A stretch of 64,000 nt of DNA from a virus: IMG/VR virus record IMGVR_UViG_3300032561_000012, positions 20,543-84,542 of that record; one strand, given 5' to 3'. The translations under genes were made by a program, and so were the position numbers. The notes under the pieces were generated by a model that was given only the letters and a program-made list of their open reading frames with translations, was not told where the DNA came from and did not search any database. Of the stretch, positions 1 through 64,000 are shown piece after piece (position 1 is the stretch's first letter; each line of letters begins with the position of its first letter).

Positions 1-676
1 CTGAGCCTACATTGTTTAGATCACTACGGAAATAACTAGCCGCTGGATATGCGCCTAGATAGCTAGCATTATTAGCTGTGCCATAGATAGTATAACTACT
101 ATTCATGTTATAGCCAGCTTGGATAACTGTATTAAAACCTGAGATAGGTGTAGCTAACGTAAATGTTGCTGAGCTAATAATTGCAGTGCGAGTACCATCT
201 AAGTAAATTGATACCACATCGTGTGGATTACTACCAGTATCAAGTAATTGTTCCCATACTGCACCACTACCGTTGCGTTGTGGGCCTACTAAGACCCAAC
301 TGGTGCTGCCAAGACAAACATAAAGTTGGTTGTATGTGGTATCTAGATAAAAGCTACCTGCTACTGCTGAAATTGTAGGAACACCGCTTGATGATCCAGT
401 AATTGCTGTGCCTACAGGTACCCATGCATTGGATCCGTTGTAGACATACATTACGTTGCTGGTTGAATTGTACCACAGTTGTCCCACTTGCGGACTTGTT
501 GGACTTGTGCTATTGGAAAAGTTTACCAATAGTGCCAATTGATCAGTGACCATGATCTGGCCATAGTTACTGTAGTTACGTCCCACCAGCGTCAAGCTAG
601 TAGTGGTATTGTCTACGGTACCATCTGCAATAGTGCCTAGCGTTTGTCCATTGGGTAGTGTTATATTGTACGACAT
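1..676 (-). CDS. Baseplate/tail-fibre-like virion protein, 3' part runs off the window (not in ORF track)
   Basis: ATG at 676 after AGGA. Reads MSYNITLPNGQTLGTIADGTVDNTTTSLTLVGRNYSNYGQ...NFSNSTSPTSPQVGQLWYNS, an N-terminus typical of virion proteins in large T4-like phages. Confidence 0.75.
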   Translation of the reverse strand, partial: MSYNITLPNGQTLGTIADGTVDNTTTSLTLVGRNYSNYGQIMVTDQLALLVNFSNSTSPTSPQVGQLWYNSTSNVMYVYNGSNAWVPVGTAITGSSSGVPTISAVAGSFYLDTTYNQLYVCLGSTSWVLVGPQRNGSGAVWEQLLDTGSNPHDVVSIYLDGTRTAIISSATFTLATPISGFNTVIQAGYNMNSSYTIYGTANNASYLGAYPAASYFRSDLNNVGS

Positions 677-689
677 TTTATTATCCTAG

Positions 690-1304
690 TTATGCTGTCA
701 AATTAGTTAGCGTTTGAATTCTCACAGTATAATCGATCTGTATAAGTCTATTCAGTGCCTTCTGCACTGGACTGAAAATCACGTGTGTTAGCAGTGGTAA
801 CCCTGCACCTAATCCACTGGCTCCTGCTACTGAACCAAATAAGCCCAATTCGTCAAATACAAAGTCGCCGTTAAGCGTTTGGCTGTTATCATATACTGCT
901 TGCCCGCTAGGTTCACCGTAGTCTAACAAACAGGTCACTACAATGTCAGTGTAGACTAACCCTGGTGTGTGGTTAATAGTAATATTGTTACGCAATGGGT
1001 CTGTATTGGCCGCATTGGTATTGTCTACAATTTTGTAGTATGTTGGGTTATACAAGTCAGCGTTTTGTACGTTGGTATTTGTAGGCAAGTAAGTAATAAC
1101 ACCTGTAGGGTCAACTGTAGTCCCACCATTACCAAAGTGCATTTCAGTAATAAAATTAGTACCTTTGTTGGCTACGTTTTGTGCTAGAGCAACACTCATG
1201 TTTTCATAATGGATAGCATTACACTTATCAACAAAGACTTCTTTGGTGATAGGATTGTGGATTTTTACAAATCCTTTAATGCTTAAATTAGTTGTTGAGT
1301 GCAT
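690..1304 (-). CDS. Conserved virion structural protein (baseplate/fibre attachment)
   Basis: 204-aa ORF in the baseplate operon with MHFGNGG, FDELGL and LLTHVIFSPVQK motifs. Confidence 0.6.
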   Translation of the reverse strand: MHSTTNLSIKGFVKIHNPITKEVFVDKCNAIHYENMSVALAQNVANKGTNFITEMHFGNGGTTVDPTGVITYLPTNTNVQNADLYNPTYYKIVDNTNAANTDPLRNNITINHTPGLVYTDIVVTCLLDYGEPSGQAVYDNSQTLNGDFVFDELGLFGSVAGASGLGAGLPLLTHVIFSPVQKALNRLIQIDYTVRIQTLTNLTA

Positions 1305-1305
1305 C

Positions 1306-1434
1306 TTATGCTCTTCCCTTTACAAATACCTGTTTAGTCTGTGGATCAAATATTTTAATGTGTGCTTCTACACGAATACCACCGCGCTCGTCTGGAGCTT
1401 TTTTTGGTTGTTCAGTTTGTGTATTAGTGGTCAT
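1306..1434 (-). CDS. Small 42-aa hypothetical protein (not in ORF track)
   Basis: MTTNTQTEQPKKAPDERGGIRVEAHIKIFDPQTKQVFVKGRA*. ATAAATA late promoter lies 5 nt upstream; an alternative ATG is at 1461; the stop abuts the next ATG. Confidence 0.65.
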   Translation of the reverse strand: MTTNTQTEQPKKAPDERGGIRVEAHIKIFDPQTKQVFVKGRA

Positions 1435-1439
1435 ACTCT

Positions 1440-1446
1440 TATTTAT
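1440..1446 (-). promoter_or_regulatory. gp55-type late promoter (ATAAATA)
   Basis: Matches the T4 late consensus TATAAATA, in an intergenic position. Confidence 0.6.
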
Positions 1447-1469
1447 CGCGTTTTTATCCATGATTATTC

Positions 1470-2645
1470 TTACCAAATTGCCAAGTTAGCACGGCGCCAT
1501 GTATTAGTAGCAATACATACATAAACATAGCCGCCATCGTAGGTAATTTGTCCTTTGGTGCCCACTGAGTTATTAGCTGTTGGAACATAAACGTTACTAA
1601 CTGTTAGATTACCACCAATTGTAACTCCTGTGTTGGCAAAAGTAGTGACTACGTTTGCGGCTAGCGTGCCACCTACGTGTACCTTAACTGTGGTACCTAA
1701 GGTATCTGTACCAAGCGTTAAATTGCCAGTGTTTACATACAAGTATCCGTCATCTTTACCACTGATAGTCCATGCGCTAGACACAAAGTTATTACCATTG
1801 ATACCCATGTCAATGTACTTGCTACTGTCTGTACCGTCTGGAGCAGTAGCAATAAAGTCTGCACTGTTGTTAGTGCCCACGCTGTCAATATTTTGGATAT
1901 TTAATTGTACAAAGCTATTAGCAGTGTTAACGGCATTTACTACCACATTACCAAATGCTATTGGGCTTGGGAACCCTACGTTTAACGCACCAAACACTGA
2001 GGTATTACCAGTGATGCTTAATGGGCCAATATTTCCAATGTAAGTTGGTAAGTAAGCGGCTACTTTGGTGTTACTGTAAAATGATTGGCTATTAACATAT
2101 CCTGTCATAGCTGTGTTAGCTGTGTTGGCCGCAGTATTAGCCGCAGTTACCTGTTGATTAATATAACTAACCACGCTGGTATTAGCAATATTGGCCGCTG
2201 TGTTAGCCGCTGTTACTTGACTGTTAACATACCCTGTCATTATAATGTTAGCAGTGTTTGCTGATGTGTTGGCCGCAGTTACTTGACTGCTAACATATCC
2301 TAACATGCCTATATTAGCTGAGGCAATGGCAGTTGCTTGTATGGTGTTGCCTCGATCAACGTAACCCTTCATGCCAACGTTGGCCGCAGTGATAGCAGTA
2401 TTTTCACCGCTGGTTGCGGCATCAACGTAGCCTTTCATTCCAACATTGGCTGCAGTAATTGAAGCGTTTACTGTTGCAATGTTAGCTGTAAGAGCTGTGT
2501 ATAAGTTACTGGTAAAATATGTACGCAGTGTACTTACATTAGCTTGTAACGTAGTCAGTGTGTTGGCAACATAGTCAATTACAGGAATACTTGTGGTATC
2601 TGCAGCTATGGTTAAATTTCCTAATTGGCTAATCTTAATTGTCAT
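1470..2645 (-). CDS. Tail-fibre-like protein with Ala/Asn/Thr coiled-coil repeats
   Basis: Tandem TAAN...GYV repeats and a C-terminal GTKGQITYDGGYVYVCIATNTWRR motif common in phage fibre proteins. Confidence 0.65.
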   Translation of the reverse strand: MTIKISQLGNLTIAADTTSIPVIDYVANTLTTLQANVSTLRTYFTSNLYTALTANIATVNASITAANVGMKGYVDAATSGENTAITAANVGMKGYVDRGNTIQATAIASANIGMLGYVSSQVTAANTSANTANIIMTGYVNSQVTAANTAANIANTSVVSYINQQVTAANTAANTANTAMTGYVNSQSFYSNTKVAAYLPTYIGNIGPLSITGNTSVFGALNVGFPSPIAFGNVVVNAVNTANSFVQLNIQNIDSVGTNNSADFIATAPDGTDSSKYIDMGINGNNFVSSAWTISGKDDGYLYVNTGNLTLGTDTLGTTVKVHVGGTLAANVVTTFANTGVTIGGNLTVSNVYVPTANNSVGTKGQITYDGGYVYVCIATNTWRRANLAIW

Positions 2646-2647
2646 TT

Positions 2648-5600
2648 TTATGTCTCAGTGTAAATTGTTACATTGCCTTCAGTGGCTATCATCATATTTA
2701 TCGCATTTTCAGTTGTTATAGCATTATTCATTCCTGGAATTATATTGCTATAAGTTGCTGGGTATGCCTTCATAACGTTTGCAGCCAATGTATCGCTGCC
2801 ATTCAACCCTGTACCATCTAGGGCTGTACCAGTACCGTTGTTGTAGAATACATTAGCATAGGTAATTAGATTACCGTAAGTGGTATTTGGTATTATTTGA
2901 CTAGCACTAGCATCAAACGCACTAGCACCAGCAAGGTGTGTAGCAGCCGCTGTGCCTTGTGTACCTCTACGTATTTGTCCTAGAGTATTTGTTACTACGT
3001 TAGCAGTCCAGTAAGTAATACGTTCAGCGTCAATGAATATCACACCAGGTTTTAAATTAACTGGGTCTGGCATAGTCAGTGCAGCCGCGTTAGCAACAAA
3101 AATATTGCCGTCTGTTAGGCCTAAACTATGTGTTAGTACAGTTGTGTTGGCGCTGCTGATACGTAGATAACTAGGTTTGTTAATCATGTTATCAAATATT
3201 CTATAGCCTAAAGTAACATTAGCACCATTTACAGTTACATTTGAAGTATAGATACGCATGTCTAATGTGTCAAATGTAATACCTGGCACTAGTTCTTCTG
3301 GAGCATGGCTATAGTATCTGTCAATATATTGTCCGCCACTTAGAACGATCTCTTCTGGTGTATTACCAGCCAGTTCCTCTGTGACATAGTTACTTTGATA
3401 GATTGTATCTAGAACATTAGTTGACAGTAAAGGTATACCGTCTTGGCTGTATTGTACGCTGTCATAACTGCTAAGGTCCCATGTGCGACCAAATCCTGGA
3501 CTTAGATCAAATCCTGCGCCAACCACTGGGCTACTTGGATATGTAATACCAGTTAGCAGTTGATCTAATGCATTGTATGTTGCTGTAATAGTAGTATCTG
3601 TAGCCAAGCTGACGTTGACACTTAGTGAAATTTGTGTTACACTAGTAATAACATTGCTCAAGTTAATTGTAACATTAGAAACTATGTTAGTAATGTATCC
3701 TGCTGTGACATTAGCACCACTGATAGTCATACCTTTTAATAGGTTACTTGCTGGGAACACATAGATAGTATTTGCACTTACCGCTGCATTAGCTACAGTA
3801 ATTGGCACTGTAATTGTGTCAACCACTGGCATTACATTGCTAGGTTCATAGTAACCTACAATACGATCACTGGCATTAGTAAACAGGTTAGCCGCATATA
3901 CTGTATAATCGCCTGAGAAGAATGTTCCAGATGTAATTATATTTGATTTAACCTGATATGCTTGACGTACTAGTACATTACCTTCAGGTTGTGCATAGGT
4001 TACAATTTGTCCTGCAATGTAATTGGTATATGGTTGCCATTGCTGAACTGTACTTGAATATGTAGTACGGTCAAATTTGATTGCTGTGTCAAAAGTTCTA
4101 ACCAATGGGTAAGCATTACCAGTTAGTAACGGTGTGTTGTTAGTGAATGGCAATTTAACCAATTGTGCATAAGCAGTAGCTGACACACTTGAGGTACCGT
4201 TAATAGTAACCACAGGTGTGGTAATATATCCGCTACCTGGGTTAGTAACTGTGATACTAACCACAGTTAAATTAGCATTACCAGTAACCGGTCCGCTCAT
4301 AACTGCGGTAGCAGTTGCTCCTGATCCTTTACCGTCAACACTTGAAATAGTTACCTGAGGAACAAAACTATAGTTTGCTCCTGTTGTTTCTACTATAACT
4401 GCACCGACCTGTAGTGTACGGTTATCGTACCATTGATTATAAGGGAATGTCTGCCAGGTAGCTTCATCTTCGCTGGTGTATGGTACTTCGCCGCTTGGAC
4501 TACGGAATATGCCGTAGCCTGTGCTGGTGTCATAGTATGCTGGCAAATCAAAGTCAGTAACACTACCACTATAAGTATCGTTGCCGGTGTAGTCAATTAA
4601 GTATTCACGTACTTTAGTTCTATATGGTTTTACTTCGTTAATATAGTCTTGATAGTAGGTTTGATTATCAACAATATAACTTGGGAATTGGCTTAGTGTA
4701 CGCAATTTGTGTGTTACACTGATAAAACTTGATTTAAATAGCCAATCAACATAGTTTTGTTCTGTTAGCAAGTAGTTTACTAAGATAAAGAACAAGTTAT
4801 TAAATTCACCTTGTAATTGGTCAATAAAGATATCATTGTTCAGCGCCTGTACAATAGCACGAATTTCATTGTTAGGGTCTTGGTCAAATCTGCTACTGTC
4901 AAAGTCTTGATTACCAAAACCTAAGGCATTATTAACAAAGTCACCAAGGCTGGTATTTAATTGTATAGTACCGTTTTGAATACCAACTACTTGGAATGTG
5001 CCATCAGTATTAACAACAAACAATCTCCAAGTACCATTACCAGTGGCATCACTTACATAGATGATTTCACCAGCCGCTGGTTTCAATGCCAAAGCATCAT
5101 TGGTTGTCATTACAGAAAAATTAGGTTTAGTTGCTGCACTATATCCTGTAGCATACCAATCAGTGTAGGTCCAATACAAGCTAGTCTTGTAGGCCTGTAC
5201 TTGTTCAATCTGCCAAAGTTTATCGGCAGTTAATACATACAACACCCAAAGACCGTTTTGTGTACTGTCGCTGGTCACTAATACCAGATAGCCCGGTGCT
5301 AATGACATAGTATCAATATAATTTAATTCTTCAACTGTTGATACACTTTGATCGTATGCACCCAATTTGTAATCAGGTTGCGGATCTTCTGCATACATGC
5401 CTGCTAGACTGTATTGTTCAACAATAGGATTAGCAATTAAAATACTATTTGCATACTGTACCATTTCTACCACAGCGGTTAGTCTGCCTTTGAACATACT
5501 TTGTCTTGGGCGTATGTCAATACCATAACGATCAGCGTCGCTGAGTGTTGGATCAGGTACTGTTTGACCAATGCTGTCTAATCCAGCCAAACTGTCAACT

Positions 5601-8600
5601 AGTTTATTGACAATTTTTACAGGTATTGGGTCACTAGGATTACCTTTTTGTACTAGTTCGTATTCGCTGTGTATCATATCACTGTTGATCAACAGTTGAT
5701 AGTCTAAGTGCATGATGGTATTGTCAGCTGACAAGTACGATCCTACATTGTAGAATGCAATGGCCTGCGGACTGATTACCGCTGCATAAGCTAGGCCTTG
5801 ATTCTTAGGATTCTGTATATAGTCTGCTATCACACTAGTAGGCAAATGTCTAGTAGGATTATTAGGATCTACAGTAGTTTTGCCTGTGACCCAATAATAG
5901 TAGTTAGTAGTGATAATATTTGTAGTTGGATCTACATAGGTAATCTCTACATAAGCACTGTTATCAGCATATTTAGGTTGACCGTCGCCACCGTTAGCCA
6001 CGTACTGACTTGGTAGGTAGATACTCTTTACCCACTCACAAACTTCAATAACAGCACCTGGGAATAAATTACCCCAATTGATACTACGATATGTTATTTT
6101 ATCATTGAGGTTAGTATCTTGTTCATAGTCTATGTAGCGAACTTGACTTAGGTTCCACCAAACTCGCCCAACTTGTAGATCACCCCAGTAGACATTTGAA
6201 TTGATGTCTGCATTGGCATTAGTACCTACATTGTATTGTGCAGGATCATATTCTGTCTTGTAACTGATTTCTTGCTCAGCTTCGCCTAGTATACGACCTT
6301 TAGCTGGATCAATGAATTGTAGATCATCAATAATTGTATTGGTTAGATTATTGTATAGATATGCTCTGGTTAAACTGTCTGGATCAACTTTAGCCTGTTG
6401 ATATCTAATCAATCCCCAACCGCGAGCCAGCGTTGGGTTTTCAAATATGTACACAGCGCCTGTGCCGCTAGGTTCACCATTGACTGTAGCACCTGGTGCC
6501 GAAACAACAACAAAGGTTTCTTTAACATCAAGAGAGTAACCAAACTCTGCACCTGATGCTAATAGTCCTGGATCTAGGTTTTGACAGTATTGATATCTAC
6601 CTGGAGTATATACGTCATCGCGCGGATCATCGTACAGTTCATAAATGTAAGTACTACCACTGCCAGGAATACTGTCAAACCATTTGGTTGTGGTACGATC
6701 AAATGTAGTACTGTTAGTAGTAGTAGCAACATCAAATGTAGTGTATCTATGTGTAGTACCACGTGCCGCACCAATAACCAACATGTAGGCATTTTGTGCA
6801 ATCTTAACTTGGCTACCAAAGTATTCGCCAGGTTGACCAAATGGATTAACAATAATCTGCATGAATGCGAATAGTCTAAGGTCAGCATCAGCATATACAC
6901 CTGGACTACCAGGAGTACGTATACCTGACAGAATACGCAGTTGGTCTTTAGCTACAGTAACATCTGAGTTTAAGCGCAATAGACCATTTTGATTGACCGC
7001 ACTAACACCTAAGATTTGTGCATCGTTAACATCTTTAACAATACTGTCTAAGCTGGCCATTGGGTAAGCTGTGGTTGTAATTGATGTGTTAGCCCAGATG
7101 TGGCTGTTATTATTCCATACTGGATTTACAATAGCAACAACATTAGCACCTGTTGAACTTTGGCCATAGTTGAATAAGATATTACCAGTGTAGTTTGTAA
7201 CTGTGACAAATTGACTATTGGTTACGTTGGCCAATACTACTACATTAGCATAAACTCCACTGCCTTGATTTTGACTGATGGTCTGACCAGCCACGGCTGT
7301 GATATTACTGCTGAGTGCTAGTATATTAGCCGCCTGTCCGTTATAGGTCGTTGGCATCATACGTGCTGATACAATAACTTCAAAGTTTTGTAAACGTATA
7401 CTATCGCCAGGTGTGAATACTGGATTTACAGCATAGCCAGTGTTGGTACCGTATAAGCGACCTCTGTTATGGAATTTCCAAATAGCACCACTGTTGTATT
7501 CTGTACCATTGGCATAGTAAGGGGCACCTGTATAGATTGCACAGTTAATACCGCAAACTGTTAGACTGGTACCAAATGCTGCACCTGCTTGTAAGGCTGT
7601 TAGAGTATTTTCTAAGCTGTCAACTCCAATTAATCTTTCTAATAGATTAAAGTCATTGACTTCAATGTATAACACATGACCTACTTCTGGTGGGTCAATA
7701 AATTCAATAGTATAAGTACCTGTTACTGTGTAGTTAGTAACTTCATTACCGTCAATAGTTACTTTATAAACTGGACCAATTGGATTTCTAGTTGTGTAGA
7801 TTAATCCACCTGTGGTTTTAAATGCTTCTATCACACGATCGTAGATGTAAATACAACCTGCACCTACTAGTAGATTGCCACCTTCGCCTGCTACAGTATC
7901 ACCAGGTGCACCAATAGCAATCTGTGCGCCATCAAAGCTAGCTGACAGTGAGTGACCAAAATTAGCAAAGGTATTTGCTGGATTTGGATTTTGAATATTC
8001 TTAACTAGTTTATAGTAAGGTTGTTGCACAATACTGATGTCACTTTGTACTACATTTGCAGTAAAGTAAACTGTACTACCACTTAAGGTATAGTCTTGGT
8101 TAGGAATATATGTTTTGTTACTGCTGGTAATTAATAGCGATGTAGCATCGTTAGCGGCATACGGAGTAAATGTCAACGGAATACTATTAGTAACACTGGC
8201 ATTTACAACATTAGTTACATAAACTCCTGCATCAACACTTTGAATGCTGATATTGCCAGCTACATAGGTGTTGCCAATTAAGACATTAGAGCCTATGGCA
8301 AAATTGCTAACTAAATTTGTCAATACAACTACACTAGAATTACTTACTGTTGCAGCCAATGAGCCTTGTGCGCCTGACACTGATTGGTTAATCAATTGAG
8401 TAGCTGTTGCTGAAATATTACCGCTGAGAGTTAGGGTAACTTGATCTTTAACTGACACTGTTTGTTGTTGGAATGGAACAAAACGACTTAGGCCGTAGGC
8501 ATAAACATTGTTGTTACCTGCCGCTCCCACGTATAACCATTCACCGTCTTGATTAAACTGTATGCTAGACCCAAACAAATCACCTACATTGCCACCTACT

Positions 8601-11600
8601 ATGATTTGCTTACGATCAAATGTACTTGAACTTACAGTCTTGCTGTAGATGTACACATATCCTGTATTGCCTGAAGTACCGCTGTTAGGTGCCCCCACAG
8701 CCAATACATCACTGTTATTAGCATCAACAGATAAGTCTACAGCCTGACCAAATGCGCTGGTGTTTGTACCAAGTGGTTGTACAGTTACACCTTCAGCAAA
8801 CGTGCCTGCGTAATTTTTTAAGAATGTGTTAACAGATCCCACGCCGTTTAAAGCAGTTGGCGATCCCACAGCTACCACAAGGTTGTCTGCGCTCATAGCT
8901 ACGCTAGTGCCAAAACCGTCGCCTTGGGTGTATTCATTAACACCTTTAGTCACCTGTTGTGTGAAATTCCAAGGATGTGCTTTTTCATAGACATTCCAAA
9001 GATGTTCAACTGTAGCCACAGGACTTCCCATGGCCAATGTTGTAGCGGCATTATCATCAATCCAGATCTTTTCTCCTACTTGCCATCCGTGTGGCGGATT
9101 ACCTGCATAACCATATAGACGTGCATCTTCCATGTATTGGAAACGCATACTGTCTAATCTATATAAGATACCAGACCCTGTTTGTGTAGTCAGTGATGAG
9201 ACGTTTGAAGGACTACCAAGATATTTTACCATGATGTTGTTGAGATCAACAACTTTGTACACTTGATAGAAACCATCAAATGCTGTGCTAAAATTCTTAA
9301 TTAAAAACACACTGCCTTCAGTAGTGGCTGTACCTGCTACAAAATTATGCGGTGCTTGTGTGGTAAAGGTAATATAATTGTTTAGACTATTAGCTACCTG
9401 AGTTACCAAATTGTTTGTTTCAGTTACACGATAGACATTCCAATCACGTTTAAAGTCTTTGGCTACCCAAATACGATATCCACTGCCCATGCTGGCAATA
9501 TTATTGTCTAGGTCAACGTAATTAGCAAGATCAAATATAGTTAGATCAACGTCTTGTGAGTTAACATATCCTGCTGTAGGAATATCGTTGTCATAGTTAC
9601 TGTGACTGGTTCTAATTAAAGCAATGTTGCCATTATAGGTACCGTATGATCCATATAGTTGACTTTGATTGAATACAGCAACACCATCACCTAGATTATT
9701 ATTTTCTGCTGTGACAAACTGCGCTACACTTGGGTTTACACCAAATGCTTTTTCATTCAATGGAATTTCAATATAAGGATTGCTGTCTAGTGCTCCGTAA
9801 GCACCCACACGTATAGCCCACTCTTCATAGAATTTAATGTCACTGGTCAAGTTATTAAATGTAGCACGCAACATTTGATTAACAGCATTTGCTGAACCTT
9901 TTTGTGCAATATACCCTTTGTAGAATTCTATTTGTGTGGTTTTAGTTAGGCCCAGGTCACTAAGATATTGACGAGGCTTGTAGCCAATTAATGTATGGCT
10001 GTAAGTTAAATTGTCTTTGTCTTTGATCTCACCGTAGCTGTCATAGTATGACTGTGCTTCTACAGCCAATGTTGAGAAGTTAGGTAATAGGCCTTTTTGT
10101 ATTTGATTGCTGGTCAACTGACTCCAATATTGGAATTGGAAAGTTGGGCTAGCAATGATATCTTGCAAGGCTGTATAGTATTGACTCTTGTATTCAACGA
10201 TATCACCTTGAAGGTAATCTTGTCCTTGATTCCAACTGTCGACTACACCTGAACTATAGATAAATCCAGGAGCATATAAACTACCGTCCCACGCAGCAGT
10301 TTTCTGACCAATTAGTTTTAGACGGTATTGACGATTACCTGTTTCTGGTTGATATATCACATCATCAAACACTGTGGTGTTGTCAAATATCAAAATATGT
10401 TCGTACTGTACTAGGTCAACTTCAACATATCCAATAACACTTGCTGGATCAGTCAGTGATAATTTAAATGTTGTAGGAGTACGTAAGACCGAGTAGTTGT
10501 TATTTCTAACTAGGTTAAAGTTTTGATCAATAACTTTACTACCGTACTGACTATCAGTAATACCAGCAGTAATACTGTTGACACTGATAGCAGTTAAAGT
10601 ATCTGCCACAGGACTTAAGACTAAGATACTACCTGGTTTCCAGCCCTGTTGTGCCCAGTATAAGAATTCTTTAACTGATAAGTTCCAGTCACGTATTTCA
10701 CCTAAGTTAGGATCTACAAGTCCAAATGTAAAGCCCTGTGCTACCAAATAACGTTGGTAGCTGATTAAGAAGTCAGCTATCTGTTGTTGTGTGCTAAATT
10801 CAAAACCGTATGGAACTTTTAGTTTTAAGTTTTGATAGTTATTGAATAGTGTAGCTGTGCTGTTCAACACTGTGGTCTTATTAGCATTACTATTAACCAC
10901 ACTAGGGATAATTGTAAAGTAACTGTTTTGTAAATCATAGCCACGAACACTGTAACCATTTGTGGTCTTTTCTACAATAACTGCACTGTAGATTAATTTA
11001 CCTACAGGTACTGGGCCTTCTACAGTCCATACTTTGTAGTTTTCGTTAGGTATGACAATACTGTTATTAGTACTGGTTGGACTGACCTGTTCTGCTAATA
11101 CCTCAAGATATTTTTGATCAGTGAAGCCTGCAGCCGCATAGGCTAGGTTAACAGTAAATGATTTAATAAATGGGCTGATGTATGATTCAGGATTGATACC
11201 TTGATTACGTAGGTATTCTGCTATCCAGTTAATGTATCCTGCACCACGATACACTGTGCCTGAGCTAGTATCACCATTGAAGTCAACTTGATCTTGTGTT
11301 ATGTGATGATTAGTGTTACGTGTTAAATACTGCTCTGACCCTATCACTAATCCACTGCTAGTATCTTGAAGAGTGTTTAATTGATTAAATTGAGAATAAT
11401 TGTAAGTATCAATCAACAACCCAAAATATTTACCTGGTTTAGCCAGTGCAATAGCCTGTTGAACTGCGTATGGGAATTCGCTACTTGAGCGCCAAGCATA
11501 CTCTACTGGACCATATTGGCCCACTGCCCAACTCTGTGCCATTTTTCTGCTGTTGATTGATTTGGCCATTATCTGTGCTGGACTTAGCAAGTTACCGTTT

Positions 11601-14600
11601 TGATCTACAGGGATGACCTGACTTAGGCCAGGGCGAACATAGTGCGGATCAATACCTGCTCTAGCACCTTGTACAATCAACCCAGCTTCTAGGTCATTCC
11701 ATAGTAATGTGTTACCGCCGGTATAAGGTGCAGGACCGTAATAGCTTTCCCACCAAGTAGGCATAGTAGCAAACCCTAGCATTTCCCATGGTGTTAGGTG
11801 TGGGCGTAGTGTGTCGTAGTAGTATTGATAGCAAGCACGCCACGATCCTGGTAGAGCCTCACCAGTAAGTTTATCAGGTTGGCCAGCATAGTTCCAAGTA
11901 AAGCTGTCATTGCTTTCAAATGTACTGTTGGTGCTGAAATCTAATTTATTATTACCAATCCAATTTAAGAAACTATTTGATGCCAGTTGATTGATTTCAG
12001 CCAGGCTATATGCTTCAGGTACACGTCTAAATTTGCCTGGTACCACTGATAAGATATCACCGTAGGTACCTGTATCAGGTAGTTTAATATTGTTGAATAT
12101 ACGTAGTTCTAATTCTAATAAGAACTGATCTCTATAGTCATTGAACACAGGTGTTACACTGCCATCGTGGCCGCGTATAACATCTGTAGGTGTTCTATAG
12201 GTATTGTCATAGAATACTTCTGGTACATATGGTGGCCATAAGCCTAACTTAGTAGGAGTTTCTGGAATATAGTTACCATCAGTGTTGCTGTATTCGTTGA
12301 TGGTAATAATGTCACCAACATTTAATGTTGTTAAGAATGTTATTGCTGGTACTGTTGAACTAAATTCAAAGTCTTGATTATTGACCACTTGCTGACCATT
12401 GACATAGACTAATACTGCTTGATTGCTTAACTGTTGGTCGTTGAATACGTTAGTTAATTGATAGTCAGTGACTAAAGGATCAAATACAGTATAGGTTAAG
12501 GTAGTCTTTAATGGACCATAAGGTACCATGTCACTGTAGTAGAATGGGAATGATTTATTCTTAACAGCATTGATCTTAGTTAAAATTAAATCAACACTGG
12601 CCGCAGGATCTGTAGGAATAATACCTGGTAAACTAACTGCTAGTTCTAAAAATTTATTTTTAAATTTAGTATATTCTTGTTGAGCAAAGCGCAAGGCATT
12701 GATAAAGTTAGCGTTGTCATCTACTAGGAATATTGACAGTGGTGCAGGTGCTGAGTGTTGTAGCAGTGTACCGCCTTGGGCTTTGATATCAATATCACGT
12801 AGGTTACTACTGCCAAGAATATTACCTATAACTGAATTGCTGTTCTGTGCCAGCGCAACTAAATGGTTACGAACCTGTCCTAGGGTCAATGTATTAATAT
12901 CTACGTTCTGTGCATTAACGTCTAGATTCTGTGGTACTTGGTAGAAGCCAAGTTGGCTGACTTGATCACTATAGACTAGAATATCAATTTGGTCACCAGT
13001 GGTCAGTGTTGCAGAAACTGTAACTGCACTATTGGCCAACGCCCATTGACTAGATTGTAAGTACGTGTAATTTTGAAATACTTTTAAGTAAGGTATAGTT
13101 GCAGATGTATTTGGTACTACATCAATAGGGAATGAGCTAGTAGTACCATCATAGGTATAGCTGATCTGTTGATACTGTTTACTGTTTTCTGGAACTGTCT
13201 TCCAGGTATTTTTAGGTTGCAGTGTTTGGCTGTCAACTATAGTTTGTAGATAGCCAAGGTTAATTAGCTCTGTTTGTACTACTCCAGAAGCATCTGAATA
13301 GGTAAATGAGTCTGTGTTAAAGTAATTTTGAAACTCAATATCGCCTTGGGTACTGAAGTTTCTATAGGTCAATGAGAACCCTAGTACAGGATCAACAAAG
13401 CCAGTGGAATTAACTAAATACCCAAATAACCAAGTACCTTTAAATGTACTTCTAGTATAGGTAGAAAAACTCTTGCCACTAACATCTAACACTTCAAATA
13501 GCGGAAATTGATTAACCGCGGTCTTTTGTTGGCTGCTATTCCATTGCACACCATTGTACCACCACTCACTACCTGCGTATTGACCAGTTGCTACTGTGGT
13601 AGTATCATATGGTAATACATCTCCGTCTGCAGCTTTGACTAATTCAATATGATATGGACCTGTAGGTGCTCCATCTAGATCAACTGAATACTGTACTAGT
13701 TTGACCAGATAAATCTTATTCTTAACCAATGGATCTTGATCAGCAGCAAATATCACACGCAGGCCATTGGGGTATATTGGTTTACCGTTAGCGTCTAATA
13801 ATGGTATACCAAATGCAGTTGAATATGTCTGGCCTTGCAGTTGCGTAAATGCATCTGTGGTAGTGGTGTCTAAAATATCAATCGCATCTAGTCCACGGCG
13901 GCCATAGTTAAACAATAATGTATCTGCATCAAATTGAATAATAGGTCGTTGGCCACGAGAATTTTGGTCAAATGATGGTAGTACACCATTGTAGTTTGCT
14001 GTGGCAGTGATAACGTCAACATGGAACCAACGATTGTTACGTGACCAAGCATTACGATCTACACTACTGCGATTAATAGTAATGTAGTCTGGGAACAAGG
14101 TATTAGGATACAATAAAGTATTTTCTTTAATGTAGGCCTCTGGGGTTATCATTTGGTCTACAGGGACTAAACGTATACCACTGTTGTATAATGCTTGATT
14201 ACCAACTTCTTCTACGTAGTATTGATTATTTTGATATTCAGCTGGCGTTACATCTGTGCCAAATTGAATTTTTAATCCTGAAGTAAAATTAACTCCATTT
14301 GGACTAGTATAATTTTGTTGTCCTAGGATGTCAGCATCTACATCAATGGCCCAGTTGTTGTATTCAACAACTTTGATCTTTTCAAAAATATTATAATTTG
14401 TGCCGTCTTGTATCCACAAGGTATCTAGGCCAGCAGTTAACAGCGGCATTGGATAGAATAACCCGTCAAGATCTTTGTAGAATTCTCTGTTGGCATTAAC
14501 TACACCAAATTTAATGTAGACCTTTTGATTCACTGCCACTGCTTGATCAGGAATTAACTGTATTAGTAGGTCATTAGTGCCATCTGCATTTTTAATTCCT

Positions 14601-15658
14601 GCATCAACTAACACAACTTTCCATACGTTGTATCTCAACGATGAGCTGACAATAGTACCTGCGTTATAACCTGGTACTACATTACCTGAGTGATCATGTA
14701 CTACTGGAGCAGTCCAATCAGCATCGCCACCTTTGTGTGGCCAAGTGCTGACACTAGAAAAAACTAGTTTCTTACCTGTGAGCTGTTGAACAATACCGTT
14801 GTATTGTGGGTACTCTGTAGTAAACTGACTGACTGTTTTATTCTGCCAGGTATTGTATGGTACTGGCGTAGAGTAGTCTATATTGTCTACTACCTGCATG
14901 CCTGAGAACTTGTCTTGTGCCGTGCTTTGCGGAACATTGAATGAAATAGTACCAACATCAATACCATTGTTAGTTACGCCATAGACGTCGCGTGAGCTGA
15001 TAGTAGGAGTAGCATTTACTTTACCTGCTAGAGCTAGATTGCCTCGTTCGCTTTGAATCCAAAAAGGTACACCAGGTTGATTGACTATAAATTTATACTC
15101 GCCACCGCGTGCCAGAGTAATACTATAGTCTACTGTGCCAGTCTGATCAGTAAAAATATACTGAAGATTGTTAGGATCACGAGTGACTGTGTATGTTGTA
15201 GTCAGTGGCAGACCTGAGGTGTTAACAGCCACAGCATCAGGACCATTAGGCAACCAGTAGTATTGACTAAAGTTAACAAACTTGTCATATGAAATTAATG
15301 GATCAAAACTGTAGTATTCTTGTTCCCATAGGCGACTTTGATTATTAGTGAATCCGCCATAGTAATTGATTTGATTTAGTAAATCGCGATAGCTAGCAAA
15401 GAATTTAATATTCTGTTGTTGATCTTTGATTACCAAGCTAGGTTCAAGCTGATAGTCTTGACGATCAGCTGTAGGTTCAATTATGTAGCTATCACCGCTC
15501 TTATATGTAGGAGCAAATGTGCGTCCTATGTAACCATATAAGTTTGTTAAATTAGGTTCACTGACCAGTTGATCCATTGTAGCTGATAAGAACTTTTGAT
15601 TCGTATCAGTTTGGAATACACTAGGTAAAAATTTAAGCGTTTTTCTTGTTACGGCCAT
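2648..15658 (-). CDS. Giant baseplate wedge/virion protein, 4336 aa, with FG-GAP propeller repeats
   Basis: Uninterrupted 13-kb ORF directly downstream of the gp6-like gene (gp7-like position). Contains seven FG-GAP-like repeats and CBM5/12-like W..Y..GD.V.Y motifs. Confidence 0.7.
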   Translation of the reverse strand: MAVTRKTLKFLPSVFQTDTNQKFLSATMDQLVSEPNLTNLYGYIGRTFAPTYKSGDSYIIEPTADRQDYQLEPSLVIKDQQQNIKFFASYRDLLNQINYYGGFTNNQSRLWEQEYYSFDPLISYDKFVNFSQYYWLPNGPDAVAVNTSGLPLTTTYTVTRDPNNLQYIFTDQTGTVDYSITLARGGEYKFIVNQPGVPFWIQSERGNLALAGKVNATPTISSRDVYGVTNNGIDVGTISFNVPQSTAQDKFSGMQVVDNIDYSTPVPYNTWQNKTVSQFTTEYPQYNGIVQQLTGKKLVFSSVSTWPHKGGDADWTAPVVHDHSGNVVPGYNAGTIVSSSLRYNVWKVVLVDAGIKNADGTNDLLIQLIPDQAVAVNQKVYIKFGVVNANREFYKDLDGLFYPMPLLTAGLDTLWIQDGTNYNIFEKIKVVEYNNWAIDVDADILGQQNYTSPNGVNFTSGLKIQFGTDVTPAEYQNNQYYVEEVGNQALYNSGIRLVPVDQMITPEAYIKENTLLYPNTLFPDYITINRSSVDRNAWSRNNRWFHVDVITATANYNGVLPSFDQNSRGQRPIIQFDADTLLFNYGRRGLDAIDILDTTTTDAFTQLQGQTYSTAFGIPLLDANGKPIYPNGLRVIFAADQDPLVKNKIYLVKLVQYSVDLDGAPTGPYHIELVKAADGDVLPYDTTTVATGQYAGSEWWYNGVQWNSSQQKTAVNQFPLFEVLDVSGKSFSTYTRSTFKGTWLFGYLVNSTGFVDPVLGFSLTYRNFSTQGDIEFQNYFNTDSFTYSDASGVVQTELINLGYLQTIVDSQTLQPKNTWKTVPENSKQYQQISYTYDGTTSSFPIDVVPNTSATIPYLKVFQNYTYLQSSQWALANSAVTVSATLTTGDQIDILVYSDQVSQLGFYQVPQNLDVNAQNVDINTLTLGQVRNHLVALAQNSNSVIGNILGSSNLRDIDIKAQGGTLLQHSAPAPLSIFLVDDNANFINALRFAQQEYTKFKNKFLELAVSLPGIIPTDPAASVDLILTKINAVKNKSFPFYYSDMVPYGPLKTTLTYTVFDPLVTDYQLTNVFNDQQLSNQAVLVYVNGQQVVNNQDFEFSSTVPAITFLTTLNVGDIITINEYSNTDGNYIPETPTKLGLWPPYVPEVFYDNTYRTPTDVIRGHDGSVTPVFNDYRDQFLLELELRIFNNIKLPDTGTYGDILSVVPGKFRRVPEAYSLAEINQLASNSFLNWIGNNKLDFSTNSTFESNDSFTWNYAGQPDKLTGEALPGSWRACYQYYYDTLRPHLTPWEMLGFATMPTWWESYYGPAPYTGGNTLLWNDLEAGLIVQGARAGIDPHYVRPGLSQVIPVDQNGNLLSPAQIMAKSINSRKMAQSWAVGQYGPVEYAWRSSSEFPYAVQQAIALAKPGKYFGLLIDTYNYSQFNQLNTLQDTSSGLVIGSEQYLTRNTNHHITQDQVDFNGDTSSGTVYRGAGYINWIAEYLRNQGINPESYISPFIKSFTVNLAYAAAGFTDQKYLEVLAEQVSPTSTNNSIVIPNENYKVWTVEGPVPVGKLIYSAVIVEKTTNGYSVRGYDLQNSYFTIIPSVVNSNANKTTVLNSTATLFNNYQNLKLKVPYGFEFSTQQQIADFLISYQRYLVAQGFTFGLVDPNLGEIRDWNLSVKEFLYWAQQGWKPGSILVLSPVADTLTAISVNSITAGITDSQYGSKVIDQNFNLVRNNNYSVLRTPTTFKLSLTDPASVIGYVEVDLVQYEHILIFDNTTVFDDVIYQPETGNRQYRLKLIGQKTAAWDGSLYAPGFIYSSGVVDSWNQGQDYLQGDIVEYKSQYYTALQDIIASPTFQFQYWSQLTSNQIQKGLLPNFSTLAVEAQSYYDSYGEIKDKDNLTYSHTLIGYKPRQYLSDLGLTKTTQIEFYKGYIAQKGSANAVNQMLRATFNNLTSDIKFYEEWAIRVGAYGALDSNPYIEIPLNEKAFGVNPSVAQFVTAENNNLGDGVAVFNQSQLYGSYGTYNGNIALIRTSHSNYDNDIPTAGYVNSQDVDLTIFDLANYVDLDNNIASMGSGYRIWVAKDFKRDWNVYRVTETNNLVTQVANSLNNYITFTTQAPHNFVAGTATTEGSVFLIKNFSTAFDGFYQVYKVVDLNNIMVKYLGSPSNVSSLTTQTGSGILYRLDSMRFQYMEDARLYGYAGNPPHGWQVGEKIWIDDNAATTLAMGSPVATVEHLWNVYEKAHPWNFTQQVTKGVNEYTQGDGFGTSVAMSADNLVVAVGSPTALNGVGSVNTFLKNYAGTFAEGVTVQPLGTNTSAFGQAVDLSVDANNSDVLAVGAPNSGTSGNTGYVYIYSKTVSSSTFDRKQIIVGGNVGDLFGSSIQFNQDGEWLYVGAAGNNNVYAYGLSRFVPFQQQTVSVKDQVTLTLSGNISATATQLINQSVSGAQGSLAATVSNSSVVVLTNLVSNFAIGSNVLIGNTYVAGNISIQSVDAGVYVTNVVNASVTNSIPLTFTPYAANDATSLLITSSNKTYIPNQDYTLSGSTVYFTANVVQSDISIVQQPYYKLVKNIQNPNPANTFANFGHSLSASFDGAQIAIGAPGDTVAGEGGNLLVGAGCIYIYDRVIEAFKTTGGLIYTTRNPIGPVYKVTIDGNEVTNYTVTGTYTIEFIDPPEVGHVLYIEVNDFNLLERLIGVDSLENTLTALQAGAAFGTSLTVCGINCAIYTGAPYYANGTEYNSGAIWKFHNRGRLYGTNTGYAVNPVFTPGDSIRLQNFEVIVSARMMPTTYNGQAANILALSSNITAVAGQTISQNQGSGVYANVVVLANVTNSQFVTVTNYTGNILFNYGQSSTGANVVAIVNPVWNNNSHIWANTSITTTAYPMASLDSIVKDVNDAQILGVSAVNQNGLLRLNSDVTVAKDQLRILSGIRTPGSPGVYADADLRLFAFMQIIVNPFGQPGEYFGSQVKIAQNAYMLVIGAARGTTHRYTTFDVATTTNSTTFDRTTTKWFDSIPGSGSTYIYELYDDPRDDVYTPGRYQYCQNLDPGLLASGAEFGYSLDVKETFVVVSAPGATVNGEPSGTGAVYIFENPTLARGWGLIRYQQAKVDPDSLTRAYLYNNLTNTIIDDLQFIDPAKGRILGEAEQEISYKTEYDPAQYNVGTNANADINSNVYWGDLQVGRVWWNLSQVRYIDYEQDTNLNDKITYRSINWGNLFPGAVIEVCEWVKSIYLPSQYVANGGDGQPKYADNSAYVEITYVDPTTNIITTNYYYWVTGKTTVDPNNPTRHLPTSVIADYIQNPKNQGLAYAAVISPQAIAFYNVGSYLSADNTIMHLDYQLLINSDMIHSEYELVQKGNPSDPIPVKIVNKLVDSLAGLDSIGQTVPDPTLSDADRYGIDIRPRQSMFKGRLTAVVEMVQYANSILIANPIVEQYSLAGMYAEDPQPDYKLGAYDQSVSTVEELNYIDTMSLAPGYLVLVTSDSTQNGLWVLYVLTADKLWQIEQVQAYKTSLYWTYTDWYATGYSAATKPNFSVMTTNDALALKPAAGEIIYVSDATGNGTWRLFVVNTDGTFQVVGIQNGTIQLNTSLGDFVNNALGFGNQDFDSSRFDQDPNNEIRAIVQALNNDIFIDQLQGEFNNLFFILVNYLLTEQNYVDWLFKSSFISVTHKLRTLSQFPSYIVDNQTYYQDYINEVKPYRTKVREYLIDYTGNDTYSGSVTDFDLPAYYDTSTGYGIFRSPSGEVPYTSEDEATWQTFPYNQWYDNRTLQVGAVIVETTGANYSFVPQVTISSVDGKGSGATATAVMSGPVTGNANLTVVSITVTNPGSGYITTPVVTINGTSSVSATAYAQLVKLPFTNNTPLLTGNAYPLVRTFDTAIKFDRTTYSSTVQQWQPYTNYIAGQIVTYAQPEGNVLVRQAYQVKSNIITSGTFFSGDYTVYAANLFTNASDRIVGYYEPSNVMPVVDTITVPITVANAAVSANTIYVFPASNLLKGMTISGANVTAGYITNIVSNVTINLSNVITSVTQISLSVNVSLATDTTITATYNALDQLLTGITYPSSPVVGAGFDLSPGFGRTWDLSSYDSVQYSQDGIPLLSTNVLDTIYQSNYVTEELAGNTPEEIVLSGGQYIDRYYSHAPEELVPGITFDTLDMRIYTSNVTVNGANVTLGYRIFDNMINKPSYLRISSANTTVLTHSLGLTDGNIFVANAAALTMPDPVNLKPGVIFIDAERITYWTANVVTNTLGQIRRGTQGTAAATHLAGASAFDASASQIIPNTTYGNLITYANVFYNNGTGTALDGTGLNGSDTLAANVMKAYPATYSNIIPGMNNAITTENAINMMIATEGNVTIYTET

Positions 15659-15673
15659 TATACTCTCAATATG

Positions 15674-18600
15674 TTATGAACTTACAACTGCGCCAGTTTG
15701 ATTCAACTGAGCAGCGGTAATTGCTGTAATTATTTTCACGTCTGCCACTGTGGCTGCACTGGTTACTATTTCATTGATGTTACAATTAACCTGCATTAAA
15801 CTACCAAACACGCTGGATTCATTTGCAGGTACAATCGTAATACTTGCTACATTAGGAACTAATTGAACATGTAGGTATGCGGCTAATTCACTGAAGTAGA
15901 ATGTTTCACCAAAGTCCCAATTGGCCACATCAAAATAACTATTAATTGCTGCAATCACTTGGCTTTGTACTTCATTGTCACTGATAACCACATTAGGATT
16001 CTTAATCACTAAGAAATTTGCCTGTAGTGTAGGATCTGCTTTGGCTCCAAACAAAGGTTTAAATGCCGCAGGATTATAAATGATAGTGTCACTGATGGCT
16101 TTGTAATTGTCTAGGCCACTGTAAGCAGTATCAAGTTCTTCACTGGTAGGTGCTGTTGGTTTGCTGATTAATCCAGTAGTGTCTTGTACCCATGCAAGAT
16201 AGTCTGTGCTATATTGTTGCGTTAGAATATACAAGTCAATGATGTTGTTTGGGCTAGGATCAATACGGCGATTATTTGGACTATTATGGCGATACTGGAA
16301 GTAGATACTTTGGCGTCCTACTTTAGCCACATATCCTGACACAGGATTGAGTGTGTAAACAGCGCCACTAACACTCAATTGATAAAAACTATCAATTGGT
16401 GGTATATAGAACAGTTGTCCTGCTTGGTAGGTTGTTGCAGCTACCTGTGCATCGCGCAGTGATTGATATGTTGATACCACAGTACTATTGTCTACACTGG
16501 TCTGTACAATAAAATTATCATAGCCAGTGGTTTCTTGGAAGTAAACGTACTTGCTGTCAATGTTGGTTTCTGGGCTAACAATCAATTCAAACAGTTCAGG
16601 ATTATCTGGGATGCCGTCATTGTTGACATCACTGAATGTAATTAAAATACGATTTTGATCTACATAGCCATCAACTTCAGTAATAGCTTTATAGATATAC
16701 CAAATGTAGTCAAGTGCCAGTGGATTACTGTCATCGGGATTACTATTAACTTTTAACACTTTGATCTGATCGTGTACAGTTTGTCCTGTTGTGGTATCAA
16801 AGATCTTAGTCGTGCCGTCATAGTAGAAGTCTGTTTCTAATACGCTTTCAAACACATAGTTTAGGCCGCGATAGCTAACTGTGTAGGTTTTACCCACAGT
16901 TGTAAATGCGATAAGCCAGCTTGAATCTAACCCTGTACCAGATGTATCACCAGCATGAGCTAAACTAAAATCATTAGCAGTGTTTAAGTCGCCTGGTAGT
17001 ACCATTTGCCAGCTGGCTAAACCTACATCATAGCGTAGACCAAAGTTAGCATAGGCTTGAATATAGCTGACCATTGCAGCTACAATGCTGTTAGAAAATG
17101 TTACATTGAATACTGCAAACACTTTGTCAGCAATAGCACCTGTAGGAACATTTTGGCTGATAGTCACTGGACCACTGCCATTAGGTAAATTACCCTGTCC
17201 TCCATTTGTACCATCACCTACTACTAATTCTACTGCACCATAGATATAGTATTTGTCACCAGGCTTGCTAGGTGTACCTGTTTGTATAGTATTTGTAGCG
17301 TCAAAGTAGTTACCTAGGCCTGCTGAATAACGAATAATACTACCTTGTACTATGTATTTGTTATTGCTGGTCACTGATGAGCCAATTTGTAAGATCTTAC
17401 CTGATGCATCTGTAAAGTATCCTGTACTACCGTTAGCAATCACAGTTGATTTATTCCAGTAGATATTAGTCAATGCTATCAAAGGATAGTTAGCATAGAA
17501 AAATTGTGTAGTCTCAGGTGCTTGCGCAATTGGTGCTACCTTGTCATAGATCACACGATAGATGTCATTGGTAGTGGTGTAGCTGAAACTGAATGTATTG
17601 ATAAAAGGATCACGATATAAGATACCATCATCTGCAAAAATGTTAGTGCTGGAATATTTGCCTGTTACATCAATAACATCAAGATAACGACTAATGCCGC
17701 TACTGGTACGGTTAACTGCTTTGATCTTTAAAATATTACTGAATAATGTGTAAGGTAAGATATTATAATCTTCACCTGTGATCATACGATTCTGTGTGTA
17801 GAACTGTTGTGGTGCTTTCTGACGTACATCGTCAAGACTTTCACGTGTGGCTGAATTTGCCACTGTGTACTGTAGACTGGCTGTGATTGTAATGGTTTCG
17901 ACACGGCCACTTGCACTGATATAGTTAATAGGAACTACTACACCCTGCATTTCGTCAGGAGTAATTTTGTATTGTAGGCCATTGCTGGTTCTGTAATACA
18001 CACGGAAATTGCCTTGTGGAATATTACTAAATGAGCCATCACCAAATACTAGATCAATTTGATCACCTGCACGACTGTTAACTTGATAGATATTTCTATT
18101 AGTGCTTTGATTGTAGATAACATTGGTATTGGCCACAGCTGGAACCTGTTCCCACAATGTGCCTAGATTGCCATTGGTGTCTACACTGTATAACCAAATG
18201 TCACTGTTGTTAATATTGTTAGTATTGATACTGTATACACGATTAGGCACACTTTCAGCAAAGTTAAAGTCTTGGCTTTGTAGTTTACCCTGTACAAAAT
18301 ACAAGAAGTAACCAGTATTAACTGATCCATTACCTAGGTTGTCATTTTTGTATAAGAAATTAAACGGTGCATTCAGATATGGATTTACTTCATATATGTA
18401 TGATTGTCCTGCTGAAGTTGGGCTTACCATTTCAAACGGCATACCGGTGCCCGCCACTGTGGCATTGAAACTATATGTAGCTAACACATTAGGTATTAGA
18501 TTAATCTGATATTCATCATTGGTGATGCCATTGATTAACTGGCTAGCACTAGGCTTACCAATAGCTTGATTGCTGATCAATGCAGCATTTAAGATTAAGG

Positions 18601-19069
18601 TAAATTGTTCTTGCCAGTTACCGTTGCCTGCATCTGCCCAGTTAATCACTAGGTTTGATAGATTAATACCATTGCTGTCGTAAATTGTTTCAGTTGTGCT
18701 AACTGATGTAAATTTTAAGAATCCACGACTGTTGATATTGCGTTTAGGGTTATAGCTAATTAAGCGAGCTAGTTTAAGAATACTGTCACGACGTTGTGCT
18801 GTGTCAATAAAGTTTTCACGTGCGTTTAAGTCGCCACGGAAAGCCAATGATTGGCCTAAAAAGGCAATCATATCAATTAAGGCAATGAACTCACTTGACT
18901 CAATGAAGTCATTAAAGTCTTCTGGATAGTAAAGCTGTAGGTAGCTTACCATTGAAGCACGAAGTGTTTCGTAATCGTAACTTTGGAAGTCAGCGTTACG
19001 GAATGTTTGATATAGTTTAGTCCAGTCTTCAGCGACTAATAAACTGGTTTGTCGTGTGGTGGTTGCCAT
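15674..19069 (-). CDS. gp6: Baseplate wedge subunit, T4 gp6-like
   Basis: DFQSYDYETLRASM, ENFIDTAQRRDSILKLARLISYNPKR, LVFGDG and QNRMITGEDY motifs; follows gp25. Confidence 0.85.
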   Translation of the reverse strand: MATTTRQTSLLVAEDWTKLYQTFRNADFQSYDYETLRASMVSYLQLYYPEDFNDFIESSEFIALIDMIAFLGQSLAFRGDLNARENFIDTAQRRDSILKLARLISYNPKRNINSRGFLKFTSVSTTETIYDSNGINLSNLVINWADAGNGNWQEQFTLILNAALISNQAIGKPSASQLINGITNDEYQINLIPNVLATYSFNATVAGTGMPFEMVSPTSAGQSYIYEVNPYLNAPFNFLYKNDNLGNGSVNTGYFLYFVQGKLQSQDFNFAESVPNRVYSINTNNINNSDIWLYSVDTNGNLGTLWEQVPAVANTNVIYNQSTNRNIYQVNSRAGDQIDLVFGDGSFSNIPQGNFRVYYRTSNGLQYKITPDEMQGVVVPINYISASGRVETITITASLQYTVANSATRESLDDVRQKAPQQFYTQNRMITGEDYNILPYTLFSNILKIKAVNRTSSGISRYLDVIDVTGKYSSTNIFADDGILYRDPFINTFSFSYTTTNDIYRVIYDKVAPIAQAPETTQFFYANYPLIALTNIYWNKSTVIANGSTGYFTDASGKILQIGSSVTSNNKYIVQGSIIRYSAGLGNYFDATNTIQTGTPSKPGDKYYIYGAVELVVGDGTNGGQGNLPNGSGPVTISQNVPTGAIADKVFAVFNVTFSNSIVAAMVSYIQAYANFGLRYDVGLASWQMVLPGDLNTANDFSLAHAGDTSGTGLDSSWLIAFTTVGKTYTVSYRGLNYVFESVLETDFYYDGTTKIFDTTTGQTVHDQIKVLKVNSNPDDSNPLALDYIWYIYKAITEVDGYVDQNRILITFSDVNNDGIPDNPELFELIVSPETNIDSKYVYFQETTGYDNFIVQTSVDNSTVVSTYQSLRDAQVAATTYQAGQLFYIPPIDSFYQLSVSGAVYTLNPVSGYVAKVGRQSIYFQYRHNSPNNRRIDPSPNNIIDLYILTQQYSTDYLAWVQDTTGLISKPTAPTSEELDTAYSGLDNYKAISDTIIYNPAAFKPLFGAKADPTLQANFLVIKNPNVVISDNEVQSQVIAAINSYFDVANWDFGETFYFSELAAYLHVQLVPNVASITIVPANESSVFGSLMQVNCNINEIVTSAATVADVKIITAITAAQLNQTGAVVSS

Positions 19070-19089
19070 CTTTATTCCCTAATATAATG

Positions 19090-19096
19090 TATTTAT
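19090..19096 (-). promoter_or_regulatory. Late promoter (ATAAATA) for gp6
   Basis: Consensus match about 20 nt upstream of the ATG. Confidence 0.65.
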
Positions 19097-19123
19097 CAGG
19101 TTTAAAAACTGCGCAGTTAATAA

Positions 19124-19501
19124 TTAGTGTGCTGTAAGGGTATTGGTTGCGTTGTTGAAGTTCATTAGCATGGTATTAACTTGATTAGTTAGTACATAGC
19201 GTAATTGTACTTCAATTTGTATGCCTTGATCATATTCTGTGATAACAATATTATCAAAACTCACACGCGGATCATAGGTAGCCACTGATTGTACATCTTG
19301 GCTGATCACTGATTTTAGGTCTTCTGTAAAAGGCTCGTGTAAGACATTCCAAATAATAGTACCAAAATTTGGATTCATTAGCTTTTCGCCCTTGCGGATA
19401 TTAAAATGATTAAGTATATCGCGTTTAATCAAGTCAAAATCTGTCAAGCGCCAGTTTCTTGTGCCTGCTAGTGTACTAAAACCTTTATATGTGTTTGCCA
19501 T
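19124..19501 (-). CDS. gp25: Baseplate wedge protein gp25-like
   Basis: DILNHFNIRKGEKLMNPNFGT...YDPRV is the GPW/gp25 family pattern. Confidence 0.85.
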   Translation of the reverse strand: MANTYKGFSTLAGTRNWRLTDFDLIKRDILNHFNIRKGEKLMNPNFGTIIWNVLHEPFTEDLKSVISQDVQSVATYDPRVSFDNIVITEYDQGIQIEVQLRYVLTNQVNTMLMNFNNATNTLTAH

Positions 19502-19506
19502 ACAAA

Positions 19507-19513
19507 TATTTAT
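19507..19513 (-). promoter_or_regulatory. Late promoter (ATAAATA) overlapping the upstream stop codon
   Basis: GGATAAATATTTGTATG on the minus strand, 5 nt before the gp25 ATG. Confidence 0.55.
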
Positions 19514-21588
19514 CCGGCATTTACTGTTGATAATTGTGGCGCAAGTACCTGCACAGCATATTTGCCTTTGTTAAAATATGTGGCTCCAGTGGTGCCATAA
19601 GCATCTGCACCGCTTTTACCGTTGCGATAATCGCGTGCCCCGCCAGGGCCTAATAGGTGTGCCACAGCCAACATACCTGCTACGTCTTCTGGTGATTGAT
19701 CAGATGTAACACAGCCCAATTTACACATACTGGTGTAATTGCGTTTGGTATAAGCACACATTGCGGCTTCTTGTTCTGCTGGACTACCTAAGAATGTCTG
19801 TAGGCTATCCATGCCGTTTTTGCCAGTCCAATTATTGGGATTGTTTAACTGTGCGTTTGACTTACAGGTACTCTTGACATAACGGCCATCAACCAGTGCA
19901 GGCCAACCAAATTGATATTTGCCTACGTAGCCAATGCTGTTGACTGTGTTATATTTGCCACCACTTTCACTCTTACCAATAGTGGTGTAGTAGGCAGTAA
20001 GTTGTGCAGAAGTCAGACTACCAATAGTACAGTCACAAGGTGGTTGGTTGCGTAGATCAGTTGCGGTTGCAGGATTTTTTATTCCTGTGTCTTGTGCTTG
20101 TTTAGTAGCATCTACAGGTGCATTATATGTTCCAGGCTGTATACCTGGACTTTGTGGCACAAAGAATGCTGCGGCTGTGGTTCTAGTAAATGGTTCGTGT
20201 GTTGGCGCAACCGTAACAATCGTATCTAATGTGCCAGGATTAATTACCCATTGTCCTACAGTGTTTTGTGCTGTATCAGGCAAACTCTGATGTTGAATAC
20301 CTTTTACTTCTTTGGCTGATTTTGATTTTCCTGACTGTGCGTACCATCCGCTGCCATCTACAGCAACCACCCCACCTGATTTAAGTGATACTTGTCCTGT
20401 GGCATCTACAATAAATTCTCCGCCAAGTTTTAACTGTGTTGCTCCTGCTTGTAGATTAAATGCACCTGGACTTAGTATGTTAGTCGTTGACGTGTTCATT
20501 TGGAATGTGCTGGTGGCATTCATATTGATATTCTGTGCATTAAAGTTAATGTCAGCATCACTGTGGAAGTTAATAGTTCCAAGACTTCTAACATTAAAAT
20601 TACTGCCAGCAAATATATTCAATGCGCCATCACTGCCTAACTCAATCCAATTATCACCATTGGCATTGGCAATATAAAGAATATTGTTAGTGTCATTCAT
20701 CAGGATTTGATGTCCACCTGCTGAACGCAGACGTATCAATTGATCTATGCCTAGGGCTGTACCATCATCCATAACAAATGAATGTCCACCTTTACGTGTT
20801 TTAACAGTAAAGTAGTCAGGAGGTAAGTTGCCGCTGTTTAATTTAGTAACATATTCTTTGTCGTCTGCTGGATCGTTGACAAATGGACGGCCTGGGGTGG
20901 ATATACCAAATACCTGACTAGGGCTTTCGCGCTGACTTGAGCTTGAAATAGCACCACGCACTGGATCTTTTTCAAGACCCTGTTGTTGTAGTATACCGTA
21001 TTGGAATTTGTGTATGGGTTTATTGTTATTGTAGAAACTTGAATTAGTAACATCTGCTGTCTGATACTCATTGAATTCCACTACAGGAACAATGTCACCT
21101 TGTTTGTATGTGTTGTTTTCGTTTTTACCAAGACTAGTAGTATCTACATTAGGAGTACCAGCAATAGCTGGAATCATATAGTGACTTAGGCTTGAGTCAA
21201 CACAGGCCAACCAGTATCCACGTAAAGGATCCCCTGCGATAAACAGAACAATCACTTCAACTTCAAGGTCTGGTGGTACTGCCCACATACCATAGCTGTG
21301 TGACACAGTTTCAAAACTGTTGGTTGTTGGAGACTGTGCTCCAGACTTCTGTACTTGACTGGTATAGCCCATGAATGGACTAGCATATGACACTGTGCGC
21401 CAATTGTTAGGATCATCAGCAGGTCCGCCTAGATCAGGAATATATACCTGTAGTCGACCACTGCGTGTTGGATCTAGATTGTTTTTAACCACACCAATGT
21501 ATGGATACGGATCAACACGTGTGCCGCTGGCTTCTTCTCTGCGTAGATTTTTTGCTACTTTACTTGCTATTCTATGATCGATTGCCAT
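19510..21588 (-). CDS. gp5: Baseplate central spike gp5/VgrG-like with C-terminal lysozyme-like domain
   Basis: OB-fold (DPTRSGRLQVYIP, YGMWAVPPD), beta-helix region (GGHSFVMDD, GHQILMND), PTHEP motif, then ESGGKYNTVNSIGYVGKYQFG typical of lysozyme/transglycosylase folds. Confidence 0.8.
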   Translation of the reverse strand: MAIDHRIASKVAKNLRREEASGTRVDPYPYIGVVKNNLDPTRSGRLQVYIPDLGGPADDPNNWRTVSYASPFMGYTSQVQKSGAQSPTTNSFETVSHSYGMWAVPPDLEVEVIVLFIAGDPLRGYWLACVDSSLSHYMIPAIAGTPNVDTTSLGKNENNTYKQGDIVPVVEFNEYQTADVTNSSFYNNNKPIHKFQYGILQQQGLEKDPVRGAISSSSQRESPSQVFGISTPGRPFVNDPADDKEYVTKLNSGNLPPDYFTVKTRKGGHSFVMDDGTALGIDQLIRLRSAGGHQILMNDTNNILYIANANGDNWIELGSDGALNIFAGSNFNVRSLGTINFHSDADINFNAQNINMNATSTFQMNTSTTNILSPGAFNLQAGATQLKLGGEFIVDATGQVSLKSGGVVAVDGSGWYAQSGKSKSAKEVKGIQHQSLPDTAQNTVGQWVINPGTLDTIVTVAPTHEPFTRTTAAAFFVPQSPGIQPGTYNAPVDATKQAQDTGIKNPATATDLRNQPPCDCTIGSLTSAQLTAYYTTIGKSESGGKYNTVNSIGYVGKYQFGWPALVDGRYVKSTCKSNAQLNNPNNWTGKNGMDSLQTFLGSPAEQEAAMCAYTKRNYTSMCKLGCVTSDQSPEDVAGMLAVAHLLGPGGARDYRNGKSGADAYGTTGATYFNKGKYAVQVLAPQLSTVNAG

Positions 21589-21595
21589 TTTTTAA

Positions 21596-24500
21596 TTATC
21601 CTGTAACTGCTGCTTGGCCAGGAACTTGATTCCCTTTAATACTTATTGGTGTAAAATTAGGAACGATTGCTTGTGGTTCTGTTTGATCTGTAATAACAGC
21701 ACTAGGCGCTGTTTCGTTTACGGCCATCAAATCCTGTTGTCCAGGAGTAAATCCTCCGCCGCTGGTTTCTGTTTGATCACCATAGTAGCCTCCAGAATAG
21801 TCAGGGCCAATGGCCTGAGTAATCTGTTGGTCTTGGCCAGGTGTTTGATTATTAGCACTGTCTGCAGCAGAAGCAGTGCTTGGGTCTGGACCACCTCCAG
21901 CTACTTCTACAGTAGGCACAGGAGTTGGTGGAGTTACACCAGGAGTTATTTGAGCTGTTGGTGTTCTATTGTCACTGGTTTGATTATTTTGTCCATTGAC
22001 ATAATCGTATGCCTGCTGTCTTACCAATCTAACCAGTTCTAGTTCTTGTGTAAATTGTCCGTTGGTAAAGTGACTAGATACTTTAGTTACTATGTACAGT
22101 CCTGAAAACACACTCTGTTTGTAGTTGGTGTTAAACTTCATAAACCCAGTGGTTTCGTCAATGTCTGACGGAATTCTAAACAATAGCTGTACGTAAAGTC
22201 CGCCCTTGTCCATGACTAAACTACTGTTACCAGCAGTTAAACGTGGATCTGTACTGGGTTTAGATGCAACATTAAATCCTTCTAGCGGAGGTCTATAGAA
22301 CACATCATCCTGTTTAATGTAGTCAGGATCTCCAATGATTTTTAATTTAACATTCAGCATGTCAGCTTGACTGTTGGTCATGATGCTGGCTTCTAGATCC
22401 ACTGACGCAGTTTCTTTGGCTGTGCTAGCACCACCAGTGGCATTGCTTCTAGAGTTTTGTACTACTGGTTTCATTACCAGTGGCATCACAGCATCATATT
22501 GACTGCTGGCCGCAGTGGTAGTCGTAGGAGCATTACCACCGCCGTTGTAGTTTGGATAGTTTTGTGTTTGATTATCCGTGGTGTTGCTGGCCGCAGTTGG
22601 ATTAACATCTGTTAGACTATTTCTATAGGCAGTGACCTGATTAAAGTATAGTGCATTAAATTTAATATCAAAATCTAAAACGTCATCATTTTGTCCTGTA
22701 TACAGATAGTTGTAGTATTTCACAGGATATAGTTGCACACCTTGTGGGCCTATGTCAGCACGTAGATTGTAAATTTTATATGGTATTACACTGTAGGTAA
22801 TTTCTCTGGCCCACACACGTTTACGTACATCAAAATCTAATAGTCTGACTGTAGGAATAATTTTAAACCAATACAGTGGTTTATCTTTTAATGCTTCTTT
22901 CTTGCTGGCATAGTCAGGATCTTCAGGCACAATCAATTGATTCTGTATGTAATCGCTATTTCTAACTATGTAGTCAATGAGCCTGTCAATAGTTGTGCCT
23001 GCTTGTATTTGAAATATAGCTTTAGTAGGATCATATAACGCTACGTTTGGGGTAGCTGGTGCCGCTGGAGCTGGTATTGTAGTTGTTACTCCAAGTCTAG
23101 CATTCTGTTGAGTAGCGTAGTCTTGCATACGTTTAGCATAGGCTGCATCTGACTCACCAGGTGCTTTGATAAAATATGTTTTGTCATATGAACCAGCAAT
23201 GGCATTATTTGTTGTAGTGGCAGAAGCCGTGGCTGCTTTAATTGCGGCATTTTGAGTATTAGCATAATCTCTCATACGTTTAGCATAGGCTGCATCTGAC
23301 TCACCAGGTGCTTTGATAAAGTATGTCTGATCTACTACCCCTGAAGTGTAGGTTGGTGTTGCACTGGTAGTAGCAGGTGTGGGGTTGGCTGTGGTTGTTT
23401 TAACCGTGCCGCCAACTGTCTGTCCTAGATCAGCACGCTTCATAGCCACAATGTCACCTGGGGTTTGATTGCCCTTCATTGATGTTTCTTTTGGTGTATG
23501 TCTAAGTTGATCTGTAAATAAACTGTCGCCTATGCTGATGGTTGTACCATCATCTAGTGTGGTCTTAGGAAATTCAAATCTATAGACATCAGCTACACTG
23601 ATTTTATTATACTGCACCAACGCCTGCATCCATTGATTAATCGCACTGCCATAACTTGAGAATTTATTATATGCTGGAGGGGTTGATGGTGTTGGTTTAG
23701 CAGTGGCAGTGTTAGGCTGCGGAGTAGTTGGGATTGACGCAAATCTATTTTTCCCTGTGGTCTGCGTTGCTGAATTTGTTGGGGCAGGTGTTGATCCATT
23801 GGCCGCCTGCACTTCTGCTCTGACTGCGTTTAGTGCTGTGACTTCATCAGCAGTTGTGCCTTCTACACTTTGGAAAAAGTTAGCCACAGTGCTGGCAGTA
23901 ATTTCAAAGTTTGCAGGAGTTGAACAGGTAGACATATCATATGCTGAATGATGGAATGGCACATAGGTGATTTTATATTCTGCACCTTTGACTGTTACTC
24001 TGATTTCCAAATTGGTGATTTTACATGGTACACGTTTTCTTAGATCTTCAATTGAGCCCAAGATACTGCCATCATCGCCCATGGCAAAGAAATCAATTTG
24101 AATTAGATATGGCATATCTAAATAGTTTTGTGCATTGATGTCTTTGGCCGCTAACAATAATCTTTCTACAAAGGTAAATCCATAGGGTTCAATTAAGGTA
24201 AATGACCCTTCTATGGCATTGGTATTTCTACTAAGGTCATTAGGCGCAATAACTGTGGTCATGCTAAAGTCTTCAAAATAGAAGTCTTCACTAAAGAATT
24301 GATTTCTAGGAAAATTATCGGGACTGTAACGGCCAGCACTGGCCACTAGAACATTTTTTGGTGTATAGGTTTGAGTTTCTACAGTATGATTATAGTCTGA
24401 ATCTGATAGTAGATGTAAACTTAGACCGTAGATATAGCTAGGATAGTCTTTTAATCTATTAGGCAAAGGTTTGTTAGTATTAGTATCAGGTGTTGCTGTA

Positions 24501-24916
24501 GTAGGTTTACTAGGAGCATTAGGACTATTATAGTTTGGTGCTGTGTTTAAATTTTGTGTAGTATCTGCCGCAGGATTAGGTGCTGTGTCTGCTACACTTG
24601 CTTCATTGGCCACAGGTCCTGTTGTTATAGTTTCAGCACTAGGATCAAATCCGCCGCCACTGGCTTCATTTTGATCACCGTAGTATCCACCTGCATAACT
24701 TGGTGCAAGATTTTGTTGTTCGCTGGCAGACAATGCCGCAGGACCTGGAACATTGTTAGCCGTAGCTATAGTAGAACCGCCGCCACTGGCTTCTGTTTGT
24801 TCGCCATAGTAGCCGCCTGAATAGTCAGGTGCTAGGCCTGTAACACTAGGAGGAGGTGAACTAGGAGTATTGACTAACTGGGTTTCAGCGTTATCTTGAG
24901 TAATCACGTCAGTCAT
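21596..24916 (-). CDS. Putative baseplate hub protein (gp27/gpD-like) with low-complexity insertions
   Basis: Lies between gp53 and gp5. Has IIGDPDYI and FSGLYIVTKVSSHFTNGQFTQELEL motifs, typical of hub C-termini. Confidence 0.6.
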   Translation of the reverse strand: MTDVITQDNAETQLVNTPSSPPPSVTGLAPDYSGGYYGEQTEASGGGSTIATANNVPGPAALSASEQQNLAPSYAGGYYGDQNEASGGGFDPSAETITTGPVANEASVADTAPNPAADTTQNLNTAPNYNSPNAPSKPTTATPDTNTNKPLPNRLKDYPSYIYGLSLHLLSDSDYNHTVETQTYTPKNVLVASAGRYSPDNFPRNQFFSEDFYFEDFSMTTVIAPNDLSRNTNAIEGSFTLIEPYGFTFVERLLLAAKDINAQNYLDMPYLIQIDFFAMGDDGSILGSIEDLRKRVPCKITNLEIRVTVKGAEYKITYVPFHHSAYDMSTCSTPANFEITASTVANFFQSVEGTTADEVTALNAVRAEVQAANGSTPAPTNSATQTTGKNRFASIPTTPQPNTATAKPTPSTPPAYNKFSSYGSAINQWMQALVQYNKISVADVYRFEFPKTTLDDGTTISIGDSLFTDQLRHTPKETSMKGNQTPGDIVAMKRADLGQTVGGTVKTTTANPTPATTSATPTYTSGVVDQTYFIKAPGESDAAYAKRMRDYANTQNAAIKAATASATTTNNAIAGSYDKTYFIKAPGESDAAYAKRMQDYATQQNARLGVTTTIPAPAAPATPNVALYDPTKAIFQIQAGTTIDRLIDYIVRNSDYIQNQLIVPEDPDYASKKEALKDKPLYWFKIIPTVRLLDFDVRKRVWAREITYSVIPYKIYNLRADIGPQGVQLYPVKYYNYLYTGQNDDVLDFDIKFNALYFNQVTAYRNSLTDVNPTAASNTTDNQTQNYPNYNGGGNAPTTTTAASSQYDAVMPLVMKPVVQNSRSNATGGASTAKETASVDLEASIMTNSQADMLNVKLKIIGDPDYIKQDDVFYRPPLEGFNVASKPSTDPRLTAGNSSLVMDKGGLYVQLLFRIPSDIDETTGFMKFNTNYKQSVFSGLYIVTKVSSHFTNGQFTQELELVRLVRQQAYDYVNGQNNQTSDNRTPTAQITPGVTPPTPVPTVEVAGGGPDPSTASAADSANNQTPGQDQQITQAIGPDYSGGYYGDQTETSGGGFTPGQQDLMAVNETAPSAVITDQTEPQAIVPNFTPISIKGNQVPGQAAVTG
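23126..23320. repeat. Perfect 48-bp direct repeat, two copies (23126-23173 and 23273-23320)
   Basis: catacgtttagcataggctgcatctgactcaccaggtgctttgataaa occurs twice, 147 bp apart, encoding FIKAPGESDAAYAKRM. Confidence 0.95.
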
Positions 24917-24919
24917 TTG

Positions 24920-25222
24920 TTACAATCCCAATGCTGATGTTAGATTCTGTTTCTGTGGTACGTAGATAACAACACCTGGCACAAAGTCAAAAATTGGATC
25001 TTGTATAACATTAGGATTTCTAACAGCAAATACCCACCATAGGCCTGGATCTCCATATAAGTCAAAGGCCAACAGATCAGGACGATTACCATATATCTTA
25101 TCAATTTGGTATTGTACATCTGTAGAATTAATTGGTATGTTAGGAATATTAGCCACATCTAAGAAAAAACTGTAGATGTCTGTGTTAGCATACGGGCTGG
25201 TCTTGTTATAAGCCACGGTCAT
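24920..25222 (-). CDS. gp53: Baseplate wedge protein gp53-like (LysM-like)
   Basis: RPDLLAFDLYGDPGLWWVFAVRN motif. Confidence 0.8.
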   Translation of the reverse strand: MTVAYNKTSPYANTDIYSFFLDVANIPNIPINSTDVQYQIDKIYGNRPDLLAFDLYGDPGLWWVFAVRNPNVIQDPIFDFVPGVVIYVPQKQNLTSALGL

Positions 25223-26244
25223 TAGATGAATCCTCCGACACCTGTTTTGGTGTCTTTGATTAATTTACCCTGCGCAAAGTCAGTTAGGTTAAATCTATTG
25301 TGTAAATTATTGCGACTATACATTGGGCGTAGAGTCACTGCAATGGTACTGGTAGTAGGCACACGAGTATGTGTGGTTATGGTACTAAATCCTGTGGTGT
25401 TGCCTGCAGCCACAATGGCTTTAGTTGCCGCTGTTGTAGCCTGTGTACTAGACTGCAACAGACTAGGTACTGTACCTGGATCCAGTGCGCTGGTATCTAC
25501 ACTACTGTTTGGTCCTTGTGTATTTTGTGGACTTTCTGTAGATGTTGTTAGACTAGTTTGGCTAATTGGCACTTGTATGTAGTCAGCTTCATTTGGTAAG
25601 GTATGAGTGAAACTAGTAATCACGCAAGGAACGTGCGGGAAGTAGTGACTGCCGTAGCCGTCTAAGAATACAATAGGTGGAGGATTGCCTACGTTAGCGC
25701 CTTGACCAAAGAACATTTTAGTCACACTACGGAAGAAGTAGACTGCGGCCATTAGATATTGTCCGTCTGCCACTGTCTGTACAGTAAATTCACCAGATAC
25801 CTGTATGTCTGCCACTTCTGAATAGTTGTAGAAATGTGCGGGATAATTACTATGTGTAAGCTGTGCAGTGCTGTAGTTGGCGTTATGTGTCACTGCAATC
25901 TGTGGTGTGTATGGCCAAATAACTCCGTTAGTTTCTACCAATGGATACATCAATGAATTTGCTGGGATTCCAGGATCTTGATAGAATATTTGTGCGCTAG
26001 GTGCTAGACTTACACGCACACGCCAATCATCTTCAGCAGCCGCAGTTGCTCCGCCCTGTGCGCTAGCTGATTGAAAGCCAATATTAGGTACATTTACAGG
26101 AGCACTAGAAGCGCCGCCAGGCAACAGTCCAGCAACACTTAGTCTGCTGGTACTGGGATTTAGTAAATCAAATGCAGTGTTACTGCCGCCACCTAGGCCT
26201 GGTACGCTGCCTGATTGTCCAAATAATCCGCCAAATATTGACAT
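25222..26244 (-). CDS. Tail tube initiator/baseplate-tube junction protein (gp48/gp54-like)
   Basis: WPYTPQI, HSNY and GNPPPIVFLDGYG motifs, upstream of gp53. Start moved to ATG 26244 because of the GAGG RBS and promoter position. Confidence 0.6.
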   Translation of the reverse strand: MSIFGGLFGQSGSVPGLGGGSNTAFDLLNPSTSRLSVAGLLPGGASSAPVNVPNIGFQSASAQGGATAAAEDDWRVRVSLAPSAQIFYQDPGIPANSLMYPLVETNGVIWPYTPQIAVTHNANYSTAQLTHSNYPAHFYNYSEVADIQVSGEFTVQTVADGQYLMAAVYFFRSVTKMFFGQGANVGNPPPIVFLDGYGSHYFPHVPCVITSFTHTLPNEADYIQVPISQTSLTTSTESPQNTQGPNSSVDTSALDPGTVPSLLQSSTQATTAATKAIVAAGNTTGFSTITTHTRVPTTSTIAVTLRPMYSRNNLHNRFNLTDFAQGKLIKDTKTGVGGFI

Positions 26245-26259
26245 GTTGTAAAATACCTC

Positions 26260-26288
26260 TTGTATCATGTATTTATAGGTTATATAAT
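26260..26288 (+). promoter_or_regulatory. Sigma70-type promoter for gp55
   Basis: TTGTAT (26260-65), 17-nt spacer, TATAAT (26283-88). Confidence 0.65.
26270..26277 (-). promoter_or_regulatory. Perfect late promoter TATAAATA driving the baseplate operon
   Basis: Exact T4 late consensus at the head of the minus-strand operon. Confidence 0.75.
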
Positions 26289-26317
26289 AGTAGTAGTTTA
26301 AAAGGAACCCCTGAACT

Positions 26318-27199
26318 ATGAGAAAGGTAAATTATCTTAATAATAAAGATATTCTTAAAGAAATTGCAAAAAGTAAGCTGACATACTGTAGTTTTATAGA
26401 TGATTCAGTTAAAAATTATGATATGATTGTTACTGGTGTAGGAGCAATCACTAAAAAAGCAGTAACAGAAGCACGTAAGCTACGTGCAGAACGCCTAGCT
26501 AAAGAACAACAAGAAGCAGAACTACTGTTAGGAAATAAGCGCAAGCTAGATGAATTCCTAACTCCTGCCAAAGATATTCCAGTCACTGATGTGGTTTTTC
26601 GTGTGATGACCTGGGACCACATACCCATCGACGAAGCAAAACAAAAGAAAGCTGACGCTAAAGCCCAAGAAGAATACGATTCTGATGAAGATAACTTTGA
26701 AACAGAATACGACGAGCCTGTAGTAGTCAAAGGCGCAACCAAGTATACCAAAGTAAACTTTCCTCCGTTCCAACACTACAAAGTAGATGAAGAATTAAAT
26801 CCTATTTGTGTAGGTAAAAGTCATTGGAAAGGTGGTTTAGAAAAAGGCAAGTTCAGTAAAGATCATGGCACTATGACTGCTAAACTAGCACACATGTTTA
26901 TTAAACTATGTGAACGCTATGCTACTAGGTCTAACTGGCGTGGTTATACTTATAATGATGAAATGCGTAGCCAAGCATTATTACAACTAAGTCAAATCGG
27001 CCTACAATTTGATGAAGCAAAGAGTCAAAATCCATTTGCCTATTACACAGCGGCAATCACCAACAGCTTTACCCGTGTTCTTAATATTGAAAAGCGCAAT
27101 CAAAACATTCGTGATGATATTTTAGAAATGAATAATTATTCTCCAAGCTACACACGCCAAGGAGACTGGGGCGGAGGTGGTGGCCACTACGAAGAATAA
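26318..27199 (+). CDS. gp55: Late transcription sigma factor, T4 gp55-like
   Basis: YLNNKDIL, NWRGYTYNDEM and SQNPFAYYT motifs; conserved gp55-gp47-gp46 order. Confidence 0.88.
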   Translation: MRKVNYLNNKDILKEIAKSKLTYCSFIDDSVKNYDMIVTGVGAITKKAVTEARKLRAERLAKEQQEAELLLGNKRKLDEFLTPAKDIPVTDVVFRVMTWDHIPIDEAKQKKADAKAQEEYDSDEDNFETEYDEPVVVKGATKYTKVNFPPFQHYKVDEELNPICVGKSHWKGGLEKGKFSKDHGTMTAKLAHMFIKLCERYATRSNWRGYTYNDEMRSQALLQLSQIGLQFDEAKSQNPFAYYTAAITNSFTRVLNIEKRNQNIRDDILEMNNYSPSYTRQGDWGGGGGHYEE

Positions 27200-27215
27200 T
27201 TTGGCAATTCGCAAT

Positions 27216-27244
27216 TTGCACTTTGACCTTAACTAACTTATACT
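27216..27244 (+). promoter_or_regulatory. Sigma70-type promoter, probably leaderless, for gp47
   Basis: TTGCAC, 17-nt spacer, TATACT, 6 nt before ATG 27251; no SD sequence. Confidence 0.6.
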
Positions 27245-27250
27245 ATATAC

Positions 27251-28270
27251 ATGGCTAACCTATTTAAAAAAGCGGCTGTTTGCACGGATATTCACTTTGG
27301 ATTAAAGTCTAACAGCCAAACACACAACGACGATTGTCTTAATTTTATCAAGTGGTTTATTGCTACCGCCAAAGCTGAAGGTTGTGAGACCTGCTTCTTT
27401 ACAGGTGACTGGCATAATAACCGCGCGGCAATTAACATCGTCACACTTAATTACAGTCTACAAGCCCTGGAGTTATTAAATGCCGCTTTTGATCGTGTAT
27501 ATTTTATCCCTGGCAATCACGATCTCTACTATAGAGATAAGCGTGATGTACAAAGTGTCGAATGGGCAAAGCATCTACCCAATGTACAAATTGTTAACGA
27601 TTGGTTTTCAGACGGTGACGTTGTCATTGCTCCTTGGCTCGTTGGTGACGATCACAAACGGGTACCTAAACTAAAAGGTCAATACTGTTTTGGGCACTTT
27701 GAACTACCGCATTTCTACATGAATGCCATGGTACAGATGCCAGACACAGGTGAAATCCAAGCTGATGCTTTCCGAGGGTTTGATAAGGTGTTCAGTGGAC
27801 ACTTCCATAAGCGTCAAGAAAAAGGCAACATTGTCTACTTAGGTAACTGTTTCCCACATAACTACGCAGATGCAGGCGATGATAGTCGTGGCATGATGAT
27901 CATTGAATGGGGTAAAGAGCCAGAATATCGCACATGGGCTAACCAACCTAAATATAGAGTATATAATCTAAGTGATGTTCTACGCACTCCAGAAAATTTA
28001 CTACTGCCAAACATGCACTGTCGTGTTAATCTAGACATTGACATCAGTTACGAAGAAGCAACATTTATCAAAGAAACATTTGTTGGTACATACAATCTGC
28101 GTGAATTAACACTACTACCTGTTAAAGATGTTACTGTTGGTAGTGACATTGTTATGGGTAATATACAATTTGAAAGTATTGACACCATTGTTACTAATCA
28201 ATTGACTAATATTGCAGGTGATGGGCACTACGATCCTAACTTACTACTTGATATCTATAGGCATCTATAA
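27251..28270 (+). CDS. gp47: Recombination endonuclease subunit (Mre11/SbcD-like)
   Basis: Metallophosphoesterase motifs DIHFG, GDWH, GNHD, GH and GHFH. Confidence 0.92.
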   Translation: MANLFKKAAVCTDIHFGLKSNSQTHNDDCLNFIKWFIATAKAEGCETCFFTGDWHNNRAAINIVTLNYSLQALELLNAAFDRVYFIPGNHDLYYRDKRDVQSVEWAKHLPNVQIVNDWFSDGDVVIAPWLVGDDHKRVPKLKGQYCFGHFELPHFYMNAMVQMPDTGEIQADAFRGFDKVFSGHFHKRQEKGNIVYLGNCFPHNYADAGDDSRGMMIIEWGKEPEYRTWANQPKYRVYNLSDVLRTPENLLLPNMHCRVNLDIDISYEEATFIKETFVGTYNLRELTLLPVKDVTVGSDIVMGNIQFESIDTIVTNQLTNIAGDGHYDPNLLLDIYRHL

Positions 28271-30043
28271 TTGTTTAAAATCAAATATCTAACTGTTAAA
28301 AACTTTATGAGTGTAGGTAACGCTACACAGGCTGTTAACTTTGACCGCAGAGACTTAACCTTAGTCTTAGGTGAAAACGTTGACCTAGGTGGTGATGACA
28401 CAGGTGCACGTAATGGTACAGGTAAAACTACTATTATCAACGCACTGAGTTATGCTCTATACGGACAAGCACTGACTAACATTCGTAAAGACAATCTAGT
28501 TAATAAAACCAATCAAAAGGCCATGCTGGTTACTATTGACTTTGAAGTTAATGGTGTTGAATATAGAATTGAGCGTGGTCGCAAATCTAATGTACTTAAA
28601 TTCTATATTGGTGATCAAGAACAAGAAGCCAAGGACGATAACAGTCAAGGTGACAGCAGAGAAACACAGCAAGAAATAGAACGTTTATTAGGCATGAGTC
28701 ACGAGATGTTCAAGCACGTGGTTGCATTGAACACCTACACTGAGCCATTTTTAGCACTAAAATCAAATGATCAACGTGCTATCATCGAACAACTGCTAGG
28801 TATTACCTTATTGAGTGAAAAAGCAGAAGCACTCAAAGAGCAAAGTAAGGCCACAAGGGACGCCATTCAGCAGGAAGAAGCCAACATCAAAGCTGTGTCT
28901 GATGCTAATAAACGTATTGAAGAGCAGATTGAAGCGGCACAGCGTCGTCAGATGCTATGGTTAACTAAACACAAAGATGATGTTCGTAAACTACAAGAAG
29001 CACTTGACGAATTGCAAAAACTAGATATCGATGCAGAGATTCAAGCACATAAAGAACTGTCAGCGTACAATCAAAAAAGCAAAGACATTGCTGATTTAAA
29101 CACTGCTATTCAACGATCTACACAGGATCTACAGCGCGAAGTCAAAGGCATTGCTAACTTAACCAGTGATATAGAAACTCTTCGTGATCACAAGTGTAAT
29201 ACCTGCGGTCAGGATCTGCATGATGAAAAACATGCAGAATTGTTGTCTATCAAAGAAAGCAAACTACGTGATGCTGAGTTACAACAGAATACACATGCTA
29301 GTCAATTAGAAGAACTAATTGCAGCCAAAGCATCTATAGGTGAGCTAGGTGTTAAACCTACCACATTCTATGATACTGAAGCAGATGCTATTCAACATCG
29401 TAGCAGTGTTGCTGGATTACAGCAACAGTTAGCTGCTAAGTCAAAAGAAGAAGATCCTTATACAGAGCAGATTGCAGACATGAAAACCACTGCCCTGGCT
29501 GAGATTGACTATTCTATGATGAATGAACTGACTCGCCTTAAAGAACATCAAGAGTTCTTACACAAACTATTAACTAACAAAGATTCTTATATACGTAAAC
29601 GTATTATTGATCAAAATTTAAGCTACCTAAACGCAAGATTAAGTCAATACCTAGATCGTATTGGTTTACCGCATACTGTGGTGTTTATGAACGACCTAAG
29701 CGTTAATATTACAGAACTAGGTCGTGAACTAGACTTTGATAACCTAAGTCGTGGTGAACGCAATAGACTTATCCTTAGCTTGTCGTGGGCATTCCGTGAT
29801 GTATGGGAAAGTTTATATCAACCAATTAACTTGTTGTTTATTGATGAATTAGTAGACAGCGGCATGGATGCATCAGGTGTAGAAAATGCCTTGGCTATTC
29901 TTAAAAAGATGTCGCGTGATGCACACAAATCAATTTGGTTAGTAAGTCATAGAGATGAACTAGGCGGGCGTGTAAACAACATCCTTACAGTGGTAAAAGA
30001 AAATGGCTTTACCAGTTATAACACTGATGTTGAGATTGCATAG
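28271..30043 (+). CDS. gp46: Recombination ATPase subunit (Rad50/SbcC-like)
   Basis: Walker A NGTGKTT, coiled coil with CNTC zinc hook, LSRGE signature and Walker B LLFIDE. Confidence 0.92.
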   Translation: MFKIKYLTVKNFMSVGNATQAVNFDRRDLTLVLGENVDLGGDDTGARNGTGKTTIINALSYALYGQALTNIRKDNLVNKTNQKAMLVTIDFEVNGVEYRIERGRKSNVLKFYIGDQEQEAKDDNSQGDSRETQQEIERLLGMSHEMFKHVVALNTYTEPFLALKSNDQRAIIEQLLGITLLSEKAEALKEQSKATRDAIQQEEANIKAVSDANKRIEEQIEAAQRRQMLWLTKHKDDVRKLQEALDELQKLDIDAEIQAHKELSAYNQKSKDIADLNTAIQRSTQDLQREVKGIANLTSDIETLRDHKCNTCGQDLHDEKHAELLSIKESKLRDAELQQNTHASQLEELIAAKASIGELGVKPTTFYDTEADAIQHRSSVAGLQQQLAAKSKEEDPYTEQIADMKTTALAEIDYSMMNELTRLKEHQEFLHKLLTNKDSYIRKRIIDQNLSYLNARLSQYLDRIGLPHTVVFMNDLSVNITELGRELDFDNLSRGERNRLILSLSWAFRDVWESLYQPINLLFIDELVDSGMDASGVENALAILKKMSRDAHKSIWLVSHRDELGGRVNNILTVVKENGFTSYNTDVEIA

Positions 30044-31056
30044 TGAAATTAGCAACATGGCATTGGCACATTGAAATATCTAGCAAGTGTACACTTAAGT
30101 GTCCGCGATGTGCTCGCACAGAAGTGCCTGACACATTAGTAAACACAGAATTAAGTTTAGACTTTTTTAAAAAGAACTTTACACCAGAGTTTATACAGAA
30201 AAACGTAGAAAAGATTACATTCTGCGGTGATGACGGTGATCCTATATATGCACACGACCTAATTCCAGTCATTCGTTATATTAAAAGTGTTAAACCTGTT
30301 AAAATTGTTATAGTTACCAATGGTAGCTATAAGAAAACTGAATGGTGGCAACAATTAGGACTTGCTTTAGATGCTGATGATCATGTACACTTTAGTTTAG
30401 ACGGGTGGGATCAAGCCAGCAACGAACAGTATAGAGTAAACAGTGATTGGTCTAGCATCATAGCTGGTATTACTGCTTTTAATTTTACCACACAAGCATA
30501 TACTACCTGGGATGCTATCGCATTTAGTTTTAATCAAGATCGTTTAGACTACATGCAAGAACTAGCACGTACACTAGAATTTGATCAGTTTCAATTGACT
30601 CGCAGTACTAAATTTAACAAAGTCTACACTGTATATCCAGAAGGCGACCCATTACAGCCTAGAAATGAGTTGATCAGCAGTAACTACAGGTTTCAACGAG
30701 AAATTATTAATCTTTCTGGGCGTAAAGAATCCACAGTAGGCTACGAAACTAATTTAAACCTCTATCAATCAGCTGAGGAAATAAATGGAGTTAAAGCACT
30801 GTGTGGGATTGGGGCCAAAGGACTGTTTATCAACAGTCAAGGACATTTCTTTCCTTGCTGTTGGGTAGCAAATAGATATTCACACAATAATGAGTGGTTA
30901 GACTTAGCAAAAAGTTTTAATTTAAATGAAAAACCACTAGATATTGTGTTACAAGATTCATTCTGGGACAAAAAATTTGAAAATTTTTCCTGGACTGAGT
31001 GCAAGACTAAATGTAATATATCAGTAGTAAATCAACAATACGCAACCGAATGGTAA
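30043..31056 (+). CDS. Radical SAM protein with C-terminal SPASM/twitch-like Cys cluster
   Basis: CTLKCPRC motif; C-terminal C...PCC...CKTKC. Confidence 0.85.
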   Translation: MKLATWHWHIEISSKCTLKCPRCARTEVPDTLVNTELSLDFFKKNFTPEFIQKNVEKITFCGDDGDPIYAHDLIPVIRYIKSVKPVKIVIVTNGSYKKTEWWQQLGLALDADDHVHFSLDGWDQASNEQYRVNSDWSSIIAGITAFNFTTQAYTTWDAIAFSFNQDRLDYMQELARTLEFDQFQLTRSTKFNKVYTVYPEGDPLQPRNELISSNYRFQREIINLSGRKESTVGYETNLNLYQSAEEINGVKALCGIGAKGLFINSQGHFFPCCWVANRYSHNNEWLDLAKSFNLNEKPLDIVLQDSFWDKKFENFSWTECKTKCNISVVNQQYATEW

Positions 31057-31066
31057 GGAGAATTGC

Positions 31067-31243
31067 ATGGCAGATAAACCACACCCAAGTAAACGACACA
31101 ATAACCCAATGCAGTATAAGAGTGGTAAGGCCAGATTAGGTCCATTGAATGTCAAACAGCTTTCAGAATTGTTAAATAAAACACAACGTAAGAAAGATAA
31201 AGCAAAAATTACGAGAGAACTTGCTCGTAGACAAGCAGTATAA
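31067..31243 (+). CDS. Small basic hypothetical protein, 58 aa (not in ORF track)
   Basis: AAGGAG RBS; MADKPHPSKRHNNPMQYKSGKARLGPLNVKQLSELLNKTQRKKDKAKITRELARRQAV*. Confidence 0.7.
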   Translation: MADKPHPSKRHNNPMQYKSGKARLGPLNVKQLSELLNKTQRKKDKAKITRELARRQAV

Positions 31244-31263
31244 TTTTTAAAAAGGAAAAGAAA

Positions 31264-31443
31264 ATGGCAACATTACATGAACAAATTTTAGAAGCAATTG
31301 AAACATACAAAGCAGAATCAGAAAAGTTTGACGGTAAGGGTGTTAAAGCCGCTGCCGCACGTGCTCGTGGTGCATTAGGTGACTTAGGCAAACTAGCCAA
31401 AGCTCGTCGTGCAGAAATCCAAGAGAAGAAAAACAGTTTATAA
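31264..31443 (+). CDS. Histone H1-like Hc1-family protein, 59 aa (not in ORF track)
   Basis: AAGGA RBS; MATLHEQILEAIETYKAESEKFDGKGVKAAAARARGALGDLGKLAKARRAEIQEKKNSL has the KF..KG.KAA..RAR..L pattern of the Hc1 family. Confidence 0.8.
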   Translation: MATLHEQILEAIETYKAESEKFDGKGVKAAAARARGALGDLGKLAKARRAEIQEKKNSL

Positions 31444-32148
31444 TTGAAAAAGATTTTATACATCAACGGAGACAGTTATTCTGCACCAACTGAGTATGGG
31501 ATGTATGGCAATGTTTTATCACATCAATATAATATTGGGTTAGTAAACAAAGCTGTCATTGGTAGTTCAAACCACAGAATAATTCGATCTACTCTAGAAG
31601 ATTGTATAAAATTTAAAAGACAAAATATAAACGTATATGTGATCATTGGCTTATCATTTTTCACACGTGAAGAAATATGGGCTAACACAGATAATGAATT
31701 TGTTAAAAGACTTAACGAATGCCCTGAAGGAAAATTTGTTACTTTAGACTCAGTTCGTAAAGAAGATTTAACTATTTTTGATAAACGACGATTAGTTGAT
31801 TTAAATATTAATGTGCAGGTTGTACAATTACTTGTTAATATTTTTATGTTAACTAACACATTAACTTTATTAAATATTCCTCATTTTATTTTTTCTGCGG
31901 CGCATAATCAGCCCAACAGTGAATTAAAATGGGGATATTTAAATCAATTAGAAGTTTATCAAGATATTAAAAAAAGAAAGAATATTTTAGATATTTTTAA
32001 TTTCAGTATCCCAACCTGGGCTAAAGAAAATAATGTAGATACTTCTGATACTGGGCATTTAGTGAGTATTGGCACACATAAAATATTTGCTGATTATCTC
32101 TATGATAATCATCTATCAAAATTAAATTGGGACATCAATGATGTATGA
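31444..32148 (+). CDS. SGNH/GDSL-like hypothetical protein
   Basis: NGDSYS near the N-terminus, GSSN, and DTGH near the C-terminus; very AT-rich. Confidence 0.55.
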   Translation: MKKILYINGDSYSAPTEYGMYGNVLSHQYNIGLVNKAVIGSSNHRIIRSTLEDCIKFKRQNINVYVIIGLSFFTREEIWANTDNEFVKRLNECPEGKFVTLDSVRKEDLTIFDKRRLVDLNINVQVVQLLVNIFMLTNTLTLLNIPHFIFSAAHNQPNSELKWGYLNQLEVYQDIKKRKNILDIFNFSIPTWAKENNVDTSDTGHLVSIGTHKIFADYLYDNHLSKLNWDINDV

Positions 32149-32572
32149 ATATCCGTGGACTTACAATGGAAAAATATTTGAGTCTGAGGATATCAACAAC
32201 TATTATGGCTTTATATATAGGATAACTAATACTGTTAACGGGCATGATTATGTTGGCAGAAAATACTTCAAAACCATCAAAAAGAGACCACCTCTAAAAG
32301 GCAAGAAAAACAAACGTAGGGAAACAGTTGAAACTGATTGGAAAACTTACTGGGGCAGTAGTCCTAGACTCCAAGCAGATATAGACAAACTAGGCCGGGA
32401 CAAGTTCACACGTGAAATCATACATCTATGTGAGTCACGTGGCGAAACTAATTACTTGGAAGCCTATTATCAGTTTAAGGAAAATGTATTGTTACGTGAA
32501 AACAACTACAATGGCATTATTCAAGTTAGACTAGGTAAGAATTCCGTTAAAGATTTAAAGATTACAAAATAA
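32141..32572 (+). CDS. Minimal GIY-YIG endonuclease (Seg-like)
   Basis: GFIYRITN...YVGRK, YWGSS, conserved E and YN; no C-terminal DNA-binding extension. Confidence 0.85.
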   Translation: MYEYPWTYNGKIFESEDINNYYGFIYRITNTVNGHDYVGRKYFKTIKKRPPLKGKKNKRRETVETDWKTYWGSSPRLQADIDKLGRDKFTREIIHLCESRGETNYLEAYYQFKENVLLRENNYNGIIQVRLGKNSVKDLKITK

Positions 32573-33018
32573 CAGCCCTTTTGCAGATTAAGTTCTGTGT
32601 CATGAGGAGATGGTGCTCGCGTAATGGCCGCACTTGGAACGTCTAGAGTAGACTAGACACATGACGGCACGGCAATCAATTAGGTGTAAAAACCAAAAGA
32701 TTCAGGCTCTGAAACAACTCAACCTGAGAGCAAAACAACAGTTGGCTAACTACGGCTGTTTGAGCTACCGCCAGAGAAATCTAGAGTAGGGAGTACAGGC
32801 TGACCGCTTCCGTGCTGATGATAGCAATCTCTTTTAGTTAGTGTGCGAGTAGGACTCAGATAAAGCTCTCGTTGCAATTTGCCTGTAATAGGTAAATTGT
32901 GACTGAAGGATCTAGATAAAGCATTTAAGAACGTACAATAGTTCAATATATCTTAGATTAAAGAGATTAGAAGAAAAAGCATTGAGCGCAAGCGAAAATG
33001 CAGATGTCGTAGACATCT
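32573..33018 (+). ncRNA. Putative large structured non-coding RNA of unknown class
   Basis: About 450 nt with no credible ORF in a gene-dense genome. Many nested stems, several needing G-U pairs on the + strand. Confidence 0.5.
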
Positions 33019-33194
33019 TAAAAGAATGGAAACTTACTCTTTTTAGTTGTTTCTAAGTTATCTTTGATTATCTCACCAATAATGTCTCTTTCTGATTTAC
33101 TTAACAGCATAGATTCATCATAGCTAAGACCACCACGCATGTACCAACACATTCTTAAGGCGTCTTCTTTAAAGGCTCTTACCTCTTTGTCCAT
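33018..33194 (-). CDS. gp51: Baseplate hub assembly protein gp51-like (not in ORF track); frame open upstream to the slippery site
   Basis: MDKEVRAFKEDALRMCWYMRGGLSYDESMLLSKSERDIIGEIIKDNLETTKKSKFPFF*, directly downstream of the gp26-like gene. Confidence 0.7.
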   Translation of the reverse strand: MDKEVRAFKEDALRMCWYMRGGLSYDESMLLSKSERDIIGEIIKDNLETTKKSKFPFF

Positions 33195-33232
33195 CTTTTC
33201 TAACTGCTGGACAATTTCTTCGTTACTTAGAG

Positions 33233-34081
33233 CTAAGAGCCTAGACCGAAAAAATTTGCGTAGTCAAACGTAACTTCTGTTTTATATTCATGCTGACATT
33301 CGTCACAGACATTATCATATGGTTTAAGACCAGCAGTACTGGCAATCTCAGCTAGTTTTTCCTGTACTTTGCGTACCGTTGCACTGCTGGTGCTAGAATA
33401 AAACTCTCTAATAAACCCGCTGTCAACTACCTTGGTTCCATCACTCATTAGAATATATTCTGTGCTGGCTGTTAGGTTGTCTAGATTTAATTCAATTAGT
33501 TCTTCTGTAATGGCCTTAAGGTTAGCATCACGGTCTTCTTTGCTGATTTCATTTTCGCCTTGAGCTAGAACATTTAAAATACGTTGTTCTTTATATGTGA
33601 TGCTGTTGGCGTTGTTGACTGCAAAATAGTTCTGTGGTTTAAGTTTGATAGTCAAATCAGGTTCTTGAATCAAATTATCAAAGTTTGGCATGGTGATTTG
33701 ATCCAGGGCCGCGTTAAGATTAACAGTATGATCATTAGTGTGTTTGCACTTAGGACAACTGGTATTGATGTCCATATCACTGCCATAACTGGCAATACGT
33801 ATAGCAATCAAACAAGCATCAACGTCTACACTAGGCATAGCCCACGGGTCTTGAATACTAGGAATACAGCTTTTGACTACTTCTACAATGGCTGATCCGT
33901 TGATTAAACTATCTGGTGTACGCAGGGTAATTTCATCTTTGGTAGTCATAGGGTACACAGGCAGTTCACCTGTAGCACTGAGTGTTAGTGCGCCCTCAGG
34001 CCAATATTTGCCCTTACTAGGTAACTTTAAAAAGATCGCAGGTTGGCGAAAATGCTTGGCTAAAGGATTAGTTTGATTCAT
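33233..34081 (-). CDS. gp26: Baseplate hub subunit/tail assembly chaperone, gp26-like
   Basis: LPSKG, PMTTKDE, DACLIAIRIASYG, two CxxC motifs and a terminal NFF. Start taken as ATG 34081. Confidence 0.8.
   Translation of the reverse strand: MNQTNPLAKHFRQPAIFLKLPSKGKYWPEGALTLSATGELPVYPMTTKDEITLRTPDSLINGSAIVEVVKSCIPSIQDPWAMPSVDVDACLIAIRIASYGSDMDINTSCPKCKHTNDHTVNLNAALDQITMPNFDNLIQEPDLTIKLKPQNYFAVNNANSITYKEQRILNVLAQGENEISKEDRDANLKAITEELIELNLDNLTASTEYILMSDGTKVVDSGFIREFYSSTSSATVRKVQEKLAEIASTAGLKPYDNVCDECQHEYKTEVTFDYANFFGLGS
33248..33257 (-). promoter_or_regulatory. Putative -1 ribosomal frameshift site (A AAT TTT TTC)
   Basis: Two overlapping X XXY YYZ heptamers in the gp26 frame; the -1 frame is open into the gp51-like ORF. 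Confidence 0.65.
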
Positions 34082-34095
34082 GGTGATTTTTTCCA

Positions 34096-34126
34096 ATAAA
34101 TATATGATATACTACGTAATATTTAG
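34096..34126. promoter_or_regulatory. Opposed late promoters (ATAAATA on + at 34096-34102; CTAAATA on - at 34120-34126)
   Basis: Both lie in the 70-nt gap between the divergent gp26 and tape measure genes. Confidence 0.55.
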
Positions 34127-34151
34127 CACCAATAAAGTGAGCATATAATAA

Positions 34152-36314
34152 ATGGATGAAGAAAAATTACTGGAGATGTTCCAGCGCCTGTTTGAAAAGA
34201 TGGGAGCTTCTGTGGACAACTGGTCAGAAGAACTAGACAAATCCACTAAAGGTCAAACTAAGCAAGAAAAATTAATTGACCGAATCACTAAACAGTTCAC
34301 TAAACTTAACTCAGATCTTGAAAAAGGTCGTAAAAAGATCATTGACCTTGGCCCTACTATCAAAGATCTTGATCAACAAATTGAAGATCTTGATGAAGGT
34401 GTAAAAAAATCTGAATTAGAAATAGAACGCCAACGTCTGGCCAACCAATTCCTCACAGCACAGTACAAAAAAGCCGCGGTACAACTAACATCAGCTATTG
34501 GCGATACACTGGTCAAGGGCATATTCAAAGGTACTAAAACACTAGTAAATGATCTGCAGAGCAACAGTAGTGGCATAGCACTAGCTGGCGATCTAATGAC
34601 GCAGGCTATAGATTCGTCACAAGCTGGCATGACCGCAGTAGGAAAAACAGGCGAAGCTCTTGGGTCTGGTATGGCACAGCTTGGTGGCAAAACAGGCAAA
34701 TTTGGTATAGCCTTATCTGCTGGGTCGGCCGCATTAGAATACTTTACAGCAGGTGTTGCTGAAGCTGCTAAAGCCGGCATTGACATGCTGGTTAAAGAAG
34801 TTGAAAAAACAGTCAAAGCATTTAATGACACAACAGCATCAGGCGCACTATTTGCACACGGCATGGATGATCTGCGTGCAAACGCATCACGTGCTGGTCT
34901 AACAGTTGAACAGTTTGGTGCAGTGATTAAAAATAACAATGCGGCTCTAGCAGAATCTGGTATGACAGTAGAAACAGCAGCCAGAGCTGTAGCTGATGTT
35001 ACTAGTAGATATGCTGTTCAAACAGGCAAAAGCGGATTAACCTTACAGCGTGAAATGCAAAACCTAGGTATTGGTTTCCAAGAACAAGCAGAAATCACAG
35101 CACAGGTTATTGCCAGTTATAAAAAAACAGGTGCGCAGGCTACTAACTCACAGGTAGCGGCAGCCACTGTTGAAATGGCTAAAAACATGAAAGCCATGTC
35201 AGACATCATGGGCGAAGAATACAAAGCACGACAAGATGCCGCTAAAAAACAAGCAGAGCAGTATGCATTCCAAGCTAAAGTTAACGAGATAGCTAGAAAA
35301 ACTAACGATCCTGGATTGGTAAATCGTGTAAATCAAGCATTGGGTGCGATGAGCGAAAGTAATCGTAGAGCGGCTATTCAAGCCACAGTATTAGGTGGTG
35401 CTGTTACTGACGTAGCAGCCAATCTAACAGGTGCCGCGGCTGCAGGGCAAGATTTTGGTAATGCACTGTTAAGTGGCAGAACAGATATTAAATCTTTAAC
35501 TGACGGTACTGCTAAACTCAATGATTCATTCCAAGCTGGCACTAGCGAAATGGGCGCAGCTATTAGCCGTGCTACTATTGCTACTGGTGACCTAGCAGAT
35601 GTGTCACAGGCCTATGATCAACAGCAACAAGATTCATTTAAAATGAATACCAAGAATAGAGACAAAGCACTATCAGATGCAGACAAACTATCAGCGGCAC
35701 ACGGTGGCCTACAAGAAGAGGTAATGGGCGCAGAAAAATCTGCACAAGATTTGAAGATGGCATTACAAAAAGAATTAACTCCCGCAATTAAGAGTTTTGC
35801 TAGTGTAGCCAATCAAATACTTGACGGAGTTAAGAAAACTCTAGCCAAAGCAGGCATAGGTAATCCAGGCGAAACAGGACGAGACTGGACAAAAATAGCA
35901 GAAGGTGCTGGATTAGCTATTGCAGGTGTAGTTGGTGGTATTGCAACATCATGGACTGGTGTTGGCGGAGTTGCTGGCGGTATTGCCGCAGAGCAAGGCG
36001 CATCAATGATGATGTCTGGGTGGAATGACCCAGTAGTCAAAAAAGCCGACGGGGGCATTGCAGATGGTCCTGTAAGCGGTTATGCGGCTCAATTACACGG
36101 CACAGAAGCAGTGGTACCACTACCAGACGGTAAAAATATTCCAGTAGAAGTTAAACAAAACACAATGGGCGGAATTGATCCTAAGATGATGTCAGACATG
36201 CTGCATGAACTGAAAAAAGGTCACGAAATGACCAAACACAGCATGGATGAATTAGTGCGACATGCTAGAACCACCGCTGGCTACTCATCACAATTAGTTC
36301 AACTAGCTAGTTAA
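34152..36314 (+). CDS. Tape measure protein-like
   Basis: 720 aa, Ala-rich and helical, with a Gly-rich hydrophobic segment and C-terminal ADGGI..GP.SGY...LHGTEAVVPLP motif; adjacent to gp26/gp51. Confidence 0.7.
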   Translation: MDEEKLLEMFQRLFEKMGASVDNWSEELDKSTKGQTKQEKLIDRITKQFTKLNSDLEKGRKKIIDLGPTIKDLDQQIEDLDEGVKKSELEIERQRLANQFLTAQYKKAAVQLTSAIGDTLVKGIFKGTKTLVNDLQSNSSGIALAGDLMTQAIDSSQAGMTAVGKTGEALGSGMAQLGGKTGKFGIALSAGSAALEYFTAGVAEAAKAGIDMLVKEVEKTVKAFNDTTASGALFAHGMDDLRANASRAGLTVEQFGAVIKNNNAALAESGMTVETAARAVADVTSRYAVQTGKSGLTLQREMQNLGIGFQEQAEITAQVIASYKKTGAQATNSQVAAATVEMAKNMKAMSDIMGEEYKARQDAAKKQAEQYAFQAKVNEIARKTNDPGLVNRVNQALGAMSESNRRAAIQATVLGGAVTDVAANLTGAAAAGQDFGNALLSGRTDIKSLTDGTAKLNDSFQAGTSEMGAAISRATIATGDLADVSQAYDQQQQDSFKMNTKNRDKALSDADKLSAAHGGLQEEVMGAEKSAQDLKMALQKELTPAIKSFASVANQILDGVKKTLAKAGIGNPGETGRDWTKIAEGAGLAIAGVVGGIATSWTGVGGVAGGIAAEQGASMMMSGWNDPVVKKADGGIADGPVSGYAAQLHGTEAVVPLPDGKNIPVEVKQNTMGGIDPKMMSDMLHELKKGHEMTKHSMDELVRHARTTAGYSSQLVQLAS

Positions 36315-36318
36315 GGCG

Positions 36319-36325
36319 ATAAATA
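36319..36325 (+). promoter_or_regulatory. Late promoter (ATAAATA) for portal
   Basis: Intergenic consensus match. Confidence 0.65.
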
Positions 36326-36349
36326 CTGTATCTTTAAAGAGAGCATAAT

Positions 36350-38074
36350 ATGGCCTGGAAAAAATATTTCAAAACAGCAAACTCAAATTCTGCGGGATTA
36401 ATGAGTCCAATTGGTAGCGGTGGTAATCTACCAGATCCACGTTATAGCAACTATGCTAGCCAACTACCAGAAGTTTACATTGGACACCCAAATCGTACAG
36501 AACGCTACAATCAATACGAACAAATGGACATGGACAGTGAAGTAAACGCGGCACTAGATATCCTTGCTGAGTTCATGACGCAACCTAATATTGAAAACGG
36601 CACAGGTTTTGATTTATTCTTTAAAGAAGATCCAACAGACAACGAAGTTAAGATACTTAAAGACCAATTACAACAATGGGTTAGTTTAAACGATCTTAAC
36701 AAACGCCTATTCAAACTAGTGCGTAATACTATCAAATACGGTGATCAGGTATTCTTGCGTGACCCAGAAACATTTAAGTTATTTTGGACAGAAATGTTCA
36801 AAGTGACCAAGGTTATTGTTAACGAAGCAGAAGGCAAAAAGCCAGAGCAATATGTTATCAAAGACCTAAACATCAATTTTCAAAACCTAACAGCCACAGC
36901 ATTGAGCAGTAGTGATACCTTTGTTAATCACCCGCAGGTAGGTGGACCAAGTGGTAGTTATGTACAACCACAAACACCCTACAGTGGCGGCAGTCGTTTT
37001 AGTCACGCTAAAAATGAAGCTGTTATTGATGCAGAACACGTAGTACACCTAAGCCTAACAGAAGGTTTGGACTTAAACTGGCCATTTGGTAACAGTGTAT
37101 TAGAAAGTATCTTTAAGATCTTTAAACAAAAAGAACTACTAGAAGATGCTATTATTATCTATCGTATACAACGTGCTCCAGAACGCAGAATCTTTAAGAT
37201 TGACGTAGGTAACATGCCAACACACATGGCTATGGCCTATGTTGATCGTATCAAAAATGAAATCCACCAACGTCGTATTCCTACGCAAACAGAAGGTGGA
37301 CAAAACATGATGGATGCTACCTACAATCCATTATCAACTAACGAAGACTACTTTTTCCCAACTACAGCAGATGGTCGTGGATCAACAGTAGAAGTATTCC
37401 CAGGTGGACAAAACCTTGGTGAAATTACAGACTTGCGTTATTTTACTAACAAGATGTTCCGTGGTCTACGTATTCCCTCAAGCTACTTGCCAAACGGTAT
37501 TGACGAAAGTGAACGCACATTCAGTGACGGTAAAACAACCACAGCACTTATTCAAGAATGGCGTTTTAACCAATACTGTATGCGCCTACAACGTTTGATT
37601 GTTGAAAAACTAGACATGGAATTTAAAATGTTCATGCGCTGGAGAGGTGTAAACATTGACAACAGCTTATTTGAACTACGTTTCAATGAACCACAAAACT
37701 TTGCCAAATATCGTCAAGCTGAGCTTGATCAAACACGTATTGCTACATTCACGAGCCTAGAAGGTATTGGGTATTTGAGCAAACGTTTCCTACTAGAACG
37801 TTACCTAGATCTAAGCGAAGAAGAAATGACACGCAACGATGAGCTATGGGCTCAGGAAAACGGTGTAGTAGAAGATACTACTGCTCCTGATGCTGGTCTA
37901 CGTAGCGTTGGCGTAAGTAATGCAGGTATTCAACAGGATTTAGAAACTCTAACGCCAAATCCTGAAGGACAACTGCCGGCTGGCGCAGTGCCAGGAGGCC
38001 CAGAAGAAGCAGGTGCTCCAGGTAGCGCACCAGCTGGCGGTGGTGGTGCTCCCGCTGGTGGATTAGGTTTGTAG
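36350..38074 (+). CDS. gp20: Portal protein
   Basis: LLEDAIIIYRIQRAPERRIFKIDVGNMP, EDYFFP and LRIPSSYL are T4 gp20 family motifs. Confidence 0.95.
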   Translation: MAWKKYFKTANSNSAGLMSPIGSGGNLPDPRYSNYASQLPEVYIGHPNRTERYNQYEQMDMDSEVNAALDILAEFMTQPNIENGTGFDLFFKEDPTDNEVKILKDQLQQWVSLNDLNKRLFKLVRNTIKYGDQVFLRDPETFKLFWTEMFKVTKVIVNEAEGKKPEQYVIKDLNINFQNLTATALSSSDTFVNHPQVGGPSGSYVQPQTPYSGGSRFSHAKNEAVIDAEHVVHLSLTEGLDLNWPFGNSVLESIFKIFKQKELLEDAIIIYRIQRAPERRIFKIDVGNMPTHMAMAYVDRIKNEIHQRRIPTQTEGGQNMMDATYNPLSTNEDYFFPTTADGRGSTVEVFPGGQNLGEITDLRYFTNKMFRGLRIPSSYLPNGIDESERTFSDGKTTTALIQEWRFNQYCMRLQRLIVEKLDMEFKMFMRWRGVNIDNSLFELRFNEPQNFAKYRQAELDQTRIATFTSLEGIGYLSKRFLLERYLDLSEEEMTRNDELWAQENGVVEDTTAPDAGLRSVGVSNAGIQQDLETLTPNPEGQLPAGAVPGGPEEAGAPGSAPAGGGGAPAGGLGL

Positions 38075-38093
38075 GTTTTTGGTAAATAATAAC

Positions 38094-38318
38094 ATGAACC
38101 TACTAGAAGTCTTTGACCAAATGCCGCAGGGCTATCGCAGCGAAAAAGAAGATCATACTGAGATAAAACTCAAAGATCTACGTAAAACCAAGCTGACTCT
38201 AAAGCAGATTAATCGCCTACGTATTATGAATGATGTACGTAAGTTAGAACACGAACAAAAGATCACAGGCGTACAAAAACAGTACAAAGCCCCTCCAGCT
38301 GAAGCGTCAGTAGCATAG
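38094..38318 (+). CDS. Small conserved head-module protein
   Basis: MNLLEVF...DLRKTKLTLKQINRLR; GTAAATA late promoter at 38082-88, 5 nt before the ATG. Confidence 0.7.
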   Translation: MNLLEVFDQMPQGYRSEKEDHTEIKLKDLRKTKLTLKQINRLRIMNDVRKLEHEQKITGVQKQYKAPPAEASVA

Positions 38319-38450
38319 TTATCCTCCAAAACGATTCAAAAAACTAGCATTTAACCCCCTTTTCTGTAATAAAAAGTAAATATATTAACATAATACATTT
38401 ACTCTCAAGTATTAGTCCGGATTTAATATTAATTTTTAAGGAGTTCTTAA

Positions 38451-39389
38451 ATGAGCAACAAATACGAACAATTAGTCGAATTCATCATTAACGATGAAAC
38501 AGACAAAGCTCGTGAACTTTTCCACAAGATCGTTGTAGAAAAATCACGTGATATCTATGAAAGTCTAGTTGAAGAAGAAGACCTAGACGAAGTAATGGGT
38601 GGCAACGAAGTTGAAGAAATGGTTAACGACGTTCAAATGGACGAAGAAGGCATTTCAGAAGAAGAAGAAGAGTTTGGTGACGAAGAAGATTCTGAAGAAG
38701 ACGAAGATGGTGCTTTTGATCACGACGAAGGTCACGAAGAAGCTGGTGAAGCTGAATTAGAAGATCGCGTGGTTGACCTAGAGTCAGCACTTGACGAACT
38801 TAAAGCAGAATTTGATGCACTAATGGCTGATGAACAACATGAACCAGAACATCATGATGGTGTTGACGATCCAAATTTTGGCGGCGAAGAAGACATGATG
38901 TACGAGTCAGCTGAAGACGACGAAGAAGATGACGAAGAAGACGACGAAGAAGATTTAGAAGAATCTATCGTTCGTGAATACGTTGAAAACGTTGGTACAC
39001 CTTACTCAGGTGAATTAGATGGTAAAGAAGGTAAAACAGTTGGTACAGGTAAAAGCTTCAAATCACCTATCCAAACTAAAGACCCTGTAGCATCTAAGAA
39101 CGACATGGGTGGTTCAGCTAAGAATATCGCTACTGGTAAAGCTAATGCTAATCCAGATGGCAACACACCAGCTAAAGAAGGTGCTGCAAACGCTTACAAG
39201 AAAGGCGAAACAAAAATGCCACACAGCGGTCAATTTAAAAACGTACCAGGCAGCAAGAAAGTTTGGGATGGTGGCGGAGATGGCGGTCACGGTGCTGAAA
39301 AGAAAGGCGCTGGTGAAGGTAAACTAGCTGGTAACGACGGTAGTCGCCCAATTGGCAAAACACCTGTTATCAAAACAACACCACGTTAA
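38451..39389 (+). CDS. Highly acidic prohead core/scaffold-like protein
   Basis: D/E-rich middle and G/K-rich C-terminus; lies between portal and protease (gp67/68 position); AAGGAG RBS; GTAAATA at 38376. Confidence 0.6.
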   Translation: MSNKYEQLVEFIINDETDKARELFHKIVVEKSRDIYESLVEEEDLDEVMGGNEVEEMVNDVQMDEEGISEEEEEFGDEEDSEEDEDGAFDHDEGHEEAGEAELEDRVVDLESALDELKAEFDALMADEQHEPEHHDGVDDPNFGGEEDMMYESAEDDEEDDEEDDEEDLEESIVREYVENVGTPYSGELDGKEGKTVGTGKSFKSPIQTKDPVASKNDMGGSAKNIATGKANANPDGNTPAKEGAANAYKKGETKMPHSGQFKNVPGSKKVWDGGGDGGHGAEKKGAGEGKLAGNDGSRPIGKTPVIKTTPR

Positions 39390-39408
39390 TTATTAGGAAA
39401 CCATAGCA

Positions 39409-40050
39409 ATGGCATTTTATCTTAAAGAGAACTTAACTTTTGACGCAGCTAGAATGGAGGTTCTAACAGAATCTTCAGCTGACGGCAAAGGTAAGAATCT
39501 TTACATGAAAGGTATTTTCATTCAAGGTGGCGTTAAAAACCACAATGAACGTGTATACCCAGTAACTGAGATTGAAAGAGCCGTTAGCACACTAAATGAA
39601 CAAATCAAGGGTGGCTACAGCGTCTTAGGCGAAGTAGATCACCCTGATGATTTGAAAATCAATTTAGATCGCGTGTCACATATGATTACTGATATGTGGA
39701 TGGATGGTCCTAATGGTTTTGGCAAATTAAAGATTCTTCCTACTCCAATGGGTCAGTTAGTTCAGACCATGTTGGAATCAGGAGTAAAACTTGGTGTTTC
39801 ATCTCGTGGTAGCGGCAACGTGAACGAGGGAGACGGCAAAGTAAGTGACTTTGAAATAGTCACAGTAGATGTAGTTGCGCAACCAAGCGCACCAAATGCA
39901 TATCCAACAGCTATCTACGAGGGGTTGATGAATATGCGCGGTGGCAGTAAGGTATTCGAGATGGCAAAAGAAGCCAGCGCAGATCAAAAGGTACAAAAAT
40001 ATTTGAAAGAGCAAGTTACTCGCTTGATCAAAGATTTGAAAATTAAATAG
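39409..40050 (+). CDS. gp21: Prohead protease
   Basis: GIFIQGGVKNHNERVYP, LGEVDHP, GVSSRGSG and DVVAQPSAP motifs. Confidence 0.95.
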   Translation: MAFYLKENLTFDAARMEVLTESSADGKGKNLYMKGIFIQGGVKNHNERVYPVTEIERAVSTLNEQIKGGYSVLGEVDHPDDLKINLDRVSHMITDMWMDGPNGFGKLKILPTPMGQLVQTMLESGVKLGVSSRGSGNVNEGDGKVSDFEIVTVDVVAQPSAPNAYPTAIYEGLMNMRGGSKVFEMAKEASADQKVQKYLKEQVTRLIKDLKIK

Positions 40051-40059
40051 GAGATCACA

Positions 40060-41154
40060 ATGTTAGACGCTATCAAACCATTGTTGGAAAGCGGCATCAT
40101 TAATGAAGATACTAAGCAAGCTATCAGCGAAGCTTGGGAATCACAAATTAATGAAGCACGTGAAGCTGTTCGCTCTGAATTGCGCGAAGAGTTTGCACAA
40201 CGCTATACACATGACAAACAAGTAATGGTTGAAGCTCTAGACAAAATGGTTACTGAAAGTCTCGCCGCTGAACTCAAAGAGTTCGCCGAAGAGAAACAAG
40301 CTCTTGTTGAAGACCGCGTGAAATTTAAACGTCACATGGTTGAATCAGCAGGTAAGTTTAATGACTTTATGGTTACTAAACTTGCAGAAGAAATCAAAGA
40401 ACTACGTGCAGATAAGAAAGTTCAAAACGAAGCAGTAGCTAAGTTAGAACGTTTTGTTATTCATGCGCTAGCTGAAGAGATCAAAGAGTTTGACCAAGAC
40501 AAGCAAGCTGTTGTTGAAACTAAAGTAAAACTAGTAGCAGAAGCTAAACAAAAATTAGCTAAACTACAAGAAGCTTTTGTTGCTCGCAGTGCTAAACTTG
40601 TTAAGGAAGCAGTGGCAAACAATCTAGGCTCAGAACTAGCTCAACTTAAAGAAGATATCCAAGCTGCTCGTGAGAACATGTTTGGTCGTCGCTTATTTGA
40701 AGCATTTGCTCAAGAATTCGCTGTTACACACTTAAGTGAAAACGCTGAATTCGCAAAACTTAAAGCAGAAATTGCAACGAAAGATGCAGTGATCGCTGAA
40801 AGCAAAAAAGCACTAGCTGAAAAAGAAGTATTAGTTGAGTCAAAAGAAAAAGAAGTTCGAGTAATCAAAGAAAGTGTAACTCGCAAGGAAGCACTAAACG
40901 GTTTACTCAAAACATTAAACAAAGAGAAAGCTGAAGTAATGAGCAGCCTACTCGAGAATGTGCAAACTGATCGTCTTCAGGCTGCATATGAAAAGTATCT
41001 ACCAGCAGTTCTAAACAACACTCCAGCTGTTAAAGCTGAAAAAGCTGTATTAGCTGAGAGTCGTGTAGAAGTGACAGGTGATAAATCTGCTAAAACAGAC
41101 GTAGAAGTTGCTACTAATGTAGTCGACATCAAACGTTTAGCAGGGCTAAAATAG
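40060..41154 (+). CDS. gp22: Prohead scaffolding protein
   Basis: E/K/A coiled coil between protease and major capsid protein. Confidence 0.8.
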   Translation: MLDAIKPLLESGIINEDTKQAISEAWESQINEAREAVRSELREEFAQRYTHDKQVMVEALDKMVTESLAAELKEFAEEKQALVEDRVKFKRHMVESAGKFNDFMVTKLAEEIKELRADKKVQNEAVAKLERFVIHALAEEIKEFDQDKQAVVETKVKLVAEAKQKLAKLQEAFVARSAKLVKEAVANNLGSELAQLKEDIQAARENMFGRRLFEAFAQEFAVTHLSENAEFAKLKAEIATKDAVIAESKKALAEKEVLVESKEKEVRVIKESVTRKEALNGLLKTLNKEKAEVMSSLLENVQTDRLQAAYEKYLPAVLNNTPAVKAEKAVLAESRVEVTGDKSAKTDVEVATNVVDIKRLAGLK

Positions 41155-41182
41155 TAGTAAATTTTAAAAGGAAAATAAAGAA

Positions 41183-42361
41183 ATGACAACCCAACTATTA
41201 GAAGGCCGTTGGAACGAGACCAAAGACGCCCTGTTAGAAGGTCTACAAGGTTCAAAAAGAACCTCAATGGCAATTATTTTGGAAAACACTAAGAAGCACT
41301 TGATGGAAACTGCAACTAGTGGTGCTACAGCAGTAGGTAACGTAGCAACATTAAACCGCGTGATTCTTCCAGTGATTCGTCGTGTAATGCCAACTGTTAT
41401 CGCTAACGAAATCATCGGTGTTCAACCAATGACTGGCCCTGTAGCGCAAATCCACACTCTACGTGTGCGTTATGCTGACTCACAAGCTGCTGGTTCAATT
41501 GGTGGCGACGCTGCAAGTCCAGGCGATGAAGCATTATCACCATTCAAAATTGCTGTAGCATACTCAAGCCAAACTTCAACAGGTTTAGCTGCATCTACAA
41601 GCTCTTTAGAAGGTACACCAGGTAACAGAATCAACGTTCAAATCTTAAAACAAGTTGTTGAAGCGAAAACTCGCAAACTATCAGCTCGTTGGACATTTGA
41701 AGCTGCGCAAGATGCACAATCTATGCACGGTCTAGACGTTGAAGCTGAAATCATGGCTGCTCTAGCACAAGAAATCACTGTTGAAATCGACCAAGAGATT
41801 TTAAACAGCTTGTTAGCTTTAGCACCAAACACATACAACTACAACCAAGCTACTGTATCAGGTACTGCTACATTCGTTGGTGACGAACACGCTGCTCTAG
41901 CTGTTCTAATCAATCGTTCAGCAAACTTGATTGCACAACGTACACGTCGTGGTGCTGGTAACTGGGCAGTTGTAAGTCCAGAAGCTTTAACAGTGTTACA
42001 ATCTGCAACTACTTCAGCTTTTGCTCGTAGTACAGAAGGTACATTTGAAGCTCCAACAAACAACAAATTTGTTGGTACATTAAACAATGCTATGAAGATC
42101 TATGTAAACAGCTATGCTGCTACTGGTACTTCAGTATTGTTAGGTTATAAAGGTTCTAGCGAAGCTGATGCAGCTGCGTTTTATTGCCCTTATATTCCTC
42201 TAATGAGTTCTGGTGTTGTGTTGGATCCTAGCACATTTGAACCAGTAGTAGGTTTCATGACACGTTATGGTTATGCTGAACTTACAAATACTGCTTCATC
42301 TCTAGGTAACGCAGCTGACTACTTAGAAACAATCGGTATCTCAAACCTATCATTCCAATAA
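41183..42361 (+). CDS. gp23: Major capsid protein
   Basis: IIGVQPMTGP, RKLSARWTFEAAQD, AAFYCPYIPL and FMTRYG motifs. Confidence 0.96.
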   Translation: MTTQLLEGRWNETKDALLEGLQGSKRTSMAIILENTKKHLMETATSGATAVGNVATLNRVILPVIRRVMPTVIANEIIGVQPMTGPVAQIHTLRVRYADSQAAGSIGGDAASPGDEALSPFKIAVAYSSQTSTGLAASTSSLEGTPGNRINVQILKQVVEAKTRKLSARWTFEAAQDAQSMHGLDVEAEIMAALAQEITVEIDQEILNSLLALAPNTYNYNQATVSGTATFVGDEHAALAVLINRSANLIAQRTRRGAGNWAVVSPEALTVLQSATTSAFARSTEGTFEAPTNNKFVGTLNNAMKIYVNSYAATGTSVLLGYKGSSEADAAAFYCPYIPLMSSGVVLDPSTFEPVVGFMTRYGYAELTNTASSLGNAADYLETIGISNLSFQ

Positions 42362-42386
42362 TATTGGTTTAGTAGTTTTAAGAAAT

Positions 42387-42417
42387 AAAAATAGCACCTT
42401 CGGGTGCTATTTTTTTA
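42387..42417. terminator. Bidirectional intrinsic terminator with cUUCGg loop
   Basis: aaaaatagcacc-ttcg-ggtgctattttttt between convergent genes. Confidence 0.9.
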
Positions 42418-42418
42418 T

Positions 42419-42745
42419 CTAAGCATAATACTCAAAACGTTTTGTTATATCATAGCCATCTTTGCGTTTAATATTTCTTACAGCTTGTAGCAGTACGTTA
42501 GCATCTTTTTGACAAAAGTTGGGATGCCTAAAATTCCACGCACGCTTGCTTTCTGCACGTTCTAAACAGTATAACAAATCCATTTTAACATCAAAACTTT
42601 TAGTAGTTCTAAGCAATTCATTCATATCTTGTATGTCTAAAAAATATTCTACATAATTCTTAGTAGCGTTAATAGTATTGTAGTTAGTAGCACCACCTTT
42701 AAAAACAGGTTTAACACCTTTGTATTTTGCAGTATACCAAGTCAT
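42419..42745 (-). CDS. Hypothetical protein, probably early-expressed
   Basis: 108 aa with AGGAG RBS and its own sigma70 promoter. Confidence 0.75.
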   Translation of the reverse strand: MTWYTAKYKGVKPVFKGGATNYNTINATKNYVEYFLDIQDMNELLRTTKSFDVKMDLLYCLERAESKRAWNFRHPNFCQKDANVLLQAVRNIKRKDGYDITKRFEYYA

Positions 42746-42772
42746 TATCTGCTCCTAGTAAAAAGAAATGCT

Positions 42773-42801
42773 AGTATAACATATTTTGGTTAAAAAGTCA
42801 A
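42773..42801 (-). promoter_or_regulatory. Sigma70-type promoter
   Basis: TTGACT, 17-nt spacer, TATACT on the minus strand. Confidence 0.8.
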
Positions 42802-42830
42802 GCATAATTATTGAGTATCAATGGATTACA

Positions 42831-42838
42831 TATAAATA
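42831..42838 (+). promoter_or_regulatory. Perfect late promoter TATAAATA
   Basis: Exact consensus upstream of ATG 42877. Confidence 0.75.
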
Positions 42839-42876
42839 CAGTTACTATACTATCAAATTCCTTAAGGAGAATTCAA

Positions 42877-43281
42877 ATGGCAGATGAACAAGTAGTAGAC
42901 CCAGTACCAACTCCAGCACAACTAGCGGCTGGTGCAACAGAACCAGTACCAGCTCCAACTGTAGCAGAACCAGCGGTAGCACCAACTACTCCTGAAGTTG
43001 TGACTCATAGTGAAAGTTTATTGGCTAAAGTAGCTAAAGATTTGGAAAACAGCAAATTAGTAGTTGCGGCTGAACAGGCAAAACAAAAAGCCCTTTTAGC
43101 AGTAGTAGCAGATACTAAAGCTGGCATTGACAAACTACATGCTGACTTAACAGCATTTACTTCAACAATTAAAGCTGAAGAACAAAAAGTTGTAAGTTGG
43201 ACAGAAACACACAAAACTAAAGTGGCTGCGATTGTTATCGCTGTCGCAGTTCTTGCTTGGTTAGTAGTTACTAAACTATAA
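42877..43281 (+). CDS. Hypothetical tail-anchored membrane protein
   Basis: ATG 42877 with AAGGAG; Pro/Ala-rich N-terminus, coiled coil, and C-terminal hydrophobic helix VAAIVIAVAVLAWLVV. Confidence 0.7.
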   Translation: MADEQVVDPVPTPAQLAAGATEPVPAPTVAEPAVAPTTPEVVTHSESLLAKVAKDLENSKLVVAAEQAKQKALLAVVADTKAGIDKLHADLTAFTSTIKAEEQKVVSWTETHKTKVAAIVIAVAVLAWLVVTKL

Positions 43282-43294
43282 ACTAAAGTGATTC

Positions 43295-43320
43295 AAAAAG
43301 CCCCTTATAGGGGCTTTTTC
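43295..43320 (+). terminator. Intrinsic terminator
   Basis: aaaaagcccct-tat-aggggcttttt. Confidence 0.85.
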
Positions 43321-43333
43321 TTTGGCTATTGCG

Positions 43334-43340
43334 ATAAATA
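43334..43340 (+). promoter_or_regulatory. Late promoter (ATAAATA)
   Basis: Immediately after the terminator. Confidence 0.65.
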
Positions 43341-43418
43341 TACTTGTTCACTCAGACAAGAGAGTTTATGCAGCCCCACTGCGTAGGCCTAGAACGCCAT
43401 TTATAAAGGAGAAAACAA

Positions 43419-43850
43419 ATGGGACGTCCAATTAAATTAACACAAAGCAGTTCAATTGACAAAGGTTACAACACTGGCTACGGTGGCACTATTGGTGCTG
43501 GCCATGCCATTACAAGCGTTTATACTATTGCTTTCAATTACAAAACAGCTGGTAATGTATTAGTCACAAATGGTTATGCATCAACACAAAAAGGCGCACA
43601 AAAGTTTACAGTTGCTAACGCGGCTGGCGGACAAACTACATCAGTTTATCTAGTAAACCCAACAAGTGGTTTTGCAAATATGGCTGCTAACACAGCGGCA
43701 GTATTATGCTATAACACAAGTAATGTAGCTTTCTATGCTAAACGTATTACAGACCATTGGGTTAAAGACTGGAATGGTAACAGATATGTTTACAAATCTG
43801 GACTTAACGTAGTAGCAACAGCTAACTGGGCAAACGTTGCAACAAACTAA
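43419..43850 (+). CDS. Virion structural protein (possible head decoration)
   Basis: MGRPIK start; monocistronic late unit with strong RBS and its own terminator. Confidence 0.55.
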   Translation: MGRPIKLTQSSSIDKGYNTGYGGTIGAGHAITSVYTIAFNYKTAGNVLVTNGYASTQKGAQKFTVANAAGGQTTSVYLVNPTSGFANMAANTAAVLCYNTSNVAFYAKRITDHWVKDWNGNRYVYKSGLNVVATANWANVATN

Positions 43851-43866
43851 TTGATTTAGTTAAATT

Positions 43867-43897
43867 AAAAATAGCACCTACGGGTGCTATTTTTTTT
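43867..43897 (+). terminator. Intrinsic terminator with cUACGg loop
   Basis: aaaaatagcacc-tacg-ggtgctatttttttt; stem identical to the gp23 terminator. Confidence 0.9.
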
Positions 43898-43947
43898 GTC
43901 TCTGGTGTTGAATAAAACAGATAAATAATAGAAACTGGAAGATTTAA

Positions 43948-44550
43948 ATGGCAATCGTTAAAAAACTTGGTGCACCTTATACCATAACAACTACCAATAA
44001 CAGCGATACTATTACGCTAGCAACTACATCACCTCTTGGTGTAATCATTGCCGGCAATTTAACTGTAATAGGCAATACTGCGCAAGTAGAGTCAAATGTT
44101 ACTAGTATCACTGACAATTTTGTAACTCTAAATGCAGGTGAAACTGGTCATGGGGTTAGCTTACTCGGCACAACTTCAGGTATTATTATTGATCGTGGAT
44201 TGTATGCTAATGTAAAATTACAATGGCAAGAAGGCGCAAACGTTTGGCAAGTAAGTGATAACACAGGCATAAACTTTGTTAATATAGCCACTAGCTCAAC
44301 AACCATTGCTAATCTACAAGCAGATCCAAATCCAACTTTAGGTGGTAATCTGCTGACCAATGGATATCACATAGAATTTGACTACACTAATATAATTCCA
44401 AGTGCAACAGCTAACGTTGCTACAGCCACACAAATTTATGCGGCAGCTCCAGGTAGTGCTGGTAGCGGATTATATGTGACCAATTCTAGTACAGCTAACC
44501 AAGAATTAGTAACTAAGAGTAAAGCAATTGTTTACTCATTAATATTATAG
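43948..44550 (+). CDS. Virion/fibre structural protein
   Basis: GNLTVIG..ITDNFVTLN..IDRG motifs typical of fibre proteins; ATAAATA at 43921. Confidence 0.6.
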   Translation: MAIVKKLGAPYTITTTNNSDTITLATTSPLGVIIAGNLTVIGNTAQVESNVTSITDNFVTLNAGETGHGVSLLGTTSGIIIDRGLYANVKLQWQEGANVWQVSDNTGINFVNIATSSTTIANLQADPNPTLGGNLLTNGYHIEFDYTNIIPSATANVATATQIYAAAPGSAGSGLYVTNSSTANQELVTKSKAIVYSLIL

Positions 44551-44559
44551 GATTTTAAA

Positions 44560-44868
44560 ATGGCAATACAAAATACATTACTCACAACAGTTCCTAGCAG
44601 TGTCTATACCAGTACAGGTAACAGTGCTGTTACATCAGTATATTTCTGTAACAGCGGAGCAACCGCAGTTAACTTCAGCGTGTGGGCTGTGCCTAATGGC
44701 AGTACTGCTAACATCAATACTCGCATCTACAATAATATACAGTTAGCATCAGCTGATACTTACGTGCTAGACGTAGAAAAATTGATCTTAGGCAACGGTG
44801 ATAGTGTACAGGCTAACGCTACTGCAAATACATCAATCTCTACTACACTTAGCTACATAGGAATCTAA
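44560..44868 (+). CDS. Small virion protein (paralog of 51080-51412)
   Basis: About 100-aa beta-rich protein with VYT...CN...KLILGNGDS. Confidence 0.6.
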   Translation: MAIQNTLLTTVPSSVYTSTGNSAVTSVYFCNSGATAVNFSVWAVPNGSTANINTRIYNNIQLASADTYVLDVEKLILGNGDSVQANATANTSISTTLSYIGI

Positions 44869-44872
44869 TCTA

Positions 44873-45298
44873 ATGGGACGTTTTGCTAAAAATACAGTAT
44901 TCCGTTCAGGCACGCACGCCATTGGAATTCCCGTTGGAACTAGTAGTGTAGGACCTGATAGTCCCACTGTAGGTCAAGCACGATGGAACACAACAACATC
45001 ACGTTTTGAATACTACAACTCAGACAATGCATGGGTCGCAACAGCACATGAAGGCACAGTGAACATTGTTAAAGACAGTTTCAGTGGCAATACTGTGCAG
45101 ACACAGTTTACTATGAGCAAATCATATACTTCAGGTAGCGAAGCTAACGTTCTAGTATTTGTGGGTCAAGTGTATCAAAATCCTGGAGTTGCATATACAT
45201 TTAATGGTACTACCACAGTAACATTTACATCAGCACCAGCAACTGGTACAAATAACATTCTTTTATTACATAACTTTTCAAGTACAACAGCCATCTAA
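44873..45298 (+). CDS. Small virion protein
   Basis: IPVG..GQARWNTTTSRFEYY plus LVFVGQVYQNP..Y..TFTSAP modules, shared with 48245 and 57680. Confidence 0.6.
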   Translation: MGRFAKNTVFRSGTHAIGIPVGTSSVGPDSPTVGQARWNTTTSRFEYYNSDNAWVATAHEGTVNIVKDSFSGNTVQTQFTMSKSYTSGSEANVLVFVGQVYQNPGVAYTFNGTTTVTFTSAPATGTNNILLLHNFSSTTAI

Positions 45299-45336
45299 CT
45301 TTTTCTGATAAATAGTAGAAGAAGGGGTTATAATTA

Positions 45337-48243
45337 ATGGCAATCAGTCGCGTTCCGGGGTATGCCTTAGTATCTGCACTAGACAGACAAGGCACGGATC
45401 TTTCATTCATTAGTACAACCAACGGTGGCACTTTTGGTAATACTTTGGTTTATATGGACTTCACTGGATTTACAGTGGGGATCAATGAACCTAACCCCTA
45501 TAACTTTGGTCAAAGCCTAGTAGTCAACGGTAGTATCTTAATTGAAGCCGGCGGCCTACTGACCACAGGCAATCTACAATACGATCTAGGTAACGTTACT
45601 AATCAATGGCGCAGTGTTTGGGCTGGTAATATCTACGGCACACTACAAACAGCTAATCAACCTAATATCACAACCTTAGGCAGTTTAACAACATTAACAG
45701 TGGCACCTGGGTCAGCCATTAATGTTAGTAACAATAGAATACAGTATGTAGGTACACCAATAGCTAGTACAGATGCTGTGACCAAAGGTTATGTTGACAC
45801 TGCCACAGCAAATTTATCAGCAAACATTATATCGTCAACTGTAGGTAATGTAATACCACTAGGCACACCTAGTGATGGAAACCTTGGCGGCAACAATGCT
45901 GCCTATTTAGGATTCTCAACTACTACCACAGTCACTGATGCCATTGATATCTTAAACTCAGTAGCAGAAAATCTATTTACAAATACATTTGTTCGTAGTG
46001 TTACATTCTCAAGCAATGTAACAGCAGGAGGCCAAGGTCAAAGCGTTTTACTAACAATGGTACCGCAAGGCAATGTTAATCAATATGTGATTAACTGGGG
46101 TGATGGATCAGGCAATACAACTACAAGTTCTACTACGGCGGCACATCAATATAATACCAATGCTGGTACTCCATTTACAGTTACAGTGGTAGCAAGTAAT
46201 ACCAACGGTGCAGTGCCGAGTAATAGTGCTTCATTCCAAATCCCTGGGTACATACAGATATATGGTCCTAACCCAGTATTAAGCTATAACTTGTACAGAA
46301 CAAGTTCAGGCGGAACAATACTTAGTGGCAATAACTTGTATGCTATTCAAGGTAACGCAATTTACCTACAGAACACCACAACCAATACCAACACTTCAGT
46401 GGTAACATGGAGTGTAACATGGGGTGATGGTACAACATCTAATATTGCCAATAACTCAAATCCAGGCGGTGTACTTGGAGCCAATTTGAGCTACACCTAT
46501 AATACCAATAGCGGTACAGGATCAGACACAGTAACATTGAACTTGTTAACAGACAATTTAGCTAACCCAGCTATACTGCCTTTGAGTACAAGCCAAACAT
46601 TGAAAGTTTATGCGAATGTAATTAATCCTCCAGCTGGAGTTAATACTAGAACACTAACAGGTGTTACTAACACCTCAGGTACTAGCCCTTACTTAGCCTA
46701 CGGATTTGCAGACAACACAGGCGGTACAACGTTAACAGCAGGCACCGCAGTCAGCAGAATTGCTACTACAACATCATTGGTAGGCATTGCAGGCAACGTT
46801 ACTTCGTCTTACAGTTATACAGCCAACGTTGGATATTTAACATCAGTGATCAATGGAGCTGTACAAGGCAATATTACTCTTGCTACACAGTCAACTCCTA
46901 CATTGGTGGGTAATATTGGATTAACTAGTATTGTTGATTTTAATCTATATACATCAGCGGGGATAGCAACAACGTTTGCTAGCAGTACTTATTACCCAAT
47001 GCTGTACTATGGATTTACAGCTAATATTCAAACACCAGTAAGTAAACTTGCTACTGGCGTAAGTAGATTCAGTATAAATCATTCAACTACAGGATCAACA
47101 CCTAATGTTGACTTTGTGGTAGATAACATTACAGCTACTCCAGTAGTTACAGCTGGATACACAGCTAATGCTACTAACGGTACTTACAGATATATATCAG
47201 GTATACCATACTATAACACAAGTAGCCCAACTATCAACCTAGGTAACATTACAGTATCGAACTTAACTGGACAAACTTACTATAACGGTAGCCCATTCAC
47301 TGTGGCCACAGGGCAGTTCCAAGAAGGCACCAGTAGTGCTATTACGGGTACTAATACCTATACCTACACACAGGTCAGCAATTCGTCAGTGGGTATCCTA
47401 AATGGTAGTATACCGTATGCTAACGTTGGTGTAGGTAATGTCTATACTATAGCTACATTGAGTGTGCCAATTACAGCCAGCGCAGTGCGAAGTGTAGCAA
47501 ACTTGGTAGTATCTGCGGTTAACGTTAACGGTACTAGCTCTAATGCTTATAATACAACCAACGTGCAGGTACATACAGCTAGCCAAAGCGGTATCAGTGA
47601 AATTGCTATATCAGCTACGACCAGCGCAAATACTAACCCGGCAGTGCGTAGCACATACTTCTTAGCCAACACAACTAATACGCCAGCGTATGTTAGCTCA
47701 ACTAACTTTATGACTACCCCAAATGTCTACACTGAAACAGCAGACCCAGGCGTAGCAGGTACACGTGAAGCAACAATCAGACTTGGTGTACTAAAATTCT
47801 CTGCTAACAATTACAGCGTAGGTTACTTACCTGTTGGTCCTAATCGTAGTGGTGATGGTGCTAACAATCAATACTTTACAATGGGATTTCAACGTGCAGG
47901 GGTATCATCATTTACTTTAAATATTACAGCACCTGTAGGTATTGTTGGATGTTGGATCGCCGCACCAGGAACAGCAATTGATAGTACTAGTACGTTAAAT
48001 GGTTGGTTAGATGCTACAGTTAGTTATGCTGGTAGCGGTAAACCAGGAGCTAATACAGGAGCTGGCGGTAACGGATCAAACGGATGCGGATCAGGCGGAC
48101 TAATTGCAGCCAACGTAGCCCTAAGTGGTAGTTACACAATAACATTAGGTACAGTTAGTTTAACCTCAGCGACTAATAACGTTGCTTTAATTAGAATAGC
48201 ATTAGCAAGTGGACAATATGTGTCTACATTAGGATTAGCATAA
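45337..48243 (+). CDS. Virion structural protein with PKD/Ig-like domains
   Basis: Two W.WGDG-type PKD motifs (INWGDGS, VTWGDGT) and DAVTKGYVD; ATAAATA at 45308. Confidence 0.65.
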   Translation: MAISRVPGYALVSALDRQGTDLSFISTTNGGTFGNTLVYMDFTGFTVGINEPNPYNFGQSLVVNGSILIEAGGLLTTGNLQYDLGNVTNQWRSVWAGNIYGTLQTANQPNITTLGSLTTLTVAPGSAINVSNNRIQYVGTPIASTDAVTKGYVDTATANLSANIISSTVGNVIPLGTPSDGNLGGNNAAYLGFSTTTTVTDAIDILNSVAENLFTNTFVRSVTFSSNVTAGGQGQSVLLTMVPQGNVNQYVINWGDGSGNTTTSSTTAAHQYNTNAGTPFTVTVVASNTNGAVPSNSASFQIPGYIQIYGPNPVLSYNLYRTSSGGTILSGNNLYAIQGNAIYLQNTTTNTNTSVVTWSVTWGDGTTSNIANNSNPGGVLGANLSYTYNTNSGTGSDTVTLNLLTDNLANPAILPLSTSQTLKVYANVINPPAGVNTRTLTGVTNTSGTSPYLAYGFADNTGGTTLTAGTAVSRIATTTSLVGIAGNVTSSYSYTANVGYLTSVINGAVQGNITLATQSTPTLVGNIGLTSIVDFNLYTSAGIATTFASSTYYPMLYYGFTANIQTPVSKLATGVSRFSINHSTTGSTPNVDFVVDNITATPVVTAGYTANATNGTYRYISGIPYYNTSSPTINLGNITVSNLTGQTYYNGSPFTVATGQFQEGTSSAITGTNTYTYTQVSNSSVGILNGSIPYANVGVGNVYTIATLSVPITASAVRSVANLVVSAVNVNGTSSNAYNTTNVQVHTASQSGISEIAISATTSANTNPAVRSTYFLANTTNTPAYVSSTNFMTTPNVYTETADPGVAGTREATIRLGVLKFSANNYSVGYLPVGPNRSGDGANNQYFTMGFQRAGVSSFTLNITAPVGIVGCWIAAPGTAIDSTSTLNGWLDATVSYAGSGKPGANTGAGGNGSNGCGSGGLIAANVALSGSYTITLGTVSLTSATNNVALIRIALASGQYVSTLGLA

Positions 48244-48244
48244 G

Positions 48245-51049
48245 ATGGCAATACAGAACGCATCAGACAGTCAAAAAGTAGACTACCTTTGGAAGAAGAT
48301 AGGGTATGGTGTTGCCAAGACTGATATTTCTGGCAACATTGATGCTACTAATGAACCATACGCAAGCCCATTACTAATTCGTGCTGACACTCTGTGGCAA
48401 CAGTCAGGCAGTATTCCTAACGTTGCTCCAACTAGTAATGTAGGTGTAGTCACTGCTTATCCTACTACATTCCCAATACAGTGTACTAATGACGCAGGTA
48501 TTCCAACACCAAACTTAACTTGGGTAACAGGAGTTACCAATTGGATTCCACCTGAGTTTGGGTCAACATATCAGATCAAAGTCTATATAGCACCAGCAGG
48601 CCAAGCGGCTAATGTGTTAACCAAAGGCACACAGGTATTTGCTACTGGTAGTGGTAATAACGACTTATGGTACTTTGACTATAAAGCAGGTATCTTAAAC
48701 TTTAACAGCAACAACACCCCATACGCAGGCGGTGTTCCTATCAGCTTTACTGGTAATGCTGTTTACATCAGCGGCGGAGTTTACAGCGGCTTAATTGGAT
48801 TACCTAACGGTATTGGTAACCTAACAGTCAGTAACACAACAATCTCAAGTCTTGGTGGTAATATTAGTTTTAACTCAGCTAGCGGATACATTTATGCTGG
48901 CAATGCTATTATTGCTAATATAGCTAATCCTATAAACTCACAAGATGCAGTAACAGTATCAAACTTATTAAGTGCTATTGGTAGTATTTCTTCAATCACA
49001 GGTAATCTAAATGTTACTAATAATTTAACTGTTGGTGGATATGCAAACATCACAGGAAACCTGTCACTGTCTAGCACCAGTGATCTTTTAATCAGCGGTA
49101 ATGCAGGGTTAAATGGACAGTATTTGACATCAACAGGTAATGGTCTACAATGGACAACGGTTAGTTTTAATTCTAGTCAAATTAGTTCTGGTGCAAGTAA
49201 TGTTACTGTAACTGCTAACTATGTTAATGTGGCCATCAACGGTAGTAATGTTGCATCCTTTAGCAGTACTGGGTTTACCACTGGTAATTTAACAATTAGC
49301 AACAGCACACTGTCTTCAGTTGATGGAGCCAATCTAGTACTTAATGCACCTGGGACAGGTATAGTACAGATAGCAGGCAGTGATGCACTAGGTTTACCAT
49401 ATGGTAACATTTATACACGCCCAGGAAATCCAACAATTGGGTATATTCGTTACAACACAGATGCACCTGGATTAGAAGTATGGACAGGTAATGCGTGGCT
49501 TGCACCAGGCACTGCACAAATTTTATCTCAAACAATATTCCCTGATGGTGTTAGCAACGTATTTACATTAAGCAGTAACGCATCTACTACTGGCGTACTA
49601 GTAAGTCTTAATGGTACACTACAACGCCCAGGATATGCCTACACTGTATCTAATAATAGTATTGCATTTAGTGAAGTTCCACTGACCACTGACATAGTTG
49701 AAGTTAGATACATGATCAATGGTCAAACAGTGGTATCAGCTAGTCAACTGCAATACGGTAATACTACCAGTGTTGTCTTGGACGCGACAAATGTCACAGT
49801 TACTTCACAAAATATTAACCAGTCTGGTAACTTGTCAGTTCAAGGTAACATCACCAGCGGCACACTACAAACAGGTGTTACACATATACCAACTAGTGCC
49901 AATGTAATTTATGTAGCTAAAAATGGCAATGACAGTTTTGACGGTACCATTAATGCACCATTCTTAACAATCAAAGCGGCCTTAGCTGCGGCGGCAAACA
50001 TTTCTACATCAGGAGTTAGCGTACACGTTGCTCCTGGAACATATTACGAAAATAATCCAGTGACTATTCCACAAAATGTGTCATTGATGGGCGACAATAT
50101 ACGTAATATCACAGTTATACCAAATACTCCAACAGCTGATTTATTCTATGTAACAAATGGCTGTTATGTTTGGGGTATTACAATTAAAAACTATCTAGCC
50201 AACGGATTCAGTTATAGTTCAGCAACTAGCAGTGCTAATGTTTTTGTTAGTCCTTACATACAAAATATAACATCTAGTACCACAACAGGTACCGCAGTTT
50301 ATGTTGACGGTAACAACACCAGCAGTATCAGTACCAAAGCAATGATTGTAGGTTTCTTTACTATTATCAACCAAGGCGGTGTTGGTGTACGATTAAGCAA
50401 TGGTGCTTATGCACAGTTAGTTAATATCTACACCATTGGCGCTAACGTTGGTATTTGGAGTGATTCAGGTAGCTTCTGTACACTTAACGGTTCTGACAAC
50501 AGTATTGGTAACATTGGTCTACGTGCTGACGGATACGGTACACTACAAAGTTATGGCAACACATCAGGTTATAGTACTTTTGGATCATTTACAATAAAAA
50601 ATCCAACAGCTCAGCCGCATGTTAACACTGTGATGATTATCAATGGTGATCCAGCATACTACAGTATTGATAAAATTAATAAAGTAGATGCTGTGACTTA
50701 TACTATCACAGTACAACAAACATACCTAGGTAATTTGGCACCTAACACTAATATTGCATTTTATAATCGCAGTGAAGTTGTGGCCAGCGCACATACATTT
50801 GAATATGTGGGCGCAGGAACTAACGCAGCCACAGCACTACCACAGTATGGTGGTATACCAAATGCTAACTTAAACGTAGTGACCACAGGTGGCGGCAGTG
50901 TAACATATACAGCCACAGACGAAAAAGGACAATTTTGGATTGGGCCTAATTTAGTTATCAATCAAGCAACAGGCACAATCAGCGGTGCGGCATTTAGTAA
51001 GAGTTTATTTGCATTAATGACACCATACATTTTAGCGTTGGAAATATAA
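48245..51049 (+). CDS. Tail fibre/spike with pectin-lyase-like beta-helix
   Basis: IYVAKNGND..GT..APFLTIKAAL..VHVAPGTYYE is a typical beta-helix N-cap; also HTFEYVGAG. Confidence 0.7.
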   Translation: MAIQNASDSQKVDYLWKKIGYGVAKTDISGNIDATNEPYASPLLIRADTLWQQSGSIPNVAPTSNVGVVTAYPTTFPIQCTNDAGIPTPNLTWVTGVTNWIPPEFGSTYQIKVYIAPAGQAANVLTKGTQVFATGSGNNDLWYFDYKAGILNFNSNNTPYAGGVPISFTGNAVYISGGVYSGLIGLPNGIGNLTVSNTTISSLGGNISFNSASGYIYAGNAIIANIANPINSQDAVTVSNLLSAIGSISSITGNLNVTNNLTVGGYANITGNLSLSSTSDLLISGNAGLNGQYLTSTGNGLQWTTVSFNSSQISSGASNVTVTANYVNVAINGSNVASFSSTGFTTGNLTISNSTLSSVDGANLVLNAPGTGIVQIAGSDALGLPYGNIYTRPGNPTIGYIRYNTDAPGLEVWTGNAWLAPGTAQILSQTIFPDGVSNVFTLSSNASTTGVLVSLNGTLQRPGYAYTVSNNSIAFSEVPLTTDIVEVRYMINGQTVVSASQLQYGNTTSVVLDATNVTVTSQNINQSGNLSVQGNITSGTLQTGVTHIPTSANVIYVAKNGNDSFDGTINAPFLTIKAALAAAANISTSGVSVHVAPGTYYENNPVTIPQNVSLMGDNIRNITVIPNTPTADLFYVTNGCYVWGITIKNYLANGFSYSSATSSANVFVSPYIQNITSSTTTGTAVYVDGNNTSSISTKAMIVGFFTIINQGGVGVRLSNGAYAQLVNIYTIGANVGIWSDSGSFCTLNGSDNSIGNIGLRADGYGTLQSYGNTSGYSTFGSFTIKNPTAQPHVNTVMIINGDPAYYSIDKINKVDAVTYTITVQQTYLGNLAPNTNIAFYNRSEVVASAHTFEYVGAGTNAATALPQYGGIPNANLNVVTTGGGSVTYTATDEKGQFWIGPNLVINQATGTISGAAFSKSLFALMTPYILALEI

Positions 51050-51079
51050 TAAAATAAGTAATTAATAAGGAAATAAAAT

Positions 51080-51412
51080 ATGGCAGCAGCAATTAATAAT
51101 TTTACCACAGTGACAGCTAATCTAACAGCTAACGTAGCTTCAGTTTACAGTACACCTGTTGGATATTCATCTGTGATATTGCTATGTCAAATTAGTAATG
51201 TTAGTAATAATGCTATAGCAACTAGTGGTTATCATTTAAGATCAGGTACTCCTACAGCACTATTACAAAACTATCCAGTACCAGTTAATGACGCGGTGAG
51301 TATGCTAACAGGTAGATTAGTTATGATCTACGGTGACAGTCTGCAATTCAGTGCTAACGTTAACTCTGGCGCACAATTACTATTAAGCGTTTTAGAGACA
51401 AGCACATCATAA
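51080..51412 (+). CDS. Small virion protein
   Basis: VYSTP..SVILLCQISN..GRLVMIYGDSL; paralog of 44560. Confidence 0.6.
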   Translation: MAAAINNFTTVTANLTANVASVYSTPVGYSSVILLCQISNVSNNAIATSGYHLRSGTPTALLQNYPVPVNDAVSMLTGRLVMIYGDSLQFSANVNSGAQLLLSVLETSTS

Positions 51413-51413
51413 T

Positions 51414-52418
51414 ATGGCAATAGTTACTACCCATTTAGTCAGCGGTCGTGTTCCGGTAGTTGCACCAACTAGCGTTACACCTGATCGTTATACATATCTA
51501 GGACTTAGTCAAGCAGAGCCTAACCTTGGTTACAGTGGCAATGGTAACGTCTTAACTACAAATATCTATGGACAACGCATTTGGTCTAGCAATATTAATC
51601 TAACTAATATTCAGGTTACTGGAACTATTGTTGCAGGAGCAGTAATAGCTGGCGGTATTAACCAATACGTTAGTAACACTGTACCCGCAACAGCTGCAGT
51701 AGGCGACCAATGGTATGACACTAGCACTGATATTTTATTCCAATATGAAAATACTGGTTCTAGTAATGTTTGGGTAGATGTATCATCAGTGGCACTGAAT
51801 ACCAACGTTGCTACTATTTTAGGCACAACATTAAGTATCACAGGCAACGGCACAATTACCAGCGGATTAACTGTTGGCAGTTTGACTATCAACGGCAGTG
51901 AAACTGCAACAGGTACATTGACTATTAACAGTTCAGGAAACCCAACTGCTATTCTTAACGGTAATGTTTCTGGAGTTGGTAATATTGGCTCAGCGGGTAC
52001 TACATTTAATACTGTGTTTGCTAAAGCCACAACAGCACAGTACGCTGACTTGGCTGAGATATATGCCAGCGACAGTTTATACCCAGCAGGCACAGTGGTC
52101 ATCTTTGGCGGTGTTGCAGAAGTTACCGCAAGTACAACCAATCACGATTCAGCAGTGGCCGGGGTAGTAAGTACAAATCCAGCATACTTAATGAACACAG
52201 CAGCATCAGGTGTAGCAGTAGCACTGCAAGGTCGAGTACATTGTTCTGTGCTAGGCCCAATTAACAAGGGCGACTTAGTGGTTACTAGTGATGTACCTGG
52301 AGTAGCGCAACGACTAGATCCTACGCTATGGAAACCAGGTTGTGTTATAGGTAAGAGTTTAGAAATAATTACTTCAAATCAAATAGCAACTATTGAAGTT
52401 GTGGTAGGGAGAGACTAA
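51414..52418 (+). CDS. Tail fibre protein with C-terminal peptidase-G2-like intramolecular chaperone
   Basis: AQYADLAEIY..GTVV..AGVVSTNPAYLMN..VALQGRV..KGD..IGKSL motifs. Confidence 0.75.
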   Translation: MAIVTTHLVSGRVPVVAPTSVTPDRYTYLGLSQAEPNLGYSGNGNVLTTNIYGQRIWSSNINLTNIQVTGTIVAGAVIAGGINQYVSNTVPATAAVGDQWYDTSTDILFQYENTGSSNVWVDVSSVALNTNVATILGTTLSITGNGTITSGLTVGSLTINGSETATGTLTINSSGNPTAILNGNVSGVGNIGSAGTTFNTVFAKATTAQYADLAEIYASDSLYPAGTVVIFGGVAEVTASTTNHDSAVAGVVSTNPAYLMNTAASGVAVALQGRVHCSVLGPINKGDLVVTSDVPGVAQRLDPTLWKPGCVIGKSLEIITSNQIATIEVVVGRD

Positions 52419-53242
52419 TGGGATTTCCACAGAACCCACTCAATGGTAACATAGCAACTGTAAATGGTATTACCTATACCTACAACAGTACTAAAACTGC
52501 TTGGCTACGAGCTACTACTACAGGCGCTAATCTTACTGCTAATAGCTTAACATTAACATCAAATGCTAGTGCTATATCAAGTTCTTCTGGAGCATTGATA
52601 GTCACAGGTGGCGCGGGTATTGGGGGCAACTTATATGTTGCAGGATCACTATACGGAAATATTACAGGTAACATTAATGGTATCGGTAGTATAAATTCTA
52701 CCACTGCCGCATTTAGTAATTTAATTTCTACATTGGCAACAGTTACAGGTAATATCACAGCAGGCAACATTACAGCAGGTAATGTAACTGCTAGTTATTT
52801 TGCGGGTGCGTTACTTACTGCATCGCAACCACTGCTAACAACATTAGCCAATATACAAATTTATTCGTTGGGTGTAGGCACCCCACCATCGCAAACACAA
52901 GGTGAAATACGTGCTACAAACCAAATTACATCATACTACTCAGACGAACGATTAAAAACACGTTTAGGTAGAATTGAAAACGCTTTAGACAAAGTAGATC
53001 AAATCTCAGGGTTCTATCATGAGGCCAATGACACTGCGGTAGAATTAGGTTTTTCTAAGGTGCGCGAAGTTGGTGTAAGTGCGCAAGAAATACAATCAGT
53101 ACTGCCAGAAGTTGTTACTCTAGCACCATTTGATGAACGCTACCTAACAGTTCGTTACGAAAGATTAACTCCGTTGCTGATTGAAGCAATTAAAGAACTA
53201 CGTCAAGAAGTTAACGCTATTAAAAAACAGCTTGGCGGTTAA
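52418..53242 (+). CDS. Short tail fibre with peptidase S74 (endosialidase-type) chaperone
   Basis: YSDERLK..IENALDKV..GVSAQEIQSVLPEVV..VRYERLTPLLIEAIKEL. Confidence 0.85.
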   Translation: MGFPQNPLNGNIATVNGITYTYNSTKTAWLRATTTGANLTANSLTLTSNASAISSSSGALIVTGGAGIGGNLYVAGSLYGNITGNINGIGSINSTTAAFSNLISTLATVTGNITAGNITAGNVTASYFAGALLTASQPLLTTLANIQIYSLGVGTPPSQTQGEIRATNQITSYYSDERLKTRLGRIENALDKVDQISGFYHEANDTAVELGFSKVREVGVSAQEIQSVLPEVVTLAPFDERYLTVRYERLTPLLIEAIKELRQEVNAIKKQLGG

Positions 53243-53243
53243 A

Positions 53244-53804
53244 ATGACTTTTGATCAATTCAAAGTCATAGACAACTTCATACCTTTGTCACTACAAGAA
53301 CAAATAAAGTCAACACTACTGGGACCAAAATTTGCTTGGTTCTACACTGTAGATGTGACTTATAACGCAGATGCTCCTATAGATCGTAGAAATCCAGGAT
53401 TTAGCTACTTGTTTAATCAGAATGATAGTATAGCTCCAGACATTGCAACATTGGCCTACACTGGCGCAATGACAGCAGGAGTGCAATATACAAATATCCT
53501 GCAGGCACGAGCATTCTTGCAACTGCCGCTAAGTGATAGATTTTTAACCGCAGGTGTTGATCCTTTACATGTTGACACTCAAACTCCACATTTAGTGGTG
53601 TTGTATTACGTTGTAGATTCAGATGGCGATACTCTACTAACTAACAGCACTCACAGTGATAGCTTACAGGTCGAAGATCATACTATCATAGCACGAGTTA
53701 GTCCTAAACAAGGCAGGGCACTGTTATTTGATGGCGGCTTGTATCACACAGCAGAACAACCAAAAGACAATGTTCGCTGTGTTATTAACCTGGACCTAGC
53801 TTAA
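53244..53804 (+). CDS. 2OG-Fe(II) oxygenase
   Basis: VIDNF start, HVD, YH and RCVIN motifs; start taken as ATG 53244. Confidence 0.8.
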   Translation: MTFDQFKVIDNFIPLSLQEQIKSTLLGPKFAWFYTVDVTYNADAPIDRRNPGFSYLFNQNDSIAPDIATLAYTGAMTAGVQYTNILQARAFLQLPLSDRFLTAGVDPLHVDTQTPHLVVLYYVVDSDGDTLLTNSTHSDSLQVEDHTIIARVSPKQGRALLFDGGLYHTAEQPKDNVRCVINLDLA

Positions 53805-53805
53805 A

Positions 53806-53812
53806 ATAAATA
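53806..53812 (+). promoter_or_regulatory. Late promoter (ATAAATA) for the three Cys-tail genes
   Basis: Consensus match followed by an AGGAG RBS. Confidence 0.65.
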
Positions 53813-53827
53813 AGGTAGGAGACTGAA

Positions 53828-54115
53828 ATGGCAACAACATTAGGCAATGGAATAGTAACATTTGGAGATGGCACTCGTTTGGGGTCAAACGTCATTCCTT
53901 ACGGTAATATTACCAACCCTAAAACTAACCTTACACAGTTTACTAACGATTTAGGTAACTATGGTAATTTTCTTACAGCTAACTCAATTAATACTACTCA
54001 GATTAATACAGGCGCATGGGCTAGTATGTATCTTACTTTGACTAACTGTGGAAGTAGTACTACATTGGGGTTAGCTACAGATAACTGTAATTGTAATTGT
54101 GCATGTAACTGTTAG
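53828..54115 (+). CDS. Cys-tail paralog 1 (putative radical SAM substrate)
   Basis: Conserved N-terminal half; ends DNCNCNCACNC. Confidence 0.85.
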   Translation: MATTLGNGIVTFGDGTRLGSNVIPYGNITNPKTNLTQFTNDLGNYGNFLTANSINTTQINTGAWASMYLTLTNCGSSTTLGLATDNCNCNCACNC

Positions 54116-54124
54116 GAATAAGTA

Positions 54125-54403
54125 ATGTCAACAACGTTAGGAAATGGTGTAGTAACTTTTGGAGATGGAACTAGTTTGCGCAGTTCACAGATTCAACTGG
54201 CCAATGTCAGCGGAGCGCCAACTAATCTTAGTGGGTTTACTAACAATTTAGGTAACTATGGTAATTTTATAGATGCTACAATAATTAACACAGCCAGCAG
54301 TGGATATTATAGTGCAAGTGAATATGGTCCTAAATTTTTAAATTGGAACGGTAATACTCTGCAGATAACAGCTAGTAACTGTAATTGTAATTGTAATTGT
54401 TAG
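54125..54403 (+). CDS. Cys-tail paralog 2
   Basis: Same N-terminal half; ends SNCNCNCNC. Confidence 0.85.
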   Translation: MSTTLGNGVVTFGDGTSLRSSQIQLANVSGAPTNLSGFTNNLGNYGNFIDATIINTASSGYYSASEYGPKFLNWNGNTLQITASNCNCNCNC

Positions 54404-54411
54404 GATAATAT

Positions 54412-54759
54412 ATGTCAGACATACTAGGCAATGGTGTAGTAACTTTTGGAGATGGAACTAGTTTAAGTAGTGCTGTCATTCCTTGGACTAATTTTACCAG
54501 TCGCCCAACACAGTTAAGTCAGTTTACCAATGATTTAGGCAACTATGGCGCTTTCTTGACCACTACCGCTAATGTTTTCACTGGTGACAGTGGGTACGGT
54601 GCAGGCAATGAATTTGACAATCCCAACGGTACTGTTAATGCCTGCGGTAGTGGACGCGGGGGTATTGGTCACTTAACCAGCGGAGTATGGAGTCTGACAT
54701 GGAATGGTACCTATCCGGGGCTAGCTGTTTATAACTGTAATTGTGCCTGTAACTGTTAA
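54412..54759 (+). CDS. Cys-tail paralog 3
   Basis: Same N-terminal half; ends YNCNCACNC. Confidence 0.85.
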   Translation: MSDILGNGVVTFGDGTSLSSAVIPWTNFTSRPTQLSQFTNDLGNYGAFLTTTANVFTGDSGYGAGNEFDNPNGTVNACGSGRGGIGHLTSGVWSLTWNGTYPGLAVYNCNCACNC

Positions 54760-54766
54760 AAAATAG

Positions 54767-54795
54767 TTGCACCTTAACATTAAGATATATATATT
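54767..54795 (+). promoter_or_regulatory. Possible sigma70-type promoter for the enzyme genes
   Basis: TTGCAC, 17-nt spacer, TATATT; same -35 as the gp47 promoter. Confidence 0.45.
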
Positions 54796-54809
54796 AAAGG
54801 ACTTGTAGT

Positions 54810-55574
54810 ATGGATTTTTATGCATTAACCACAAATAGAATATTACCAACTAATGATATTAGTATTGTTGGCGATACACTAACTATTAATATTTCTGATG
54901 TAACTATGGCCAATAGTTTTGGTAATACCAGTACATCAGATAGTTTTAGTTTGTCTAATTTGATTAGTAACTATGCTGTAGATCACGGTTGTATTGCTAT
55001 AATTCCTCAAGGCATGCAGGCCAATGCTAGAATGATGACCATAGAAACAACCCAACTCAGCCTAGTAGAAAAGGCTGCACCAGGTAGCAGCTACACATCA
55101 TATCAAACCACTGAAGGCAAACACTATGCTGGTAGTCCTTACAGCGTTATTGACAGTCGTTATCGTTCATACGGATATGTGTATATTCTAACACCAAGAA
55201 TTAACTGTACAGTAGATGAATGTTCAGTGATCTATAGAGACTCAAACGCTAATGTAACTGTTAATGGTAGTCAAATAACCCCAACAGCCTCAATAACTTC
55301 AACACATGCTTTCTTAGCCAATTGGATGCCCATTACTATCAGTGGCGGCTCTACAATTACAGCAGGCGATACTGCTACATATACCGTATCAGGTACAGCT
55401 AATACAACAATCTATGTCAGCGCAGACATTGGCACAGTTAATCGTGGGCGAGTAGCAGAAGGCGGGAGTTTTCAATTAAACACAGCAGGACTCGAAGCTG
55501 GTGAAACTGTGACAATCAAAGTAGGCTACAAAACTTGGAGTGGAGTAGCAACTAAGGTGGTAACTCTTGAATAA
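54810..55574 (+). CDS. Hypothetical protein with C-terminal Ig-like segment
   Basis: 254 aa; C-terminal ITISGGSTITAGDTATYTVSG...GETVTIKVGYK; overlaps the start of the next gene. Confidence 0.7.
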   Translation: MDFYALTTNRILPTNDISIVGDTLTINISDVTMANSFGNTSTSDSFSLSNLISNYAVDHGCIAIIPQGMQANARMMTIETTQLSLVEKAAPGSSYTSYQTTEGKHYAGSPYSVIDSRYRSYGYVYILTPRINCTVDECSVIYRDSNANVTVNGSQITPTASITSTHAFLANWMPITISGGSTITAGDTATYTVSGTANTTIYVSADIGTVNRGRVAEGGSFQLNTAGLEAGETVTIKVGYKTWSGVATKVVTLE

Positions 55575-56205
55575 CATAGTTTCACTATGGCCAACTAATG
55601 TTCTTTATGAGCAACAGGCTGTTGAAGCTACACAAGATTTTTTGTCTGAAATCTTAGCCATTGGCGAAGAATACGAACTACAACACCCAGAAGCCCACGT
55701 GCCTGTGGCTATGCGCAAAAACAAAGAAAATGTCTACAACTTACTCGCAGATCCTCGTCCAGCCTGTCAACTATTTAAACAGATGCTAAAGTCGCGTATG
55801 CTAGACCTAGCGGGCGTAGAAGGATTTTTAAACACTGTAGAATTTGAAGCTGTTACTAGCCTGCGCAAGTTTGCTCCAGGTGATTATGCTAAACCACACA
55901 ATCACCGTAGTGTGGACTATGTGGCAGTGTTGTGGTTAGCATTAGAAGACACAGATCCGCCAAGCAATAACACACATCAACGCATGACAGGTAATCGTTT
56001 TCATATGATTGATCCAATGCCCTCACGCAGCAGATTTTTAAATCACACTATGTTATTCCCTGTGAGTCCCCGTCCTGGTACCTTTCTAATACACCCAGCA
56101 TCAACATTTCATACTACAGAAGCCAACCTAGGCTCAGTGGATACCATAGCATTGGCTACTAATATCAAAGTTATAGACCCAGCCAGGAACTACGTTACTT
56201 TATAA
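55567..56205 (+). CDS. 2OG-Fe(II) oxygenase-like cupin (TIGR02466-like)
   Basis: LWPT start, PHNH, DP and PRPG.FLIHPA..FH motifs. Confidence 0.7.
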   Translation: MNNIVSLWPTNVLYEQQAVEATQDFLSEILAIGEEYELQHPEAHVPVAMRKNKENVYNLLADPRPACQLFKQMLKSRMLDLAGVEGFLNTVEFEAVTSLRKFAPGDYAKPHNHRSVDYVAVLWLALEDTDPPSNNTHQRMTGNRFHMIDPMPSRSRFLNHTMLFPVSPRPGTFLIHPASTFHTTEANLGSVDTIALATNIKVIDPARNYVTL

Positions 56206-57566
56206 TGGCTAAATTTACTATCCGTGCAGTAAAACCTATTACTAACGAAGAATACACATTTGTGTATGATAATCTAACATCTGAAATATTTGACAGCACT
56301 GGCACTAGATTAGAGTTTAAATCAACAGAAACAATCAACTACGGTACAGTTTTTGCTACTAGTCAATCAACCCCAGCTGGTAAATCACATGATATTACCT
56401 CACTTAAAATACAACTAGGATTGAGTTGCAATTACGAATGTGTATATTGTAGCCAACGGTTCGTGCCTAAGGCAGATGAAACCAACAAAGATGATGTCGG
56501 CCCATTCTTAGCTGAATTGCCTACATGGTTCAATGGTGGTGATGGTACAGGAATTAAAGTTGAATTTTGGGGAGGTGAGCCATTTGTCTATTGGAAAACA
56601 CTTAAACCCTTGGCAGAAGGCATACGTAATTTATACCCAAACATTAAATTTGGCATAGTAACCAATGGTACTCTATTAGATCTAGAAAAGAATCAATGGC
56701 TAGATGATCTAGGATTTAGTGTAGGTATTAGCCACGACGGCCCTGGATACCATGCTCGCGGATTAGATCCGTTTGATAATCCAGAACAGTTTGCTATGAT
56801 CATGGACTTGTGGAATAGATTAAATCCTAGTCGCCGCATAAGTTTCAATGCAATGGTTCATAAAAATAATTCAAGTAGAGCGGCGATTGTTGATTGGTTT
56901 AAAGATCGCCTGGGAGTTGAAGTACCAATGGGCGAAGGTGCTTTTATTGATCCCTATGACGAGGGTGGTGCTAGTCTATGTATGACAGACCCAGCAGAAC
57001 ATGTTGCTTATAGAGTCAATAGTTTTAAAGAATTACGTAACAACCAAGGTACAAATTTGGATGTAGTACGTAGAAGAATCAGTGATTTTATTCGAAGTAT
57101 AGTAACACAACGCCCAGGCACAGCACTAGGGCAAAAATGCGGCATGGATAAACCTGATCAACTAGCAGTAGACTTAACAGGTAATGTGCTGACCTGTCAA
57201 AATGTGTCAGCAGTGGCCACAAGCTTCAATGGTGCTAGTCACCAAATTGGACACGTTAAAGATTTTGACAATATCAAACTCAAATCATCAACACATTGGA
57301 GTCACAGAGCTGAATGCCCTAACTGCCCGGTACTACAGATCTGTCAAGGTAGTTGTATGTTCCTAGAAGGTGACATGTGGAACCTAGCCTGTGACAATGC
57401 CTACAGTGATAATATTCCTTTCTTTATGGCCGCCTGGGAAATACTCACAGGCACAATTCCCTACTATATCGATGGGCCACAAGCAGAAGCACGCAAAGAC
57501 ATTATTGGTACTGTTAACGGAATCCCCGCTAAAAGAACTAAAATAATCCCTATAATCGCTGAATAA
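56205..57566 (+). CDS. Radical SAM/SPASM-domain maturase-like enzyme
   Basis: CNYECVYC, FWGGEP, TNG and SHDG motifs; SPASM cysteines KCG..TCQ..CPNCPVLQICQGSC..AC. Confidence 0.9.
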   Translation: MAKFTIRAVKPITNEEYTFVYDNLTSEIFDSTGTRLEFKSTETINYGTVFATSQSTPAGKSHDITSLKIQLGLSCNYECVYCSQRFVPKADETNKDDVGPFLAELPTWFNGGDGTGIKVEFWGGEPFVYWKTLKPLAEGIRNLYPNIKFGIVTNGTLLDLEKNQWLDDLGFSVGISHDGPGYHARGLDPFDNPEQFAMIMDLWNRLNPSRRISFNAMVHKNNSSRAAIVDWFKDRLGVEVPMGEGAFIDPYDEGGASLCMTDPAEHVAYRVNSFKELRNNQGTNLDVVRRRISDFIRSIVTQRPGTALGQKCGMDKPDQLAVDLTGNVLTCQNVSAVATSFNGASHQIGHVKDFDNIKLKSSTHWSHRAECPNCPVLQICQGSCMFLEGDMWNLACDNAYSDNIPFFMAAWEILTGTIPYYIDGPQAEARKDIIGTVNGIPAKRTKIIPIIAE

Positions 57567-57583
57567 TTTTTTCAGTTATCCGC

Positions 57584-57679
57584 ATAAATACTACTAAACA
57601 CACATCTAGCCAAGGGGAATATGGAACCGCAGGCTGTAACAATAGTGTAAAATTATTATTGCGGAGCTAAGTCCATAAC
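57584..57679 (+). promoter_or_regulatory. Late promoter plus structured 5' leader
   Basis: ATAAATA at 57584-90, then nested stems tatgga/tccata and ccgca/tgcgg enclosing the GGAG. Confidence 0.5.
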
Positions 57680-60600
57680 ATGGCAAATCTAACCAGAATT
57701 CTTAATAATCAGATTACTAATAGTACCATTATTGCTAGTCAGAAAATTGCAGCAGGTACTATTGTAGGTAGTCTGTTTGCTAGTAACGTTACAGTCCCAG
57801 GTGACTTGTTGATTACAGGTAACTTGTTTGTCTTAGGTAACAGTGTACAAACAACTATTGCATCAACTAACACCTACGTTAATGATCCCCTACTTACTCT
57901 AAACAACGGTTTTACTGGTACTAACACCTATGATGAAGGGTTAATATTTAACCGCGGATCTAGTACTAACCAAGCATTTATTTGGAGTGAAACCTATAAA
58001 GAATTCCGTGTGGTTAGCACAACAGAAACTGGTACTACCTACGGTAATATCAATGCTACTGGTCTAGCAAACTTATCAGTCGGCAGTTTTGTTGCTACTG
58101 GTATTGGTAATATTTCTACACTTTATTCAGCAACTGCTACAATCTTAAATGCATATCATACAACATTAAATGTAACTGGTAACGTATTGCTTGGGCTAAC
58201 ACAGGCTGCGGCTATCAATGCTACACCAATTGGTAACATAACACAAGCTTCAGGTCAATTTACGACCTTATCAGCAACAGCAAGTTTCTATGCAAATGCT
58301 GGTACACCAAGCACATCGACATCAACAGGAGCCGCAGTAGTAATTGGCGGGGTAGGGGTTGCAGGTAACATCTACGCTAACAGCATTTATCTAAGTGCTG
58401 GTTCTGTATCTTCAGGTGTATATGCTGGCGCATACACAGATGGTATTGTATTAGATTACCAAACAGGCATGGGTCGTATTAGTGTTGGCTCTAATGACGG
58501 TATTACACTATATAATAACACAGACACAACCAGAGTTGCACTAGTAACAGTTGGGTCTAACGGTAACCTAACAGCAATATCTATCAATGCTACACCAATC
58601 GGTAATGTAACACCAAGCACAGGTGTATTTACAGTATTAAGTGCTAATCAAAACTTATGGGCTAACGCAAGTATAGCAACTACCGCACAAGGTATTGGCG
58701 CAGTTGTAGTACCAAACGGGGGTATTAGTGTTGCAGGCGCAGCAAACATTGCTCTAGGTACAACAATTGGTGGTGCAACACAAATTAACAACACATTAGG
58801 TGTTGGTGGCGTAACTTCAATTACTAATACCACAAATGCGACCGGAGCATCAACTGGTGCATTACAAGTAGCAGGCGGCGCTAGTTTCTCACAAGATGTA
58901 TGGATTGGTGGCAACTTATTTGTTAGCAATATTATAGGGGTTCAAGCTAACATTATTACAGTAACAGACCCGTTACTATACCTAAGAAATTCTAATGTAA
59001 GTGTATACAATTATGATATTGGTTTCTACAGTGCGTTTACTGGCACAGGTCTAGGTACAATTAATCAATATCAACACACCGCTGTTTTCCGTAATCCTTT
59101 AAATAACACATGGAATTTTGTAAGTAACCTTGCAGAACCTAGTGCAAGTTACATTACTATTGACAGTACTACTGTCTACGATCCAATTAAAGCTGGTAAC
59201 TTGCAATTAACAGTTACTACAGACAGTATAAATGCAACTACTGGTGCGCTGATTGTAGCTGGTGGTGCTGGTATTGGTGGTAACATATTCCAGACTGGTG
59301 CATACCATGATTCAAGTTCTAGCAACTTTATCCATATGCCAACGCCAACTACGGCTAACAACTTTGCAAGTGCTACAACAATATTCTATGGTGCACCTAC
59401 TGGCGACTTTGTTATTCGTAACCAAAATATCAGTACAGTACAAACAGGCACAGTAAACCTACTCAATGCCAATGTTACAACACTAAACTTTGCTGGAGCC
59501 GCAACCACAATCAGCGTAGGCGCTGCAACAGGTACAACAACATTTAACTCAGCTACCAATGGCGCTACTTATAGAGCAGGTGCTGTGGTAATCAGTGGTG
59601 GTGTTGGTGTAAACGGTAACTTAAATTTATCTAGAAGTAATTACATAACACTCGGTGCTGACCTAAACAGTAATATTGTTTATCCAGAAAACTCAGTACA
59701 GGTAACAACAACTTCTAACGCAAGTTCTAGAATCAGTATTCAAAATACTAATACAGGACTGTTAGCAACTAGTGAATTTAATGTAATATCTAGCAATGGT
59801 TCTAACACGTCAGCTTACATGTCAGTTGGTATCACTGGTCAAAATTACCAATCAGCCTCTGCACCAATACTTAAACCTCAAGACGGGTATACATACACTT
59901 CAACTGGTAATTTAATATTAGCTAGTGCGAAAGACATATTAATGTCTGCAGGCGGATTAACGGCTATTGACATTATTGTTAGCAATGCAAACGGTAATGT
60001 TGGTGTACAAAATTCAACAGCGGCAACATCGAGTACTACCGGTGCATTAACATCGGTTGGTGGTATTAGTACACAGGCTAACTTATACACAGGCACAGGG
60101 GCAACAATCAATACTAATAATGGTATTGAAGGATTTACTGTTAAGAGCAGTAAATCAGGTAACGTGGCTATATTTGCTAACGTTGCCACACAAAATGGTG
60201 CCGCAACAGAATCAGTGATTATTGGTGGCGGCAACTTAGCTGTACAACCTGGGGTACTATTAAAAGTCAGTGGCGTAACATCAATGATGGTACCGGTTGG
60301 TCCTACATCAGCACGCCCAAGTAGCATATTAGGTGCAGGATATGATGCACAGGGTATGATACGTTTTAATACTACTAGCACCTTGTTAGAGTATTATGAT
60401 GGTACACAATGGCAGGCTGCAGGTAGTGCGTTTACTGTTATTAGCGATCGCCAATTCCAAGGTAATGTACCGGCAGGCTACGGTAACGTTGACGGCACTA
60501 ACACAACATTTACTATCCAAAGTAATTCAACCACAGCAGGTACACTGGTAAGCATCAACGGTGTGATGCAGTTCCCAGTACTGGCCTACAGTGTTAGTGG

Positions 60601-61138
60601 TACAACACTGACATTTACAGAACCGCCAGCACCAACAGATATTATTGACGTTCGTGTGTTGACAACAACTACATCGGTTACTACTATTTCTAGTGCCAAT
60701 GGTCTGAATCAATTAATTGCTGACACCACAGGTGTGAGCTTATGGTCTGGTACTAGTGCAACTACGGAACGTATATTAGTTGACCCAGTGGGCAATTTTA
60801 ACATCTTAACTGGTAGTAAAATTACCTACACACAAACACCAACTAATATACCAACTACAGCTACTCCTGTACTAATTGACAGTTGGAGTCAAACAGCTTA
60901 TACTAGTGCAACATATGAAGCACAAGCTAAAGTTGGCTCAACTAATATGGAAGTCTATAATGTTAAAGCATTAACAGATGGTGCTGGTAATGCGTTTGTG
61001 TCGGTGTACGGAGTAATCAATAACGGTACAACATTTGGTACATTTAGTGCCAACGTTGGTGGCGGTAATGTAAATGTCTACTACACATCATCAATAGCAC
61101 AGGCCAATGTTAAAGCATTTGGTACTTACATAGTATAA
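57680..61138 (+). CDS. Long tail fibre/virion structural protein
   Basis: Repeated STSTGAL.V.GG.G..GN units and GMIRFNTT..LEYYDG and LVSINGV.Q.P modules. Confidence 0.7.
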   Translation: MANLTRILNNQITNSTIIASQKIAAGTIVGSLFASNVTVPGDLLITGNLFVLGNSVQTTIASTNTYVNDPLLTLNNGFTGTNTYDEGLIFNRGSSTNQAFIWSETYKEFRVVSTTETGTTYGNINATGLANLSVGSFVATGIGNISTLYSATATILNAYHTTLNVTGNVLLGLTQAAAINATPIGNITQASGQFTTLSATASFYANAGTPSTSTSTGAAVVIGGVGVAGNIYANSIYLSAGSVSSGVYAGAYTDGIVLDYQTGMGRISVGSNDGITLYNNTDTTRVALVTVGSNGNLTAISINATPIGNVTPSTGVFTVLSANQNLWANASIATTAQGIGAVVVPNGGISVAGAANIALGTTIGGATQINNTLGVGGVTSITNTTNATGASTGALQVAGGASFSQDVWIGGNLFVSNIIGVQANIITVTDPLLYLRNSNVSVYNYDIGFYSAFTGTGLGTINQYQHTAVFRNPLNNTWNFVSNLAEPSASYITIDSTTVYDPIKAGNLQLTVTTDSINATTGALIVAGGAGIGGNIFQTGAYHDSSSSNFIHMPTPTTANNFASATTIFYGAPTGDFVIRNQNISTVQTGTVNLLNANVTTLNFAGAATTISVGAATGTTTFNSATNGATYRAGAVVISGGVGVNGNLNLSRSNYITLGADLNSNIVYPENSVQVTTTSNASSRISIQNTNTGLLATSEFNVISSNGSNTSAYMSVGITGQNYQSASAPILKPQDGYTYTSTGNLILASAKDILMSAGGLTAIDIIVSNANGNVGVQNSTAATSSTTGALTSVGGISTQANLYTGTGATINTNNGIEGFTVKSSKSGNVAIFANVATQNGAATESVIIGGGNLAVQPGVLLKVSGVTSMMVPVGPTSARPSSILGAGYDAQGMIRFNTTSTLLEYYDGTQWQAAGSAFTVISDRQFQGNVPAGYGNVDGTNTTFTIQSNSTTAGTLVSINGVMQFPVLAYSVSGTTLTFTEPPAPTDIIDVRVLTTTTSVTTISSANGLNQLIADTTGVSLWSGTSATTERILVDPVGNFNILTGSKITYTQTPTNIPTTATPVLIDSWSQTAYTSATYEAQAKVGSTNMEVYNVKALTDGAGNAFVSVYGVINNGTTFGTFSANVGGGNVNVYYTSSIAQANVKAFGTYIV

Positions 61139-61147
61139 AGGTAAAAG

Positions 61148-61885
61148 ATGTTAAACATTTCAAAAAGGTATCGCACAGATTATCAAGGCGAAGACATACT
61201 TACCGCTCGTACACACGAAGGGCACAATTGGCATGATGTCGTAGAAACAGTGCCTAATGCCATTACTAATAGTCAGTTATCAAACCGTGCTGTAGTAATT
61301 GGCAACGGTGTTAATAGATTAGATTTTAATCTTAATAACCTAAAACATCCTAGCGGATTATTGGGTGCAAGAACTCTGCAAACCTACGGTTGTAATGCAT
61401 TGTACAGAGATTTTAGTCCTGATTTTTTAATAGTAGTAGGTGATGCTATTATCCAAGAAATCGCCACCACAGGTCCTTATGTAAACGATAATATTGTCTA
61501 TACCAGAGCACAATCTTTATTAGCTTACCCAGGAAAGTTTTACCTAATTCCATATGACCCATATGCAGATGCAGGCACTACTGCGGCATACATTGCGGCC
61601 TTTGATGGACATAAAACTATCTATATGTTGGGGTTTGATGGACAAGACAGTGCAGGGTGGAATAATAATGTCTATGCTGGTACTAATGGCTACGACTCAG
61701 CACAAGCCGACGTAGGACACGACAAATGGATTGGCAGTCGTGCTGCATTATTTACAACCTACGATGAAGTTGATTTTGTTTGGGTTACACCGCGCGGAAC
61801 TAATCTAGTACCAGAACTACACAAAGCCTGTCAAAACTTTAGACAAATTAGTTTTAGAGATTTTGTAACAGAAGCTGACTTATAA
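61148..61885 (+). CDS. Hypothetical protein, glycosyltransferase/MptE(DUF115)-like fold
   Basis: AVVIGNG, YGCNALYRDF.PD and IYMLGFD motifs. Confidence 0.55.
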   Translation: MLNISKRYRTDYQGEDILTARTHEGHNWHDVVETVPNAITNSQLSNRAVVIGNGVNRLDFNLNNLKHPSGLLGARTLQTYGCNALYRDFSPDFLIVVGDAIIQEIATTGPYVNDNIVYTRAQSLLAYPGKFYLIPYDPYADAGTTAAYIAAFDGHKTIYMLGFDGQDSAGWNNNVYAGTNGYDSAQADVGHDKWIGSRAALFTTYDEVDFVWVTPRGTNLVPELHKACQNFRQISFRDFVTEADL

Positions 61886-62308
61886 GACTGATTCTAAGGT
61901 CTTGATCTTTTTACTCACAGCATCAAAATTAATAGTACGCCAAACCCCTGGATGTAAGGGCTTAGGGTGATCTTCTAACGGCACCCAACAAAATCCGCGA
62001 TGCTCATGATTTAATTTTGGTGTAAATTCTTCGTCTACTGGAATTAAAAAAGTATTGTATGAAAATTTACCATTGTCGCTGGTAAATTTTTCTATAGGAA
62101 TAACCTTGACATCATAGAAGTTGTAGCCTAATTCTTCACTAAGCTCTCTATATAACGATTCTAAAAGCAATTCACCTGGATCAATTTTACCGCCAGCTAG
62201 GCCCCAAGTACCTGAATACTTGTCACCGTCACGTAATAGGAATAGATAACGACCAGTTGAAACGCTGTAGATGAATGTGCCTACACCTGCTATATGACCA
62301 AGGTCCAT
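61880..62308 (-). CDS. NUDIX hydrolase
   Basis: Nudix box GGKIDPGE..ESLYRELSEELG plus LNHEH and LHPG; start probably ATG 62308. Confidence 0.88.
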   Translation of the reverse strand: MDLGHIAGVGTFIYSVSTGRYLFLLRDGDKYSGTWGLAGGKIDPGELLLESLYRELSEELGYNFYDVKVIPIEKFTSDNGKFSYNTFLIPVDEEFTPKLNHEHRGFCWVPLEDHPKPLHPGVWRTINFDAVSKKIKTLESVL

Positions 62309-63717
62309 AGGCCGTTTTTGTACTCGCCCTCGTAGCTTTTCACCCATTGTTGAAGAGTCCATTTGTATTGAGTTCCTGTTGTGAGATTGCTTACATATTG
62401 TAGCGTAGTATCGTTCTGGCTGTCAAATGATACAAACCAATGACTGCCATTCCACTGTATAATATCATTGGCATTGGCTATTAGATCTTGTCCATCTGTG
62501 CCCTGCCAAAGTACAGGACCAGATCCACTAGGATTGTTAGAACTGCCAATGGCACCTAAGATTAAATATCTTGTGTTTACTGCACTTGGGTGCGTGATAG
62601 CAGTGGTTAAACTGCTACTAGTTGGATTAATAATAGCATTGATTGGTGCTAGGGTATTACCAGGTATGGTATCAACGTCAACATTAAATAACATCAATGT
62701 AGGATCAGTTGGATGATAGCTAACTGTGCCTACTACTTCTGTAATACCATCTGGTTGTAGTAAGCGTACTTCGCTGATGCCAGGAGCAAGCACACCGTAG
62801 ACATTGACAAAGTTTGCCCAATTATCAGGAGTGCCTACTTTAACTGGGGTACTGGTGATATCTTCACCACCAATGTCTCTAGGGGTTTCTATGTCCTGCA
62901 TTTTTAACAATGTAAGAGTGTTGCCAATTAATAAGGTACCATAGTTCAATGGAGTGAAGTATTGGCGGTTACCTAACAGGTTATCATCGTTTAATACTGC
63001 ATCACTAAGATCACCGTCGCTGTTGTGAATGCTGGCAACAATCTTTTGAATAACTCCTAACTTTTTAACTTTGGCTGGAGGAGTAATCCACACAGGTAGT
63101 TTGAATGTTAGGGTAGCAACATCAATAGGATTGTCTGTACCAATTGGCACTGATCTTGTATTCCAATTTGGACTTTCTAAATAAACAACGCTTAGGCTAG
63201 TCCAATCAATATAGTTGTCTGTTGACTGTATTTCCATAGCTGGATTGAATAAGACAATCAACTGTTCTAGTAACTGTAATTTTTGTTTGGTATTGCTGGT
63301 CCAAATATCTAACTTTAATTCTATAGTATACGGCACAGGCATACTGCGTTCAATAGTAAAGGCATTACCCTGACGATTTTCGTATTCTTGTGTGTCTTCA
63401 TTGTAGTATTTTTGGCGTATGTTCATTTTGCCAACAAAAGTAGGATCCTGCACACGATCACGATCATAGGTTATGTTATTAACATACACAGTCATAGCCG
63501 GTACAGCATTTAAAGTGTTGGGTGCAGCATTGTTGGTGATAATCTGTGCTACTTGACGACTACCATCACCCCAATACACAGGCACACGTTGTAGTGTTTG
63601 GTTGCCTTGACGATCAGCACCAAATTCCACTTGAAATCCCGATACCATACGGATAAACTGCGCTAAAAAGCGTTCTATCTGTCCGTCATAAAAAAACTGT
63701 TGATTAGCTGTAGACAT
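62290..63717 (-). CDS. gp15: Tail terminator/sheath stabiliser gp15-like with C-terminal extension
   Basis: FFYDGQIERF, RVPVYWG, PVPYTI and QLLEQLIVLFNP motifs. Confidence 0.75.
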   Translation of the reverse strand: MSTANQQFFYDGQIERFLAQFIRMVSGFQVEFGADRQGNQTLQRVPVYWGDGSRQVAQIITNNAAPNTLNAVPAMTVYVNNITYDRDRVQDPTFVGKMNIRQKYYNEDTQEYENRQGNAFTIERSMPVPYTIELKLDIWTSNTKQKLQLLEQLIVLFNPAMEIQSTDNYIDWTSLSVVYLESPNWNTRSVPIGTDNPIDVATLTFKLPVWITPPAKVKKLGVIQKIVASIHNSDGDLSDAVLNDDNLLGNRQYFTPLNYGTLLIGNTLTLLKMQDIETPRDIGGEDITSTPVKVGTPDNWANFVNVYGVLAPGISEVRLLQPDGITEVVGTVSYHPTDPTLMLFNVDVDTIPGNTLAPINAIINPTSSSLTTAITHPSAVNTRYLILGAIGSSNNPSGSGPVLWQGTDGQDLIANANDIIQWNGSHWFVSFDSQNDTTLQYVSNLTTGTQYKWTLQQWVKSYEGEYKNGLWTLVI

Positions 63718-64000
63718 TATACTGTTTCCATGTTTCTTAATTTATTCAAATGATCAACCATCTCACAGGTAGCAATTTCATCTGAATTAAAAAAATCAAA
63801 TACTTTTAATATATTATTGTAATATTCTTTATCACTTTCAAAAATTTTATTTTTTAATACACTTTGATGTAGCATTCGTTTTTTAGATATTTTAAAAGAG
63901 CCTTGTGCTGTGCGGAATGACATAGCTACTCTTTTAGTTAATGCGTCTTGTGTTTTGTGTATAAGATCCCCACGCATGATCAGTAAATCCCCCTCAGCTA
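63717..64000 (-). CDS. Partial 2OG-Fe(II)/cupin oxygenase-like protein (5' end outside window)
   Basis: Frame is open to the window edge: ..AEGDLLIMRGDLIHKTQD...RVAMSFR, matching the distal His and Arg of the DSBH fold. Confidence 0.5.
   Translation of the reverse strand, partial: AEGDLLIMRGDLIHKTQDALTKRVAMSFRTAQGSFKISKKRMLHQSVLKNKIFESDKEYYNNILKVFDFFNSDEIATCEMVDHLNKLRNMETV

What the first reader, a model, noticed from the sequence alone, without database searches (positions are those of the whole stretch)
32141..33018. Minimal GIY-YIG nuclease followed by about 450 nt of highly structured non-coding sequence
Seen: this is the longest non-coding stretch in the window and starts right after the GIY-YIG stop. 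Pairings include gtcatg 32599/catgac 32660; gtctag 32641/ctagac 32653; long-range ggcacgg 32666/ccgtgct 32810; tcagg 32702/cctga 32723; aacagttg 32737/cggctgtt 32753; gcaatttgcct 32874/aggtaaattgt 32890; gcatt 32979/aatgc 32997 around a GCAA loop; and agatgtc/gacatct 33002-33018. Short repeats are tctagagtag (32642, 32780) and agataaagc (32858, 32914). G-U pairs favour a + strand RNA. The nuclease is catalytic domain only, with a basic KKRPPLKGKKNKRR loop. Inference: an undescribed large phage ncRNA, possibly a ribonucleoprotein partner of the nuclease, by analogy with nuclease-associated HEARO/omega RNAs. A replication-origin role is an alternative.
Basis: partly seen in the sequence, partly recalled or inferred. 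Interest (0 to 1): 0.78.

Follow-up and report, generated by a model that had tools for sequence, protein, structure and literature searches.

The report
Large knotted twin-box phage RNA
The gene-free 445 bases behind a small nuclease gene of this uncultured giant lake phage encode a real, intricately knotted non-coding RNA whose job is unknown, which is related to a little-known catalogued RNA motif and carries one short word twice, always identical within a genome.

Summary
Window 32573-33018 (+) encodes a conserved structured RNA. Alone it folds no better than shuffles (z -1.55). Across relatives, 36 of 56 tested core pairs and 20 of 38 pairs in the 5' domain and 3' hairpins show changes on both sides, and 0 of 500 shuffles reach the observed covariation score. 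It has two pseudoknots: an H-type knot, and an 8-bp pairing of a hairpin loop with a downstream strand. Two 7-nt boxes (RGATRAW, 32858-64 and 32914-20) are identical to each other in 97 of 97 distinct RNAs, although all 8 possible words occur.

Rfam does not hit the window. In other lineages, the same slot (gp46, Hc1-like gene, nuclease, RNA, then convergent gp51/gp26) holds an RNA with a homologous 3' core. The 5' third of that RNA is Rfam Polynucleobacter-1 (87-101 bits).

A nuclease gene lies upstream in 172 of 172 loci with enough sequence. It is either GIY-YIG or an unrelated PDDEXK_15, independent of the RNA's 5'-domain type. No nuclease column tracks the boxes, and the basic loop also occurs in homologues that lack the RNA. 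I read it as an RNA in its own right, function unknown, not a nuclease guide. This scan has reached the same reading on many other genomes.

The parts
32138..32572 (+). Stand-alone GIY-YIG nuclease gene (144 aa, catalytic domain only). Its stop codon lies 10 nt before the first RNA helix.
   Evidence: Pfam PF19835 at 3.7e-38 and PHROG 447. The predicted model is closest to the I-TevI catalytic domain (Foldseek prob 1.00, E 0.028).
32573..33018 (+). The whole conserved non-coding unit (about 445 nt). The true 5' and 3' ends are unknown.
   Evidence: 68-89% nt identity in relatives, no conserved ORF, covariation.
32583..32665 (+). 5' domain, specific to this lineage: hairpin H1 (32583-87/32594-98), then helix H2 (32599-604/32660-65) enclosing hairpins H3 (32612-16/32630-34) and H4 (32641-46/32653-58), joined by invariant purine-rich linkers.
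   Evidence: pairs with changes on both sides are 5 of 6 in H2, 5 of 5 in H3 and 5 of 6 in H4; 98-100% of cells are paired. Other lineages carry different 5' domains.
32683..32694 (+). Small hairpin H5 (GGU/ACC) with a conserved A-rich loop.
   Evidence: helix 5: 100% paired, 1 of 3 pairs covaries.
32702..32727 (+). Hairpin H6 (32702-06/32723-27, with inner pairs 32710-11/32720-21).
   Evidence: helices 1-2: 5 of 7 pairs change on both sides; 92-97% paired.
32737..32760 (+). Hairpin H7. Its loop (32745-52) is the 5' strand of pseudoknot PK2.
   Evidence: The stem is 75% paired in the wide alignment, where divergent groups are misaligned, and 8 of 8 pairs vary on both sides.
32835..32842 (+). 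3' strand of pseudoknot PK2. It pairs with the H7 loop.
   Evidence: helix 4: 8 of 8 pairs change on both sides; 96.6% paired across 56 diverse RNAs. An unbiased scan found it independently.
32770..32811 (+). H-type pseudoknot: S1 (32770-74/32800-04) crosses S2 (32789-94/32806-11). This is the most conserved block of the RNA.
   Evidence: helices 5 and 7: 3 of 5 and 3 of 6 pairs covary. S2 is 99.4% paired. One S1 position is C-A in 27 of 56 rows, this window included.
32813..32826 (+). Hairpin H8.
   Evidence: helices 8-9.
32781..32785 (+). 5' strand of a tentative long-range helix with 32911-15, which would close the 3' domain.
   Evidence: 94% paired but nearly invariant; 1 of 5 pairs covaries. 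A four-pair exchange in the Polynucleobacter-1 group was read by eye. Other pairings of the several AUCU and AGAU segments are possible.
32845..32872 (+). Irregular hairpin that presents box 1 (32858-64) in its apical part.
   Evidence: Box 1 is enclosed by a stem in the MFE fold of 90 of 93 homologues, and is at least 75% unpaired in 46 of 93.
32858..32864 (+). Twin box 1 (here AGATAAA; family form RGATRAW).
   Evidence: Identical to box 2 in 97 of 97 distinct RNAs; all 8 words occur.
32872..32902 (+). Long hairpin P-j between the two boxes.
   Evidence: helix 10: 6 of 13 pairs covary; 93.8% paired.
32914..32920 (+). Twin box 2 (AGATAAA).
   Evidence: There is no third copy and no complement in the 84.5-kb record.
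32922..32978 (+). A+T-rich linker, variable in length and sequence.
   Evidence: Alignment A1 columns 405-500.
32979..33001 (+). 3' hairpin A: a variable outer stem around an invariant GAGC-GNRA-GCGA core.
   Evidence: It is kept even where the gp51-like gene lies more than 1.4 kb away, so it belongs to the RNA.
33002..33018 (+). 3' hairpin B, followed by a short U run; a possible + strand terminator. It overlaps the stop codon of the gp51-like gene on the other strand.
   Evidence: The stem covaries across groups. The consensus terminator scan does not call it.
33018..34096 (-). Convergent late genes: gp51-like ORF (33018-33194) and gp26-like baseplate hub (33233-34096). These are context, not part of the RNA.
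   Evidence: Pfam T4_baseplate and PHROG 150. Synteny holds in all loci that reach far enough.

Best explanation
Window 32573-33018 (+) encodes a structured non-coding RNA of about 445 nt from an uncultured giant T4-type lake phage. SHOWN: it folds into at least eleven covarying helices with two pseudoknots. It is transcribed from the + strand. It begins within about 10-30 nt of the stop codon of whatever gene precedes it. It shares its 3' core of about 300 nt with RNAs whose 5' third is Rfam Polynucleobacter-1. It carries two 7-nt boxes that stay identical to each other while the word itself changes quickly. INFERRED: it is made as the 3' end of the gp47/gp46/Hc1/nuclease transcript and is probably released from it. 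It acts as a folded RNA in its own right. The knotted core serves as a rigid scaffold that presents the two boxes to one sequence-reading partner, either a two-site or dimeric factor or a short nucleic acid, that co-evolves with the word. The neighbouring nuclease is a conserved neighbour with a DNA-metabolism role, not the RNA's partner. My odds: real structured RNA 0.97; related to Polynucleobacter-1 RNAs 0.85; scaffold-for-a-box-reader mechanism about 0.35.
For: Covariation in the core: 91.9% of cells are paired, against 78.3% when shuffled and 32-45% when slid. 36 of 56 pairs change on both sides. The score is 0.407 against 0.168, reached by 0 of 500 shuffles. In the 5' domain and 3' hairpins, 97.5% of cells are paired and 20 of 38 pairs change on both sides, again 0 of 500. 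PK2 covaries at 8 of 8 pairs. No ORF is conserved. Invariant G-U pairs fix the strand. The upstream ORF ends 186-231 nt before the core motif in 11 of 11 loci of varied gene content, where the RNA starts at about -200. No promoter-like site lies just upstream. Polynucleobacter-1 scores 87-101 bits in L206, L207, L208 and L211, and 38-39 bits in L095, L139 and L169, all in the same synteny and followed by a homologous core. The boxes are identical in 97 of 97 RNAs and all 8 words occur. 33 of 110 RNA pairs that are at least 95% identical nearby differ in their word. Box 1 sits at the top of a hairpin in 90 of 93 folds. The nuclease type is swapped independently of the RNA type.
Against: There is no expression data: no RNA run was listed. 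The ends, the processing and the stability of the RNA are therefore inferred. No reader was found. No column of GIY-YIG, Hc1, gp51, gp46 or gp26 comes near 1 bit of association with the boxes (top 0.17-0.58). No third copy or complement of the word occurs in the 84.5-kb record, though that record is only about 24% of the genome. A nuclease gene lies upstream in 172 of 172 loci, so a functional link is not excluded. Box identity could also come from gene conversion or from a DNA-level role such as iteron-like sites. The long-range helix and the context of box 2 are poorly resolved.
Confidence: 0.55

Rival explanations
1. A cis-acting 3' UTR element. The fold protects the upstream early or middle mRNA from 3' exonucleases, or it insulates and terminates transcription between the convergent early and late operons. 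It has no function in trans.
For: It always abuts the end of the upstream ORF. It usually sits where + and - strand operons meet. It ends in two hairpins.
Against: About 445 nt with two pseudoknots, invariant junctions and twin boxes is far more than stabilisation or termination needs. In L135 a 687-aa same-strand gene follows the RNA. The terminator scan calls nothing here.
Confidence: 0.13
2. A ribozyme. For example, it might cut itself out of the polycistronic transcript at its 5' boundary, or carry out some other catalysis. The knotted core would be the active site.
For: The complexity, the pseudoknots and the invariant unpaired nucleotides resemble large ribozymes. The RNA starts right after a stop codon. 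Both nuclease folds found next to it are known from intron-encoded homing enzymes: I-TevI and I-Ssp6803I (Z 4.3).
Against: No Rfam ribozyme or intron family matches, even at E<=10. There are no flanking exons. The order of helices does not fit a group I core, judged by my own reading against recalled group I topology.
Confidence: 0.1
3. A replication-origin or other DNA-level element. The transcript would prime synthesis through an R-loop in the A+T-rich linker, and the twin boxes would be iteron-like protein sites on the DNA.
For: Identical direct repeats that change together are typical of iterons. An A+T-rich, variable stretch follows the fold. The site adjoins the recombination and replication genes gp46/gp47.
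Against: The compensatory changes and invariant G-U pairs show selection on RNA folding. There are only two boxes, 56 nt apart, and one sits in an RNA hairpin loop. Nothing here tests replication.
Confidence: 0.1
4. A nuclease cofactor. The RNA binds the catalytic-domain-only nuclease and aims, activates or restrains it, with the twin boxes acting as a re-programmable specificity element.
For: A stand-alone nuclease domain with no DNA-binding domain lies upstream in 172 of 172 loci (98 distinct RNAs). The boxes behave like a programmable word.
Against: GIY-YIG and PDDEXK_15 are unrelated folds, and they are exchanged without regard to the RNA subtype. Other genes, such as radical SAM enzymes, can lie between the nuclease and the RNA: 48 + 1 of 172 loci exceed the distance cut-off, a count that also includes Polynucleobacter-1-type loci whose longer 5' domain pushes the nuclease further off. 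The same GIY-YIG family, with the same basic loop, occurs in isolates without the RNA. The top association of a GIY column with a box position is 0.40 bit, against about 1 bit of box entropy. 80 of the loci were fetched using the nuclease itself, which biases the linkage count.
Confidence: 0.07

Closest known systems
Polynucleobacter-1 RNA motif (Rfam RF01718; Weinberg et al. 2010, PMC2864571; I saw only its table row through a term search)
   Same: Bona fide RF01718 matches (87-101 bits) sit in the same slot of related phages: gp47, gp46, Hc1, GIY-YIG, RNA, then convergent gp51 and gp26. They continue into a 3' core that aligns with this window's H-type knot, PK2, P-j hairpin, twin boxes and 3' hairpins. 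Function is unknown in both cases.
   Different: RF01718 models only 141 nt. The window's own 5' domain gives no RF01718 hit at E<=10, and the roughly 300-nt core is not catalogued. Rfam and the paper list the motif for Burkholderiales and fresh water. My two exact-pattern scans of 185,579 species' genomes found no copy.
GOLLD and ROOL large ornate RNAs (Rfam; cryo-EM preprint 10.1101/2024.12.08.627333, seen as search listing and abstract only)
   Same: They are large, intricately folded RNAs of unknown function, often carried by phages.
   Different: There is no sequence or structure-model match. This RNA is much smaller. It is not next to tRNA genes: ARAGORN finds none in the window. Nothing here shows multimerisation.
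OMEGA/HEARO guide RNAs of IscB, IsrB and TnpB nucleases
   Same: A structured RNA with a pseudoknot is encoded directly beside a compact nuclease gene.
   Different: The nuclease is GIY-YIG or PDDEXK_15, not the RuvC/HNH type. There is no HEARO match. There is no terminal variable guide and no transposon context. The nuclease type is interchangeable.
T4 segB, a free-standing GIY-YIG homing endonuclease within the tRNA gene cluster (recalled, not read here)
   Same: A Seg/Tev-type GIY-YIG gene lies beside stable-RNA genes in a T4-type phage.
   Different: Here the nuclease lacks a DNA-binding domain, is present in every locus rather than sporadically, and is as conserved as gp46 (median 84% against 77% aa identity).

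Membership tests
Polynucleobacter-1 RNA (RF01718) | Covariance-model score at or above the gathering score of 37 bits | tested here: not met
   The window gives no hit at gathering or at E<=10 over 32000-33300. Relatives L206, L207, L208 and L211 score 87-101 bits; L095, L139 and L169 score 38-39 bits.
Polynucleobacter-1 RNA (RF01718) | Same genomic slot as true members and a homologous continuation beyond them | tested here: met
   Synteny, an aligned 3' core with shared helices, and covariation counted on an alignment that includes three such RNAs.
Polynucleobacter-1 RNA (RF01718) | Architecture of the 141-nt motif: three hairpins, then a helix enclosing two hairpins | tested here: inconclusive
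   The window has one hairpin and then a helix enclosing two hairpins. Homology of the parts is not shown.
Group I intron | Rfam RF00028 match and flanking exons that can be joined | tested here: not met
   No match at E<=10. The upstream ORF ends at its own stop codon 10 nt before the RNA, and the downstream sequence is non-coding.
OMEGA/HEARO guide RNA | An adjacent IscB, IsrB or TnpB nuclease and a model match | tested here: not met
   Pfam finds only SegE_GIY-YIG. No HEARO hit.
OMEGA/HEARO guide RNA | A hypervariable guide segment at one end of the RNA | tested here: not met
   The variable parts are two internal 7-nt boxes with only 8 words, and an A+T-rich linker.
GOLLD / ROOL | Rfam model match | tested here: not met
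Seg-type free-standing homing endonuclease (for the nuclease gene) | GIY-YIG catalytic domain of the Seg/Tev type | tested here: met
   PF19835 at 3.7e-38. The model is closest to the I-TevI catalytic domain.
Seg-type free-standing homing endonuclease (for the nuclease gene) | A C-terminal DNA-binding domain, and sporadic presence among related genomes | tested here: not met
   The protein is 144 aa, and the domain covers residues 7-124. A nuclease gene is present in 172 of 172 loci.
Holliday-junction resolvase (for the PDDEXK_15 alternative) | Hjc/Hje-like minimal PD-(D/E)XK fold | tested here: inconclusive
   The best matches are Hje and Hjc: Z 6.3 (rmsd 3.9, 109 aligned) and Z 5.8 (rmsd 4.0, 109 aligned), and Foldseek E 0.04. 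This is below the level at which the tool's note advises trust.
Intrinsic terminator (3' hairpin B) | G+C-rich hairpin followed by a run of at least 5 T in 8 | tested here: not met
   The scan reports no site in 32573-33020 on either strand. The hairpin with its 2-4 U was read by eye.

The most novel reading that the evidence does not exclude
The knotted RNA is a programmable recognition device. Its two identical, fast-changing 7-nt boxes would read a matching nucleic-acid word, in the phage, a competitor or the host. The interchangeable stand-alone nuclease always encoded upstream (GIY-YIG or PD-(D/E)XK) would be the effector it recruits. That would be an RNA-directed nuclease system built on folds never known to be RNA-guided.
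Probability: 0.07. Interest if true: 0.95.

Novelty: new variant of a known kind. Interest (0 to 1): 0.72.

Why it matters
Large RNAs with several pseudoknots and invariant junctions are rare, and most known ones are ribozymes or cores of major ribonucleoproteins. It is among the best conserved sequences of its region, and only a third of it, in other lineages, is catalogued. Its twin boxes give a concrete experimental handle. Two sites must stay identical while the word is free to change, which points to an unknown sequence-specific reader.

Tried and rejected
- Single-sequence folding is not significant on either strand.
- Rfam, whole window at gathering and 32000-33300 at E<=10, gives nothing in the stretch. 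ARAGORN finds no tRNA or tmRNA.
- blastn of the stretch and of 6 kb around it against 50,697 phage records finds no useful match.
- I thought some blocks resembled ribosomal RNA, from memory. No rRNA family appeared at E<=10, and I dropped the idea without a direct alignment.
- A group I intron reading was rejected: no exons and no model match.
- Long-range pairing 32666/32810 was rejected (see the observation check).
- Search for a cis partner of the boxes: no other column of the RNA reaches 0.7 bit with them. No complement or third copy occurs in the window or the 84.5-kb record. My first pattern was mis-specified and says nothing.
- Search for a protein reader among the neighbours: no strong column. 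This screen is not corrected for phylogeny.
- A peak of similarity centred on the nuclease, as homing would leave, was not seen. gp46 is 77%, Hc1 77% and GIY 84% identical in amino acids, the RNA 81% in nucleotides; the drop comes only in the late genes gp51 (65%), gp26 (46%) and gp29 (30%).
- Syntenic regions of jumbo phages PA5oct and Atu_ph07 hold no core motif with up to 6 substitutions.
- Exact-pattern scans of genome contigs, for the core and for the Polynucleobacter-1 block, found 0. These patterns are strict, so divergent bacterial copies are not excluded.
- PDB sequence searches with both nucleases found nothing.
- RNA runs: no RNA holder was listed, and read laying was not used.
- Literature: four searches (and a term search inside PMC2864571) found no description of the full RNA. 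'Polynucleobacter-1' occurs in 1 paper of the library. The supplements of that paper, which may describe the motif's context, are closed.
Full report
WHAT IS THERE. The window comes from an 84.5-kb virus record estimated at 24% complete. Its portal protein is 49% identical to those of the jumbo phages Atu_ph07 and PA5oct. Around the finding, the + strand carries a gp46-like recombination nuclease subunit (28271-30043), a radical SAM gene, small ORFs, an Hc1 histone-like gene (31264-31443), a DUF6071-like gene, and a 144-aa GIY-YIG gene (32138-32572). The - strand carries a 58-aa gp51-like ORF (33018-33194) and a gp26-like baseplate hub (33233-34096). Between them lie 445 nt with no conserved ORF and a raised G+C content. 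This is the longest internal ORF-free gap of the window.

IS IT MORE THAN CHANCE. Not from this sequence alone. The minimum free energy gives z = -1.55 on the + strand and -1.23 on the - strand, and 9 of 100 shuffles fold as well. Comparison with relatives settles the matter. A search with the nuclease protein found 221 relatives in IMG/VR, of which the best 80 were kept. blastn against these loci and the seven showed the non-coding stretch at 68-89% identity in nearly all of them.

On 48 distinct close homologues, RNAalifold predicted 72 pairs, 28 of them with compensatory changes.

I fixed a structure by hand and counted it.
- In the 5' domain and the 3' hairpins, 97.5% of cells are paired. 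20 of 38 pairs change on both sides. The covariation score is 0.342 against 0.109 in shuffles, reached by 0 of 500. Slid controls give 25-44% paired.
- In the core, on 56 diverse RNAs from all subtypes, 91.9% of cells are paired. 36 of 56 pairs change on both sides. The score is 0.407 against 0.168, reached by 0 of 500. Slid controls give 32-45% paired.

The tool warns that shuffles ignore relatedness. The slid controls do not, and they agree. Two G-U pairs that never change (53 of 56 and 56 of 56 rows) would be C-A on the other strand, so the RNA is read from the + strand.

ANATOMY.
- 5' domain (32583-32665): a hairpin, then a helix enclosing two hairpins, joined by invariant purine-rich linkers.
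- Two small hairpins, H5 and H6.
- Hairpin H7. Its 8-nt loop (32745-52) pairs with 32835-42. All 8 pairs of this pseudoknot change on both sides, and it is 96.6% paired. An unbiased scan of all column pairs ranked it third.
- An H-type pseudoknot (32770-74/32800-04 crossing 32789-94/32806-11) inside the most conserved block.
- Hairpin H8.
- An irregular hairpin that presents box 1.
- The long hairpin P-j.
- Box 2.
- An A+T-rich variable linker.
- Two 3' hairpins. The first has an invariant GAGC-GNRA-GCGA core. The second is followed by a short U run.

The 3' hairpins are kept even where the gp51-like gene is more than 1.4 kb away, so they belong to the RNA. A long-range helix, 32781-85/32911-15, is plausible but nearly invariant. 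Several AUCU and AGAU segments could pair in other ways.

THE TWIN BOXES. In 93 distinct sequences, 32858 and 32914 are A:A in 44 and G:G in 49, with no exception. 32862/32918 and 32864/32920 behave alike, with 2 and 1 exceptions that stem from divergent rows. With a direct pattern, 97 of 102 distinct RNAs have both boxes in the form RGATRAW, and the two 7-mers are identical in 97 of 97. The other five carry other words or altered flanks; in the two I read (L095, L169) the word is again the same in both boxes.

All 8 possible words occur, 5 to 23 times each. Of 110 RNA pairs that are at least 95% identical over the neighbouring 160 nt, 33 differ in their word. Sites 4 nt apart have therefore been reshuffled many times while sites 56 nt apart never parted. 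Linkage cannot explain that. Identity of the two boxes is itself maintained.

No other column of the RNA tracks the boxes. No third copy or complement lies in the 84.5-kb record. No column of the neighbouring proteins comes close to the roughly 1 bit needed. Box 1 sits in the apical part of a hairpin in 90 of 93 folds.

RELATION TO WHAT IS KNOWN. Rfam has nothing for the window. One relative with the canonical core (L095) hit Polynucleobacter-1, RF01718, just upstream of the core. A pattern from that block fetched six more loci. The four I scanned with Rfam (L206, L207, L208, L211) score 87-101 bits. The three whose upstream genes I could read (L206, L208, L211) show gp46 (with gp47 in two), Hc1-like, GIY-YIG and then the RNA; all four show convergent gp51-like and gp26. 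They continue into a divergent but alignable version of the same core: the H-type knot, the loop-strand knot with fully exchanged letters, P-j, twin boxes with yet another word, the linker and the 3' hairpins.

The 141-nt Rfam motif is therefore the 5' third of a larger RNA in some lineages. This window belongs to a lineage with a different 5' domain. The only paper in the library that names the motif is its 2010 discovery paper, of which I saw the table row: a probable RNA, probably cis-regulatory, in Burkholderiales and fresh water or estuary. Two strict pattern scans of 185,579 species' genomes found no copy. Syntenic regions of PA5oct and Atu_ph07 hold no core motif.

THE NUCLEASE. Of 194 loci holding the core, 172 have at least 900 nt upstream; these represent 98 distinct RNAs, and several loci are overlapping pieces of one contig. 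All 172 have a nuclease gene upstream on the same strand: 161 GIY-YIG and 11 PDDEXK_15 (PF24608). 80 of the loci were fetched using the GIY-YIG protein itself, so only the pattern-derived loci are unbiased.

There are two GIY-YIG subfamilies, about 40% identical to each other, plus the unrelated PDDEXK_15. They do not follow the 5'-domain type. Polynucleobacter-1-type 5' domains occur with GIY-YIG (L206-L211) and with PDDEXK_15 (L095, L169). By my reading of the alignment, the 5' domain of one PDDEXK_15 group resembles that of part of a GIY-YIG group. Radical SAM and other genes can lie between the nuclease and the RNA.

The GIY-YIG family is widespread in T4-type cyanophages, Melnitz and phiM12 (611 records). 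There it sits in other contexts and is followed by coding genes, yet it carries the same basic loop. It is conserved like a core gene: median 84% aa identity, against 77% for gp46. Its model is closest to the I-TevI catalytic domain. The PDDEXK_15 model is closest, weakly, to the archaeal resolvases Hje and Hjc (Z 6.3 and 5.8).

I read the slot as holding a small DNA-metabolism nuclease that has been replaced by an unrelated one, with the RNA as its constant neighbour. A partnership is not excluded, and I give it 0.07.

HOW IT MOST LIKELY WORKS. Shown: the fold, the strand, the position at the end of the upstream ORF whatever that ORF is (11 of 11 loci), the lack of a promoter-like site just upstream, and the twin boxes. 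Inferred: the RNA is made as the tail of the early or middle recombination-gene transcript, is probably released from it, and serves as a rigid scaffold presenting two identical words to one co-evolving reader. I give that mechanism about 0.35. The rivals are a cis-acting UTR element (0.13), a ribozyme (0.10), an origin or iteron element (0.10) and a nuclease cofactor (0.07). The remainder is unassigned.

EARLIER NOTES OF THIS SCAN. My first look-up gave only notes on neighbouring features; from it I took the label 'gp51-like'. After reaching the reading above, I looked the RNA up. Follow-up agents on many other genomes describe the same 'twin-box' relative of Polynucleobacter-1 and also see the nuclease as a neighbour. 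This is agreement among AI notes, not independent proof. One note reports relatives in E. coli, Salmonella and Klebsiella phages, and another reports Polynucleobacter islands. My limited checks did not find these, but they were strict.

VERDICT. This is a real, large, doubly knotted phage RNA. It is a new variant of a family of which only a fragment is catalogued. Its function is unknown, and the twin boxes offer a clear experimental handle.

Noticed in passing
window 43347-43421 (+): Rfam freshwater-2 RNA (RF02980), 53.4 bits against a gathering score of 49.9. It is the only Rfam hit in the 64-kb window.
   Followed up: no
window 31264-31443 (+): A 59-aa protein matching the chlamydial histone H1-like Hc1 domain (PF07432, 9.5e-12). 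It is conserved next to the nuclease in most relatives. A phage nucleoid-condensing protein would be unusual.
   Followed up: partly
window 32843 / 32875 / 32899: G32843 changes in parallel with G32899, and both are complementary to C32875 of the P-j stem (GC 34 / AU 11, and CG 34 / UA 14 of 48). This could be an alternative pairing or a base triple. It is unexplained.
   Followed up: partly
L075:3445-4824, L148:920-2263, L016:3436-4599, L135:2603-4663: Radical SAM genes, some with B12-binding or SPASM parts, are inserted between the nuclease and the RNA, or directly after the RNA on the same strand. The region is a hot spot for such genes.
   Followed up: partly
L065:3442-4152: A 237-aa ORF between the GIY-YIG gene and the RNA has a weak NUMOD3 motif (E 9e-4, below the cut-off). 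It may be a true homing endonuclease.
   Followed up: no
L214 (PA5oct) 5528-6192 and 7042-7539: In the syntenic region of jumbo phage PA5oct, a 664-nt unannotated gap follows the gene next to the baseplate hub, and a RusA-like Holliday-junction resolvase lies beside gp46. The gap holds no core motif of this RNA.
   Followed up: partly
window 379-689: A second ORF-free stretch of 311 nt (no ORF of 50 aa or more) near the start of the window.
   Followed up: no
window 32138-32148: The start of the GIY-YIG gene overlaps the stop of the DUF6071-like gene (ATGATG...TGA). In most relatives the Hc1-like gene sits directly upstream instead.
   Followed up: no

What the first reader, a model, noticed from the sequence alone, without database searches (positions are those of the whole stretch)
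53244..57566. Phage-encoded RiPP-like system: three Cys-tail paralogs, two oxygenases and a radical SAM-SPASM enzyme inside the tail-fibre locus
Seen: three tandem 92-115 aa genes share an ~48-aa N-terminal half (LGNG.VTFGDGT...T.L..FTN.LGNYG.F), have variable middles, and all end in alternating Cys tails (NCNCNCACNC, NCNCNCNC, NCNCACNC). They are followed by an overlapping trio of a 254-aa unknown protein, a cupin/2OG oxygenase and a radical SAM with a full SPASM Cys set, and are preceded by a second 2OG oxygenase. Established: SPASM radical SAMs next to Cys-rich small ORFs install thioether crosslinks (sactipeptides, ranthipeptides); streptococcal NxxcB links Cys to the Asn beta-carbon in an N-x-x-C motif, and NCNC/NCAC fits that spacing. 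Inference: the phage post-translationally crosslinks and perhaps hydroxylates these proteins. No transporter or leader peptidase is visible and the cluster sits among fibre genes under a late promoter, so the products are probably modified virion components rather than secreted peptides.
Basis: partly seen in the sequence, partly recalled or inferred. Interest (0 to 1): 0.93.

Follow-up and report, generated by a model that had tools for sequence, protein, structure and literature searches.

The report
Radical-SAM-matured Asn-Cys phage fibre tips
A giant lake-water phage encodes three small tail-fibre-type proteins that end in Asn-Cys ladders, next to a dedicated iron-sulfur "radical SAM" enzyme; the same pairing sits at the end of tail-fibre genes in well over a hundred other phages and prophages, so these viruses very probably modify (most likely cross-link) their fibre tips enzymatically, a step I found described in no paper.

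Summary
Three tandem genes of 95, 92 and 115 aa share an N-terminal half and end in NCNCNCACNC, NCNCNCNC and NCNCACNC. They are followed by a 254-aa protein (P), a 2OG-type oxygenase and a radical SAM enzyme with a complete seven-Cys SPASM set, all inside the fibre module of a myovirus.

The link between tail and enzyme is strong in both directions:
- 119 of 125 homologous loci with enough upstream DNA carry a same-strand ORF with such a run, nearly always within 0-8 residues of the stop.
- 33 of 34 C-terminal (NC)4 runs found by a DNA pattern have this enzyme within 3.5 kb downstream.

In most relatives the tail ends a real tail fibre of 184-686 aa, with collagen repeats and tail-fibre PHROG matches. 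In five loci a self-cleaving Hint domain follows it directly. The window's proteins are therefore minimal fibre-tip proteins, not secreted RiPP precursors.

The chemistry is not shown. Cys thioethers to Asn/Asp are most likely, because the x positions are N >> D > A, the acceptor set of NxxcB.

The scan has already found this system on other DNA (eight notes). I found no paper on it. The "late promoter" is unsupported.

The parts
52418..53242 (+). Context: 274-aa tail fibre with a C-terminal intramolecular chaperone (Peptidase_S74)
   Evidence: PF13884 8e-12; many tail-fibre PHROGs. In L147 and L159 an S74-type fibre likewise precedes a small Asn-Cys protein and the radical SAM gene.
53244..53804 (+). 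Accessory 2OG-Fe(II) oxygenase-like protein (OxA, 186 aa), a lineage-specific extra
   Evidence: PF13640 E 0.0069, under the cut-off; phrog_274 1.3e-29. ESM Atlas 0.97 to viral PF13640 clusters. HVD...H is present in the sequence. Homologues occur in only 6 of 164 loci.
53828..54115 (+). Fibre-tip paralog A, 95 aa, tail NCNCNCACNC (5 Cys)
   Evidence: Orthogroup of 6 rows with support 97/97. Holds the 'LTQFTNDLGNYG' fibre junction motif.
54125..54403 (+). Fibre-tip paralog B, 92 aa, tail NCNCNCNC (4 Cys)
   Evidence: Orthogroup of 6 rows with support 98/98.
54412..54759 (+). Fibre-tip paralog C, 115 aa, tail NCNCACNC (4 Cys), with the insert CGSGRGG.GHLTSG
   Evidence: Orthogroup of 7 rows, weakly supported at 71/85.
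54810..55574 (+). P: conserved 254-aa accessory protein, an N-terminal alpha/beta domain plus a C-terminal Ig-like domain. Role unknown (fibre chaperone, adaptor or tip partner).
   Evidence: Homologues in 116 of 164 loci, usually directly after the Asn-Cys gene. AF2 model pLDDT 89.5. Residues 173-254 match intimin/invasin-type Ig domains, Z 9.9. Only uncharacterised viral look-alikes otherwise.
55567..56205 (+). OxB: 2OG/cupin-type oxygenase (212 aa)
   Evidence: PF13759 at its cut-off; phrog_81 2.9e-13. Homologues in 122 of 164 loci. Metal triad H111-x-(H/E/D)113...H182 kept in 30 of 31 family members. Weak PDB matches to PF13759 proteins 2rg4 and 3bvc and to PKHD-type hydroxylases.
56205..57566 (+). 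Radical SAM/SPASM enzyme (453 aa), the core maturase
   Evidence: CX3CX2C plus seven invariant SPASM Cys. PF04055 and TIGR04085 pass their cut-offs. 3066 homologues at E<=1e-20. Closest structures are TigE, anSME, CteB, ChlB, SkfB and SuiB.
57680..61138 (+). Context: 1152-aa fibre-like protein downstream
   Evidence: ORF; no PHROG match. Its composition and repeats are like the neighbouring fibres.

Best explanation
This is a phage fibre-tip maturation cassette.

Shown: the three small genes encode minimal tail-fibre-type proteins. Each has a shared N-terminal module with a fibre junction motif, a variable tip, and a C-terminal (Asn-Cys)n ladder.

Inferred:
- The radical SAM/SPASM enzyme acts on that ladder in the host cytoplasm before virion assembly.
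- The most likely reaction binds a Cys thiolate at an auxiliary Fe-S cluster, abstracts a hydrogen from a neighbouring Asn, Asp or Ala, and forms a C-S thioether (ranthionine/beta-thioether type, as in NxxcB, PapB, QhpD and CrpC).
- Repeating this along the ladder would turn a reducible thiol ladder into a redox-proof, rigid, stapled tip.
- The 2OG oxygenase(s) probably add a second modification to the same tail, for example Asn/Asp beta-hydroxylation.
- P is an Ig-domain accessory that chaperones, presents or caps the tip.

My odds: about 0.85 that the tail is the enzyme's substrate, and about 0.55-0.6 that the product is a thioether.
For: 1. Synteny, enzyme to tail. 119 of 125 homologous loci with more than 3.5 kb upstream carry a same-strand ORF with [NDQ]C(xC)>=2. 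Of 130 distinct such proteins, 124 end within 0-8 residues of the run. Four of the six exceptions are explained: in two the fibre lies outside the flank, and two have degenerate tails, ACNC..ACDC and NCQCGN.
2. Synteny, tail to enzyme. 33 of 34 C-terminal (NC)4 runs found by DNA pattern have the enzyme within 3.5 kb downstream. None of the 4 internal runs has it.
3. The pairing crosses unrelated phage types: the myovirus window, Ackermannviridae RSP15, siphovirus JWF, and prophages of Limnohabitans, Polynucleobacter, Burkholderia and alphaproteobacteria. The fibre bodies are unrelated and only the tail is shared.
4. The enzyme has a full SPASM set. Its best family and structure matches are Cys-modifying peptide or protein maturases: PapB 2.9e-16, CteB, anSME, QhpD, CrpC-type.
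5. The x positions are N 447, D 87, A 48, all others below 20. NxxcB uses Asn as its beta-thioether acceptor and tolerates Ala, Gln and Asp (PMC9389541). PapB and QhpD use Asp/Glu (my knowledge).
6. There is precedent for whole proteins as substrates: CrpC installs ranthionines on the 28.8-kDa protein CrpA (PMC13692751).
7. In five loci a Hint domain starts directly after the ladder (C|FPAGT), so self-cleavage would again leave the ladder at the free C-terminus.
8. Virion context. Portal, major head protein, fibres and sheath surround the cassette. Related long Asn-Cys proteins carry collagen repeats and tail-fibre PHROGs.
Against: - No chemistry was or could be tested. Nothing here separates a thioether from Cys-to-formylglycine or from another radical reaction.
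- Every named maturase family scores far below its cut-off: PapB 59.6 against 340, anSME 43.9 against 349, QhpD 38 against 453, TIGR04463 33.8 against 525. The structural matches are only TM about 0.5.
- The N-terminal domain of the AF2 model is three short strands without helices, not a canonical RRE. How the substrate is recognised is therefore unknown.
- Neither the oxygenase nor P is universal. Some loci have only one of them, so their roles are accessory and unassigned.
- A remote homologue cluster (RP12, 24% identity) has no Asn-Cys tail, so the link holds only for the clade of about 42% identity and above that I sampled.
Confidence: 0.6

Rival explanations
1. The enzyme modifies the ladder, but not by thioether formation. 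One option is anSME-like oxidation of Cys to formylglycine, whose aldehydes could then react with neighbouring Asn amides or with receptor amines. Another is a different radical reaction such as C-C cross-linking, epimerisation or desulfurisation.
For: anSME is among the closest solved structures (4k36, E 3e-10, TM 0.50-0.61) and matches at 1.6e-11 in NCBIfam. GenBank annotates the JWF homologue as 'anaerobic sulfatase-maturating enzyme'. TigE, a non-thioether enzyme, is the top structural hit.
Against: The tails lack the sulfatase C/S-x-P/A-x-R context. anSME TIGR03942 scores 43.9 against a cut-off of 349. The strong preference for Asn/Asp/Ala beside every Cys is explained by an acceptor role but not by formylglycine formation. 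Multiple adjacent target Cys are typical of thioether maturases.
Confidence: 0.22
2. The three small proteins are classical RiPP precursors. The shared 48-aa N-terminal half is a leader, the core is cleaved off, and a modified peptide is released, for example to act on competing cells or on the host.
For: The layout looks leader-like: conserved N-terminal half, variable core. A SPASM maturase lies adjacent. CrpA and CrpB likewise share their first 47 residues (PMC13692751).
Against: No protease or exporter lies in the cassette, in the window or in 160 related loci. The same tail ends 184-686-aa fibres with collagen repeats. The 'leader' contains a junction motif repeated inside more than 300 long tail-fibre proteins. 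The genes sit between fibre genes of the structural module.
Confidence: 0.04
3. The Asn-Cys ladder works unmodified, as a metal-binding or disulfide knot at the three-fold axis of the fibre tip (compare the His-x-His iron sites of the T4 gp37 tip). The radical SAM enzyme serves another substrate, or only delivers or repairs a metal or Fe-S site.
For: Alternating xCxC in a strand places all thiols on one face. Collagen repeats in related fibres imply trimers, so three ladders would meet. The CrpA authors also speculate on metal binding.
Against: The enzyme is tied to the tail in 119 of 125 and 33 of 34 cases. It has the full catalytic radical SAM plus SPASM equipment of substrate-modifying maturases. 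A metal site would not need Asn, Asp or Ala at the x positions.
Confidence: 0.08

Closest known systems
NxxcB/NxxcA (streptococcal RaS-RiPP; Cys-Asn beta-thioether; PMC9389541)
   Same: A radical SAM enzyme with auxiliary clusters acts on a Cys whose partner is an Asn three residues upstream. Every NCNC contains that N-x-x-C spacing. NxxcB's accepted acceptors (Asn, Ala, Gln, Asp) are the residues found at the x positions here.
   Different: NxxcA is a short quorum-regulated peptide with a single motif. Here the substrate is a virion fibre protein with 3-9 consecutive motifs at its C-terminus. Sequence kinship to NxxcB could not be tested because no reference sequence or model was at hand. The spacing match is trivial for an alternating repeat.
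QhpD/QhpC of quinohaemoprotein amine dehydrogenase, and CrpC/CrpA of Methanococcus voltae (PMC13692751)
   Same: SPASM radical SAM enzymes that install several Cys thioethers on a folded protein subunit rather than on an exported peptide. A further tailoring oxygenase (QhpG) acts in the Qhp system (my knowledge). CrpA and CrpB share an N-terminal 47 aa, much as the three paralogs do here.
   Different: The family models are not met: TIGR03906 38 bits against 453, TIGR04463 33.8 against 525. The substrates are unrelated: CxxD/Q motifs against the (NC)n ladder. Those are cellular enzymes or proteins, whereas this is a virus structural protein. CrpC uses an RRE, and none is apparent here.
PapB/PapA (freyrasin) and CteB/CteA (SCIFF) ranthipeptide systems
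   Same: PapB is the best NCBIfam hit (2.9e-16) and CteB is among the best structural hits. Both make repeated Cys-to-Asp/Glu/Thr non-alpha thioethers along a Cys-rich core.
   Different: The PapB score is 59.6 bits against a cut-off of 340. There is no leader, RRE, protease or exporter. The substrate is a fibre.
Anaerobic sulfatase-maturating enzyme (anSME, PDB 4k36)
   Same: A SPASM enzyme that acts on a Cys of a full-length protein. It is among the two closest solved structures and is the annotation carried by the JWF homologue.
   Different: TIGR03942 scores 43.9 bits against 349. There is no sulfatase and no CxPxR motif. The N- and C-terminal extensions (residues 1-60 and 396-453) are absent from anSME.
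C-terminal maturation devices of phage fibres (Peptidase_S74 intramolecular chaperone; T4 gp37 His-x-His iron tip)
   Same: They occupy the same place and deal with the same problem: a device at the distal C-terminus that fixes or stabilises the trimeric tip. The neighbouring fibre 52418-53242 uses S74.
   Different: Those devices are autocatalytic or bind metal. None needs a separate radical enzyme, and none leaves a covalent side-chain modification.

Membership tests
Radical SAM superfamily (PF04055) | CX3CX2C motif binding the SAM-cleaving [4Fe-4S] cluster, and a profile score above the gathering threshold | tested here: met
   C75-x3-C79-x2-C82 is invariant in 15 homologues. PF04055 scores 29.8 bits against 29.5.
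SPASM subfamily (TIGR04085) | C-terminal seven-Cys set (CX9-15GX4C ... CX2CX5CX3C ... C) for two auxiliary [4Fe-4S] clusters | tested here: met
   C312-x13-G326-x4-C331, then C371-x2-C374-x5-C380-x3-C384, then C396. All are invariant. TIGR04085 scores 34.3 bits against 27.
PapB-family ranthipeptide maturase (NF047865) | Equivalog model score of at least 340 bits | tested here: not met
   59.6 bits, E 2.9e-16. It is the best named hit but only a distant relative.
Anaerobic sulfatase maturase (TIGR03942) | Equivalog model score of at least 349 bits, and a sulfatase substrate with C/S-x-P/A-x-R | tested here: not met
   43.9 bits. No such motif occurs in any of 130 tails.
QhpD (TIGR03906) and CrpC-type (TIGR04463) protein thioether maturases | Equivalog model scores of at least 453 and 525 bits | tested here: not met
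   38.0 and 33.8 bits.
NxxcB RaS-RiPP family | Sequence kinship to NxxcB, and an N-x-x-C motif in the substrate with Asn as beta-thioether acceptor | not testable with these tools
   No NxxcB model or sequence was available. The N-x-x-C spacing is present in every NCNC, but that is trivial for an alternating repeat. The chemistry is untested.
RiPP (ribosomally synthesised and post-translationally modified peptide) | A leader-core precursor whose core is released by a protease and usually exported, often with an RRE in the maturase | tested here: not met
   No protease or transporter lies in the window cassette or in 160 related loci. The substrates are mostly 184-686-aa fibres. The enzyme's N-terminal domain in the AF2 model is strands only.
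2OG-Fe(II)/cupin oxygenase (PF13759), for gene 55567-56205 | Profile score at the gathering threshold, and an H-x-(D/E/H)...H metal triad | tested here: met
   27.0 bits against 27; phrog_81 2.9e-13. H111-x-(H/E/D)113...H182 is kept in 30 of 31 members.
2OG-Fe(II) oxygenase (PF13640), for gene 53244-53804 | Profile score of at least 27 bits, and H-x-D...H | tested here: inconclusive
   17.7 bits, E 0.0069. HVD...H is visible in the sequence. ESM Atlas 0.97 to viral PF13640 clusters. No PDB sequence match.
Phage tail-fibre proteins, for the three small paralogs | Homology to fibre modules, position in the fibre gene block, and presence in virions | tested here: inconclusive
   Homology and position are met. 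The junction motif is shared with more than 300 long fibre proteins, many with Peptidase_S74, and with 333-502-aa fibres ending in Asn-Cys runs. Fibre genes flank the cassette. Presence in virions is not testable here.

The most novel reading that the evidence does not exclude
The enzyme makes inter-chain thioethers, forming a covalent 'thioether knot' that locks the three chains of a fibre at the C-terminus. This would be the cytoplasmic, redox-proof counterpart of the disulfide knot of collagen III.

In this window the three conserved paralogs would form one heterotrimeric tip, with one chain of each kind stapled together. That would explain why exactly three orthogroups are kept in six of the seven related phages sampled; the seventh, L009, also has three paralogs but two of them did not group. 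Both inter-protein radical SAM cross-linking and a heterotrimeric phage fibre tip would be without precedent.
Probability: 0.12. Interest if true: 0.95.

Novelty: new variant of a known kind. Interest (0 to 1): 0.82.

Why it matters
Tail-fibre tips decide which hosts a phage can infect. As far as I know they are thought to mature only by folding, chaperones, autoproteolysis or metal binding. A dedicated radical enzyme acting on the tip would be a new layer of virion biochemistry.

The enzyme family is large: 3066 proteins at E<=1e-20. It is common in phages and prophages of abundant freshwater Betaproteobacteria such as Limnohabitans and Polynucleobacter, and in cultured phages that can be tested at once (JWF, 2-1, RSP15).

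For radical SAM enzymology it offers an unnamed SPASM family with a very simple, repetitive, C-terminal substrate motif and no apparent RRE. That combination is attractive for mechanism studies and for stapling proteins.

It also shows a blind spot of RiPP genome mining. Such mining starts from RRE-associated enzymes and discards precursor genes over 600 bp (PMC10288494).

Tried and rejected
- Complex prediction (three copies of paralog B plus P) was not available, so neither trimerisation nor P binding was tested.
I replaced it with a DNA-pattern scan.
- megablast of the locus against GenBank phages found no match.
- Fold searches with the P model gave only generic Ig-like matches for residues 173-254 and uncharacterised viral proteins. 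The N-terminal domain was barely tested and stays unassigned. The ESM Atlas gave only weak leads for P (0.82).
- Fold search with the radical SAM model did not discriminate between reaction types. TigE, anSME, CteB, ChlB, SkfB and SuiB all lie at TM about 0.4-0.5.
- I did not attempt catalytic-site proximity profiling (PMC10288494), because the reference residues and sequences were not at hand.
- The promoter and terminator scan showed nothing above shuffled sequence.
- No RNA holder was listed among public runs, so there is no information on expression.
- Six literature searches on radical SAM or SPASM with tail fibre, on JWF and on RSP15 found no description of this system. Two apparent leads were unrelated: a cyanophage 'antibiotic' radical SAM enzyme and tail-collar proteins next to JmjC enzymes.
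- I looked for the shared N-terminal module in other genes of the window and found none.
- I rejected the secreted-RiPP reading and the 'enzyme unrelated to the tail' reading; see the rival explanations.

Full report
WHAT IS THERE

The window is the last 64 kb of an 84.5-kb IMG/VR contig, estimated 24% complete, so it comes from a jumbo phage. It carries portal, major head protein, several fibre genes and tail sheath.

Between a 274-aa fibre with a Peptidase_S74 chaperone (52418-53242) and a 1152-aa fibre-like gene (57680-61138) lie seven close-packed same-strand genes:
- OxA (53244-53804), a weak 2OG-oxygenase match.
- Three small paralogs of 95, 92 and 115 aa, ending in NCNCNCACNC, NCNCNCNC and NCNCACNC.
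- P (254 aa), which matches no family.
- OxB (212 aa), PF13759 at its cut-off and phrog_81 at 2.9e-13.
- A 453-aa radical SAM enzyme.

The paralogs share residues 1-48 and the tail but not the middle. The enzyme has CX3CX2C and all seven SPASM cysteines, invariant among homologues.

The locus recurs, with no differences where contigs cover it, in lake-water metagenome runs of other years. Contigs bridge the junctions between the paralogs.

IS THE ENZYME TIED TO THE TAILS?

tblastn against GenBank phages found homologues of 43-47% identity in Ralstonia phage RSP15 (Ackermannviridae) and in Achromobacter siphoviruses JWF and 2-1.
- In RSP15 the gene order is side tail fibre (ending ...NTNCQCGN), a P homologue, a 288-aa protein, then the radical SAM gene.
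- In JWF the fibre gp028 carries ...QNCNCDCNCNCSC followed directly by a Hint domain (CFPAGT...), then gp029, then the radical SAM gene.

The family is large, with 3066 proteins at E<=1e-20. I fetched 80 viral and 80 genomic loci. The genomic loci are mostly prophages in Limnohabitans, Polynucleobacter, other Burkholderiales and some alphaproteobacteria.

Scripts over these loci gave:
- 119 of 125 loci with more than 3.5 kb upstream have a same-strand ORF with an [NDQ]C(xC)>=2 run.
- Such runs occur in 149 of 1374 upstream ORFs against 7 of 4099 other ORFs.
- Of 130 distinct proteins with a run, 66 end exactly with it and 58 end within 1-8 residues of it. Five continue into a Hint domain of about 161-175 aa.
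- Four of the six exceptions are explained. L028 and L047 have bigger cassettes whose fibre lies outside the flank. L041 and RSP15 have degenerate tails. L030 and L119 look decayed.

For the converse test I scanned viral contigs for DNA encoding (NC)4. 33 C-terminal in-frame runs have the enzyme within 3.5 kb downstream and one (L240) does not. None of four internal runs has it.

The link has a boundary. The 24%-identical RP12 cluster has three radical SAM genes and no Asn-Cys tail.

WHAT ARE THE SUBSTRATES?

The canonical cassette is: fibre with Asn-Cys tail, then P, then Ox, then the radical SAM gene. P homologues occur in 116 of 164 loci and Ox homologues in 122.

The tailed proteins have a median length of 305 aa and a range of 89-686. 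Sampled long ones carry collagen triple-helix repeats, which implies trimers, and match tail-fibre PHROGs.

The window's lineage (L004-L012) instead has three small stand-alone proteins. Stand-alone small Asn-Cys proteins also occur in L037, L068, L074, L147 and L159, in the last two again after an S74-type fibre.

The paralogs' N-terminal half contains the motif (L)SQFTNDLGNY. A profile search among longer proteins found 335 hits. Most of the best 120 are 600-2000-aa fibre proteins with several copies of this motif, and about half of them carry Peptidase_S74. Fourteen are 333-502-aa proteins that end in Asn-Cys runs. In eleven of the fourteen the motif lies about 45-65 residues before the tail; in the other three it lies near the N-terminus.

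The window's proteins are thus a short N-terminal adaptor plus the terminal 'junction motif - variable tip - ladder' module of such fibres. They fall into three orthogroups kept across six of the seven related phages sampled (support 97/97, 98/98 and a weaker 71/85). The triplication is therefore old and maintained.

Nothing suggests a secreted peptide. No protease or exporter is present in any cassette.

THE ENZYMES

The radical SAM enzyme passes only the generic PF04055 and SPASM models. Every named maturase model scores far below its cut-off; the best hits are PapB, geopeptide, Nif11, CbpB, CcpM, anSME and QhpD.

Its AF2 model (pLDDT 78) has an N-terminal unit of three short strands without helices, which is not a canonical RRE, and a conserved C-terminal extension. 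Foldseek ranks TigE, anSME, CteB, ChlB, SkfB and SuiB at TM about 0.4-0.5. It is an unnamed SPASM family of the peptide- or protein-modifying kind, and neither fold nor profile tells the reaction.

The OxB family keeps H-x-(H/E/D)...H in 30 of 31 members, so it is probably an active metal enzyme. OxA is a P4H-like 2OG oxygenase by weaker evidence and occurs in only 6 loci.

P models well (pLDDT 89.5). It has an unassigned alpha/beta domain plus an intimin/invasin-type Ig domain (Z 9.9). It evolves fast, with mean column identity 23%, as fibre chaperones and adhesins do.

HOW IT MOST LIKELY WORKS

Shown: the genetic coupling, the fibre nature of the substrates, the C-terminal position of the ladder, and the intact catalytic motifs.

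Inferred: the enzyme modifies the ladder's cysteines before assembly. I favour thioether formation to the side chain of a neighbouring residue, for four reasons:
- All close functional analogues with Cys-rich substrates do this.
- The residues between the cysteines are N 447, D 87 and A 48, with all others below 20. This is the acceptor set of NxxcB: Asn native, with Ala, Gln and Asp tolerated (PMC9389541). It is also the Asp/Glu acceptor type of PapB and QhpD (my knowledge).
- Thioethers on whole proteins have precedent. CrpC installs ranthionines on the 28.8-kDa CrpA (PMC13692751), and QhpD acts on QhpC.
- There is a rationale. Disulfides cannot form in the reducing cytoplasm where virions assemble, whereas thioethers can, and they remain stable in oxic lake water.

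The Hint-domain variants fit this picture. N-S acyl shift at the Cys that starts the Hint domain would cleave right after the ladder, again exposing it as the C-terminus. The Pfam Hint hits are under their cut-offs, and the RefSeq JWF record names gp028 a Hint-family protein.

The roles of the oxygenase (hydroxylation of Asn/Asp?) and of P (chaperone, presenter or cap?) are guesses.

The main rival is another reaction on the same tail, such as formylglycine, at about 0.22. Metal-only and secreted-RiPP readings are unlikely.

COMPARISON AND NOVELTY

The system works like QhpD/QhpC and CrpC/CrpA (protein thioether maturation) and like NxxcB or PapB in its motif logic. It is a member of none of these families by their models.

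Six literature searches returned no paper that links a radical SAM enzyme to a phage fibre tail. RiPP mining pipelines would miss it by design, because they use RRE-based sets and discard precursors over 600 bp (PMC10288494).

Earlier notes of this scan had already found the same enzyme-tail pairing on other DNA: giant freshwater phages, a Burkholderia prophage with Hint, and marine T4-like phages. My independent tests agree with them.

What this window adds:
- The split form, with three conserved small tip paralogs.
- The junction-motif link to long fibres.
- The two-way co-occurrence statistics.
- The x-residue spectrum.

I class it as a new variant of a known kind (radical SAM/SPASM protein maturation) in an unprecedented setting, the host-recognition organ of viruses.

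LIMITS

- No biochemical evidence exists.
- The loci sampled are the best 80 of each collection, at 42% identity or more.
- Some loci from the pattern scan come from the same contigs as loci of the first set.

Noticed in passing
window 2648-15658 (-): A single ORF of 4336 aa, followed by ORFs of 1131, 692 and 1106 aa on the same strand. These are giant proteins of unknown role in this jumbo phage.
   Followed up: no
L164 (Ralstonia phage RP12) 496-7221: A remote relative of the enzyme (24% identity) sits in a block with two more radical SAM genes. A 125-aa His/Tyr-rich protein (HTHNYYDYYW ... HTHYSPDGSY) lies nearby, next to a virion structural protein. There is no Asn-Cys tail. This may be a different fibre- or virion-protein maturation system.
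   Followed up: partly
L147 5527-5982; L159 5552-5947: Small proteins of 131-151 aa directly upstream of the radical SAM gene, with 12-14 Asn-Cys dipeptides spread over the whole chain (NCTNC..., NCNCACTYNC...). In L147 there is an acidic GDDGDDGDGDGG end. This is a more extreme, all-ladder substrate form.
   Followed up: partly
L240 and L236 (viral contigs from the pattern scan): L240 has a 96-aa ORF with NCNCNCNC 10 residues from its end and no radical SAM homologue in 10 kb downstream. L236 has a 113-aa ORF with (NC)8GCGC 32 residues from its end and no enzyme in 3.9 kb. These may be orphan or differently organised tails.
   Followed up: no
window 54402 -> 56202 (run X19): One contig of a 2023 freshwater run joins the end of paralog B's ladder directly to the start of the radical SAM gene, skipping 1799 nt. 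Only 22 letters lie on the shorter side. It may be a relative in which the Asn-Cys gene abuts the enzyme gene, as in L190, L193 and L198, or it may be a chance join.
   Followed up: no
L002 (JWF) 5793-7244; L054, L124, L141, L162: Tail fibres in which the Asn-Cys ladder is followed at once by a Hint (intein-like) domain of about 161-175 aa, a self-cleaving C-terminal cap on a fibre. In the loci with this arrangement the next gene is sometimes not P-like (JWF gp029 is helical).
   Followed up: partly
proteins P0121-P0240: The motif (L)SQFTND.GNY/GY recurs 2-8 times per protein in hundreds of long phage fibre proteins, at spacings of about 45-170 residues. It appears to mark module junctions, and I know of no family model for it.
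   Followed up: partly
window 53244-53804: PHROG 274, which this 2OG-oxygenase-like protein matches at 1.3e-29, is labelled 'DNA endonuclease V'. The label looks wrong for this member, which has HxD...H and groups with viral PF13640 clusters.
   Followed up: partly
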